Assembly (NCBI RefSeq): GCF_037042905.1
Contig: NC_087245.1
Span: forward strand, 372,001-436,000
Direction: 5' to 3'
DNA length: 64,000 nucleotides
From: Lytechinus pictus
Lineage: Eukaryota
The notes under the pieces were generated by a model. The model did no database searches, had not been told where the DNA came from, and saw only the letters and a program-made list of their open reading frames with translations. A program made the translations under genes and the position numbers. Numbering within the stretch: position 1 is the stretch's first letter; each line of letters opens with the position of its first letter. Below are positions 1 through 64,000 of the stretch, in pieces.

Positions 1-1470
1 AAATATTTAAAAAAGCAAATCTTTCTTGCAACAGTATGTGTTTTTAGATGAGAAATTTGGAATAACAAATTACAATCAATGTACACTTGTATTATTTTGT
101 ATTGAACGACTTTTATAACGCCATGGGAAATGATGGGTTAGTCAGAGAATTACGAGAAATTCTGTAACATGTGATCATAACCGACCTGTATGATTAGATT
201 AACCTATGATAGTCAGTCTATGTATTTCCAAATTCCATCCACTATGCTTTTATATAAGTTTCAATGACGAAAGTCTGAGTTTCGCCAATACAGCGCCCCC
301 CCCCCCCCTTGATTATTAAATTGAAAATTATTAATCAATTGAATGTGTAGTATGAGGAAGCTCATCTCATGTCCTAACTTCTTTGAAAATGTCATTGGTT
401 TCGCTGAAGTGGTTTTGAATACACAGTCTATTATGTATAACGGTTGTGCTTTCCAACCCATTCCAAGTTTCCATACATGCAGCACTGTTACTATTGCTGT
501 TCGTTCTGCACTGCCTAGCATATCAACCTTTGATGATTCAGAATCTGATCGGGGAATTCCCTTTAGCTGACAGGAAATCTGTATGATCTAACTAGGCTCA
601 TCAAATCACAACCTTGCATGTTCAGAAGAGCAACAACAGTACCTGACAATTCTTCTCAAGTTTGATGAGAGATGCACAATGATGGAAACAACAGGCCATG
701 TCTGTTTCATGCCTAATCCCAACAATATTGCATTGATGTTTTCATGTCTTTTTTATTACGAGTTTATTATGAGCTCAAGTTAGTTCACTGTCCTTTTTTA
801 GTGAAAAAAAAATCAATTTTCACAAGTAATGTTCGCTTTCGCAAAGTGTGATACACTTGTGGTTTGCCCTTCATTGTTCAGCTTATTTACTTATCCATCA
901 TTCATATTTTCTTGCATGTTGGTGCACTGATCCCCTATCAATCATTACAAAAACTTCATTTTTAATGAGTCTTACCCTTCTGCACTTGCTCAATTTTATG
1001 ATTTGATGAGCCTGGATAGATGAGAGAAATGTCCCTGCTCAGATCCTGGATGGTAGGTGGGTGTTAACATGCTAAAGACAATGTAGAAATACTACCACAT
1101 CTTGGAATTAATTCATCCCTTGTTTAGAGGGATTTTTTGGGGGGACGCGCTGTACCCCCAAGTGTTATTGAGATGGCGTCATCACAATCTTTGACATAAT
1201 TAACAAGCTTACGTGAATGACCACCGCTAAAGAGGGGGTAACGTCTATATTTACCTTGCTCTTCAAGACATTGTCTTCGGTTCAGAAGGTACAGCAATTT
1301 AATGCAAGAAAAAAATCATGTACTTTAGTGTCAATTATATACTCAAACCTCGATGATTGTTTTATTATAATCACAGAATCATCTCCCCTTTCTAACGAGC
1401 TCCTTACTGATATACCTTTTGCAGCCATTTGCACCCGCAGTAAAAGATTAACTGATATCCCGAAGAACAT

Positions 1471-1732
1471 GACCGTAAGCAGCCGGGGGCAGGGGCAGCT
1501 GCCCCCCCCCCCCCTTCACCGGAATTTTTGAAAATTTAATTTTTGCAGAAAATTTACACAAAATATACCAAAAGTATGCAAGAAATTCTTCAATTTCACT
1601 TTACCTAATTCAAAGACACCCAAATTACGAGTTTGCTCGCTTCGCTCCCTCGCTTTTGAGTTTTTCATAAAAGATTACGCACCCTGCCCCCCCCCCCCCC
1701 CAGCACTAAAAAAAAGTGAGCGTACGGCCTTG
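1471..1732. mobile_element. Short MITE-like element with poly-C tracts
   Basis: accgtaagc...gcgtacggcc imperfect inverted ends; GC islands in AT-rich DNA. Confidence 0.45.
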
Positions 1733-2506
1733 CTAAAAAAAATGCTAAAACATATATAGCGGTAAACCCTTACTTGTGTCTCATGTAAAGTATCCCTCTA
1801 TAAGTGACGGACAGAATGTTCGCTTTTCTTTTCTCTCTCTTTCTGTTCCTGTCTTTTGAAATGTCTCATTGAGATGAATAAAATATTTAAATCATAACCC
1901 CTTTTAATTAGATATTAAAGTACCTTCAGATTTTCAAAATTGTCCATACATTTAAGATGATTGGCATTTTTCTCTTTGTCCTCTCCCTCTTACCTACTAT
2001 CTGTTAGGCCTACATGTCAGCGATGATGACAACATCATACATAATACATCTCATCTACCATATCCCTTATCTTGCATTGTCCCAATGTTTTTGTGTATCG
2101 TCAACTAATTTTCGGAAACAATCTTCTTCATTTCATCAGGGTCAGAGGGCTATCAATGTCATGCCCTTGGATCGCCTATTGACGTCCCTCTCAATTTGCC
2201 TTTGATATTTTGGTGCCCTTTTTCTCAATTTTTTGGACTGTAATATCGGAATATACCCTATAGCAAGTTCCCTTGCCTAAAAATATCGATATATAAGGGC
2301 TGCTATAGTATAATTTCAATGTGTGTAGATATTTATCTTAACGTGGAATATTTATAATGCAAAAAACATTTCCTTAACCAGAAGAAAGTAATAGAGTACA
2401 TGAAATACTAATAAATAGGAGTGCAGGGATTTTTACCGACACCAGCATGCACATTTCTTACAAACTCCTGTTTTCACTCTCTTTTTTCACTCTCTTTTTA
2501 TTTTTA

Positions 2507-3843
2507 CGTTCAGACGTAGGTTTTTTTTTGTTGGTATATGGTCGGAGGAAGTGCAGTCGGAGTAAGGTCGGAGGAAGGTTGAAATGTGCCCGTCTGGACA
2601 GAGTTACTCCGACCTTCCTCATACCAACTCGGAGGAAGGTTTAATTATGCCTGTCTGGACAGAGTTACTCCTACCTTCCTCATACCAACTCGGATGAAGG
2701 TTGAATTATGCCTGTCTGGACAGAGTTACTCCGACCAACTCGTTCGGACATGAGTTCCTCCTGGTTGAAGTAATATTCTATTCAGCATGGATTGGAATTT
2801 CAGAGATATTTGCCTTATCACGAGCCAAGCGATCACAAGAGACGACCTCATAGGGGCCATCGCCCGAGGAGGGGGGGGGGGGTTAGAGTAACTTCCGGAA
2901 GTTGTTTCAGGCCATAGAGATGTATGCGTTATTAGTATATATCTCTATGTTTCAGGCCTTCTTGGTCTCCTGTTCTTTCCAATTCGCCCCGCGTTTCTTT
3001 CTGTCACCAATTTTCTTCTCCATTAGGCTCTTAGACACCGTTCTCTCAACCTTCCTAAAACTAGTTTACTGGAAGCTAGTTTAGTGGAAACTAGTTTAAC
3101 GTGTAGTGAGAACGGTCGAAGCGATCTTCCAAACCGGTTCAGAAAACCACCTCGCGATATAATTTTCAAGATCGCTTTGCCTCGTTAAACTGGTTTTAGC
3201 GTAAGTTGAGGACACAACTGTTCTTCGTTCTTTTTTTTTTTTTTGATTGTCAAATTTATTTTGGTCGAAATGACCTGACATTTGGGGTGATAACCTTTCT
3301 TTTTTTTCAAGCCCCTGGTCCCCCTACCTTTGGGAAGAGATTTCCGCCTTTGCACTGAGAGCGTTTCCATAGCAACAAGATCGCTTTACGTGAAGTGATT
3401 TTGGAAACCACTTTAGTGTGATCAAGTGGAAACGCTCGCAAAGCGATCTTCCAAACTGGTTTCCTGAATCGATTTCCTGTATACCAGTTTTAGAAAGCGA
3501 TATGAGAACGGAGATTGCATATACTAAACAAAATGTCAACACGGCAATCTGACCCCGGAAGTTTTGGCGAGGTCGTAAAGGTCATAGATACTCCGAGTTC
3601 TGTCCGCACGGACAATTTACTCCGACCGGATAGTCGTGTTGGCGAAATACTCCTGGAAGAACCAGGGGTATGTTGGTCGGAGGAAGGTCGGAGTAACTCC
3701 GACCTTTTTACCGATCTTACTCTGACTTGGCTTCCTCCGACCCTACTCCGACTACTGCAGGCTATGTCTGATAAGTATCTTTGGCATTTAATCCATGCAT
3801 AATAACATTCTACTCCGACTAAGAACCCACGTCTGAATGAGGC
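2507..3843. mobile_element. Harbinger-like MITE with internal ~61-bp tandem repeats and a nested MITE (~3024-3515)
   Basis: Inverted ends ttcagacgt(a/g)gg / cccacgtctgaa; three copies of gtctggacagagttactcc at ~2590-2735; inner inverted ends ccgttctc..aaaactagt / accagtttt..gagaacgg. Confidence 0.65.
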
Positions 3844-4342
3844 TTTTACTGGTTCTTTTTATTCTCAAGTGGCTCCATCGTTTTCACAATTGCCCTATTT
3901 ATCCGTGTTAAATTATAATTTCCTTTCAGATGTCTTTATGGACAAGCAGGTGCTTCATCTTATACGACCTTGGTTTCTTCATGTTTTCCACGTTATGAAT
4001 TCACAAATGAATCGACGGCATTGAGAGCAAAGTCAAATCGTGTAAACATCGTTAAAACAAATTAATCGGTTGCACTATAGATCGATATCGATATAGGATG
4101 AGGATTTATTGTTGTTTATGGCCACCTGATACGGTGTACATATGTGGGTGTTTGTGTCTGTGTGTTTAATGTGTAGGACACAGTGGGTGTGTTAATCTGG
4201 TGGTCTGACTGAACACTTCTTTTCTTTCCTCTTCTTGAATGCAATGACATCGTTGCAATTTATTGTGTTTTATATAGATCGTCTGTTATGTAGTCTTCTT
4301 TTTTGATATATTTGAAGTGAAATACGATTCAAATGCAAACGT

Positions 4343-4506
4343 CCCGGGGGGCGTTTCATGAAAGGACTTGTCGGACGTTTTATCCGACAAGTCCCATTTT
4401 ATCCGACAGTTACCATAGTAACAGTACCTCTCAGCCAATCAACATCAGAGAAAGATGTCAGATCTGACAACTTGTTGGATGAAAATGTTGATGAAACACT
4501 CCCCCG
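4343..4506. mobile_element. Short MITE
   Basis: Terminal inverted repeat (TIR) ggggggcgtttcat / atgaaacactcccc; internal palindrome gacttgtcgga..tccgacaagtc. Confidence 0.65.
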
Positions 4507-6160
4507 TTTTAATACTCGTGATACCAACTTATAAGCCACAAGTTGGTTACACAAAAAAGAAAAATAATAAAATAATAATATAATAACCTTACTATCCCTA
4601 CCCACTTATCATCCCCCTTCCCCCAAAAAGGAATGTGGCAAAGTGATGACTTAATATCAGTGTTATCTAAACAGAGTTAGATGATTTTTAATGGGTTATA
4701 ATAAAAACGGAATTATAAAAAACTTATTAGCCACAGTGTCCAACTCAAAAAAAAATACTGTATAATTATGCTGAATTAACATTGAAATAAGTCATGTAAA
4801 ATGTGATAAAGATTTTAACATCCTATTGGTTAAAATTGACGGATCTTACCGGAGAAATATGAATATCATAGAATACTAGCAGAATATAAATTAGAATAGA
4901 ATAATTATAACTGTAGAATAATAAAATCCTGATATTAATCTTCAATAAAATGAAAGCTGTTTTCGGTTTTCCATGCTTAAATTCTTTACTTTATCTTTTT
5001 TTTCTGAATGGAATATGTTGAAAGCATTTTCTGCCCATGTATTAAATTATCATATCAGGAATGTTTAAGCAAAATAATTTGAGAATAATGTTAATAGTGA
5101 TATCAATAATAGTAATAATGATAAGTACATTTATATAGCGTTTTAATACTCTGTTTCGAAGCGCTTTACATTGTAATTATTACACCTTCTCATACCATAG
5201 ATACTTTATGTGCTAAATTAACACTGAAATAAGCCATGTGAAATATGAAGAAGATTTTAACATCCTTTTGGTGTAAATTTACGGATCCGACCGAAGAATT
5301 GAAAAAGGATTAGTATCCTGATATCGTATTAACAGTTTATCCTCAAGAACACTTATATGATAAAGTTAATTAGAAGCAAGTAGGTATAATTCGAAGAACT
5401 TTGTACTCTAAGATCATTGTTATAATTACTTTCTTGATTCTTATTCTTGATCAAGAGACTGCAGAAAGATATGATCACGAATTTGTAATGAGCTACATTT
5501 GTAATGGTTGATAGTATGATTTGTCAAGTAGTATAGTTATTAGTAGATTGCAGTGAATACAAAAGTCTTATTTTTTGTTGTTTGAGCTGAAATGGCGTTT
5601 CCAACAGAAAGATGATTTCGCCTGAGATGATTTTTCTGTATAAATTATTACTAAAACTCGATTTCGAAATTTCTTTTTTCTTTATAATTATGTAGTGAGT
5701 AATTTACCTTGGTTTATATAAAATAATATTAGAATTTATTGTAATTACATTCGAATTTTAGCATAAATTTGCCCGTTTTCTTCAACAATTTATCAATGCG
5801 TTTATTATCCGATCCGACAACTTGGTCTTATTTCCAGCTAGTTGCTTCTCCCCCTTAATTAATATCCACAATAGGGTCAAAGATAATTTCAACATGTTGT
5901 GTCTTAACTCTTAATGTTATGGAGCAATCTTATCTCTGTTAGAAAATCCTAAACTAAAAAAACTTATATTATTGCATTTATCAGTTTATAGGAGTCATTG
6001 GCGGCGATCCCATGAGGAGACGTCTCCCCTCCCCCATGGCCCATCTCACAAATCACCACTTGTGGTAGTAGTAGGAGTAGAAGCAGCAGCAGCAGTAGTA
6101 TGTTGTTGTTGCTTTAGTTTACACGGCGCATATCATTCAGCAGTGATATTTGCACCAGTG

Positions 6161-6558
6161 CACTCTAAATTCAAAAGAGCTACACTCTAAATTCAAAAGA
6201 GTTACACTCTAAATTCCCAGGATTTAAAATAGATCAGAATGGCTGTGAATAGTGACCAGCCGAATATTAGATTTAGATTTAAACTTTTTTTATTCAAAAT
6301 AAATCTAGAAGATTTGAATTGTAATCTGGCCCCTAATCACACTCCTGTCAGAGGGAGACGAGGAACCGGTCATTTTGGATTGGGCTTTGAGACTATAGCT
6401 CCTTCCGGTGTGAACAGAGTATATATTTAGACATTTTCATTAGGAGCTATAACGCACTCTCAAAAAGATGTAAATCCCACTCCATAACGACTGGTCTTAC
6501 GTCTCACTCTAAGAGGAATGTGATTAGGGATCAGGTTAGCTCTTTTGCATTTAGAGTG
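6161..6558. mobile_element. CAC-terminated (CMC/EnSpm-like) MITE
   Basis: TIR cactctaaattcaaaagagc / gctcttttgcatttagagtg with subterminal repeats of the same motif. Confidence 0.65.
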
Positions 6559-6720
6559 TAGTACTAACATAATATTCTTGAACAAATAGCTTTTAATTGG
6601 ATTTTTAAAACTAATTCAAGTCATTTTGTGGTTACTCATCTAATAAAAAAGTACATCCCATATAATTATGTGGAGGCATGTTCATGATTTTCTTCCTGTT
6701 TTCTTTCTACTCTGCTGCAG

Positions 6721-6832
6721 TATTCTATTTGCTGATATTGTTGGTTTCACTGCTATGTCGTCCAAGATGACTGCTCAAGAGTTAGTCAAGACGCTTAATG
6801 CTCTTTTTGCCAACTTTGATAAACTTGCCGAG
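6721..6832 (+). CDS. ADCY3: Adenylate cyclase exon (C1a: [37 protein letters not shown])
   Basis: ctgcag acceptor, gtgagt donor; first catalytic Asp motif. Confidence 0.95.
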
Positions 6833-9800
6833 GTGAGTAAATTAATTATGTTATGGTAAATAAAACATGATATGCAGTCTAAGTTGAATCAAGTGTGAAT
6901 TGGAGTAAAATGATTTCCACCAGTGTTGTGTGAACATTATGTTTACCGAATTGTTTTTTCCCCTTGTTTTATAGCACTATATTCATGGACTTATGTATAT
7001 TTTTTTATATCTGCCAAATCTATATATTAATGAAATTTTGTCCCAATAGGCTAGTTTATCGAATTCAACATGTAGTAAAACCATCAATCGAAATAAATAG
7101 CAATGCTTCTCAAAGACTAAACAAGAATTTTAAAAGAAAAGTTCACACTATATATTTATGCCTGTCAAATGGAAATTGACTATAGATAACCAGATCATTC
7201 AGCGTTATTTTAGATAACCAACATAATAACTGTTGATGAAAGATAAACCCTTTGATTTGCCCTTCTTAGAAGAACAACCAGCTGCGTATCAAAATTCTTG
7301 GTGATTGCTACTATTGTATCTGTGGAGTACCTGAACAGAGAGTAGATCATGCTGTATGCAGTGTCCAGATGGGTCTAGACATGGTGGTTGCTATCGCGTA
7401 AGTCATATAAATTATTTTCTTTACTGGGGTGTGTACTTTGGTAGTGATGGTGGTTGCAGAAAATTTGAAAACTAGTATTCTTGAGGAAATAACCCAAGAA
7501 AATATGACCATGGGAATTAGATAACTAACCCAAAACACTAATGCACTTTTTTCTAATTTGATAAATGATTAATTACTGGTTTCTATCTAATTTGTATTCT
7601 TTCTTGTTTTTATATGAAAACCAAGTTTTTTTTTTGTTTCTCTTTATATTACAATGAAGATTGTTACGATACTGCAACAAATAACAATGAAAATTTAGTT
7701 TAAATTTGATTTCCTTTCTTTGATTACAGGAAATATATCAATCAACAAAACAAAAAACAAAACATCTTACATGTCTTGAAGAGTTAGATGTGCAATCCAA
7801 GGTTATGATAGTCCAAATAAAATCCAAGTCAGTTGGCGAAGATTCCTTTAATCAAAGTTCACAATGATGGCGATGATGAAATTGATGTTGAAGCACGATG
7901 AATAACAAGAGTCACTGTAACGAGTTGAAATGTCCGTGAAGATGATGTTGATGATGATTAACAGTCAATTTCAGCAATCTATGGGTTGAAAAGCATTCAT
8001 TAAAACAGGTTGATGATCTCGATGAGAACTGAGAATTTCTCTCTCAAAATAACTGCAAACAGTTCATTGATGGCGTGCAAATAATTCCACAGAAGATAAA
8101 TGTTGTATTCCAGGTGGAAATAAATTATGCTCTTGACATAAAGTCTGGTGTGAAACTCTTGAGTTCTGATATGTGATGATCTCCTTGAAGAAACTGCCAG
8201 CTTATACAAATTTCCACTGTTCTGGAAGCTCTAGTATTGTCTTTAAAAAGAACATTCTGCCAATTTCTGGAGCAGTCTAATTTTAGAACATTCTTGAATG
8301 ACCTCAGTGAAATTAACAACATAGCTAATCCTATTGTTCATTTCCACTACCACTAGGAATCTCTATTGTATGCAGTCTAAGAATATTCCAGAATGTCTCA
8401 GTAAAGCTTTGTTAGGCATGCTATTTAATGAGATTTGTTATTTCTGAATAACAATCATTATATGCTATGAATATCCTTAAAAAGAAAATAACCAAATAAA
8501 TGAATGTAATTGCTCTTTCAATTCTTATATATAACAAGATTAATTCATTTGGAAGTTTCATTGTAATTACATGTTTACATATATTTTTTTATTTCATGTT
8601 ATTATATGTAAGCACCAGCCAATGTGGAGAACCTCTTGAAAGAATTTTTAAAGTCTTTTAGGTGATCTTCAGGCATTTGCTGGTGCTCAATTTTATAATG
8701 TTTATATTGAATGTGTCATGTTTGTTATTATCTTGCCTGGAAATAAAATAAATAAATACATTATCATTTTGTACTTCTTGTTATGAACAAAATATTGGCA
8801 ATTGCCAGTGAAGTTCTAATAAATTCAATTTAATTCAATTCATTATATCTCTGAGAGCACTCATCAAAAATATATGAGTGCCTTGAGTGGGCAAACAAAA
8901 TTCGAAGTTACAACCCACATAACTTTCTAGGTGATCATAAGTAAATTTATATGGATTGAAAATGATGTATAATTATATTTTGATATTTTTTTTATGGAAT
9001 TGGACAGGGCTGTTCGAAAGAGTACCCAATCAGGTGTTGACATGCGAGTAGGTATCCATACTGGAGCTGTGCTAGCTGGGGTAATGGGACAGAAACGATG
9101 GCAGTTTGATGTGTGGAGTACAGATGTTGTTTTAGCTAACAACATGGAATCTGGTGGAGTACCAGGGTGAGTAACTGTGAGAGAGATTGCATTATGGATT
9201 CATCCAGAGGGGAGGTAGCAAAGATTTCTCTTAGAAGATGGGTGTGTTATATGAGGGTGAATTTATGTAAGAGTTAAATAATGAGGGAGTAAGGATGCAT
9301 TGGGTGTGTGTTATTTTTAACATCTGGGTGTGTGCATACTGCCGGGTGTGTATGTGTGTTAATATATAAGGTGTAGATAGAATAAATGAGGGTGTGTATG
9401 AAGAGGCATCTGTAAGGTGGATGTGTTAGGAATGTTTGCACTCACGTTGGTATGGTTTTTTTTTTGGGGGGGGGGACAACAAGAGTTTGAAGGGCTGAAT
9501 TGTAATATTTGGGGGAGTTGTCATTAAACAGAAAGTAATGTGACAAAACTTTTTTTGTTGTGTTGAAATCTTCTTGCATTAAAAATAACGTTTTTAATTT
9601 AAAGATGACATTGTGTATTAGACTGAATTTCACAACAACTAGTGCTTAGAAACAACTGATTATATCAAATATAGTGTTCCCCTTTTCCTTCATTTTTGTA
9701 TCATGAAAATATTTTTTTCATTATTGCCATCATTATGAGTCTCCATGATGACATGTTGCTTGAAGCTGAATTTTGATAAATACTGCAAAATGTTAAAGTT

Positions 9801-12800
9801 GGTACACTCTTCACTGTGTGATAATATGCTAAACATTGTGCTATTCTAAGTTTGTATTTGAGTGAGTGTTTGAATTGTGATTGTGTGCGTGTATGTGCAT
9901 GCACTTATGTAGTTCAATCTCTATTAGGATTATTTGTTTTTAGGGCCATACCAAATAAGCACTTAGCTTTTCTTTTGGTCCTTACCATATTTCATAATAA
10001 TTTTCTGATTATCTAATGATATAATGTTTGTGTATGTTATATATGGTTTTACTCTGTGTATATGATTATGGCAAAATTAGAATCAATCTTGACTCTTCAA
10101 TCTTCAATTTTAATTGTACAATATTTTCTCAATGATTTTCTGTGTTGGCTTGAATGCCTCTAGACAACAGTATCAATTTTTTCTTTTGGAGCCCTAGCCC
10201 GTTGAAAGTCATTTACTCCTCTCTTCTTTTCTTTCGTTTTGCTTTCAATTCTATTATTCAGATTGTGTTTTTATATTTCTATTACATGATTTGTGTATGT
10301 TTATGGCCGAATGAATGTCAATAATTATTGTAATAATAATAATAATAATTGTGATACTAATGATAATAATGATAATAGTGATAATAATAATAATGAAGAT
10401 GATGCTGATGATAGTAATAATAATTATTAGGTTTTTATTGTTTAATTGAATGTACATATTTTGTATTGTTTTTATCATGAGAAATCAAATCAATCAATAA
10501 AAATTTGTTCAAATTCATTTTGTGTTTTATTTCCTAGTCGTGTTCACATATCACAAAGCACATATGATTGCCTAAATGGAGAATTTGATGTAGAACCTGG
10601 TGAAGGGGATACAAGGAGTGATAGCATCAAACAAGCAGGAATCAAAACATATTTGATCAAAATCAATAAGAACCAAAATAAGGTAAGAATTACTTTAATA
10701 TCTCCTTTAACCCACAACTCCTTTTCAAAATCATAGGCTGCCCGACATTGTTAGAAGAAAAAAACATTATCAAATCACCAAATGAGTTAGTACTGAATAT
10801 TATTTCACACATTAATTTGTAGGACCTTATGTCTTTGAATTGATGAAGTGGTAGAGACATTCGCAGTTGTTAACATATAAGGAACTAATCCTTAATTGGT
10901 AAGTGTAAAAATGCAAAGATATATCCAGAAAACAAAAGTGAATTAGCGCTGCCCCTGTGCTACATTATTTCCCTTTTAATGGTAAGTCATTACTGAATTG
11001 AAATCGTGTAATTTGATCTTTTATGTTCTTATTGTTTGCCTCTAACGGATACACCAGGCTAAAGATGAAATAATCTTAAAATACAGTTGATTAAACAATC
11101 AGAACACTTAAATTTCGTCAAATTCAGATGTTAAGAGTAAAACATTCCTTAAAAATGAATATTAAAAAGCTTTATGCAAACATGGTATCCTAATAATTTA
11201 GTTCCGTCCTTGAAAAATAATTTTATACTAAAAGGGAAATGAAATAAAAATTTGGAAATGAAACATACTTGCAAATATCACACCTTACTGCAAACTTAAA
11301 TATGTTTAGTTTGACAAGCGAATTGAATAATTTTCTCCTTCAGCCTATGACTATGGCAGGCCTGGAACTGAATGGTCACATGGAAGATGACATGGATGCA
11401 CCTGCCTTAGAAAGTGTTCCTGAAAACTACGATAAAATCAAGAAAGACGAGGTATGAAATACTACAAAGATATATTGATTGACAACCTTTAAAATGAAAT
11501 GTCACCTTTTGTCAAAGATGAGGTATGAAATACTACAAAGATATATTGATTGACAACCTTTGAAATGAAATGTCACCTTTTGTCAACGATTCTGCAAACA
11601 GGAGTAAACAGTATATACAAATTATGTTTTAAATGCATGTCATTAGTGTATTTTAACATAGCACATTGGTGAGGTATATGTCATCGAATTGTAAGATTAT
11701 GATTATGACAAAAGTACAAATAATCAGAACATATTTCCTAACCAATTGTATAAAGTAAATATTAATTTGTTTCCTCCCTCTTGTTAAGATGGAAAAGGAA
11801 CATCAGTTCAAAGAAAAAGGTAAAACAGTTTCCTTTGAACCAGAAGTAGAAGAGCGAGAGGAACAAAAGGATGAAAATCAAAAATTAGATGAAGCCATTG
11901 CAGAGAGAGAAACTAACACGTAAGTATTTGAATGATTGGTATTTATGTTAACCCCCCCCCCCTCCCCTTCATCACTCTGATCACTGTCTGATCTCAAGTG
12001 TTTGTTTGTTTGTTTTTGTAAAATTTATAAATATGGAAATATATTTTTTCCCAAAATTTTCTTGTTAATAATTATATTCAGATTATACACCTTGAATGTA
12101 ATAAATGATTCATAAAAATATATCAAAGCTATATTGATGTATTTAGATATCTTTTTATATTGTATTAGGATGTTTCTGTTTATCTGTTTATGGTAACTCC
12201 TGTAGGAACTCGGCAGGACAGCATTTTGCTGGTAAACGTCAAGCTGGTATATAACAAATTACCCAGGAAACATTTTTACGTCTAGGTTAATCAGTCATAA
12301 TGGCTGACCTTATAGACGACAGATATTACTCTCGGGCCTTTTGATCAAAGTGGAGACAATGGCAGAGTTGAGATTCGGACTCACAACCTTGTGATTGTGA
12401 GTCCAATACTCTAACCACTGGACCACACGACCCGTATGTTGTGATTGCAGTGATGAGCATACTAAATTTAATAACCAAATTTTTACTAGATCAAAGTCTA
12501 GATGATTCAAGTGTTAATGTGTATATTTGTTTTAAGGAAACTTGGAGAGAAAACATATTTCCTGCTACTGAGGTTCAAGGATAAAGCAATGGAATCCCGT
12601 TTTCAACAAGGAAAAGATCGGATGAGTGCTGCTGGTATATCTAGCGCCCTCATTGTCACATTATTTGTATTCTTAGTTCAACTTCTTATGTTGCCAAGGT
12701 GAGTATCTTGATAAGTATAAATACTCTTTCTATAATCAACATTTTTAAGTAAATGACTTATAATTCGAGGGAAGTTAACTAAAAGCACTTAGCTTTAACA

Positions 12801-15800
12801 TTTCCTTAGAATTGGCATATTTCATACCTATTTTTATAAATACTTTTTTAGTATCATGGTTATGCTTTGGCCAAATTACATTGATTCTTTGTCCTTACCA
12901 TTGTTACATTATCACAGTTGGTTTTGAGAAAAAGTGTGAAAGAAAAAAGGTTATCTATTACCCACTCCTTAAGTCATTACAAGTTGGTGTGTTTGGAAAA
13001 ATACCAAAATTAGGGAAATACAAGACAGAAATGACAAGTCTTTTGTTTTAAAAAATGGAGAAAAAATACCTGTGAATTCATTGTCAGGTGCTTTTTTTCT
13101 TCACACTTTTATAAACTAGGACAATTTTTTTTCACGCATGAATCATTAAAATAAGGATTCTATGAATAGATTTTGTATTACATGACTTATGGAACAGCTA
13201 AGCACATGTGATGTCACAAGATCAAAACTTTGATAATTCATAACTCTGTTATTAATTGTTTGATTTTCATTAAATCTTCATTAAAATGTTTTCCTTCTAA
13301 TTATGCCTTTAATAAAACCAATATGATGATATATTTAATATGTTCAATGGTCGTGAGTGACTTTGAAATTGACTTTAAAAAGTTTGCAGAAAATGTTTGA
13401 GATATGTTGTTCTAAATATGATGTGTGTTATATTTAATTAAAGACTAGCAAATGTTAGAAGTATTGTAAATTATCAATATCCTGATTTTATTCTCATAAG
13501 AGAATTATCAAGGGAACAAAATAATATTTGATGTTGAAGCAGACTGCTTCAATTTACATCCTTATTTTCTCACATTTCAGAACTGCAATAAGCATCTCAA
13601 CTTTCTTTGTGTGTTTCATCATTCTATCCATCATTACCTATGTTTCTCTTGCACCGAGCTTCAAGAAGAAATACCCATCTGTTCTCATCAATTTGGCAAC
13701 GTTTGTAGAGCGCACACCATGGGCAAGGATTACATGTGCTACCTTTATCATCAGCCTAGTTTCTGCTACTGATATTACAGATGTTGTAAGTTGATTTGGT
13801 TCAAGTCAAATGTTTGTTGTTTATAATGAATTCAGATGTGAAAAGATTAAATAATTTTATTGTATTCAATGTTAAAACCTGAAAGGTTGGTGCCCGATTT
13901 ATTCATCTTTATAAGTATTAAAGAAATGAAAATTATAGAAAGAACATAAGTTTGAGTCTGTATTCTTATTTCAATAATAATTTTTAAGGTTATTTCATTC
14001 TTTTTTTTAAAACATGCAAATGAACCATTACCCAACCACACTTCTTATTTCAAATGGCTAATTACTGTTAACATGTTGAATTCACACTATCTGAATATTG
14101 CTTTTACATTACATTCCATAATTATTTTTTTTCCTATTTCTGCAGTTGACATGCGTTGATGAGTCAACTGAAAACATCACTAATCTGAACCCTACAGATC
14201 GACGTTGTCTCAATCCACACTACTTCAATTACATGCTTCTACTTGTCATGGTAGGTATTTCTTTACAGGAAGCCTCTTGCAGGAGATTTGCCTATAATGG
14301 AGTTCCTTATAAAAGCACATTTAGGCTGGGTTCACATAGAAGTATACTATTCGGGTATACGGTGCACGTTTTCGAGGGCACGCGAATAGCTTGAATCGAA
14401 CAATAGGATTTCCTAATACCGGGTCACATGAGAGGGCACTATACGAAAATGCCGTATAGCTGCGTATAGTATAGTATAGTGGGAATCGTACTTGTTCGAT
14501 TTTCGTGCGGCGTATACAGACGTGGCAGGTGGTGTTCTGAATTTCCCTATAATATTTACTGTGTGCGTTGGTTAAATGAGGCAAGTTCAAATTAAATGAT
14601 TTCTTGGTACTCTTTTTATTGGAATTTCTTAGCACATGCCGTCATATTTAAGTTATCCAGCACTTCAGAGTTTATCTCATGCACATGCTGTATGATTTAT
14701 GTGGGCTCTGCATTTTTCGTTCTGTCTTTTTTGACCTTGAAATGACTGAAGATACAAGGTCAAAAAGGTCCGCAGCGAAGGCTACTTGACCTATGTTGTT
14801 GTGTATCGCTGAGTCATGTTTAATTAATTACTTAATTATTCTTATAATAAGTTGATAATAATGTGGAAATAGATTTCATTCAAGAAAATATTGTTTATAA
14901 AATGATTTATTTATTATTTCACTTTTGCTATGATTTCACAAAGCTGGGATGGGGGAGTAGAATCAAGCTCCCCCCCTAAAAATGACGTCATCAAAGCAAA
15001 AATAGGAATTATTGATAAAATCAATCAGGCTGATACAGGTTTGAAATCTTAAAATATATATTTGGAAACATAGCTACAGTATTTCCAATAACATTCCTCA
15101 ACCCCCCCCCCCTCCCCCAAAATAAAATTTTAGTTTTTAGTGTGTAAAATCATATGGCTCAAATAAGCCCATCTCGACGGACTGGCTGAACTAACCCCAT
15201 TAAAAAAAATCATTAAAAGTTGTATTAAATAGAAGTTTAATAATTTGCAGAGGTGACTTCTCTGCTTGAAGTTAGTCCAAAACAAGCTTTTTTTCTAATC
15301 TTAGTAAGTTATGTAGAAAAAATATGATTTCTTTTCTTTTTTTTCAGAAATTAACTTCATATGTACCTCCTCAGCCTCGGCCAGTAGGAGAAGAGCCAAA
15401 TCTTCTTCGTCTGAAGTATCCATTTTGAATATTAAAGTAGGACACGCGTGCTACCTTTATGTGACCCGCCATGCCCGTATAGCATATAGCGAATAACGAA
15501 TAGCGAATAGAGAATACCGTATACTTCTATGTGAACCCAGCCTTAGAGAAGCAAGGCAATTAAGGTCTGCATCGATATCAGAGTATTTTTTGGAATGTTT
15601 GAGGATGAACATATATAACATCCATGGTGTAGATGTTCCATTAGGAATATGATGTATGTATCATTGGAATAGGTTCTCAGAGGGGTTTTAATCATGTTAT
15701 GGAATGAAGTACTTGCAATTAATTGATGATAAATATGAACTCTTTGGATTCAACTTGATGATAATTCTATGGTACACAATGATGCAGTTTCAGGGAAACT

Positions 15801-18800
15801 TAACTGTTTGTTTAAATTTGTATCTCTTTATGTGTCTGTTTTTGTAGGCTGTAATAACTACCATGTTCCAGATCACTCATATTGTCAAGTTTCTTCTAAC
15901 CATCATCATCACAACATTCTATTGCATCCTAATGAACGTCATCAAACCAGATCTCTATAATCGTATTGATGCTTTCCTGATGAATACTGTGTTAGACAGG
16001 TATACAAAGAGTCATGGAATAATGGTGTATTCAGTTTATTAGATGATGGATGATGATTATGAAGGTGATGAAATGAAGAGTGATTATGTAAATGGTGATA
16101 ATTTTGATGTGTTTGTGCATTTAATAATGGTGATCAGTGCTCTAGAGGTATGATGGTGATTACATTGAATGTACAGCAATGGTAATGATATATTTAAATC
16201 AGGTTTGATGACTTTAATCACTGAATCATGATGATATTGATAGCATTGGTAAGTGAGATGAGTATGTTGATGATAACGATAATGGTAGTGATGATGATGA
16301 TGACATAGATGGCAGTGAAGATGATGAAAGGATGGCGGTAGTGATGATGAAGACGATAATGATGGTAATGATGATCATGATGGTGATAATGATGATGGTA
16401 ATGATGATGATGATGATGACAAGGTTGATGGTAGTGATAATGATGATTGGGATGATGATGAAGAAGATGATGAAGATGGTTATGGTATTGATGATGATTG
16501 TGATGGTAGTGATGATGAAGACGATAATGATGGTAATGATGATCATGATGGTGATAATGATGATGATGATGATGACAAGGTTGATGGTAGTGATAATGAT
16601 GATTGGGATGATGATGATGATGGTTATGGTATTGATGATGATTGTGATGGTAGTGATGATGATGATAATGATGGTAGTGATGATGATGATGGTGATGAAT
16701 AGAAAGGTATGAAGTAATTAAATCATGCTTGTTTTCAAAGCATCAATGAATATGACAAAGGCAGCATTTGTAAATAATCATGTTTGTGAGTGATCCTTAT
16801 ATCATCATGCTTGAAGTGATACAAACTCTTTATTCTATTATTGACATTGTCACAAGTTTCTCTGTTTTAATGTCTCCAGCAACCACAATGAAGTACCAAG
16901 TCGGATAGCAAACACTGTCCAGCTCGTAGTAGTTGCAGCTGCTTTGATATATTTCAATTCTCATGTAAGTTATGAATGTTTGGAACAATCAATTCCTTGT
17001 TATTTCCCACTGAGGATTGAAGATATATAGAAAGATATTATAATGTGATCAAAATTCAATTTAATTCTTCAGCCTTTATTATGTTCTGGTACCCATTATT
17101 ACTGAACTTCTGAAAACCATAATTTGTTTTGGAAAAGAGTTAGCGCCATTTACAGTGTTCTTGTAGATTTTATTTTTCATTTTGAATTGAAAGAACCCAA
17201 ACTATTTCCATTATTTAATTCAATTGAGGATTTAGATAATAGAACTCCATATTTGACTGAAAATATTGGAAAAGGGTAAACAATTAATGATTATTTTTAT
17301 TTAACTTTTCTAACCATCAATGGTCACAATGAAATAGTAACCAATCAGATTACCTCTATGATGTTATGAATAATAGACTATTGATGACAATATAGTTAGA
17401 CACACTCTTTCATAATGATATTTGATTTTTAACAACAAACTTGTTTCTTTGAAATCTGTTTGTTGCCTCACTGCCCCAAGAAAGATGAGAGCCACTTTTT
17501 TTAAGATCCTCTTTTTGCATTTTATTTTCACAAGTGGCCATATTGTGCAATGATTTGTTTGTTTACTTTTCATATGTGCAGCTTGAGGTGACATCAAGAC
17601 TTCTTTTTTACTGGAAGACTGAAGCAAAAGAACAGAAAGAGGAGGTGGGAAGGATGCGAGTTAAGAATGAAAACCTGGTCCTTAACATCATGCCTGAACA
17701 TGTGGCAAAACATTTCTTAGGCAGTAAGAAAAGTGATGAGGTAAGGAAACATAATATGATACCTTGTTTTTGTATTGTCAATATATTTTACCAAACAAAT
17801 TTGTTTTCCAGATTTAGTCATGCTAGAATGACAGCACAAGAGGTTAAAAACATACATACTGAAGAGGAGGTTTATAATTTAGAATGTTGATAGCAGTAAC
17901 AATGAGGAATGTTGGGTTGGCTAAATGAAAATAAATTAAGATAAGAATATGAAAGAGATGTATGGACATTCAAAGTCAAGAAACTGGTCAATGACAAAGA
18001 GGAACATATTCTTTCATGAGCTTGGATGACTTTCTTAAAAGTGTGGTGAACTAGAAGAGGAATGCTGACATGATGAGTCATGGCCCTTGGAAACAGGGGT
18101 GCTGTGTGTATTATTCTCCGTAGGCAGCACCACCTGGAATACTGGTAGGTCTTAAGAAATTAAGAAATGTAAGCAAAATGACCTATATTTTGAAGTGAAA
18201 ACCCTTTTTTGTCAAATTTTTATCAGCATCCCCAGGCAAAAAAAAATAAATCCCAGGGCCTTGTGAGAAGTCTGTAAACATCAGGTTCTCTATTAACTCC
18301 TCTCCTTTCAAATTTCTCTCCATCTCTTCATCATCTTTTTCCTTTTTTTCTTTGGTTTGGTTTTTAAGATGAGGGGGTTCATCAAATATGGTAACAGGAA
18401 CTTAAATTTATGTCACCAATTTATAAATCAAATAATACCCATCATAATACATTTGTAAATATATTTATACAAGGAACATATTCTGAGAGTTCAAAGACCC
18501 TCAGCTACTGCCTCTGAAATGTTAGAACAATGGAGATGTACAGTTAGTAGGTTTATGTTAAGACTATGTACCTTATGAGGTAATCCATTAAAGCCCTTGT
18601 TGGTTTTGCTAGTTTTTCCATTCTTACGATGGCAGCAGTTGGATATAGATCATGGTTATTTTCTTGAATCTATGGGTTATATCTGGACAGGATGTTCTGT
18701 GGAATGGTAGTAAGGAGTAGTTATTAGGTTGATAGCTAGAGATCATGGGTAATAAGGAGAAGTTGGTGAGTTGATAGCTAAAGATCATGAGGAGGAGTAG

Positions 18801-21800
18801 TTATTAAGTTGATAGCTAAAGACCATGGGTAGTAAGGAGCAGTTAGTGAGTTGATAGCCAAAGACCATGGGTTGTAAGGAGTAGTTAGTGAGTTGATAGC
18901 TAAAGACCATGGTTAGTAAGGAGTAGTTAATGAGTTGATAGCTAAAGACCATGGGTAGTAAAGAGTAGTTAGTGAGTTGATAGCTAAAGATCATGGGTAG
19001 TAAAGAGTAGTTAATGAGTTGATAGCTAAAGACCATGGGTAATAAGGAGTAGTTAGTGAGTTGATAGCTAAAGACCATGGGTAGTAAAGAGTAGTTAGTC
19101 AGTTGATAGCTAAAGACCATGAGTAGTAAAGAGTAGTTAGTGAGTTGATAGCTAAAGACCATGGGTAGTAAGGAGTAGTTATTAAGTTGATAGCCAAAGA
19201 CCATGGTTAGTAAGGAGTAGTTAATGAGTTGATAGCTAAAGACAATTGGTAGTAAAGAGTAGTTATTGAGTTGATAGCTAAAGATCATGGGTAGTAAAGA
19301 GTAGTTAATGAGTTGATAGCTAAAGACCATGGGTAATAAGGAGTAGTTAGTGAGTTGATAGCTAAAGACCATGGGTTGTAAGGAGTAGTTAGTGAGTTGA
19401 TAGCTAAAGACCATGGGTAGAAAGGAGTAGTTAGTTAGTTGATAGCTAAAGACCATGGGTAATAAGGAGTAGTTAGTGAGTTGATAGCTAAAGATCATGG
19501 GTAGTAAAGAGTAGTTAATGAGTTGATAGCTAAAGACCATGGGTAGTAAAGAGTAGTTAGTGAGTTGATAGCTAAAGATCATGGGTAGTAAAGAGTAGTT
19601 AATGAGTTGATAGCTAAAGACCATGGGTAATAAGGAGTAGTTAGTCAGTTGATAGCTAAAGACCATGGGTAGTAAAGAGTAGTTAGTCAGTTGATAGCTA
19701 AAGACCATGAGTAGTAAAGAGTAGTTAGTGAGTTGATAGCTAAAGACCATGGGTAGTAAGGAGTAGTTATTAAGTTGATAGCCAAAGACCATGGTTAGTA
19801 AGGAGTAGTTAATGAGTTGATAGCTAAAGACAATTGGTAGTAAAGAGTAGTTATTGAGTTGATAGCTAAAGATCATGGGTAGTAAAGAGTAGTTAGTGAG
19901 TTGATAGCTAAAGACCATGGGTAATAAGGAGTAGTTAGTGAGTTGATAGCTAAAGACCATGGGTTGTAAGGAGTAGTTAGTGAGTTGATAGCTAAAGACC
20001 ATGGGTAGAAAGGAGTAGTTAGTTAGTTGATAGCTAAAGACCATGGGTAATAAGGAGTAGTTAGTGAGTTGATAGCTAAAGATCATGGGTAGTAAAGAGT
20101 AGTTAATGAGTTGATAGCTAAAGACCATGGGTAGTAAAGAGTAGTTAGTGAGTTGATAGCTAAAGATCATGGGTAGTAAAGAGTAGTTAATGAGTTGATA
20201 GCTAAAGACCATGGGTAATAAGGAGTAGTTAGTCAGTTGATAGCTAAAGACCATGGGTAGTAAAGAGTAGTTAGTCAGTTGATAGCTAAAGACCATGAGT
20301 AGTAAAGAGTAGTTAGTGAGTTGATAGCTAAAGACCATGGGTAGTAAGGAGTAGTTATTAAGTTGATAGCCAAAGACCATGGTTAGTAAGGAGTAGTTAA
20401 TGAGTTGATAGCTAAAGACAATTGGTAGTAAAGAGTAGTTATTGAGTTGATAGCTAAAGATCATGGGTAGTAAAGAGTAGTTAATGAGTTGATAGCTAAA
20501 GACCATGGGTAATAAGGAGTAGTTAGTGAGTTGATAGCTAAAGACCATGGGTTGTAAGGAGTAGTTAGTGAGTTGATAGCTAAAGACCATGGGTAGAAAG
20601 GAGTAGTTAGTGAGTTGATAGCTAAAGACCATGGGTAATAAGGAGTAGTTAGTGAGTTGATAGCTAAAGATCATGGGTAGTAAAGAGTAGTTAATGAGTT
20701 GATAGCTAAAGACCATGGGTAATAAGGAGTAGTTAGTGAGTTGATAGCTAAAGACCATGGGTTGTAAAGAGTACTAGTAGTTAATGAGTTGATGGCTAAA
20801 GACCATGGGTAATAAGGAGTATTTAGTGAGTTGATAGCTAAAGACCATGGGTTGTAAGGAGTAGTTAGTGAGTTGATAGCTAAAGACCATGGGTAGTAAA
20901 GAGTAGTTAGTGAGTTGATAGCTAAAGATCATGGGTAGTAAAGAGTAGTTAATGAGTTGATAGCTAAAGACCATGGGTTGTAAGGAGTAGTTAATGAGTT
21001 GATAGCTAAAGACCATGGGTTGTAAGGAGTAGTTAGTGAGTTGATAGCTAAAGACCATGGGTTGTAAGGAGTAGTTAATGAGTTGATAGCTAAAGACCAT
21101 GGGTAGTAAGGAGAAGTTAGTGAGTTGATTGCTAAAGACCATGGGTAGAAAGGAGTAGTTAGTGAGTTGATAGCTAAAGACCATGGGTAATAAGGAGTAG
21201 TTAGTGAGTTGATAGCTAAAGATCATGGGTAGTAAAGAGTAGTTAATGAGTTGATAGCTAAAGACCATGGGTAGTAAAGAGTAGTTAGTGAGTTGGTAGC
21301 TAAAGATCATGGGTAGTAAAGAGTAGTTAATGAGTTGATAGCTAAAGACCATGGGTAATAAGGAGTAGTTAGTCAGTTGATAGCTAAAGACCATGGGTAG
21401 TAAAGAGTAGTTAGTCAGTTGATAGCTAAAGACCATGAGTAGTAAAGAGTAGTTAGTGAGTTGATAGCTAAAGACCATTGGTAGTAAGGAGTAGTTATTA
21501 AGTTGATAGCCAAAGACCATGGTTAGTAAGGAGTAGTTAATGAGTTGATAGCTAAAGACAATTGGTAGTAAAGAGTAGTTATTGAGTTGATAGCTAAAGA
21601 TCATGGGTAGTAAAGAGTAGTTAATGAGTTGATAGCTAAAGACCATGGGTAATAAGGAGTAGTTAGTGAGTTGATAGCTAAAGACCATGGGTTGTAAGGA
21701 GTAGTTAGTGAGTTGATAGCTTAAGACCATGGTTAATAAGGAGTAGTTAGTGAGTTGATGGTGAAAGACCATGGTATGCAACATCAAACCCGAGTTTCTT

Positions 21801-24800
21801 TATAACTTTCCATAGCAATGATGGGATGTAATCCAGAGTCATCTAATTAAATGATGAATGATAAAAGGAAAATTATTGTGATCTGTATTGGCTGTGTTAG
21901 AAGAGATGATAAGTTCCTTGAATGCTCATGTGCTCAAAGAAAAATGAAGGTCAATTCAAGTAAACTATTTTCTTATTGTTTCTTCTCTGTTTTCAGGAGC
22001 TGTATGCTCAGAGCTATACTGAGTCTGGTGTTATGTTTGCATCCATGCCAAACTTTTCTGACTTCTACTCTGAAGATGCAATCAACAACCAAGGCACTGA
22101 ATGTCTGCGATTCCTCAATGAAATCATTAGTGATTTTGATGATGTAAGAAATTTGATATTATTTAGCTATTCTTATTACTTATCACTTAAAAATAATACC
22201 TGTTCCTGGCATTATATGGCACTGATCCAAAAGTATTACATTCTTTCTATTGAGAATCTGAAAATGCATATTATTAGAATGCCAATTGTTATTGTAAACT
22301 GTCTATAATGTTAATGAAATAAAGGCCTTCCAAGAAAGTGTTATAACTCCATGCACCTCCAAACACATACATGTACCTGTTATAAATGCAGTATACAATG
22401 TTACATTTTTATGTACTTTTTATATTCCATCAGCTTCTTAATGAGCCACGTTTTAAGTCAATTCTTAAGATCAAGACAATCAACAGTACTTACATGGCTG
22501 CATCAGGAATGTTTCCTAACCCAGAGGAGATTCATTACCGAGATGATATGGAGAGATGGCAACATCTTGCTGATTTAGTAGATCTGGCCTTCTCAATGAG
22601 GAATACATTGGACACCATTAATGCACAGAGTTTCAATAATTTCATGCTCAAAATAGGTGAGAAAATAATCCCTTGACAATGTATGTCCAATTCTCCTAAA
22701 CTTTGTACAAGAGCTATGAAGTTGATCCAGTATATAGGAAATGGGTCAATCGATCATTGAAAAAGTGAATCTTTCTTATCAGTCATGAACCTTCTTGTTG
22801 TAAGAACTTAATATTTTCTCTAAAGATATGGCGATTTTAAAAGCATGCGTAACACAGAATGGTTACTCAAGGCTTTTGATTGATCTAAATAAACATAGAA
22901 TATTTTTAAAATGCAAATAAAAATATCAATAATGATTACTTCGTATAAAGTACTTTTTCAAAAGTAACAAAGTGCTACAAAGCAAAGCACACAAGACTTC
23001 ATCAAAATGGGATGACAAATTATTTAAGTTCATTATTTTTAGTTAAACAGGCATGTCATCATAATGCTGTGAGCGAGTTGTTTTCTCCCCAGCTTTTCTA
23101 TTTTTGTTTATTTAAACTTACAAATTTCCTTCACCGAGATGATAACAATATAGATTGACTACTGATTTGATAATAATAATAATTATAATAATATAGGTAT
23201 ATTTATCAAGGGAAGCCACTTCAGTTCTGAAAACTGTTCTTTGAGCGGGCCTTGCTATTATTATTGTGTAAGATCATCATTGAAGCTGCAACTTATTTTG
23301 TTGAATGTATGCCTCAAAAATACAATTTAATTATTTAATATTATAAAACAAGAAAGAAGAAAGATTTGTGTGCAAAATTCTGGTTGCTACTATGGTAACA
23401 GCGATATATCCGATTTAGGACGACTTTCCAAAGCCACATTTGGTTCCTCCCAGAGCTCGAGAGGCTGCCCGGGGGGCCCACTTCCATTGAAGAGTGGGTA
23501 CCAGGCGCGACCATGCGTAAAAAGAGAAAGAGTGGGCAAGTATGTTAGTATAGGCCTATGTAAGGGTGTCAAAAACTATGTTTAAAATACTGAAAAGGAG
23601 GATATGTTTTCAATACTTGAAGGGTTTCACAAGCTAAATATTTGTTAAGAGATGCATTTTCATTATCTGGAAAAGCCTTGCTTCCCTTGCTTAGTGTGCT
23701 TTTCGAAACCGCATGGTCGTGCCTGGTATCCACTCATCAATGGAAGTGGTCCCCCCGGGAATTCAAATCTAATCCCCCATTTCTGGGGAAAGTAAAACAT
23801 AATGCCCATTACATTGTGTGCTAGAGGCATATCGTTTGTGTAGGAGTAAACAAAAGAAAAAACCCGCAAATTTGGCTGGTACGTGTTCAGACGTATACAT
23901 GCTGTGTACATAATCAACGCATGCGAAATGGTTTCAGCTGGTGAGGTGATTTGACCCATGGAATCAATTGCCAGAGATCCACCAATAATCCACATTAAAT
24001 GCAATATCGATTCGATGGACTGTAATGATCTATATCAAAGCCTTAATTCAGTAACTTTTTCCTCACTCAATATGTACTCGATTTGTTTGAAAAACCACTT
24101 TCTTATCCATGTCATAATATCATAATGTAGGTCCTGCATTTCGAATATCTCCGGCCATCAGTCATAATGTACATGCATGTATGGTGCGGGTGTCGCGGGA
24201 AAGAATTTTGCACACGAAAAGCAGATCTGTAGGGCCTGTAACCCCCCTGTAACACAAAGCTTAGCATTGATTGTAGAGCAGTTTTCTACAATTGATTCTA
24301 TTGACTATAATGTACAATCAATCTTAAAAATCAAGTGTATGATTAAGCATTAACTTTTGTTTTAGGGGACCCTAATATTAGCGTCCGTGAGGATTGCGAA
24401 AGGTGGCTAATATGAATTCAACCAAATTCATTAACTTCAGGTTTTCATAGTTTTCAATAATCCAGTCCTATACTTTTTTCAGTCCTCATTATTCTTATAC
24501 CAAAACTAACACCCTGCATTATGATTTTATGTTTCAAAGTAACTTCTGGTTCTTCAATATATACTAATTTCCCTCAATTCTTCTTCCAGGCTGATTACGC
24601 TATACACTCCAGGCTTATAGTAGCTAGCTACCATAGCTTGTAATTGTTTTTTCATATGATAAAGCTGCTTGATGGATTTCTCATTGTGCCAACTTTTGAA
24701 GATTAGGCAAAATCATCATGGTACTTAGCATCATTATTCTTGTATAGAAAGAAGCCAAGCAATTAAGTTCCAAATACTCCCCCCCCCCCCATAGATTTGT

Positions 24801-26969
24801 CAATTAAAAGTGCGAAGTGCTGCATTGATAAATTTGTCAACTTTCATCCAACTATCATTTTGTATATTTTGTTAGTTTTATTCTTTAATTCAAATCATCA
24901 TTTTTGACCTGGAGGTGTTTTACCCCTTTGAACCCTATCCTGTCATGCTTTATGATGAACATTGGCTTTCTGGAGAACACATTAGTGATGCTGTTTTCTC
25001 CATACATATAGATCTTTGTTAGAAATTCATATCATCAGGATTTGATCAGGGTTTGTTGTCTATCAGTATGACAAAAGAAAGGTTAAAGCATTTTGAAGAT
25101 TGCATAGACATGGTCCTATATACTAGAGTTTGTTTGGTAATGAGTTTGTCTTTGTCTCAATACAGGTATAAACCATGGTCCTATCTTGGCAGGAGTAATT
25201 GGAGCTACCAAACCTCACTATGATATCTGGGGTAACACTGTCAATGTAGCCAGTCGAATGGAGAGTACTGGCCAACCAGGAAAGATACAGGTAACATTGC
25301 TTTATAAAATGAAATTTTTTATATTAAAATTTAAATAAACTGTTGACAATTATATAATGAAATAATGCATAATCATTATTTTATATTGTCTCTTTGGATC
25401 AAATCTGCTGTCAATTCTAATAAGACAATTTAAGGACGTTCCACAGTTAAAATGAAATCCATGTCATTTTCACCAGATTTTGCACAGATATACATGTACT
25501 TTAGCACCTAGATATTCCATATGTTAAAAAATTAACGTGGGTTCATGTGCTTGAGTTTTTGATATCGAGCTTGGAGTTCACCCATTTGAAAGGTCTTGAG
25601 AAATATGCAATGAAAATAATTTTGCATTTTTAGACCCCACAAGATAACGTTGAGTTTATACCTCTATTACTCGATCAAAATCCATCTAAATTTCGAAAAT
25701 GTTACATTATAGTTCAGAATTATATACTTTAGATAAAGATTCCACTGATATTGCTTTCCGTTTTGCTCTATAAAGAGAAGCAGGCAAGCAGCACCTTCAG
25801 TTTTGAAAAATAAGGTATGAAAGACGATAAAAACATATTTAAAAAATTTGAAATTCAAGAATTCAAATTTAAGTTCAAATTTAAGTTCAAATTTAAGAAG
25901 TACAATAAATGCTGCACTTTATTCCAAACCCATGTCAATTTCACCAAATTTTTCAGGGTTGTAGAGAAAGGTATACTAAAGAGGTAAGAACATTAAAAAT
26001 TGGGGATTCATGTGTTTTTTTTCAAACTATCAGTCATATTCATTATACTTTGCAGCAATGCAGAGTAAAGTATTCTGAAGAGGTAGAGGTGTTCAAAAAT
26101 TTGGTTCATAGATTAGTTTCAGCTAATAGCTTTGTAAAATAACACATCAAGGTCTGCTGTTAGAGGGCTGATTCGACGGGAAAAATCAGCCGATACCTGT
26201 AGCCGATTACTCACCTGTTTACTTATTGTGGCGTCAATGTGCAGTGCTTAAAATATGCGCAGATAGGGATGCACACAAGCATAACTGCGGAACGTCCTTA
26301 ATAGACTTTAATATGCAGCTAAGTGATCATAAATATGTCTTGCAATGGAAATATGTAGAATAAGTTATAACTATAATTACATGAAAAGTATGATTTTTTT
26401 ATTGTGACGTTTAATGTTATTGTGATATAAAATGTGATGTTATTTTCAATTTTTATTGTACATGTAAATTGTCATGCAATTCACTTGAGGCTGTGATCAA
26501 ATGTATCATTTAAATATTTTGGAAAAATATAATAAAATTGTTAGTGAAAAGACACCAATAGATTTAATTTGTGCACTTTGATATTGGATAAACGATGATT
26601 TTGTTTTTTTCTTTGTATGATGGGGTTGTGCTTTTTTTAGAGTGGATCTACAATGATTTTTTATTCTTTGTATGACCACTTTTTTTTTTTAAGATAAGAT
26701 CTACAATTATTTTTTTTTGGGGGGTATGACCAGGTTGTGGGTTGCTTTTAGATTAGATCTACAGTTATATTTTTTTGTATATTTTGTATGATCAGGTTGT
26801 GGAATCTTGCATGAACATCCTCAAGAGATACGGCTTCAAATTTGAAAAGCGTGGATTGGTAAAGGTCAAAGGTAAAGGTGAATTAATGACATATTACTTG
26901 ACAGGGAAAGAAGAAACGGCCAAGAATGATATGGACAATTCTATTCCAAACATGGTAGTCGTCTCTTAA
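6721..26969 (+). CDS. ADCY3: Transmembrane adenylate cyclase, type 3-like (5'-partial; 16 exons, ~772 aa in window)
   Basis: All 16 exons have AG/GT boundaries and join in frame. C1 motifs: [38 protein letters not shown]2 motifs: [14 protein letters not shown], [67 protein letters not shown] and ERWQHLADL resemble the ADCY3 subtype. Confidence 0.93.
7270..7397 (+). CDS. ADCY3: Adenylate cyclase exon ([22 protein letters not shown]...)
   Basis: cttag acceptor, gtaagt donor; second catalytic Asp in ILGDCYY. Confidence 0.95.
9008..9166 (+). CDS. ADCY3: Adenylate cyclase exon ([10 protein letters not shown]...[23 protein letters not shown])
   Basis: acag acceptor, gtgagt donor; phase consistent. 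Confidence 0.95.
10320..10430. repeat. (AAT/GAT)n microsatellite
   Basis: Trinucleotide low-complexity run. Confidence 0.85.
10538..10682 (+). CDS. ADCY3: Adenylate cyclase exon ([21 protein letters not shown]...)
   Basis: cctag acceptor, gtaaga donor; end of C1a. Confidence 0.93.
11344..11451 (+). CDS. ADCY3: Adenylate cyclase exon (C1b linker PMTMAGLE...KKDE)
   Basis: Pyrimidine tract plus cag acceptor, gtatga donor; phase 0-0 and open. Confidence 0.8.
11443..11586 (+). repeat. 71-bp tandem duplication spanning a splice donor
   Basis: aaaga(c/t)gag|gtatgaaatactacaaag...gtcaccttttgtc occurs twice. Confidence 0.9.
11789..11919 (+). CDS. ADCY3: Adenylate cyclase exon (C1b MEKEHQF...[11 protein letters not shown])
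   Basis: taag acceptor, gtaagt donor; restores the phase needed for the next exon. Confidence 0.82.
12176..12433 (-). mobile_element. tRNA-derived SINE
   Basis: Minus strand: A-box tggtccagtgg, B-box-like gtgagtccgaatct, simple-repeat tail; homologous to the copy at 48577. Confidence 0.75.
12537..12698 (+). CDS. ADCY3: Adenylate cyclase exon ([17 protein letters not shown]...TM7)
   Basis: taag acceptor, gtgagt donor; LxFxDxxME motif followed by a hydrophobic helix. Confidence 0.9.
13581..13785 (+). CDS. ADCY3: Adenylate cyclase exon (TM8-9)
   Basis: ttcag acceptor, gtaagt donor; two hydrophobic segments and ERTPWAR. Confidence 0.9.
14146..14250 (+). CDS. ADCY3: Adenylate cyclase exon (extracellular loop LTCVDES...CLNPHYFNY)
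   Basis: tgcag acceptor, gtaggt donor; CxxPxY motif and NIT sequon. Confidence 0.9.
14324..15542. mobile_element. PIF/Harbinger-type non-autonomous element
   Basis: Perfect 24-bp TIR ggctgggttcacatagaagtatac; TTA TSD on both sides. Confidence 0.9.
15848..15999 (+). CDS. ADCY3: Adenylate cyclase exon (TM10-11: [17 protein letters not shown]...)
   Basis: tgtag acceptor, gtatac donor; QxxHxxK motif. Confidence 0.88.
16265..16700. repeat. (GAT)n degenerate microsatellite
   Basis: Long gat/ggt/aat run with an internal block duplication. Confidence 0.9.
16880..16964 (+). CDS. ADCY3: Adenylate cyclase exon (TM12)
   Basis: tccag acceptor, gtaagt donor; phase 2-0. Confidence 0.85.
17582..17740 (+). 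CDS. ADCY3: Adenylate cyclase exon ([12 protein letters not shown]...[19 protein letters not shown])
   Basis: tgcag acceptor, gtaagg donor; helical segment before C2. Confidence 0.95.
18705..21775. repeat. 42-bp intronic minisatellite (~73 units) with 588-bp higher-order repeat
   Basis: Unit gagttgatagctaaagaccatgggtagtaaggagtagttagt; variant gacaattgg at 19241, 19829, 20417 and 21557. Confidence 0.97.
21997..22143 (+). CDS. ADCY3: Adenylate cyclase exon (C2a ELYAQSY...[15 protein letters not shown])
   Basis: ttcag acceptor, gtaaga donor. Confidence 0.96.
22434..22656 (+). CDS. ADCY3: Adenylate cyclase exon ([14 protein letters not shown]...SFNNFMLKI)
   Basis: atcag acceptor, gtgaga donor. 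Confidence 0.96.
23368..24215. mobile_element. MITE with a nested second MITE (23468-23759)
   Basis: Outer TIR gtgtgcaaaattct / agaattttgcacac; inner ~50-bp TIR cccggggggcccacttccattga / tcaatggaagtggtccccccggg. Confidence 0.75.
25166..25290 (+). CDS. ADCY3: Adenylate cyclase exon ([36 protein letters not shown])
   Basis: tacag acceptor, gtaaca donor; ATP-specifying Asp and catalytic Asn/Arg present. Confidence 0.97.
25434..26297. mobile_element. TTAA-target MITE (Kolobok-like)
   Basis: TTAA|ggacgttccacagtta ... taactgcggaacgtcc|TTAA. Confidence 0.85.
26796..26969 (+). CDS. ADCY3: Adenylate cyclase last coding exon (VVESC...[12 protein letters not shown]...MVVVS*)
   Basis: atcag acceptor; TAA at 26967-26969. 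Confidence 0.95.
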   Translation, partial: VVESCMNILKRYGFKFEKRGLVKVKGKGELMTYYLTGKEETAKNDMDNSIPNMVVVS

Positions 26970-27237
26970 AAGAAACAGCTAGGGATGATATGGACAATTC
27001 TATTCCAAGCACGGTAGTCGTCTCTTAAAAGAAACAGCTAGGAATGATATGGACATTTATATTCCAAACATGGTAGTCGGCTCTTAAAAGAAACAGCTAG
27101 GAATGATATGGACATTTCTATTCCAAACATGGTAGTCGGCTCTTAAAAGAAACAGCAAGGAATGATATCGACAATTCTATTCCAAAGAAAGTTGTCGGCT
27201 CTTAGAAGAAGCAGCTAGGAATGGTATTGACAAATCT
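26911..27237 (+). repeat. 59-bp tandem repeat (~5.5 copies) overlapping the cyclase stop codon
   Basis: Units start at 26911, 26970, 27029, 27088, 27147 and 27206. Confidence 0.93.
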
Positions 27238-28819
27238 CCACCTTTCAAGTGCTTCATGAGGATCAATGAACAAACTGATATTGGTTAATTCTATTTTGTT
27301 AAGAGGCATATTGTATAGTTAAAAGTATGTTGATGAATTAAAAGAGCCTTATTGAAAGTCAGACAGTACATCATGGTATACATATGGAAAATGCTACCTA
27401 ACTTGTAAATGTAAAAATTGCTGTACAATGTTCATAGAAACTATATATTTATTACAAGTGAATATTCCAGTATGATATATTTATAAACATTCCATGTTTT
27501 TCTTACGTAAACCCTCAGAGAATAAACATTGCACATAAATTTGATTTAGTTGTTTTTGTTTAATGTTGTTGCATGGTGGATCCACGTTTTTCTCTAAGTA
27601 AAAAATAAGTGTTCATGAAAATATAAACTTTTGTGTGTGCCTGTATATCTTTAAAAGAAAGAATAATCAATAGTTATCAATATGGCTTCACTGTCAATAT
27701 TATATATTATGTTGTTCAAACTATTTCATTCTTCCCAAATTTTTTCCAGTGTAATTAGGCTTGAATAGAAGGAATGGAATACACTGCTGCTGAAGAGAGT
27801 ATATTTTTCCTTGCTTTTGTTTTCTCTTCCTAATAAATGAGTGTGGCTACATTAAGTCTTTCAGTAGTTATATATGGCAGCATATAGACATGTAGTATGA
27901 TGTACTATCACATAGTTGACTAGCTGCCTTTCCCACCATTTGAATAGAGATGTGTTTATACATGTATCCTATCATGGGTGTATCTCAACAATACCATGTA
28001 TGGAAATGATAGTGAAGGAGTTTAATAGAGTAGTGTGAATGGGTTTTTCCAGAAGCACCAGAAGGTCTGGAATGACAGCTCTAATGAATTATGTCACATT
28101 CTTCATGGAATGAGTACACATAATACTGTAATGAATCTGAATTACAAACTCAAACAAGGTTGTTTCATATGCGTCTTGGTTATATCTTTTCCACCCCTTT
28201 GAAATGCAAGATTTTATCTTCTGGGTAAACACAGCGAAAATTACACCACCCTTGATTCTTTCTCATTCTTAATATGCAAATGAGTATTTCATGCAGAATT
28301 ACATGTATGTACATTGGTAATGCCATACTATGCATAACTATACATGTATGTTATAAGTATGTAAATATTTTGGAATAGAATATATATGAAAATTGGATGA
28401 CGCAATGCAGGCATTTTGTAAATATTTAAGACTTTATTGTACAGGTTTAATTTACAACTTAATTATGTGCACAACATGTAGCGGGCATTTGTGGTGACAT
28501 TTGAATGATCACTAAACACAATTTTTTCATGTATTTGTCAATATTTTGAGGGCTGGAGCTCATGCTGAAACCAGTTAAAGGACAATCAGTCCATTAATTG
28601 TTTATATTGATACCAGTGTTCTGCTTCTTGTTACCAGTCTCAAGGACAGCTATGTGATCTTGTTTTGCCGTGATAGGTCCTTAGATGGACGGGCCCAGGA
28701 CAAGGCTACAAAATATTTTTTAAATGAAAAAATAATAATTCAAAAAGAAATTACCTTTTAAAGGAAACTCATTTTTTAATGTGTTTTGTGATCATTGAGC
28801 CTGACCTTGGTGTGGGATA

Positions 28820-29545
28820 GTCATGCCTTGGCCTTGGACCCTTGACTTCAGGCAGTCATGCCTTGGCCTTGGACCCTTGACTTCAGGCAGTCATGCCTTG
28901 AGCACTTGACTTCAGGCAGTCATGCCTTGAGCCCTTGACTTCAGGCAGTCATGCCTTGAGCCCTTGACTTCAGGCAGTCATGCCTTGAACCCTTGACTTC
29001 AGGCAGTCATGCCTTGAGCCCTTGACTTCAGGCAGTCATGCCTTGAGCCCTTTACTTCAGGCAGTCATGCCTTGAACCCTTGACTTCAGGCAGTCATGCC
29101 TTGAACCCTTGACTTCAGGCAGTCATGCCTTGAACCCTTGACTTCAGGCAGTCATGCCTTGAGCACTTGACTTCAGGCAGTCATGCCTTGAACCCTTGAC
29201 TTCAGGCAGTCATGCCTTGAGCACTTGACTTCAGGCAGTCATGCCTTGAACCCTTGATTTTGGCAGTCATGCCTTGGAATCTTGACTTCAGGCAGTCATG
29301 CCTTGGACTCTGACTTCAGGCAGTCATGCCTTGGACCCTTGACTTCAGGCAGTCATGCCTTGAACCCTTGACTTCAGGCAGTCATGCCTTGAGCACTTGA
29401 CTTCAGGCAGTCATGCCTTGAACCCTTGATTTTGGCAGTCATGCCTTGGAATCTTGACTTCAGGCAGTCATGCCTTGGACTCTGACTTCAGGCAGTCATG
29501 CCTTGGACCCTTGACTTCAGGCCTTAATAAGACCATTGACTTCAG
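28820..29545. repeat. 29-bp minisatellite (~24 units)
   Basis: Unit gtcatgccttgagcccttgacttcaggca. Confidence 0.95.
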
Positions 29546-31111
29546 GTAATGAGGCCTTGGCTTTCCAGCCTTCCTCTCAACCTGGGTGCATACATCTGTC
29601 ATACACATGTAGAAAATTATACACTCACTGTATATACATATTCAAAACATTTATCCATTATATATTACAATTCTAATGTAAAAACATAGTTAATTTGTTA
29701 TATCTGAACAAACTTTTAATACAGAATATATGTGTATATATCTAATTGATATTATACCACTGCTTCAGATGGAAATATAGAAAATTGTCAGATTGATTTT
29801 TGTTTAATTCTTCTAATCATCCATTAAAAGGAAATTAGATATACAGTTCATTTTAAAAAGGGGGATGAATCGTGTTCAACTGCATCAAACCATATTCTTA
29901 GTTATTTTCATGCTTTAAAATGCTACCGAAGTCTTTTAAACATTGTACAAATGTAAATTCATAATCAAATAGCAATCATGAATACAAAGAAATGAAGCTA
30001 AAATGATGTGCTGATGTAAGTAAACTGTATGATCTGATATTGTCCTTAATGTGTCAGATAGATGTCATCTTTTATTCCCCTTTAGTTTTTAAACTGTGCA
30101 TATAGCAGATAGCATCAATGGGATGAGTGAACTTCTTAATGTGAGAAGAAACTTATTATAGTAGGTAATCTCTGTAATCGAACAAACTAATGCAATAAGC
30201 ACTGTTAATTTATTTTAGCTGCATAGGCCTTTAGTTGTTGAGCTAAATCTCTTCATTTGCTGTGTGAATAGAAGTGCCTTATAGAATCAATACATCCATG
30301 ATCACTGTAAGATGATTGTTTCCACATACCTGAACCCATATTGTCATCAACACATAATTATATATGGCTGGAAAGAGTATCCCAATTAATTTGATATCAT
30401 ATTTATGTGGTATGTGTTAATGCTCGGATGATCTGTAGGTATTCTTTGCAGTGATGTAAAGTGATGTACTTGCGCCAAAGTAAGGCATGACTGCAATATG
30501 GTATCAAATTATGTGGAAAAGGGTTCTCTTTCAGGCCATATATAATAATTATGTATTCAATTCTTCCCTAAATTGGGGATTTGTGACAAGTCATTTTTTT
30601 TTACTCACATAGTATAACCTTAGGGTTCAGTCTAACCTTCAATTTCCTCTATGCTATATTGTCCTCAAAACAGCAGGAATAAAAAACTAACTAGTTTTCA
30701 GGAGTAATCTAAAATCTTTAATTTGATACTCAGAGAAAGTGGTAAAAATGAACATGATTGCTTACTTAGAATTTCAATGGTAAAAGTAATGAATTTAGAT
30801 GAGAAGTTTTGATTCTTCAGAAATTTTCAATAGATAGTACACAGATCTTAATAATTTAGGGGATTAGGGTGGGAATGTAATGTAATGCTAAGTCTATCTG
30901 TTTTTAACTATGCTTCATAATACTCTATAACTTGTTGTGATAGTAAGTTACTGAAGAAAGTATACAAATTTTATTTGAAGTCTTGACTTTGTTAGAATTC
31001 AGATGAATATTAGTTTGGCCAGCTTGGGTCATAATTAGATGTGCAATTCTGTATACAAACAATAATTGACTGCGCATGTGCAATATATCTCTGTACACTG
31101 ATTTCTGTATC

Positions 31112-31147
31112 AATAAAAAGATAACTTTCTTTACTTTCGATAATAAA
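31112..31147 (+). terminator. Candidate distal polyadenylation signals of the cyclase gene (a proximal AATAAA is at 27521)
   Basis: Two AATAAA followed by a T/GT-rich stretch; weak evidence in AT-rich DNA. Confidence 0.3.
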
Positions 31148-31803
31148 ATTCATGGTTGCATCTTATTTTCAGGTTTGTGTTTTGATTTACATGTATCGTT
31201 AACAATGGTAAAGGTTGGATCACATGCATAAGTAGCAATTGCTTTTGCTTGATTCTGTATGCGTAAAATTGAGTGAGCAAATGCTTTGGGTAAGCTCAAG
31301 CAAACTGTCTGCTATCATTCGCTTGATGATAAACCTATTGCTAAAAAGGTACTATGCAGAAAGCTAACCTTTGCTTTATTATGCAGTTAAGCTTTGTTTG
31401 GGTTTTTTCAAGCTCCATCAAAGTACCTTGAGCGTTTTCTTGATCAGAGCGTCCGCGTTTTATATTCATGTTTACACACCCAAGAGAGAACCAAATGAAG
31501 CAAAAGCAAATGCTTGCAAGCAATTATTTTAATGCATCCAACCCATTGTTTCAACCTATCCACATGCATCTCCCTTCTACGACCCTACAAATTCAGAATA
31601 TAGACAAAAATAATTATATCATATTGGATGGCTCAGAATGGAATACCAGAAATATTTTAAGAGTTTGGGCAAATGTTCCACGAATTGCAGATGAGTGGAT
31701 TATTGGCCCTAACAAGTGGGAAATTTATGTTATTTCCATGAAATAAAGCCATCCAATTTAAGTATTATCATCTATCCCATCTCCCCCCCCCCAAAAAAAA
31801 AAG

Positions 31804-32570
31804 TGAAAAGTGACTTACGGTTGCCGAGTTAGGTGTCATAAGAGTCTTGCATGTAAACTTTAACGTTGACCTGAAAATGACCTTTGACCTTAACATGTGA
31901 CCTCTGACTGCAGCCTAACATGCAGGTCCCCCAAGTCCATCTACCATCCAAGTTTGAAAGTGGAAAGTTGAAAAGTGACATGCGGTTGCAGAGTTAGGTG
32001 TCATAAGAGTCTTGCATGTAAACTTTTAACGTTGACCTGAAAATGACCTTAGACCTTACCATGTGACCTCTGACTGCAGCCTAACATGCAGGTCCCCCAA
32101 GTCCATCTACCATCCAAGTTTGGTTGAAAAGTGACTTGCGGTTGCAGAGTTAGGTGTCATAAGAGAGTCTTGCATGTAAACTTTTAACGTTGAACTGAAA
32201 ATGACATTTGACCTTAACATGTGAGCTCTGACTGCAGCCTAACATGCAGGTCCCCCAAGTCCATCTACCATCCAAGTTTGAAAGTGGAAAGTTGAAAAGT
32301 GACATGCGGTTGCAGAGTTAGGTGTCATAAGAGTCTTGCATGTAAACTTTTAACGTTGACCTGAAAATGACCTTAGACCTTACCATTTGACCTCTGACTG
32401 CAGCATAACATGCAGGTCCCCCAAGTCCATCTACAATCCAAGTTTGGTTGAAAAGCGACTTACGGTTGTGGAGTTGTGTCATATAAGGTTTGTGACGGAC
32501 GGAATACGGACGGACGACATTTGGTTCTCTAAGTCTAAGTGTCGGATTCCTTTGTGGCTGGCATACAAGA
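31804..32570 (+). repeat. ~156/167-bp tandem array, probable Helentron/DINE-like element body
   Basis: Units start at 31804, 31969, 32125, 32293 and 32449; a (GACG)n-like tract follows. Confidence 0.8.
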
Positions 32571-33439
32571 AATAAAACTGCCTTCCTCAAACCATCTTAT
32601 TTGGATATTATGTTCTAGCAACAAATTGGGATATGTAAACAAACTAAAGACATGAACAGCCATTTAACAATTACTGAATCATTTATTATCAAAGATAGAA
32701 ACATTGCGTAAATCATCCATATTGAATTACTGGAGATTTAAAAAAAGTTAAAAAATAAATGTTAAAAAAGGGTAATCATAAAAGTACTTGTTCATCATTG
32801 GTCATTTGCTTGGGAGCAAACATGTATACAAAATTAAGCCATGCTACATACATGCAGCAAAAATTTGTAATTAGCATAAATTAATGCACTTTACTAGTCT
32901 TAGGAAACAACAATTTTGTCTGCAGACAAAGTCTAAAAGATTGTCATAGAATAAAAAACAACAACAAAACAGAGAATCTTAACATCCTTCAGTACTGAGA
33001 ATTACACATCATTATTGAAACAGAACTGGGCTGTATGATGTCAAATGAAAATTTAGAAACAATTTCAACATCATTAAATCAACACCTTTCTGAATGGCAA
33101 ACATGGCCGATCTTTACATAATGATGAATGAAAATTCAATTCGAAAATGGAAAACCTCATTGGCTCTGGCAAATTCTAAAATCCCAAATAAGGATTTTTT
33201 TTCAAAAGCATCAATGTTCTTAATGTACATGTACATACAATTCTTCTTCAGTCAAACCATTTAAGGAATTTGACAAGTATGAATACTACTTGCATGTTGT
33301 ATTTCAACAGTCTCTTAAAAATGAGTTAACATTAATTGGCACATAAAGAACAAATTTTGGCAACTAGATCATTTACATCACTATTGAAATCTTACAAAAT
33401 CTTTTATATTTGCTTGTCTTGACGCTAAGTTAACTTGAC

Positions 33440-34040
33440 AAATTTTGTCACCACACCGCCACACAAAATTTTAAGACCACACTGCTCGCTGACTTCTTAC
33501 TTGCAATTCTTTGGCATCTTTTGAAACCAAATTTACACCACATTTTGTAGTCTATGTCGGACCCAAAATTGCTCAAAATGTGATTGTGTGTACAAAGTCG
33601 ATGCAAATTGAGTTTTCAACCAAAAATCATAAAGGCATGATTATTTTTACTTTCGCTGGTTTAAATGGATCGTTTTTTATGCTATTTATGATCGTATAAG
33701 GTTTCCTGTCAAAGTTCATTGAAAAAACAATAAAAAAACAAAGGTTCAAAAAGACAAACAAATAGATAAGAATTTAAAAAAGACAATAAAATATCAAAAA
33801 TGTTTTCGCAATTTTTTGTAGATATTTGTAAGAAATGTAATAATTGATATTTTCACCAGAAATAAGCATTCTTCTAGTGAGTACAAGGCAAAAACATACA
33901 ACCAAAACACATTAAGAGGAAAAATCATATGCTTATTTGCATTATCAATTTAAAAATTTTACTATACAGACTTTTAGTTAAAATGAGGCTCTATGCGCGT
34001 GCAAATTTTTGCGGCAATCGTGCAATTAGCAGCCGAGTAT
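33440..34040 (-). mobile_element. Fragment of an interspersed DNA-transposon family (inverted homolog of 44028-44727)
   Basis: Reverse complement matches cgatcgccgcaaaaatttgcac and downstream blocks. Confidence 0.6.
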
Positions 34041-34289
34041 ATACTGTTTTGAAATAGCCCAATTAAATTAGAATTAAAACTTCATTTCCTTTGACCAATA
34101 TCAATTCTGAAACAGCCAGAATACAATGTTTTACTACAACTACCTTTTTTTCAAGAAATTCTTCACTCTTTCAAATTAGTACTGATAATCAATTTAAGCA
34201 CCATGATAATCCAAACAGACCTGATGAAATTGCTTCAAAGTCTTTCAACTATATGACTACATTTCTACCCAGACATAATCAAAATAACT

Positions 34290-35041
34290 AACAAGTGGAA
34301 TGCCTCTGGCCGTCTCACCTGCATCACGCGATTCAATATAGCAGCAGTGCTGATTTTGAAAACTACTATAACTCGCACAAGATGTTCAGTGATACTTGGT
34401 TACTCTTATTTCCACGTTTTATGAACTAGACCAATACACTTATAGAGATATGATGGCAATTCAACAAATACCCCCAACGTGGCCAAAGTTCTTTGACCTT
34501 ACATGACCTTTGTCCTTGATCATGTGACCTGAAACTCGCACAGGATGTTCAGTAATACTTGATTACTATTATGTCCAAGTTTTATGAACTAGACCAACAC
34601 ACTTTCAAATTTATGGCTGTAATTCAACAAATACCCCAATTTGGCCAAAGTTCATTGACCCTAAATGACCTTTGACCTTGATCATGTGACCTGAAACTTG
34701 CACAGGATGTTCAGTTATACTTGATTACTATTATGTCCAAGTTTCATGAATCAGATCCATAAACTTTCAAAGTTATGATGGTAATTCAACAGATACCCCC
34801 AATTCGGCCAAAGTTCATTGACCCTAAATGACCTTTGACCTTGGTCATGTGATGTGAAACTCAAGCAGGATGTTCAGTGATACTTGATTAACCTTATGTA
34901 TAAGTTTCATGAACTAGGTCTATATATTTTATAAGTTATGATGAAATTTCAAAAACTTAACCTCAGGTTAAGATTTGGTGTTGACGCCGCCGTCGGAAAA
35001 GCGGCGCCTATAGTCTCACTCTGCTATGCAGGTGAGACAAA
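34290..35041 (+). mobile_element. Helentron/DINE-like non-autonomous element with ~163-bp internal tandem repeats
   Basis: aacaag start, subterminal inverted repeat gtctcacctgcat / atgcaggtgagac, 3' stem-loop, A-rich flanks; a 5' fragment of the same family lies at ~48833-49010. Confidence 0.75.
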
Positions 35042-36679
35042 AATCTAACACTAGAAGATAAAACAAACTATACCCAGTCAATGAATATCATTTTAAAAAA
35101 CATCTTGCAATTATTAAAGTTCATTGGTGACCTACAAAGACAAAATTAATTTTGTGATTTAGTACTCTTCATTTTCTTAAGAATTATTCAGCTGTTAGAA
35201 GATCATCAAGAGATAAGATGCATCAACAATAGAACAATCCCACCCTATAATCTAGACAAAAGTATCCTTTAAGATAAATACAGACATTTAGGGAATATTG
35301 GATGGCCTTGAGTGGGATGCGTTAAAATATAGTACGAGCTGAAGAACAATATTGGACGAGTCGAAGATGAATCCAATATTGTTCTATTCTACGCATCCCA
35401 CGAAAATTGGTCATCCAATATTCTTATTATTATTTAGATACCCCCACAAAGCTAAACATAAATTAATAAAGAAATGTTTGTTTATAGTAGTAGGCCTAGT
35501 GTACGGTACCGGTACGTAAACAAATTCACACACATGCATTGCATTGTACGTAAAATTCTCACATAAATTACATGTAGCTGTAGCGTGCGTCGCGTCGTCT
35601 GCATAATTATGAAAAGTGCAACTAATATGCAATGCAATTTTGTTGTGACGTTACAATAGCTTCATGCACACAATCATTTATATTATTAAACAATGATAAT
35701 CTTGTGGGTGGGGCAAAATATTCATTTCGTCCAATATTTTCAATATTAGACGGTTTGCATAGGCATGCACGTTAAAAAATAATTTCAACATTTTGTCTCC
35801 TCGAAACAACCTCGCAAGACGTCAAAAAATATCTGCACCTCTAAAACCCTAAATCTAAATAATAATCATTTACATTGGACAAGAATAGCACGTGATGCAG
35901 ACAGAAACATGAATGGGTTGTCTTGTGTGGAGGAAAGAGTAGAGTGACAGTGATGTAGTGTCATGCTCAATGCAACCACAAAATAGTATTTAAAAAAATC
36001 ATGTTATTCATCAAAAAAGAGAGGTAAATAAAAACTGTTTGAATTTCTATGTTATCAACTGCTTTTAATACTATCTAGTAATACTTGGGCATACATACTA
36101 GAGTAAAACTACAGCTATATACAATATATATACATAACATGTTACATTATCTTGTAAGAGCTAAAAGGACTTATTCCTCCTTGTTCTCATTAGACTAGAT
36201 CATATCCACAATTCTCACAATACTGGAAGACATGAATATAAAACCAAACTGGCAGTGAATGGTTAGCTGGCTGAATGAATACAAACATCTACACACATTT
36301 TTAAAAAACACATAGAAAAACACAATCTTCAAAAAGAGAAAAATTTGGGGTCAGTTATACAAACAAAGTAATAACAACATTCTAAATTCTTAATGCAGAA
36401 CCAGTGGCATTCACATATAAATGAACTTGCTTTAAATATAAGAAATATTTTATCAATAAAACCTTATTTTGAAATGGGTGAATTTGCCGAGTGTGAGGTT
36501 AATCTGTCCACCCCAGTCAGACACTATCCAGATCTAAATCCTGCATAACTACTTACTGCTTTAATTCTTTTTGTCACTTTCATGATTAAAGTGACTAATA
36601 CTAAAAAGTACAAGATATAGTTCCCCTTTGTAATAACAATGCATTTATGAAGATGGAAAAAAATCTACCCCCCCAGAAA

Positions 36680-37347
36680 AACTAAGACCATCACTGAACG
36701 TGATTGATACCCCTGCCCTATGCTGTTACCATGGCAACAGTTTCCGACATATGGAAAAAAATATGTCTTGCCCATCTTTACCCAAAGACCTATGTGTGAG
36801 CACAGTATCATGAGAATTTGTTAAAAACTGATAAGTAATTTGAACCGCAAGGTTTTGGCCTAATTTTTTAGACATACCCTAATATATTGTTACCATGGCA
36901 GCACAATTTCTGACACACGAAATAAGTGTCTCGCACATCTTTACCTTGAAACCAATGTGTGAGCCAAATTTCATGGGAATTAGTCAAAAATTGATGAATA
37001 ATTACAACTTAAAGTTTTTTACCCAATTTTTGCCGTATAATGTTATTACCATAGCAACATGATTTTGGACACACAAAAAAGTATGTCTTGCACATCTTTA
37101 CATCAATACCAATGTGTGTGTCAAATTTCATGAGAACTGGTTAGAAACTGAGGAAGTAGATTGAACTGCAAGAGCTTTACCTCATTTTTGCCAAAATATA
37201 CCGTTACCATGGAAACACAATTTCTGACACATGCGAAAAATGTGCTCCATGTTTCATGAGGTTTGGTTAAAAACTAAAGAAGTTTGATGCGTGATTGCCT
37301 GATTCCTATATACCCCCTTCAAACTTTGTTTGGCAGGGGTATATAAC
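36680..37347 (+). mobile_element. Second Helentron/DINE-like element with ~155-bp internal repeats
   Basis: Subterminal inverted repeat atacccctgcc / ggcaggggtat; repeated gttaccatggcaac-like units. Confidence 0.65.
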
Positions 37348-38514
37348 AGCAACAACAATATTTTTTTTTAATATCAACAACAATGGCAACAATAATAAAT
37401 ATTTCACTGACTAGACCCAAAATGAAGCCAGAACACATCAGACCAAATTCACAAAGGTTGTTTTGAATCTGTGGTTTGAAACCATGTTTTATGTAGATTT
37501 CTTGCCTTGATTAAGCTTTATTCAGTGCAATTATCAAAGCGCGCTAAATAGATGATTGTTAATAAGGTTACTATATTTAATTTGCCCACTGTTTTGAATT
37601 AATGAATCCACTGCTTGTGTCAACTGATTTCCAAAATCAGTTGGCTCATTAATACATCAACGTAAGGAACAAGTGTCAATTTAAAGTTCTGTTACAAAAG
37701 CATTCATTCGTTTGTTAACGCTTTATCAATATACATGCTGAATTAAATGTGACTAAGGATGAAACCTGCATAAACCATATCACTGATTAAAAAACATTTT
37801 TGTGAGTTCAGGGCAGTAAACTGTGCAAAAGCTTAAAGACCAACATCTCATACAGAGTCATGGGGGAGGTGAGAAAAATCATGAATCTCTCATGAAATAA
37901 AATCAAAGGTAATCTTTCCCTTTATTTTCCAGAAATAAACTAATTACATAACAAAACAAAAACCTAAAGAGTAGAATATATTGTAGAAAGCTTGATAAAT
38001 GATCTCAATGAATGATGTCCAAAAACATATTCTCACTGACATTACAAATACTCTGAAAAGATTGGAAATTGTTGGGAGAAAGTAAGACTGTCAAATGATT
38101 TTATCTTAATATTCTGCATGAGACCGTACATAGTGATATAGACTTCAGTAGATGCAGACTACATTGATCTTCACAGAGAAAGGCTAGAAGAAAAGGAAAA
38201 GCTTTATAGCAAACCTCAATGTAATTGGTTCAAATAATTATTCTGAAGAAATCACTAGCATGTTTAAGTATCTGGTTCAAAGAAAAAATAAAGACCTTCA
38301 GACAACTGTCCAGTTTCACTGTGAAAATAATGTAGAAAAAAGGCTTGAATGATCGATTGACAATATCAAGTGATGATGCTACTTGAGATAAGTACTGAAA
38401 ACAAGAAAATACAACACTGGAGATGCTAACAAACTTAATTAAAAGTTGTGTGCTTAAAGCTTTCATGGCATGACTGAAGTCTGTGGACAAGATTAAAGTT
38501 ATCTACAAGGTGAT

Positions 38515-38677
38515 CTGGGGTCCGTAACACAAAGATTAGTGATAATAGTGATAAATTGATAGACCAATCAAGATCAATGTTTCATGTGCTTTTGGTTCAA
38601 AGTGCCAGCTATGAACCAATGAGAAGTGTTCTTTGATATTTGGTATTCATCGCCAAGCTTTGAGTTACGGGCCCCAG
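38515..38677. mobile_element. Short Harbinger-like MITE (related copy at ~24231-24373)
   Basis: TIR ctggggtccgtaacacaaag / ctttgagttacgggccccag. Confidence 0.75.
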
Positions 38678-38687
38678 AATGCATTAA

Positions 38688-39282
38688 AGGGGAATCCAGC
38701 CTTGGCCATAAAATGTTGTGTTGGGAAGGAGAAAAATAAATCAAACAGAATGGTGAAAGTTTGAAAGAAATCGGACAAGCAATAAGACAGTTATAGCTGC
38801 TTTAAAATTGAGATCACTAATAGTATGTAGATTTCAAATTGGCAACTGGGTAAGTAAATTATGACAAGGGGCAAGGACAACTTTCCCATAGTCCAAGTAC
38901 TTTATTATCAGGGATTTGTGGTTTTCTCCTAAGTACCCATTCCCCTGGGGCAGTAATCTAAATATAACCCAGGTAGTATATTGTTTTATGTCCTCATGAA
39001 AGAAAAATATAATTTGAAATAAAACTTTTGGGAAAAAGGACATTTTAGCCATAATATGTATTGGAGTACATAGAAGAGTAGTCCTTGCCTTACATCACTA
39101 TGACATCCCATATGCGGCCAATTTGAAGTCTCCATGGGTATAGTGATTACCAATATTTACAACTTTTAAAAATTCATAACTTTTTTGTTGTTTGTCCAAT
39201 ATTGTTCAAACTTTCACCTATCAACTTGTCTGATTTTTCTCTTTCTTATAAAAACAAGTTTTTATTTGGGTTGGATTCCCCT
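38688..39282. mobile_element. TTAA-target MITE (Kolobok-like)
   Basis: TTAA|aggggaatcca ... tggattcccct|TTAA. Confidence 0.85.
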
Positions 39283-39633
39283 TTAACCTATCAGGTAAGC
39301 ATTACATCTACACGTATGCTCATGGCAAGCCAGTCTGCACACAGTTTTGTCTACAGGCAATACATGAACTTCAACAAAAATATGATGATCATGCACAAAG
39401 GACAGGATACTCCATCCTATTAATTGAATTAGGTTGTTTCGGTGTGTTTAACAAGTATTAAGAATGATAAGAGCACAATTAACATTTGCAATGTAGTAAA
39501 TCAGAACAATATACATTATGACCAATTCAATCTACACAATGAATGAACCAATCACAGCTGCTAACTCCATAATGATGCAATGATTGACCAATCAGAGCTT
39601 TGATAGTTGATGACATCATATCAATTTGACCAA

Positions 39634-39714
39634 TCATTGAGAGCTTAGAGGACTACTGGCAGGTGAAAGTTCACTAACATCCTCAGCGGTATCATTTCTC
39701 TTTTCTTCATCCAC
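39634..39714 (-). CDS. SRA protein probable last exon (VDEEKRND...SPLSSQ*)
   Basis: ttcag acceptor, phase 0, continues the acidic/Ser tail; TGA at 39636-39634. Confidence 0.72.
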   Translation of the reverse strand: MDEEKRNDTAEDVSELSPASSPLSSQ

Positions 39715-42700
39715 CTGAAACATGTATTAAAAGAGATAAAGATCATATTACAGTTAATCGTGAAATTATATTTTCAATCTAATTGTGTGTTTCTTATTAT
39801 TAAAGAAAACTAAAACAGGTGGTACACAGTTTCAGAATACAACAAAAGGATATTGTCAATTCTTTGATGTAATGAGCTAGTTTTAAATTGAAAGACTATT
39901 TTCATTTATGTAATAACAGGGGTGTTAGGAAGAAAAAGGAAACTCAAGCACAATACATTAAAAAATCTATAGGAATACAAAAAAGCATCCCAATCATTGT
40001 CAAAGCATTCTACAGTGGTTTGACATTCCATGTCATGTGGCATGCCGATGTTAACCCTTCAGATCAAACTGGCTCCTGCATATTAAGCGAAATTCCAGAA
40101 TTCACTATTTTTGTCTCTTCTTTTGCAAATTTCAAATTACTTATGAACAAATGAAAAAAGTATATATGATTTTATAACTACCTAAGAAATTGACTAATTT
40201 TATCATTTTCTGACAATTTGCACTGTTTAGAGCTCACTCATTATGAAAGATATATCATATATTAAATTATGAACATATCTTGTATAATTTGTCGGTGAAT
40301 CCACGAAGTGGCACACACGACCGTTGATGCGAAATCACTTTTGAGATAAACGTGAATAAAGATTTTTACATTTTCGACTGCCCGTTGCTATATGATTGTG
40401 AAGTTTAACAGAATGAAGAATGTATACCCAGAGCCAGGTATCTACTCTTGTTTTCCATGTTAAAATTTTAACGAATGAACATCAAATCTTGAAATAGCAG
40501 TGATGCAAACACATGCATGACAAGTGTCATTTTGTGGAAAATATTACTTCAACGTGAGTAGAAACGCTACACACCTGCATGCAATTTTGTGGATTATTTT
40601 ACAAAGGATTTTGAGGCTAGTGTCAATTTTTCCCCTTAAATTATCTCATTAATTGGGTTCTAAATTTCGGTGAAATGATACACCATTCAGTGACGGCTTT
40701 AAGCATGTTCTTGCGAGAATCTGAGATATAATATTTCTCAAATTGTTTATTGTCTTCGCTAATACCCATTATGCTCACAAAATATACAAATGCATCATTA
40801 ACAACTGGACAAAGGAAGTTAGAACCTGACTTTATCTTGTGGGTCCGAGAAAATGTCATCAAATTAAAAATGTCTGTATTGTTGAAACCCCTGAAAGACA
40901 TTGTTGAAACACCTGTTGAATGCCCATTATATTGTCATTGGCTTGTCACATGGGGTTAACGCAAGCTGGTACTAAAGCATGTTCATATGCTTTATTATGG
41001 TGTGTATTATTTTATTAAAAATTGTGGTTGAAAGATTTGCCGAGAGAAAAATTGAATAATAATCATTTCAACTGCTATTAACATGTTTTTCACTTTCTTC
41101 AATTTCAGTTTCCCACATAATTCTAATACCATTTAATTCATTACCAGCTATATATTTTATTTTAATGTAGATTCTGACTTTTATTCATGCAGTATTTTAT
41201 AACAGTTGGTCTCATAATCATATCATTTGGGTCTACTTGCTTACATTAACCCTCTACTCCAACATCCTTGTGTCATTCTGTGCACACAATCATTTTCACA
41301 CTGTTTTCTCAATTTTTTAATTTCCACTTGTAACATCCACTTGGTCTCATCTGAGTAGACCCATTGAGAAAACTGAAATGATGAAGTGGATCTTAGACTA
41401 AATAGATGTGGATGAAATTAAAAAATAAACAAATTTATAAGATTCAATGTGGTAATAGACCAACTGATATGAGACCAACTGGTAGTGGATATACCTCTTT
41501 ATCTTGATCGCCCTCTGAATGTTCAGTGAACCCACTGTCTGATGAACATTCCTCGTTCTCTCTCTTATCATCATCTCTATCTACCTCCCATGGGGGTGGG
41601 GCTTGACCAGGACATCGTTTGAAAGCAAACTTATAAACACCAAACCCGGACAGACCAGTGGTGAACCAAAACTTCTCAACAGTGTACAGACCTGAAAGGT
41701 TTAGGAAAAGGGTCAAAGGTCATTGACTTTTTTTTGTTACATTTAGGCCATTTATTCCTGAAATATGCTATACTTGTAGTGAGGTAAATTCAATTTAAAA
41801 CAAAGAGTCACCACCACCACCAGGTATAGTGATGGCCAAATCAGAGGAAGAAATCAAGCAGATTTGAAGAAAAAAAAGTTGACTTTACATACACTATCAA
41901 AGTATCCGGAAATGCACTAATGAAAAGGTCACACAAGGAACGGTAGTACTGTATGCTATTCTAGGATTCCTATTCCACAATTGGTGAACATTAATGATGT
42001 GATACAGCAGTTTCACCCGTTATTCAATACTTGGACCCACTTTCAAAAGACTTGCAAGAATGGTAACTTTGCCATTGTACCATCGTAACATTTGTAAAGG
42101 GTGGGCGTGACAAATGAGTGCAGTATCTTTTATCCAGAAACGAACAGTTCTCCCCTCTTTGATTCTTGTATGTACATGTGTTAAAGACCCAAACCGGAGC
42201 TAAAAATGAAATTCACTAATGGGAAGTATATAACCTACATGTACATAGTACAAAAATGTAAGTTTTATGTATAATTCACAGCTTGACAGCTTTTGCTTAC
42301 AAAATGCTCAAATTAACGGGTTTTCAACAAAAAGCTTGATTGATCTATATAACGACCTGAATTACATAACGTCATACTGTTTCAGGAGGTTGGTGATTCC
42401 ATAGACTTGTACATAAAAAAAATGGATTATATTCATTTTATTCTAGATAATGAATTAATATATTTATTCAGTGCCCAAATGGATGAAAACCTACAACTTG
42501 TCACTAGTTGTTTTTTTTGTATGTGTGATTTCTTTATTTGGCTCTTATTAGGCCTAAAGTGCTATGTCAGGAAATGTTGTTATAAATAATCTGATTGTCG
42601 ATAGCTTTGGAATGCTGTTCCAAATTAGCGGGAAATACAATATGGAAAACAACTAGTCCAAAGCTTTTGATTTCTTCAATCAAAGCTTCGGGAAAATATG

Positions 42701-45700
42701 TATTTTTGATAACTCTTTGTGATAGTAGTATAGAAAAAAATGTGTAATCTCAACAGGAGAAAACTCACCTTTTTTTTTTTTAAGTACAAACCTATGAAAT
42801 CACCATGCTTCTAAACAAAGCATGACATCACAGTCTTGAAACCAGTAAAACACACAAGCCTTTTTTTTTTAAGTGCCATTTTTTGAGCTATTCTTAAGCA
42901 AAATACTCTGCTGATAAGTGGTGAAAATGCATAAAGCTTGAACTGCTGTGTTTAGTGGTTTATAAGCTTTCAATCTATATATGACTTGTCAATTTTATTT
43001 TTTGGGTCCAGTCTGGGTCTTTAAGACAACATACACCCCCAGACGATTACTGTTTAAAGACATTTTTCTCACCATCATAACGATAGCCATCCTCCGGTGC
43101 ATAGGGACTATCTGACTTGTAACCTCTGATTACACGAACAGGATTTCCTGTTTCAACATTCTTACTAAGAGCTAGATTACCTGAAAATAACATTCAATCA
43201 AAGATTAAGGAATTATAAACATAGTCAGAAAAGTACTTTCAGCCCACATATAAGTGGTGTAAATTTGAAACGGAGGGGGGGGGGCAAAATTACATTTTAT
43301 TTTTTTATTCTATTTTTTTTCTTCATTTTTTTAGCAGACAGTGGTTGACCGGACAGAGATACACATTTCCTTATATCAAATTTCAGAACTTTTATTAACG
43401 AAGTAGAACTATGGAGATAATATGGGAGTCAGACTTTTTCAAAGTCTGGTGACATGTAATGTTACAGTACACGACATATAAGTTAATCCCTCCTAAATCA
43501 TGACAGGGCCGAGCCACTAACAAAATTATGATTTATGACCATGGGTACACAAAATGATTTTGAACAATATTCAAACTGTTACCTACCTCTTTCTAAGGAC
43601 TGATCTTTAGACTGTGGAGCGGTTCTCAGGTTTTTAGGATTGTTCTTGGTGCCTCGAAGATCTCTACCACCTGATCAACAAGGGACAATAGAAGAACATG
43701 AAATACCTTTCACCTTATGTACAGTATTTTAATCTTCCAAGCATTTCTGAATAGATGCACCCTTTATAGTACTCCATGTTAATCCAGAGAGATTTGTTGA
43801 CAACAGTGTACTCAACAACCATCATAAATAAAAACAATTCTCTCAAGTGATTTAAACCATATTTTAACTTAAGTTCTACTGAATTAAGGCTGATGCACAC
43901 CTCACCACTGGTCCACAAATGGATACTGAATCTAAAACATATTTCACACTCAGATTCAAAAATCTAATTAGGAATTCAAAATGTTATTCTGATCAATCTA
44001 ATGGATTCTAGAAGCAATTACATCAGATCTCAGCCGTTGATTGCGCGATCGCCGCAAAAATTTGCACCCACGTAGAGCCAGATGTAAACTGCAAGACTGT
44101 ACATGTATAGTAAAATTTTAAAAAAATTAATCGCTTATAAATATTTTTATGAATTAATTATGCAAATAAGCGTATAAAATTTGCCCAAATTTATTTTTTG
44201 TTTTGTTTTTGCCTTTAACTTAATTTGTAAAGCTAGTACACTGTAGAATGCCAATTTTTGGTGAACATATACATTTTTACATTTCTAAGAAAAATTTACA
44301 AAAAAATTGCCGAAAAATAATCAATTTCCTATGTATCTTATATCCTATGTATTTCTTTGTTTTTTCAAACCTAAGTTTTTGTTGTTTTTTTCAATGAACT
44401 TTGTCGGGGACCCTTTTGCAATCATAAATTACATAAAATAAATCCATATACCAACAAAAGTAAAAATAATCATACATTTCTGATTTTTGGTTGAAAAACA
44501 CAATTTGCATTAATTTTGTACACGTAATCATGTTTTTGAGCAATTTTGGGACCGACATGCACTTAATACAAAATATCGCGTAATTTCAGAACCACGTACC
44601 TGGGCATTGCAAAATTTGGTCTCATAAGATGCGCAAGACTTGAAAATAAAAAGGTCAGTGAGCGGCGCGGTCAGAAAAAATTTCGCGACGGCTTAGTGGC
44701 GAAATTTATCCGTTTAATAAGGGTTAAATCATTTGATGCTGACTTGAACTAATTATAACATAGTTGGTATTTGCAGTCTGATGAAAACAACAAAATCACT
44801 ATTTTAAAAATGCACATTAGCTATTTTTTTTGTTAACTTACTCTTTTAATATTAATTTTGACTCATGTTATATTGATTTTACTTTTTTCACGGTGTAAAA
44901 ATTGAAATTAACTTAATAATTAATGCCAATTTAAAGCGCAAAAGAAAATTGATTTTAACCAGCTGTGTATCTGAATGAAAGGAAAGAACATACCCTGTCC
45001 AGTGAATGTAAAGCATTCACCCATGTCTAAATCATCTTCATAACCACCAGACAATGCTACTGAGTAACAACCCTCATCGTTACCATGGATACCAGATACA
45101 GTAGGTCGATGTACGCCATCTCTAGAGCACTCCATTCTCATCTCCCATGATGTTCCAATTTCAATACCTACAAGATAACCACCAAAATCAATAAGCAAAA
45201 GATAAAATATTAACAGCAAAATTATCTTTTGACAGATTTCTTACCCCCTCCTTTCACTTTCCCTCATAATGTATCTCCCATTTATACAAAATATTCTTGT
45301 AATAGGTTTGGTATCTGGGTGTAAAGAGAAATAAGATTAACTTTCACATTTAAAATAAATCTAATAACATCTATTTCTCTGTTTTGAAAATTTGGTAATC
45401 TAAAAAATATTCCCTTTTTAGAATGGACAGGTAAAAAAGGGGTGGGGCAGAGCTTGAATTAAGAATTCAAATGGAGAAGGAATTTTTTAGGGTCCTTCAA
45501 GAGAGAGGCAGGCAGGGGGGGGGGGTATCCAAGGTCATTAATAAAGGTCATCAATAGTTAAATGTACTTTCTAATGGGACACATGCACTCGATTACCATA
45601 GGGCATCAAGGCCACAGGAAAAATGGGTACTTAATTTGGCCTGAAGTCTAAAGATATTTGGAAGGGCATCAACGCCATTTCTGAGGGTATCACATGGCCT

Positions 45701-48496
45701 TGGGTGGCCATGGATTAATACGAGTTCTGGTGGGGTGGAATATAGGGTGAATTAATCAGTCAACATTTTTCACAACCATTCTGGCATGGGAAAGTGTTTG
45801 ACCATGCTACTTGCTGACTTTCTAGTCTTGTGATCTTTTGAGATCAAATTTGTACGTGCATGTCAGACCAAAAATTGATCAAAAACATAGTTCTGTGTAC
45901 AAAGACAATGCAAATGGAGTTTTCTCACCTTATTCAAAAATTTATTATTTTTACTTTCTTAGTCAAAAATCAACTAATTTTAGCATAAATATGACCAGCC
46001 ACCCCAAAATGGAATTTTAGACTTTCATTGACTTTGTAAAAGCACATTTAAGGTTGAGAATGATTAATTTGTCAAAATTGATCACCCATAAACCTCACAA
46101 GTGCATGTAATTGGTTGAATGCAAAAGAAATTCAGTGAGAGCTTCATACAATTAAAGGAGAAAACAAGGTTTGAAGTACTGGGTTCACTCAAGCATGATA
46201 TGTGCACTGTGCAATCTCAGTGAATTTTCCAAGCAGTCCGCAGAAATATGGTGTCTATAAAGAAATGCTTGTAACATTTGCTTTTTTCAACTTTACAACT
46301 TCAAATTTTTGAAAGTTTGAAGAAAAATTGCTCTTTCAGGATACCCTGGTAATTTATAATTATATCGTAGTTTAAGGGAAGACGATAGCTAGATAGATAA
46401 GACAATTCAGGTTTTGAGATTATTCTATATATTGCAAATAGAGAAACAAATCAATTTAGAAAACGTTGAGTGCAACAATTCAGTGACCAAAGCCATATAC
46501 CTCAACGCATAGAAACATAAAATGGAGAAGAGCTAGTAATATTCGATCTCCACTATTTTTTTGCTATTTCTAGTGTGTAATTTTGCAGGCATCATTAAAA
46601 CAACTTTCTTGTTTTTCGTAACTTTATAATAATTATATAAATTAATATTCCATATGTTTCTATAGTGTTCCTAAAGCTTTGTCTTTGAAGAATCCTGTTC
46701 TCATATTACTGAGGATGAATTATTGTTTCTTAAAAGACACACCTGGCTTTTTTTTTATTCTTAAGAAGGAAAAATGTGGTTTATTTACCGGAAAATATTT
46801 TGGAAGATTTAATAATACAGTCTAGTAAATTATATTACACTCTACCATTATACAGCCAAGATAGCCAAGATGGGGGGGGGGGGGGTGTTGGATTCAACCC
46901 TTCCCCCACCATGGGACAACCAAAAGTCCCAGCCTGGTTACACAACTCGTAATTACACTACTCTGCTTTAGAAAGATAATTGCCAGTTGTGGTAACGATC
47001 CCAAAATGACTTTTTACATAATCTAATATAATGACCACCCAAGTGTCTGTTTGTATGAATAAAAAATATGTGCCAAAGGATTCTGGAAGAAATTGTGTAA
47101 TTGCTGAGAAATAAGCAAAATAAGCGCGGATTTGGTCACTTCCGTCGGGTCTTTATTCCAGCAATAATAATACACTGTCCCACATGTGCCTATCTGTGTT
47201 GGCGATCTTCAGTGTGATCGTTTTTCAGCTTAGATTTTATGAGTTCACAAAGTTCAGTTTATGTAACTGTACCAGATCTAGATCCACGATGATATAGTAA
47301 TACTTCACCTTGGTTTTACAGACTTTCTCACGAAATTAGTGTTTTACTGCAACTATACTTTCATTTAGCTTTAATACCTGGTATAGCTCCAAAGGTGTTT
47401 TCTCTGGGAGTTCTTTTGACTGGTTTGTAGTCTACATCTTGGTGATCAAGGCTGTTATCCAAATATTCTAAATCAACATCACTTCCTTCCACTGGTTGCT
47501 AGATATTAGGATATAACATGTTAACATCTTTTAAAGAATAATTAAATACAGGCTTGTTTGCTATAATATAAACTAACAAATACACAAGGATGTTCAATTC
47601 AATTCAACTCAATTCATTTATTTGACATCCTTTAAAACATACAAACATATGTACAAGTATACAACAAAGTAGTAAAAGAATTCAAATCACAGTAAAAGGT
47701 CAAGTTAAAGGTCAAGTCCACCCCAGAAGAATGTTGATTTGAATCAATATAGAAAAATCAAACAATGCTGAAAATTTCATCAAAATCGGATTTAAAAGTT
47801 GACATTTTAAATTTTGCTTATTTTTCACAAGAGTTATCCACAACATGCAAATGAGAGGGTTGATGATGTCCCTCACTATTTTTTTTAATGTTTTAATTAT
47901 CAAATATTTACAGACTTGACAATAATGACCAACATGACTGAACCATAATGCTTAAACCATGGTAATTCCACTTGTTCATAGAGGATCATGGAGGAATAAA
48001 TAAATTTGTCACATGATAATGAAAAAATTCAAAATACTATTATTTCATATTATTTTCCCATAATAAAATACAAAAGAAATAGTGAATGGGTGATGTCATC
48101 AGTTCCCTCATTTCATACTGACCAGGATGACCATAATTATAAAGTTAATTAGAAAATTTATAATGGCATATCTTTCTTATTTTACATCCAATTTCGATGA
48201 AATTTTGTTGGATTTTTCTCTTTTTACTCAAATCAACTTTTTATTTGGGGGGTGGACTTGTCCTTTTTAAACATCAGTTGATGGAATACAGAGATAGTAA
48301 TAGGCCTTGTTTGAATATATAAGCTTTTCTAACTTACCCTTCCCCGCAACCTGCGAGACTGCCTTCTGCCAAAGTCTGAATATTCACTGCCTCCATCGGG
48401 TCCAGCATCCGCTGATCGTGGTGTCTTGGGTGTTCTTGGCGATGCAGTCGATGGACGCTTCCTCTTAATCCCGCTTGTTTTCTTTGGAGCGATAAA
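39634..48496 (-). CDS. SRA/YDG domain protein (UHRF1-like SRA only, no RING); 5'-partial, 7 exons, ~307 aa
   Basis: Exons 48496-48338, 47498-47378, 45167-44994, 43670-43587, 43180-43073, 41691-41495 and 39714-39634 have AG/GT boundaries and splice in frame. They give FGAIPGIEIG..W..R.ECSRDGVHRP..GIHG..SVALSGGYEDD..FTFTGQGGRDL..DQ..NLAL..PVRVIRG..YAP..GYRYDGLY, the SRA/YDG signature. Confidence 0.92.
41495..41691 (-). CDS. SRA protein exon (GLYTVEKFW...GQAPPPW + acidic tail)
   Basis: ttcag acceptor, gtatat donor; end of the SRA domain. Confidence 0.92.
42185..43020. mobile_element. TTAA-target MITE (Kolobok-like)
   Basis: TTAA|agacccaaaccgga ... tccagtctgggtct|TTAA. Confidence 0.8.
43073..43180 (-). 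CDS. SRA protein exon (NLALSKNVETGNPVRVIRG...GYRYD)
   Basis: ttcag acceptor, gtgag donor; YDG motif spans the junction. Confidence 0.95.
43587..43670 (-). CDS. SRA protein exon (GGRDLRGTKNNPKNLRTAPQSKDQSLER)
   Basis: cag acceptor, gtaggt donor; finger loop. Confidence 0.93.
44028..44727 (+). mobile_element. piggyBac-like non-autonomous element fragment
   Basis: Ends in aaggg|TTAA; homologous to 33440-34040. Confidence 0.55.
44994..45167 (-). CDS. SRA protein exon (GIEIGTSW...GVHRPTVSGIHG...SGGYEDD...FTFTGQG)
   Basis: tag acceptor, gtatgt donor; base-binding pocket motif. Confidence 0.95.
47378..47498 (-). CDS. SRA protein exon (QPVEGSD...RENTFGAIP)
   Basis: tag acceptor, gtatta donor; supplies the N-terminal FGxIPG of the SRA domain. 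Confidence 0.88.
47709..48264. mobile_element. TTAA-target MITE (Kolobok-like)
   Basis: TTAA|aggtcaagtccacccc ... ggggtggacttgtcct|tttt(aa). Confidence 0.8.
48338..48496 (-). CDS. SRA protein exon: basic/NLS-like region (KRKRP...RRQSRRLRGR)
   Basis: cag acceptor, gtaagt donor; 53 open codons, GC-richer than flanks. Confidence 0.8.
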
Positions 48497-48576
48497 CTGT
48501 CCATGGGAATGAAGAGATGTACATAATTTATCTTGTGTATTTTATTTTGTTTAAATGTACAGAGAAAAACAATTAA

Positions 48577-48824
48577 GGGTCATGTGGTCTAGCTTCTAGA
48601 GCATTGGACTCATGATTGAAAGGTTGTGAGTTCAAATCCCAGCTCTGCCATTATTTTATCTCCAGTTTAACCCAAAAGGCCAGAGAGTAATTCTGTTGTC
48701 TATAAAGGTCAGCCACTATATGACTGATTAACCTTCTACATACATGAACGTAAGATACTGGCTAGGCGAAGCAGCGGAAAGCTGCTTTGCAGAGTTCCTT
48801 CAGGAGTTACCCCAACAGAAACAG
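48577..48824 (+). mobile_element. tRNA-derived SINE
   Basis: tRNA-like head with B-box gagttcaaatcc; body shared with 12176-12433. Confidence 0.75.
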
Positions 48825-49051
48825 ATCACAAAAACAAGTGAAACCTCAGGCAGTCTCGCCTGCATTATATGCAATCCAATATGTAGTGCTGACTTTAATA
48901 AAAGCAATTATCAAAATAAAATCACATTATAAAATCCTAAGCTCATTGACCTCAAATAACCTCTGACCATGATCATATGACTTGAAACTCATAAAAATTA
49001 TTCAGTGATAGACCTACTTGTTAACTACTAGCATACATGTAGGGTCTAGAC

Positions 49052-50058
49052 CAGGGGTTCTCAAACTACGGCCCGCGGAGCTTCTCTATCCGGCCCGCGA
49101 GACTGTGCTGGGTTCTTTTTAATCACTTAAGTCACAATATGAAACATAGCTCAATATGATTACAATGTGTATCCATGTAGACCTAATCGTAATAAAAGTA
49201 ATGGCAGTCAAATTAATTTGACTTTTAAACAAAGTTTAGTGGTGTCTTTTCTGTCTGTTCGATCTTCTTTCTGATTAGATGACCAGCGCTGTTCTCACCA
49301 TGTTTGGATCTACATGAGGTGTGAAAGTGCATTTTCCACAATGAACATTTTAAAGAACTCATACCGAAGTACCTTGACAGGGGCCGAGGAACGGTTTTCT
49401 AAGTGGGGGGGGGGGGGCTGGCCATGCAAAAAATCACAATCATATGGTCATTTTTATGTTTTTGTTAATGGTTTTGGGAAAAAGTGGGGGGGCTAAAGCC
49501 CCCCCCCCCCCCCCCCCCCCCGCTTCTGCTGCTTGACCAGTGAACATTTACACCAGCAGTGCCTTCGTCTAGCAATTACACCTTTTGTGCCAAGGTTCAA
49601 GCAACTTGTTGCTGACAGACTGTCACTTTTCCCATATTGAAAGTGACTAGGAGACTGACATCCTTGTTAGAGTCTACAACAGACATGCTCTATTATTCAT
49701 TCTACTGCAAAAATATTGATACTTCAAGACATTATCTGTTTCCCCAATCCCAGTTATGTATAGGTATAATCTAGATTACTTTTAACAAAGTACTATAATT
49801 TTGTTATTAATATTGACTCTCGCTGTATTTTGAAATCTTTTCTAATTTTGCCTGCGTTCCATATAACTGTTATAAATTTGTTGGAATAAAAGCTCCCAAA
49901 ATAAGGGACAGATTGCACAAGAGAGCATCTAGGACCCCGACGGCAAGGGTCTTTGCGCTTCGCGCACATTTTTGTCTAAGTATCCAATTCACCCTGGCCC
50001 TTTCAGGTTTACTTGGAGTCTCATCTGGCCCTTCAAATAAAACGTTTGAGAACCCCTA
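49052..50058 (+). mobile_element. hAT (Buster/Charlie-type) deletion derivative with transposase C-terminal remnant
   Basis: TIR caggggttctcaaac / gtttgagaaccccta; 8-bp TSD gtctagac/ttcttgac; frameshifted MFGST.RCESAFSTMN..RSTLT..EHL..CLRLA..CHFSH at ~49279-49640. Confidence 0.85.
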
Positions 50059-50635
50059 TTCTTGACCCTAGTCTAGATCCATTTTTTTTATGATTGAAAT
50101 AGACTAGGCCTAGATCTGGATTCAATTTCAAAATTACTAGTATAACATTTCAAAAACTTAACCTCAGTAGATTTAAGGTTGATTTTCATGGCAAACGTTT
50201 TTTTAAAAAAAATTCTAGTAAAACTGGGGCAAGCCGAAGAGGCCGAGGGCCAACGAGAGAGGCCAACTTTTCTCATAGTGTATTTTCTTTCATGAGGATG
50301 TTTGTCTACATAAGTGGAAAAGTTTCCACTTAGCATATTCCCCAATGAAAACTGAAATAATTATGAAGTCATAAGTTGCAGAAGATAACGGACATTAATT
50401 TGATGAAGCTTTGGTAAATCGGGACAACATGATTATCAATACTATCTAGAGTACCGGTAGTAGAGCATTATCTCATTCTCACTTACCCATTATTTATAAA
50501 TATGGCCTTTGAATCCCTTTTCAGCCGTTTATTTGTAAAATTGGAAACTTTAGTTTTAAACATTTTCTTATTGTTATTACTTCTCGACTGTTTTTTTTTT
50601 CAATTGGAATGTATGGTAGTGGATCGTATATTATC

Positions 50636-53600
50636 CAAGGCTTGACATTAGCAGTGGCCTGGGGCCACCAGAAATTCACCTCGGGCAACCATTATTGGAA
50701 AAAATGTTAAGTTTTGGTGGCCCAAATCGGGCAACCAATAATTTTCAAAGTAGCGCAATTTTTCTCCCGATTTTGCATTTATCAACTTTCTACAGTTCAA
50801 ATTGCAAGCCAATACGTCATGCGCCCTTTCCTTAATCTACACACAAAGATTGCATAGTCATGGAGGAAAGGAACATAACAAAGCAGTGGAGAATTATCCA
50901 GCCGGCCACGCCGGCTGTCTGGCGTGAGCTTTGCATGCATGAAACCACTGGAGCTAGCTGTGCGCTAGCAGACTATTCAGACTCAGGGAGCTGTGATTCG
51001 AAATGTTGCTGCTAAGATATCTTCCACAGAACTTTGAAAATCTACATCAAAGTCGCATTTTACACCAATGAAATGCCCTTCTCCAGTCCATATTACTAAA
51101 ATCTGGTGTAACCTGATTATTTGCAAGCATTAAAAAGAGGAATTATGACCTCTCTTTTGACTCAAAAGACTGATTTCCAAATGCATTAATACAAAACACA
51201 TAGGTGAGTACATCACAGTCCCACCCACATGTGGTCAATTCCAGCGTAACGGACATGACGTTCAGACAATTTTTTGTAATTCAAAGGTTTATACAGTAGA
51301 ATAAGCAGTCTTTTGATAATTGTTACTGAGCTTATCAGACACATTTGAGTATCAGTTACATACACATGAAATTTCAAATCGTTTCGTTGAACAGTTGCGG
51401 AGAAATTGCACTCTTTGTGAGCGTAACGGACATGACACTAAATGGACGAAGCATTTTTACCTCCTATTGCTTATCAAAATTCCTGTGAATTCTTAGATTG
51501 CATGCACCTGACGTTGGTGTTAATTTAACCTTAAGATCATGCTTTATCTATAAAATGGTGTTTAACAACAGTTTTGCAGTGCATTCTGTATTCATAGCTC
51601 AAAATGTAGCGTAACGGACATGACACACAAAACGTAACGGACATGACAGTTTCATCCACTTTTTGTAAGCGAATATAATTATTTTATTACAAGATATGGT
51701 ACAAGTCTAATTGTTTACATGTTAAGGCTAGAGGTTAGAGACACACATCATAACTGGTAATCTGTAATATCTCCTATTATTTTGCGATTTGAGAGGGGGG
51801 CTTTTCGTGCAATATTTATAAAACAAAAAAATATTTTGAAAAATTTCTTTTACACCAGTTAACAACAGTTAATGAGTATTTTCCAGTTACTACCATCCGC
51901 TACACCTAATTAAAGGAGAAAAAGTTGATAGTAAAGATTATTTTTTTATCATGGCTTACTATTTGATAATATACACTAGCGTAACGGACATGACACCCTT
52001 ACGGAGTGAACTTCATCAGCACTTCTTAGTTTCAAAATGAAAGAAATATGAATAATGAATGTAATTATGTAACAGCAAAGTACCTTTACTAACATTCTTA
52101 AGAAAAATATGTAGATATTATTGACAGGTATCATTAATTTAATAGCTATAGCCTAGTACATGATAATTTTATATAGAATACAATGTTCATCGTACCACTA
52201 CGGCACACTGAGAAGACCAAATCTCATTTTTTTGTGAGAAGAAAACAAAATGTACCAGACCTGTATAAATCCAAGATGAACTTTATGAAACTTATTTTAT
52301 GATAAAGAATATGAACTAGTATTAATGTCAGTTTTAAGATTAAAAAAAAATGATATTAAAAAGTATTTTAAAATTTAATAGCAGTACCTGGAAACCAGTC
52401 TCATTATCGATTATGTATGAGTTGAAAGGTACACAGAATGTTTGTAAATCGCTTCTTAGATTTTTTTTTTCATTCAAAATAAATATCATCCTGAGTATAA
52501 TCATCCTTTCATCAAATCTTGGATGTTCTAAATCTTACGATCTTGCTTGCTGACAAATGTGGCTGTATCTAATTTTGTTGCATTGTCTGCGCTGCTTGTG
52601 TACAAATGAAGATACATCATTCAAATCGTGATTATGGCTGACCAAAATACTATGATGACATAATTTAATATCGATCGCGCCACATTCCTTCCACAGCCCC
52701 TTTGCTTTGTGATATTGCAAAGAAGTGCCACTGTAGATTCATGGATTCATAGAGCTACATCATGTAACACAGATATCTGAATACAAACTTGTTTTTAAAT
52801 GTGAGCCCGTGCCATCACTGAAGAAGTAGAGGTTGGTGAAAGTCAGATACTTTGAAGCAATATCATCAGTGATCTCATGAATTCACAAGTTGGAGTTTTA
52901 TCATGCTCCAAACTGTCAGTGCAAGCACCTTTATTGTATTGTTCAAACACAAATGATGCAGATTGTGATCTGAGTATGTTGCCAGATCTAGCTGCATCTT
53001 ATCCTAATATTATGTGGCATACCGTTAATTCTAAGAAAAATACACCAAAACAAGAGCTGAACTTTCATCATTCACCAACTTCTAAAAATAGCTTGAATGA
53101 CATGCAGATTCTAGGAGTTATTACATCCAGCTATCCTCAAGCAACTGAGACTGGCCTCAGTCTGTGACAGTGAGCCTAATATTTTGTTTTTGTGAATGCT
53201 GCCTTTTGTCATATATAAGGCGTCATGTCCGTTACGCGAATTGTCATGTCCGTTACGCCATTTTTATGAAAATGAGAAGTGGTAAGGGAAAATGATTGCT
53301 ACACATGGTAGGGGGTTTAATTCTAACATAGAATCTGAATCTGCAGTACCTTTAGACAAATTTCCTGTAAGCTGTGAAAACTTTAAGTGAAAAACGTAAC
53401 GGACATGACACTGATAATGGTAAAGAAATCACACAAATCTGAAGACAGATTTCTCTAAAATTGATGAATGGCATAAAATTTAACGATGATTTTCTGTTGA
53501 TTTGAACATTAATTAACTATTCAAAAGTTAAAAGAGACCTCTGGGACCTTGTTTGCTTTTAGTAGAGACAGGAAAGATGAATTGCTTAAATATAGCCACA

Positions 53601-54908
53601 TTTTTTACATTTTGCAATTTACTATTCTATTTTTTTGATGATGGAAAAAACTACAAAATTTTTTCAATATTGCGATTTTTCTATTGGAAATTGAGACTTT
53701 ATAGATTACTTTTTAAGAAAATTTGACTGCTTAAGTGAAATCTGAAACTTCATTTTTTTCTCTAAAGTGAACATTTTCCATGGAATTGCCCATGTGCATT
53801 TGTATGTTTGTTGATACTTGGTTTCTTTTGAAGCTGTGTCTTTTCTAGCCAAAATAAACAGTTTCTTTCTTGTTTATAAATGACTTCTTAAACCACTCTT
53901 GAGGAAGTAAATACTTTGGGAAGGCATTTCAATGATATGAAATGTTAATTTTTCTAGCATTTTGGCAAATATGGGGTAGGACTATCCTCACACTGTTTTT
54001 TCCAGATATAACTTTTGCTGTTTTCTTATTTTTTTCTTTCATTTTTTTTATAGTGGTTAAACCATTTATACCCCTTCCCATTGAATATGCCTGATTAAAG
54101 ATTATGTTTCTACTGAAAAATAATAATTATAATAATTTTCCCCATTTTTTATTAATTTTGTTTTATTCATTTTTCTTTCATTTTCTTTTTTTCCCTAAAT
54201 TTTTTTCTTTCCTTTTTTCCTGTTCTTTGTTTTTTCTTTCTTTATTTTCTTTCTTTTGTTTTATTTCACTTATTTATTTTATCAGTTTTGTTTTCTTTTT
54301 CAATATACTATTCTAAAACTTACTTTTGATTGTTTCCCCTTTTATGCATTGTTCTTATTTTGCAGCATATTTTTCTGTGATTTTCTCCTGCTATAATATG
54401 CTGGAAAAGAGAAAATAAACTGGATTTGGGGCCTGGCCTGTCGGTTTTAGGATTCAAAAAGGAAGAAAGGAAAAAACATTGTTTTGTACATCTATCTGAG
54501 TTTGCTATGCACTATTTATTTACTTTACCATTGTGAGTGTGTGTGTCTATAGTATACAGAGATTTTTTTTAAAGTCCACACAACCTGGGAACAATACAAT
54601 TCTTTTATTCTCTTTCAATCATTTGATATTTACAATGATAGAACAATTTGTATATTACCACAAATCAATTAGCAAAGTAAAATAACAGCAAACAAGATGT
54701 ACATACAAGATGTACAAAGTGAAAGTAACTTAGTGGTAGTGGCTGCAGAATTAATATTTCAAAAGTTTGTTTTATTCATTTTCAATTAATGTTTTTCTTT
54801 ATATTTTTCGGGCCACCAAACTTTAATATCGGGCCATCAACAAAAATTATTTGAAGGTTTTGGTGGCCCGAACGGGCCACCACCAAAAAAAGTAAATGTG
54901 GAGCCTTG
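50636..54908. mobile_element. P-like non-autonomous element (7-bp TSD) carrying a nested Sola-like element
   Basis: TIR caaggcttgacatt / aatgtggagccttg; TSD tattatc on both sides; subterminal gggccacc/ggtggccc motifs. Confidence 0.75.
51233..53791 (-). mobile_element. Sola2-like decayed DNA transposon
   Basis: TIR ggtcaattcca / tggaattgccc; 4-bp TSD atgt; repeated cgtaacggacatgac; minus-strand remnant YFFSDGTGSH(F)KNK...WHFFAISQSKGAVEG at ~52850-52680. Confidence 0.7.
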
Positions 54909-55678
54909 TATTATCGAACACTTTTCATGAATTCAATCATATCAATCACTACATTCTTATAAAAATTCACCAAACTTTCACCATAAACACACTAATACTG
55001 ACAAAATATACTGACAAAATATAAATATACCAAGAGGGGAACGACTGATTATTCTTTCCTATCCACTTTCAATTTATATATACATATCATTTTTCCCCTC
55101 AGCTCTTTTGAATAGTTACATTATAGTTTCTTCCTCTACTTTCCTCCCATATCTCATACAAGCTCAGCTCCAATTTTTCCTCCTTTATTCAGGCGATATA
55201 ATAATTATTATATATATATATATATATATTTTTTTTTCTCCACTCACCTCTTTTAGATTTATCACATTTGCTTATTTACATGTATACTATGGTTTCTTCA
55301 TAATACACCCCCTCTCTTCTATATTTGCTTTTACCTTTTTAGGCAATTTGCTTCCTCTTTTTCACATATACAGGTTTTTTTTTTTTTTCCTACTGCATAG
55401 TCCTATGTTTTTTTCCCGTCACACCTAGCGGATTACAATATCAGTTACACCATATGTGTATTTATATTTTTTCATATACATTTCTTTTTTGGATATATTT
55501 ATATACATATCACTTATAGATACATATTTACACTTACCTTCTTCTCTTAGTTTGTTTAATGCTTTATCGTATATACTTATATGTCTTTTGCACATTATCA
55601 GTTGTTCCCCATTCTTTTCCTTTTTTCCCCCACTCTTATGCACCAGTTTATTATGCCTTTCTTTGTAACCTGTTTGAC

Positions 55679-56520
55679 CATGGACCTATTACGAATGGAC
55701 ATTCAACGAATCCCCTCCTTTGGGACAAAGACCGTAACCGCTAATCCTTTTATAAACAGAGCGCTGGCAGCTGACGCCCATCAAGCCGGTCGTAAAACAC
55801 GCTCTCACTGATGGACAGCGGAAATCAATTGTACGCTGCTCCTACCCGTTGTGATGTCGTTCGTTCACTTTATCAAAAGCAACGCACAGCAGCGAACGTT
55901 AGCGCTATGAAAATGATAGCAGAAACAAGAAAACAGGCGTGCATAAACATATTTTTTACGTACATCGCAAACAACCGCACATGAAATGCATTGACATCAC
56001 CTTGCAGATCCGTATATCTACGGCAAAAAAGCAGTTGAAATTAGACGGAGAAATGTGTGGAAAAACGTTAAAAATGCATCTTTTTCGGACAGTATTGATG
56101 TCGATAGTAGCGCTTACCTTCGGTCAGAAGTTGATTTTCATTTGGGCATAAAATTCCACAGGATTGATGAAATTTAATGGGATTTTTTTTGATGGTCAGA
56201 CGACAATCGCACATTACAGACAGCCTAAAATAATGTACTGAAAAACCGGATATGAATCGCGCATTGCATTCTAGGTAATGTAGGGACCTTCGTTATTGGC
56301 AATCGGGGCTAAAACATGACCGTCTTTGGTCGAAAGAGGGCCAGTGATCGACCGGTGACGATCATTGGCCGAAAGGAGCTTGTGTAAACAATCGCCCCTG
56401 GCGGTCGTCGTAAAAACCGCGTAAAGAGAAAGTTAAGGGTTAGACAGCGATTTTGACAGCTGGAAACGGGTGGTGGTCATAAAGAGCTCTCGTTGAATGT
56501 CCATTCGTAATAGGTCCATG
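55679..56520. mobile_element. P-like MITE
   Basis: ~31-bp perfect TIR catggacctattacgaatggacattcaacga; 7-bp TSD gtttgac. Confidence 0.88.
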
Positions 56521-56539
56521 GTTTGACCCACCTCTCACT

Positions 56540-57454
56540 AGGGCCGTCTGCACCATCCCGAGTTTTCAAATTAGCGCGCTATTTCTGATCCGGCAAATTA
56601 TCCCGATCTGAAAAATCTCGAGATAGTTTGCAGTGGAGACGCAATTATCGCGCTAGTTCGTAGGATTAATCTCGAGATTGCAATCCCAAGTCAACTCGGG
56701 TTTATTTGCAAAATAGCGCGCTATTTTACGAATTATCCCGCTAATTCGTAGGTGCAGACGCACTCGAGATTGGACTCGGGGTAATTTATTCATGACGTCA
56801 GTCCATAATGCAATTCGCATTCCACTTCCGCCTTGGTCAAAACATAAACACGTGCGAAAGACAACTTTATACATGCGAATAGATACTATCGCGAATAGCG
56901 TTCATCAATTGCCTAATCAGCAACGATGGTGTCCCACCAGTGAATGGATTTTGGGAGAGACCAGACCGAAGGGGGAGGCGCTCATCGACGATGGTCATAT
57001 TCAATAACAACACCGACAGCAGTGTCGTCTTATTCCTTCGCAAAATGTGAGCAAATAGCATTTCTTTCCTCCTTCTCTCCCTCTCTCTCTCTCTCTCTCT
57101 CTGTCGTTGCCTTCTACTCCGCCATCATATTTAACGAAGAATACATCACTTCTTCACTCGCTGAGCTGAGAGGATTGTTGCATAACACCGGTCGAATTCG
57201 GCGAAAGTGCTAGTGAAAGGAGTACTGCTTGCATATATATCGCGGGAAGTTATTCAAAAGCGCGGGCCGTTGAAACTCCAAGATCCGAAAGTGCGCATGC
57301 TCGGAATATCGGGCTTGTTGCCTCGCTCGAGCAGGAATCGCTCTTCTTGCGATGGTGGAGACGGGGTTTCTTGAATCTCGAGATTAATCGTGAAATGGGC
57401 CGATCGGGCTAAAATCTCGAGATTGAGCAAACTCGGGATGGTGCAGCACCGCCT
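56540..57454. mobile_element. Harbinger-like MITE, copy 1
   Basis: TIR agggccgtctgcaccatcccgagttt / aaactcgggatggtgcagcaccgcct; 3-bp TSD act. Confidence 0.85.
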
Positions 57455-57567
57455 ACTAATTCTCTAGTTATTCATCCCTCTATCACTGTTTTGTTCCAGA
57501 TCCTGTTTGATGTTGCCTGCCTCATTATCTTAATCCCTCTTGGCCTTACTTACACTAACTTCCCTAT

Positions 57568-58467
57568 AGGGCCGTCTGCACCATCCCGAGTTTTCAAATA
57601 AGCGCGCTATTTCTGATCCGGCAAATTATCCCGATCTGAAAAATTTCGAGATAGTTTGCAGTGGAGACGCAATTATCGCGCTAGTTCGTAGGATTAATCT
57701 CGAGATTGCAATCCCAAGTCAACTCGGGTTCATTTGCAAAATAGCGCGCTATTTTACGAATTATCCCGCTAATTCGTAGGTGCAGACGCACTCGAGATTG
57801 GACTCAAGGTAATTTATTCATGACGTCAGTCCATAATGCTATTCGCGTTCCACTTCCGCCTTGGTCAAAACATAAACAGGTGCGAAAGTCAACTTTATAC
57901 ATGCGAATAGATATTATCGCGAATAGCGTTCATCAATTGCCCAACCAGCAACGATGGTGTCCCACCAGTGAATGGATTTTGGGAGAGACCAGACCGAAGG
58001 GGGAGGCGCTCATTATCGACGATGGTCATAGTCAATAACAACACTGACAGCAGTGTCGTCTTATTCCTTCGCAAAATGTGAGCAAATAGCATATCTCTCC
58101 TCCCTCTCTCTCTCTCTGTCGTTGCCTCCTTCTCCACCATCATATTTAACGAAGAATACATCACTTCTTCACTCGCTGAGCTGAGAGGATTGTTGCATAA
58201 CACCGGTCGAATTCGGCGAAAGTGCTAGTGAAAGGAGTATATTGCTTGCATATCGCGGGAAGTTATTCAAAAGCGCGGGCCGTTGAAACTCCAAGATCCG
58301 AAAGTGCGCATGCTCGGAATATCGGGCTTGTTGCCTCGCTCGAGCAGGAATCGCTCTTCTTGCGATGGTGCAGACGGGGTTTCTTGAATCTCGAGATTAA
58401 TCGCGAAGTGGGCCGATTGGGCTAAAATCTCGAGATTGAGCAAACTCGGGATGGTGCAGCACCGCCT
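57568..58467. mobile_element. Harbinger-like MITE, copy 2
   Basis: Near-identical to 56540-57454 in the same orientation; flanks tat/ttt. Confidence 0.85.
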
Positions 58468-58605
58468 TTTGTGTCTGCCTACTCCTTTTCTTTCATCCCC
58501 TTCACTAACCTGATTGGTCTTCTCTACTCACTAATGCCCCTTTTGTCTCCTTGTTTCTAGTGTGGTCTATATTATGGTTGTTCCACTTTATATGTTTGTC
58601 ATTTT

Positions 58606-58644
58606 GCCTCCGACGAAGATTCTGCTAGGATCGAAAGCTTAGGC
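58606..58644 (+). ncRNA. Minimal type I hammerhead-ribozyme-like motif (Penelope-type), U4>C variant
   Basis: gcct-CCGACGA-a-gattct/gct/aggatc-GAAA-gctt-aggc: stem I GCCU/AGGC, 6-bp stem II, palindromic AAGCUU stem III. Confidence 0.55.
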
Positions 58645-58800
58645 CCCTTTTTGACCTTCTAATTTACTCCATTGGCTCTCTTTTATTAGATAAGCAGTTT
58701 TCAGCAGCTTCTTTTTGCCAAAATATAAATATGTAAAAAATTTGCCGAAATCATTTTTGTTTTTAACTTTAAATGTGGAAATCTGACCAAAGTTACACTC

Positions 58801-58929
58801 TGTCATAATCCTGATATTTATGTGAAGATTGATAAAACTAAGCGTGCATCTTGTGTCCTTCTTGCCTTGACAATATCCAATGATATTCAGATTAATCCAG
58901 GCCCTATTAAATATCCATGTGGTCTGTAG
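58801..58929 (+). pseudogene. Non-LTR retrotransposon 5' remnant with 2A-like peptide
   Basis: In frame: ...VLLALTISNDIQINPGPIKYPCGL*. Confidence 0.55.
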
Positions 58930-59300
58930 CCTATAATCTAGGCGGAGGCTGCAGTTATTTGTCTTTGCTGTTATAATGCTGAACGTAAGCGATATGTCTG
59001 ATCTGGCGAAGAATACGCATTTTGGCTGCGTTAGTAGCCACCGCCTATACAGTCCCGTCTTGCTTTGGATGTTGTTTTTCATTATCGACTTTGAAATGAC
59101 ACCAGTTTTTTTATTGCAATAAACATTATTTATAATCAATATTTAAATTTTATTATTTAATAAAAAACATTTTTAATCTATGAATTTTTTTCCAAAACGG
59201 CACTTCGTAATACAGTTCATCGAAGCTACGTACGTGTACATCATATCGAAGCGGGTTCAAGGGTCAACCTAATCAATAGGTCAAACCTTTTCCATAGGTT

Positions 59301-59367
59301 TGTATCCATATTGTAAACTCTGCAATACAATAGGCTATTGTATTGCAGAGTTTACAATATGGATACA
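59301..59367. repeat. Perfect palindrome, 33-bp arms with a 1-nt centre
   Basis: tgtatccatattgtaaactctgcaatacaatag-g-ctattgtattgcagagtttacaatatggataca. Confidence 0.95.
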
Positions 59368-59738
59368 CGAGTGCACATGATGCACGCGACAAATGCAAAG
59401 CTTTCATGGGCTCTTGCCCAAATAAGAGATTATTATATTAAAGCTAGAATTTCACATTGTGCTGTGACACTTACCGAACCATGGATCCTTTGGTGACTTC
59501 TCTTTGCCGTTTTTTTTTTTTTAATAAGGAATTTTTCTTGATCTTCACGTAGATGCCCTTCGATCAGCGACAAAATCAATTTTGGCCTAAAGAGGGTGCG
59601 CAATATTATTTATAAGCCGTGTTGTTTACGCTTCTGAAGCTTGTACTGCTAGCTGCATTCTAAGCGCTCAGAATTATTTTCTTGCTCGTTCAATCCACTT
59701 TTATCATCGTCTTGTCAAAAGATGGCATACTTCAAATA

Positions 59739-62700
59739 CAGTGTGTCCCCCAAAAAACTATACACTTTTGAAATAGCTGCCAAATAAAAAATATATCACT
59801 TTGGGGGGAAAACACTTACATATTATGGAAGCCAATAAAGTCAACTTTTAAATAACACCAAAAAGTTGGAAAACTATTCATGCTTGAGCGAGCACTGCCC
59901 ACTGAAACAAAGGGTATGAAAATGAGGCTGGGCTGGAATTAGCCTTCCAATTTCTGTCAGTTTTTGAGAGGCAAATCCTTTGGAACTTGCAAAGTTAAGG
60001 GCGTTGTGATAAATCAATGATCAACCATGACCAGTTTGGGTTGTTTAAGCAAGTTTCATAAATTATTAAATCTAACTTTAATGCATGAGTGAACACAAAT
60101 TACGCTTTTGGGGCAGCATTTCAACTTTATCATGTGGATCTCAGCAATGTGTTCATGGGAGTCGGGAGAATAGGGGGTGAGATAGGACTAAGTGGGAGAA
60201 GTAGGTTGATAGAATAAGGGTCAACAGAATATTTAGCCCCCCCCCCTTCCTCTCTCCCGCCCTCTCCTTCTGTTGAATGACTGATTGCTATTGTCATGTA
60301 CACGTGAAGTCCAGAGCAGAATGTTGATTGAATGATAATATTCTGAATTGGGGCATCAACTTTTTCCTATCAATTAAATCAACTATTTCAATGTGCAATG
60401 TGATCAAACATTTTTTCAAAATTATTTCATAAATCATCATAATCAGTGAATTTCTTGGTAATCATTCAATAAAAAAAATGGCTATCAGCCACCGGTCACT
60501 TCAGTGGCAGTTAAGTTTTGAATAGGCTACAATCCTGGATGTGAGACAGAGGGGGGGGGGGGGGGCTGGGAAATGGAGGTGGAGGGAATAAATATGACTT
60601 TTAGTTTGTAAAAGGACAAAAAGAAGAGGAATGCCCTTTTAACCACTCATTCAATGAACAAGGTTATGATATAACCTTGTTCTCAGTTACATCTCCATGT
60701 GTGGCAAAATATAAGGGTGGCAATTTTGGCTTATTTTCTCTTTTTCTATGGGACAAATGCTTCTTTTTCTTACACTTTACATTAGACCAACATGTATTCA
60801 TCATATAACCTGGCTCTTATGTAAATTTGAATCTTTAAATTATTTTTTCTTAATTAAAAATAGAGATTGAAAAATGAAAATTATCTTGCCATATTACTTT
60901 CTACCAATTGAGAGCATACACAAAAATATGCCAAAAATTCTAGTTTTTGAGCGCTCTGGTAAATACAAAAATTATTCCCAAGTTACTAATGGAAAATAAA
61001 TTGCAACTGTATGGAAATTAGTAATTTTGGTCACAAAAGTGATATTTTAATGATTTTTTAAAGTGTGTGCTATGTACAGCATTGGCATACCATAGTCCTA
61101 CCTGTAGATTCCCCACAGGCAGGATCAGTCAGACCGCAGGTCCCTATGCTAATGAGCAAAAAGGCCTGGGGCCCGTTTCTCAACACATAGACAAGTTAGT
61201 CATATCTTTATCCACCAACCACGGAGTTAGTTCCAATCTTACTAAACCTGTTTCTCGAAAGGCTTCCTAACTAGAATACCTTGATATCGATACTATCGAT
61301 AAAAAGAGCAGACGAGACGTAGCCTTAGTCACAAAATAGCATAATTTTCAAAAAGAAAAATTATGACAAAATTGCAAATATTATGATGAATTGGGAAATA
61401 AATATTTTCAAAATAATAGCACAGGTAAATTATGCATCATACATACTTAGACCATGAAGACTGAATCATTCAATTGCAGAGAAAATTAAATTATGAATAA
61501 TTCATTTCAAGACTAAAAAATCACTTGTGGACGCTGAGATGGGTACCCCCGGGATACCCAATTTTAATAGTTTACGAAAGTAAACCATAACGGTTTTCTT
61601 TGTAAAATGATGATAATTATACGGACTTTTACGATTCCAAACGTCATCAAAATATAGTTTAACGAAACATTTTTAATCAATGATACCGAAAGATACGATA
61701 TTGGACAAATGATATGCATAAATTAGAGATAGAATTCATCTAACTGTTAATAGGGGTCTGAAAATAACAAATACGAGTTCAGTTATGGATGGCCTGACGT
61801 GGTAGAATCTTTATCGATTAAATCATTTTAATATTGCAAAATGAATGGTTTTGTGGCGTTTACCAACAGTTTTTATAGTTTCTTTGTATTACAATTATCA
61901 TTGAATGCATTAACCCACTTGTTATGTGATGTAATTTCAACCTCTTTGATTGATTACGTAAGATGATAATTTTAAAATTTCTAGGCACTTTCGCATGTCA
62001 TAGTCTACCCACGTGATGACACTACGTCATTAAGAAAGAAGTTATGACAGGTTCGGAGGTGTCATAAATATTTAGTGAGGTTGTTGTACCCGATCTTGGT
62101 AAAGAGGGCTTCGTGAAACGGTTAGCGGACAAGTAGCTCACTATCTCCGATTTAGTCATGAAGTTAGACTTATGACGGTGTTGAGAAACGGGCCCCAGAT
62201 TCATCCAAATCATCTCGTGGCTGAATCCTCCTCCTTGCAAAATCTCGCGATTCGTGAGATTTTGTTTCTCTAAGAATTTACCTGTTTTAACCTCAAGTTA
62301 AATAAAATATTATAGCACCATCAGATAGAGTAAATGTTACTCTTTCATATTGGTCATTTATTTTGTATACAATATTTTGTTAAATAAGTAAATTTCTGGC
62401 CTGAAAATGTGCCTCAAAACTGAATTTTCTTCCTGTTTTCTTTTGCAAATTGTGCAAAACTTTTTATTTTGAGCCTCAATGATATCTATATCACCATAAA
62501 GCTGAACTTCTGTACTTTCTCACAATGCCACTCTTGATATGCGGCACCTTTTAATCGGGTCAAGATCACACTTTTCCCACCAAGGTACAAGACGAGATTT
62601 CTGAAATTTTGTACTTGCATGAAACCCAGAATTCTGATTGGCTGGATAATGTTCACAGAACAACATGCGCGGGGTATTTGAGGAGATTACCACATGGGAA

Positions 62701-64000
62701 GTGTGACCTTCCCATGAACCCAGACACTGGAACCGTTGGAATTTGCCTGTGTGTGGTCTCTTTGACCAATCAGAGTGCAGTATTCTTGTTTTCAAGCTGC
62801 TTTATGTACTTGGCAAATGAAAAGTGTGATCTTGATCCGATTAAACCAATTCTTATTTTGAAACCTATATCATTTTAAAGCATACATATTCAGCTTAATC
62901 ATGATCTAAAAATCATTTGGGCTCAAACAAAAATAAAGTGTGAAAATAGCAGCTTTTGTCAGGTGAAAATAATTATTTTGTAGCATATTTTAGATAAAAT
63001 TTTAACCTATATTACAAAATCTTTGAATAAATTCAAACACATGACCTGAAAGAATGATTCTTCTTCTTTACAATACCAAATTCATGAAATTCGATGCACA
63101 ATTAGAGCAGCAATGACCGAATGAAAAGAGGCGTTTCGGTCCGCATCAATCTCATTAAATATGCAAAACATCTCAAGTCATGAATATCACTTGGATGAAA
63201 GAAGCCACTTTCTTGGGACCTGCCGTCTGACTGGGATGGTTGCAGTGAGAGTGCCTTTTAACCAAGTCTTACCATATCTCGCCCTCTTGCTTGTAACAGG
63301 TACCATCACATTACTCTCTCTCACGAACACACTGCTGAGGTCTACAAGATGAATATGCTACACTAAAATTACAATTCCTGTTCACTCATGCATTAAATTT
63401 CAATTTTCAATTCAATTTGCCTACGAAACCAAAACTGATCTCGTTCATTCATTTAGCATAACACCCTTAGCTTTGCAAGTTCCAAATGACTAACCACTCA
63501 AAAAACTGTAAGGCTATTCCTGTCCAGCCTAGCCGAGTTTAGTCTCTCAGGAGAGAAGTGGGGAGGGGGGGGGTAGAGATGGAGGGAGGGGTTGCTAAAT
63601 GTACTTGACCTACTTTAATAAGTCCTATCTTACCCCTATTCTCCTGATTCTTATGAACACAGTGCTGAGATCCACATGAAAAAGTCAAAATGCTGCACTA
63701 AAAATTGCAATTCATGATCACTCATGCATTAAATTTCAATTTAATAACGCATGAAATTTTCTCAAACAACAAACTGATCACAATTGATCATTAATTCATC
63801 ACATAACCCTCAACTTGCAAGTTCCAAAAAAAAACCGGACAAAAATTGGAAGCCCAGCCTAATTTTCATACCCTTTGTTTCAGAGGGCGGTGCTCGCCCA
63901 AGCATGAAAAGTTTTCCAACTTTTGGGTGTCATTTGAAAGTTGACTTTATTTGCTTTCTACATGTACCAGTATATGTCTTTTCCCCCAAAGTGATATATT
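59739..64000. mobile_element. Long-TIR Tc1/mariner-like non-autonomous element (right end beyond window) with nested insertions
   Basis: TA|cagtgtgtcccc start; ~59790-60260 matches the reverse complement of ~63560-64000. Confidence 0.7.
61166..62198. mobile_element. Nested Harbinger-like MITE
   Basis: Perfect inverted ends ctggggcccgtttctcaacac / gtgttgagaaacgggccccag. Confidence 0.8.

Follow-up and report, generated by a model that had tools for sequence, protein, structure and literature searches.

A stand-alone SRA-domain protein of the sea urchin Lytechinus pictus carries a conserved N-terminal helix predicted to dock on HELLS

We describe a gene of the sea urchin Lytechinus pictus that is expressed, single-copy and composed of eight exons encoding a 338-residue product, all genome-wide statements referring to candidate-limited searches of the genome. 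Seven of the exons lie on the minus strand of the 64,000-nucleotide stretch analysed here (contig NC_087245.1, positions 372,001 to 436,000; hereafter the window), and exon 1 lies beyond its end. We hold with slightly better than even confidence that the protein is a CDCA7-like adaptor of HELLS, using an SRA domain in place of a zinc finger. As it probably includes Uhf1 of Cryptococcus and the octopus “YDG” protein, the family itself has been met before, and what we add is the helix encoded by exon 1. The features are listed below in window coordinates.

64622..64714, minus strand: exon 1 (G000:C1:436714-436622; L019 2622-2714), with ATG, GT donor and upstream stop
48497..64000 and past the window end, minus strand: intron 1, ~16.1 kb, repeat-rich
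48338..48496, minus strand: exon 2, aa 32-84, from open-frame assembly and RNA reads
47378..47498, minus strand: exon 3, acidic linker, then the first part of the SRA domain, splicing seen in RNA reads
44994..45167, minus strand: exon 4, thumb valine of the SRA domain and residues of the 5mC pocket (GGYEDD)
43587..43670, minus strand: exon 5, finger loop of the SRA domain, bearing a six-residue insert specific to the family, then N-L-R-T
43073..43180, minus strand: exon 6, SRA domain as far as the RYDG motif
41495..41691, minus strand: exon 7, last part of the SRA domain and first part of the acidic tail
39634..39714, minus strand: exon 8, coding portion, with the acidic tail and the stop codon
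37500..39633, minus strand: 3' UTR, minimum extent, sense-strand coverage reaching at least 37500

The seven exons in the window, separated by GT-AG introns, give a single open frame of 307 codons with a terminal stop. All six introns are joined in the raw reads of two RNA runs carrying the same species label (50-154 reads per joint per run, one strand throughout) and again in the contigs of two further runs, these two contig sets completing the expression evidence. The seven spliced exons of the initial annotation are confirmed in this way. Its layout of a basic Ser/Pro-rich region, an SRA domain, an acidic tail and a stop also stands, and is incomplete in lacking exon 1, which the raw reads join to the 5' end of the chain. 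Among the joints listed (43 weaker ones lie outside the list), none leads from the last exon to any further exon. The 3' UTR contains a 599-bp TTAA-flanked insertion at ~38684-39282, which is skipped by some RNA reads.

The exon at 48496-48338, taken as the first in the initial annotation, opens at a splice acceptor and lacks a start codon. Exon 1 is located ~620 bp beyond the window end and comprises 31 codons (aa 1-31), with an in-frame stop 24 nt upstream of the ATG; it encodes the conserved helix (aa 7-25). The joint from exon 1 to 48496/48497 is covered by 73 and 90 RNA reads, with an agreement of 0.97. A tblastn search of the 64-kb window itself with the N-termini of seven relatives found nothing credible. 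The public model for L. pictus (P0002, 316 aa) lacks the key helix exon and starts at 49686, in an unsupported start exon (49657-49686) inside intron 1. This position was rejected as the main start, no supporting joint being present among those listed; the sense depth of its bin is 0.72/0.18 in the two RNA runs, compared to 36.5/54.9 for the bin with exon 2. The P0002 start may yield a minor isoform.

Exon 2 encodes a basic Ser/Pro-rich linker (net charge +11) that likely serves as a nuclear-localisation signal, and the three fixed positions of its R-x-S-x-R motif are kept in 114, 114 and 117 of 120 relatives. The acidic tail (aa 279-338) has a net charge of -15. Pfam search of the full protein recognised SAD_SRA alone (E 1.7e-52; 177.6 bits against a curated cut-off of 30.7, profile positions 2-148), and Cys/His clusters are absent outside the SRA domain, the latter as the initial annotation had noted. 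The single-chain model adopts the SRA fold (Foldseek E 3e-18), with a Z-score of 23.0 and an RMSD of 2.2 Å over 152 residues against the SRA of UHRF1/UHRF2 type. The pocket is well conserved among the 120 relatives: the thumb residue V148 in 119, Y167 in 119, D170 in 95 (Asn in 24), and Y/F179, T180 and the finger residues N196 and R198 in all 120. The two aromatic residues and the threonine presumably play their usual pocket roles in this SRA. The pocket positions correspond to mouse V451, D474 and R496, which are named as SRA recognition residues (PMC9476566). The finger loop carries the six-residue insert in 117 of 120 relatives and reads N-L-R-T where UHRF1 has N-K-R-T. We infer that the pocket of the domain receives a flipped-out 5-methylcytosine, and that hemimethylated CpG of linker or naked DNA is most likely preferred; an SRA-only protein of Cryptococcus is reported to bind hemimethylated DNA selectively (10.1101/149385).

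Beyond the SRA domain, conservation is highest in the helix of exon 1. A profile built from 41 relatives, and seeded from family members, scores in 113 of the 120 relatives listed; N19 and L23 never vary in a 60-row alignment, in which Y8, E9, R12, N15 and G27 are conserved in at least 90% of rows. The helix is present in chytrid, glomeromycete, basidiomycete and ascomycete members; in thrips and spiders, the profile picks it up weakly or not at all (P0269 at 12.2 bits; P0046 and P0272 with none). Without a partner, the single-chain model predicts it with a pLDDT of 83-93 (pTM 0.66). In a six-frame profile scan of 52 loci, the best non-self match is an exon of the CDCA7 gene of the same genome (E 3e-4). 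Profile scores are 24.5 bits for the spliced CDCA7 helix, 32.4 for a PRDM9-type KRAB-like exon and 23.3 for a WDR76-like exon, all three partner helices having been chosen before scoring; shuffled N-termini reach 18 bits in 0 of 2400 cases, with a maximum of 8.7.

A genome-wide search with exon 1 found four non-self places, namely three KRAB-like exons and one WD40 gene (E 0.6-1.3), CDCA7 not being among them. Two of the three KRAB-like exons have a PR/SET domain and a C2H2 array downstream. The WD40 gene, which we tentatively take to be WDR76 from weak matches (Pfam WD40, E 6.8e-5; best PDB match DDB2, E 0.033), contains one WDR76-like exon that drew blanks in both Pfam and PDB searches. No Pfam family covers the helix or the CDCA7, KRAB-like and WDR76-like exons, and a PDB sequence search with the helix gave chance matches only. 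The CDCA7 helix is required for HELLS binding (PMC11343034). PRDM9(1-511) binds the N-terminal and central parts of HELLS in a two-hybrid assay, in a report whose available part does not assign the contact to KRAB (PMC7599071), and WDR76 is reported to co-purify with homologues of HELLS, both in Neurospora and in human cells (PMC4714748, 10.1101/650028); the available part of a WDR76 deletion study names other N-terminal binders, with HELLS as a less stable partner. In titles and abstract openings, with few subscription journals covered, we found no link of an SRA-only protein, the PRDM9 KRAB domain or the WDR76 N-terminus to a HELLS-binding helix, and that term occurs in 5 papers, the 4 listed ones being about CDCA7.

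The helix was modelled in complex with HELLS using the Lytechinus variegatus orthologues with alignments left out. Residues 1-40 together with HELLS 78-545 gave ipSAE values of 0.75, 0.74 and 0.75, compared to 0.00 for the best of three controls, which included no other SNF2 ATPase and no decoy amphipathic helix. At least 60% of the contacts recur between runs, with a partner pLDDT of at least 63. Among microbial pairs, the score mark is reached by 51 of 78 solved and 2 of 108 mismatched ones, and among eukaryotic pairs by 39 of 65 solved and 2 of 126 unrelated ones; ipSAE is the model's own confidence, and these calibration pairs comprise neither peptides nor disordered chains. In the model, the helix docks on the CC2/lobe-1 surface of HELLS through residues 8, 9, 12, 15, 19, 23 and 27, which are its conserved ones, and the HELLS contact residues are conserved as well (N323 and G324 in 60 of 60, Y133 in 58 and L126 in 57). 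By motif spacing, HELLS I132/F136/K140 would correspond to human I77/F81/K85, which belong to an inhibitory coiled-coil dimer (PMC12885070). The searched PDB copy holds no comparable complex, its HELLS entries carrying HELLS or DDM1 chains and its CDCA7 chains being zinc-finger pieces of 108-144 residues. The model suggests that the N-terminal helix binds HELLS.

Under the favoured reading, the protein would be a nuclear adaptor of an old animal-plus-fungal family, arranged as helix, basic linker, SRA domain and acidic tail. The SRA domain would flip 5-methylcytosine, most likely favouring hemimethylated CpG in linker or naked DNA, while the helix would bind HELLS/LSH at its CC2 helix and ATPase lobe 1, a surface reportedly used by CDCA7. 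By occupying the face that holds HELLS in an inhibited oligomer, the helix would recruit the remodeller and switch it on at methylated DNA. HELLS is reportedly inactive alone and dependent on CDCA7, and the SRA protein may provide a second, unrecognised route that brings HELLS to methylated DNA. It would act parallel to CDCA7 in this sea urchin and possibly replace CDCA7 in lineages that lost it. The two need not be interchangeable, as the UHRF1 SRA is unable to engage hemimethylated CpG located in the nucleosome core, whereas the CDCA7 finger can. The suggestion in the initial annotation of an adaptor role fits this explanation, and the helix implies that the protein is not SRA-only in function.

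Alternatively, the gene could be a truncated duplicate or a mis-annotated piece of UHRF1, of animal origin and with little function of its own, an idea favoured by the many database names of UHRF1 or UHRF1-like given to family members. This is very improbable, the idea of a fragment being already largely refuted. The gene has its own spliced and expressed transcript, and among the joints listed none splices to UBL, TTD, PHD or RING exons; a separate TTD-PHD-SRA gene (UHRF1) is present on contig C11, where Pfam left the split RING exons unrecognised, although their Cys/His pattern is visible. None of four SRA-region intron positions is common with UHRF1 (phases 1,1,1,1 versus 0,0,2,0). These results bear out the original claim of a stand-alone SRA protein distinct from UHRF1 and lacking an E3 ligase domain. 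After removal of the finger-loop columns, the tree places 44 rows from animals and fungi on one side of a branch with a support of 97/96, and the RING-bearing P0031 lies outside the family branch. An alternative holding the animal members and the sea-urchin UHRF1 together is not rejected by the AU test (p 0.284, log-likelihood 12.7 lower), in a tree that took in one animal UHRF1 row only. The relatives found range from sponge to amphioxus, plus fungi; with the whole protein, the ESM Atlas returned SRA-only clusters of cnidarians, basidiomycetes and arthropods, and with residues 1-90, SRA clusters set aside, no usable match. The family is not confined to animals as first proposed, the fungal members grouping with the sea-urchin protein, nor entirely uncharacterised, having been partly noticed as octopus YDG-OCTBM (PMC9476566) and as the tested SRA-only Uhrf1 of Cryptococcus (10.1101/149385).

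The protein might also be a plain reader of hemimethylated CpG that helps DNMT1 in animals or Dnmt5 in fungi, directly or via another partner, its helix being an amphipathic element of a common sort, packed against the SRA domain of the same protein or bound to a partner other than HELLS. The Cryptococcus work links the protein to Dnmt5 and, in its available part, leaves HELLS unmentioned (10.1101/149385); moreover, the helix is confidently predicted alone, and its genome-wide matches are non-significant by themselves. Nevertheless, we regard the plain reader as unlikely, given the predicted complex (0.75 versus 0.00), whose two faces both carry conserved residues at the site reported for CDCA7, the retention of the helix across fungi and animals with different methyltransferases, and the fact that every non-self genome match falls in, or looks like, a family with reported HELLS partners. 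Equally unlikely in our judgement is that the helix does bind HELLS while the protein serves something other than methylation maintenance: it would be a competitor or brake, occupying the site of CDCA7, PRDM9 and WDR76 or keeping UHRF1 off hemimethylated CpG, or would protect the genome by guiding HELLS to other bases, modified or damaged. Such roles would agree with the single predicted HELLS site, which implies competition among helix-bearing proteins, with the block of SRA binding in the nucleosome core, with the finger insert, which could alter specificity, and with a report that the Neurospora WDR76-HELLS pair acts in damage survival, not methylation. By contrast, the finger Asn and Arg are invariant, and the likely Cryptococcus relative promotes 5mC: in the clr4 background symmetric sites drop from 31% to 11% of wild type without Uhrf1 (10.1101/149385).

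The HELLS adaptor reading also bears on lineages lacking CDCA7. Cryptococcus neoformans and 10 invertebrates keep HELLS and a DNMT and lack CDCA7 (PMC10538959, file 1). Among the matches listed, the family occurs in three of the 10 invertebrates (Macrostomum lignano, Frankliniella occidentalis and Amphibalanus amphitrite); one more is represented at the level of genus (Daphnia) and two more at that of order or family (spiders, thrips), and for the remaining four it was not seen. The family also co-occurs with CDCA7, in this genome, where CDCA7 is a separate gene on C8, and in others. The weak or missed helix of thrips and spiders falls in two CDCA7-less groups. A DNA-methylase scan of the genome gave three weak matches at two loci. 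Against the adaptor reading, loss of Cryptococcus Uhrf1 alone barely changes 5mC (10.1101/149385), and HELLS of Neurospora is reported to be dispensable for methylation.

More tentatively, and with somewhat less than an even chance, HELLS/LSH may offer one general docking site for an old short helix that became joined to the CDCA7 finger, the PRDM9 array (as ancestral KRAB helix 2), the WDR76 propeller and the SRA domain. The SRA version would be a second methyl-DNA HELLS adaptor that predates the animal-fungal split. So far unseen in vertebrates, it would replace CDCA7 in flatworms, barnacles, thrips, water fleas and Cryptococcus. If true, a second adaptor would explain HELLS targeting in methylating species without CDCA7, the tested fungal “Uhrf1” would be reinterpreted as a HELLS adaptor, the shared helix would offer a concrete mutable contact for PRDM9-HELLS and WDR76-HELLS, and the ancestral KRAB domain would gain a candidate original function. 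Presence/absence surveys may count these SRA proteins as UHRF1.

Among known proteins, Uhf1 of C. neoformans (CNAG_00677) has an SRA domain without Tudor or RING, as in the sea-urchin protein, and is described as a UHRF1 orthologue aiding Dnmt5, in a report whose available part mentions neither the helix nor HELLS (10.1101/149385). Members from Kwoniella, a genus neighbouring Cryptococcus, and Cutaneotrichosporon share the finger-loop insert and the N-terminal helix and group with the sea-urchin protein, which is probably an orthologue of CNAG_00677. The sea-urchin protein resembles the fungal SRA-only type in lacking further chromatin domains, in the finger insert and in grouping with Tremellomycete members; unlike Cryptococcus, animals retain a full UHRF1 besides the SRA-only gene. 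The octopus YDG-OCTBM (Ocbimv22020196m) is likewise a short SRA-like protein alongside a true UHRF1; the available part of the paper mentions it in one sentence, judges it to lack the CpG-recognition residues and gives no family, tree or function, and in 12 of 22 supplementary files the gene appears only as a transcript id in a list (PMC9476566). It is probably the gene of P0200 (358 aa), a helix-bearing family member of Octopus bimaculoides.

Compared to UHRF1 and UHRF2, the sea-urchin protein shares the SRA fold and pocket residues, but lacks UBL, TTD, PHD and RING and differs in the finger insert, introns and branch; no SET, PHD or RING is joined to its SRA by Pfam, unlike in plant SUVH and ORTH/VIM proteins. 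The ancestral KRAB helix 2 of PRDM9 and the N-terminal helix of WDR76/Cmr1 score on the helix profile, and both proteins are reported HELLS partners; the former is joined to PR/SET and zinc fingers and the latter to WD40 repeats, and the available parts of the reports do not map the HELLS contact to the helix. CDCA7 has a similar N-terminal helix followed by a basic linker and a C-terminal methyl-CpG reader, with the same HELLS surface predicted. However, its reader is a zf-4CXXC_R1/HMZF zinc finger, whereas the sea-urchin protein has an SRA base-flipping domain instead.

The gene under study is read from the minus strand through seven exons in the window and one exon outside it:

Exon 1: G000:C1:436714-436622, minus strand, 620 bp beyond the window end; ATG, GT donor in phase 0
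Exon 2: 48496-48338, minus strand
Exon 3: 47498-47378, minus strand
Exon 4: 45167-44994, minus strand
Exon 5: 43670-43587, minus strand
Exon 6: 43180-43073, minus strand
Exon 7: 41691-41495, minus strand
Exon 8: 39714-39634, minus strand

The seven exons in the window are separated by GT-AG introns and form a single open frame of 307 codons ending in a stop, with exon 4 sharing 100% identity with the public L. pictus model P0002 (316 aa). All six introns are spliced in raw reads of RNA runs X19 and X20 (50-154 reads per joint per run, single strand) and joined in contigs of X1 and X15, and the 3' UTR extends to 37500 at least. The seven-exon frame of the initial annotation thus stands, but not as a complete gene, as exon 1 was missed. 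Its first exon opens at a splice acceptor, and relatives have ~30 additional N-terminal residues that were not found within the 64-kb window. An in-frame stop lies 24 nt upstream of the exon 1 ATG, and 73 and 90 reads run on from 48497 with letters matching exon 1 (agreement 0.97). Because exon 1 belongs to the gene, the full protein has 338 residues; it is identical to the L. variegatus orthologue P0033 at 324 aligned positions. The start exon of P0002 (window 49657-49686) has no support among the splice joints listed and loses the conserved helix encoded by exon 1; this start is therefore doubtful, and P0002 is likely a wrong annotation or a minor isoform.

A 599-bp element in the 3' UTR (window 38684-39282), with TTAA ends and inverted termini, is skipped in one contig and in 20 and 53 RNA reads; since the ends of the skipped stretch are non-GT-AG, the probable explanation is polymorphic insertion of a miniature transposon, not an intron. 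Intron 1 contains a ~0.9-kb repeat in two near-identical tandem copies (window ~56560-57460 and ~57570-58470). In addition, a dispersed repeat in intron 1 (window ~51200-53400) recurs near the UHRF1 5' end (L016 ~1700-3850), as judged by near-identical frame translations, and is probably a common transposon.

Pfam assigned SAD_SRA as the sole domain to the L. pictus protein, in agreement with the stand-alone SRA protein initially proposed, and to 13 of the 14 relatives scanned, the exception being a 1102-aa fungal fusion. When the genome was scanned for SRA sequences, 7 of 8 candidates matched, all of them at two loci, the gene under study and the following:

C11 near 11.78 Mb: UHRF1, with TTD, PHD and SRA exons and a weak ubiquitin-like match

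This locus also has RING-like Cys/His exons, unscored by Pfam, and supplies the separate UHRF1 copy that the initial annotation had left to be checked. In the SRA region, the gene under study has four introns, all of phase 1, compared to four of phases 0, 0, 2 and 0 in UHRF1, with no position in common. It is almost certainly a separate functional gene. The gene is real and expressed, and belongs to an old animal-fungal family, being no member of UHRF1, SUVH, ORTH or CDCA7.

A search with P0033, confined to proteins of 183-585 aa, a range that hides fused forms, gave 838 matches at E 1e-30 or better, with SRA as the sole precomputed domain in 120/120 listed. The matches listed include sponge, cnidarians, molluscs, annelids, brachiopod, nemertean, bryozoan, crustaceans, sea spiders, spiders, thrips, hemichordates, all five echinoderm classes and amphioxus, as well as chytrids and a glomeromycete; additional members occur in Kwoniella, Cutaneotrichosporon, Peziza, Geoglossum, Entomophthora, Tuber and Macrostomum. 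The family, at first taken as animal, is thus not restricted to animals. No vertebrate is among the best 120 of the 838 matches, and in a review passage UHRF1 and UHRF2 are the sole SRA proteins given for mammals (PMC4914596). The existence of the family is partly in print already (PMC9476566, 10.1101/149385), and fungal SRA-without-RING proteins have been counted as UHRF1 homologues (10.1101/2023.01.30.526367).

The finger-loop insert pattern is matched by 117 of the 120 listed relatives. In a tree built without the insert columns and without 14 rows of another tree, its bootstrap incompletely settled, 44 animal and fungal rows fall on one side of a branch (support 97/96), opposite sea-urchin UHRF1 and eight rows with NKRT-type or ORTH-type loops. 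Grouping the animal rows with UHRF1 was not rejected by the AU test (p 0.284, one animal UHRF1 row included). Given this value and the single UHRF1 row, a deep history uniting animal and fungal members is likely. Six long proteins (P0028, P0068, P0081, P0082, P0050 and P0117) carry the SRA unit before or after unrelated sequence, either as real fusions or through merging of gene models; DUF7923 and a CCCH finger are present in P0028, and in P0081 and P0082 the helix begins at an internal Met. P0178 of Periplaneta americana (719 aa), a long-branched insect SRA protein placed among animal members, has neither a detectable helix nor the usual loop.

In the AlphaFold2 model of P0033, the SRA fold is confident and the finger loop floppy; the most similar structures are those of UHRF1/2. 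In mouse, the SRA elements comprise V451 of the thumb, D474 of the pocket and R496 of the finger (PMC9476566). Among the 120 relatives (P0033 numbering), V148 is kept in 119, D170 in 95 (N in 24) and R198 in 120, in addition to Y167 (119/120), Y/F179 (120/120) and T180 (120/120). The finger motif N-L-R-T has an invariant N two places before R, like N-K-R-T, in a register that we infer, HMMER having placed the gap elsewhere. An octopus SRA-like protein was judged in PMC9476566 to be without the CpG-recognition residues; this view may stem from gap placement. The SRA-only protein of Cryptococcus is reported to bind hemimethylated DNA selectively and to add to 5mC without H3K9 methylation (31% to 11% on its loss), its loss alone having almost no effect on 5mC (10.1101/149385).

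The N-terminal helix spans residues 7-25 (pLDDT 83-93). With a profile built from 41 family members, the helix was detected in 113 of the 120 listed relatives and, among more distant representatives, in 52/94 having the PKNLR loop compared to 12/56 without. When 52 loci were scanned in six frames, the best non-self match was an exon of the CDCA7 gene (E 3e-4; next best 0.21), ~3.5-4.5 kb upstream of the CDCA7 zinc finger. Searched with exon 1, the whole genome gave four non-self matches (E 0.6-1.3), three of them KRAB-like exons and one an exon in a WD40 gene; CDCA7 was missed, probably because an intron splits its helix. The matched places, and that of CDCA7, are:

G000:C8, L051 6338-6490 and 7206-7340: intron-split HELLS-binding helix of CDCA7
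G000:C6, 8.19 Mb (L055), 15.07 Mb (L056/L060) and 20.17 Mb (L057/L062): KRAB-like exons in three near-identical copies
G000:C6, 12.40 Mb (L054; L058 681-860): WD40 gene with a like N-terminal helix

From weak matches, we take the WD40 gene to be probably WDR76/Cmr1. Two of the KRAB-like exons lead into PR/SET and C2H2-array exons, as in PRDM9-type genes, and L. pictus therefore has several PRDM9-type paralogues; a Pfam scan of the KRAB-like exon gave no match, and an "ancestral KRAB" has been described (PMC8835667). The profile scores 32.4 bits for the PRDM9-type exon, 24.5 for CDCA7 and 23.3 for the WDR76-like exon, against maxima of 8.7 in 2400 shuffled N-termini and -1.2 in 120 HELLS-search proteins. 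CDCA7 (PMC11343034), PRDM9 (PMC7599071) and WDR76 (PMC4714748, 10.1101/650028) are all reported HELLS partners, the helix being demonstrated as the contact for CDCA7 only.

According to file 1 of PMC10538959 (searched rows and parts 17-18 of 18), ten invertebrates have DNMT1, UHRF1 and HELLS without CDCA7, which is also absent from C. neoformans alongside Dnmt5 and HELLS. Among the matches listed, the SRA family occurs in three of these ten species; for a fourth it is present at the level of genus, and for two more at that of order or family. Timema, Pediculus, Microplitis and Tribolium have no member among the 120 of 838 matches listed. The SRA family and CDCA7 occur together in many species, and the helix has diverged in thrips and spiders. 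Presence in CDCA7-less species serves as a lead rather than a test.

L. pictus HELLS is encoded on C16. The complex model of L. variegatus HELLS (78-545) with P0033 (1-40) gave ipSAE of 0.75, 0.74 and 0.75 (best control 0.00), contact agreement of at least 60% and partner pLDDT of at least 63. The passing mark admitted 51/78 solved versus 2/108 mismatched pairs in microbial calibration, and 39/65 solved versus 2/126 unrelated pairs in eukaryotic calibration, peptides lying outside the calibration. A PDB search found no solved HELLS-helix complex for the model to recall, though a short peptide chain could escape it. Modelled contacts involve helix residues 6, 8-9, 11-12, 15-16, 19-20, 22-23 and 26-28, and HELLS residues 126-140 (CC2) and 321-325, 348, 351-354, 459 and 486-487 (lobe 1); the nearest are from R12, N15, I16 and N19 to 321-325, including the invariant N323-G324. 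By spacing, HELLS I132, F136 and K140 appear to correspond to human I77, F81 and K85, which form a coiled-coil dimer in HELLS in its inhibited state (PMC12885070). Predicted docking of the helix on these dimer-forming CC2 residues suggests how binding could activate HELLS.

Altogether, it is probable that the SRA protein binds HELLS via its helix; the full mechanism, in which this binding would be joined to hemimethyl-CpG targeting and activation, is slightly favoured. Neither the helix nor a HELLS link of the SRA-only family was found in the literature by a search mostly of titles and abstracts, which also covered passages of the papers cited here and of 10.64898/2026.09.07.749791. The gene product most likely works like CDCA7: the predicted docking surface of its helix is the same CC2-plus-SNF2_N surface of HELLS described for CDCA7 (PMC11343034).
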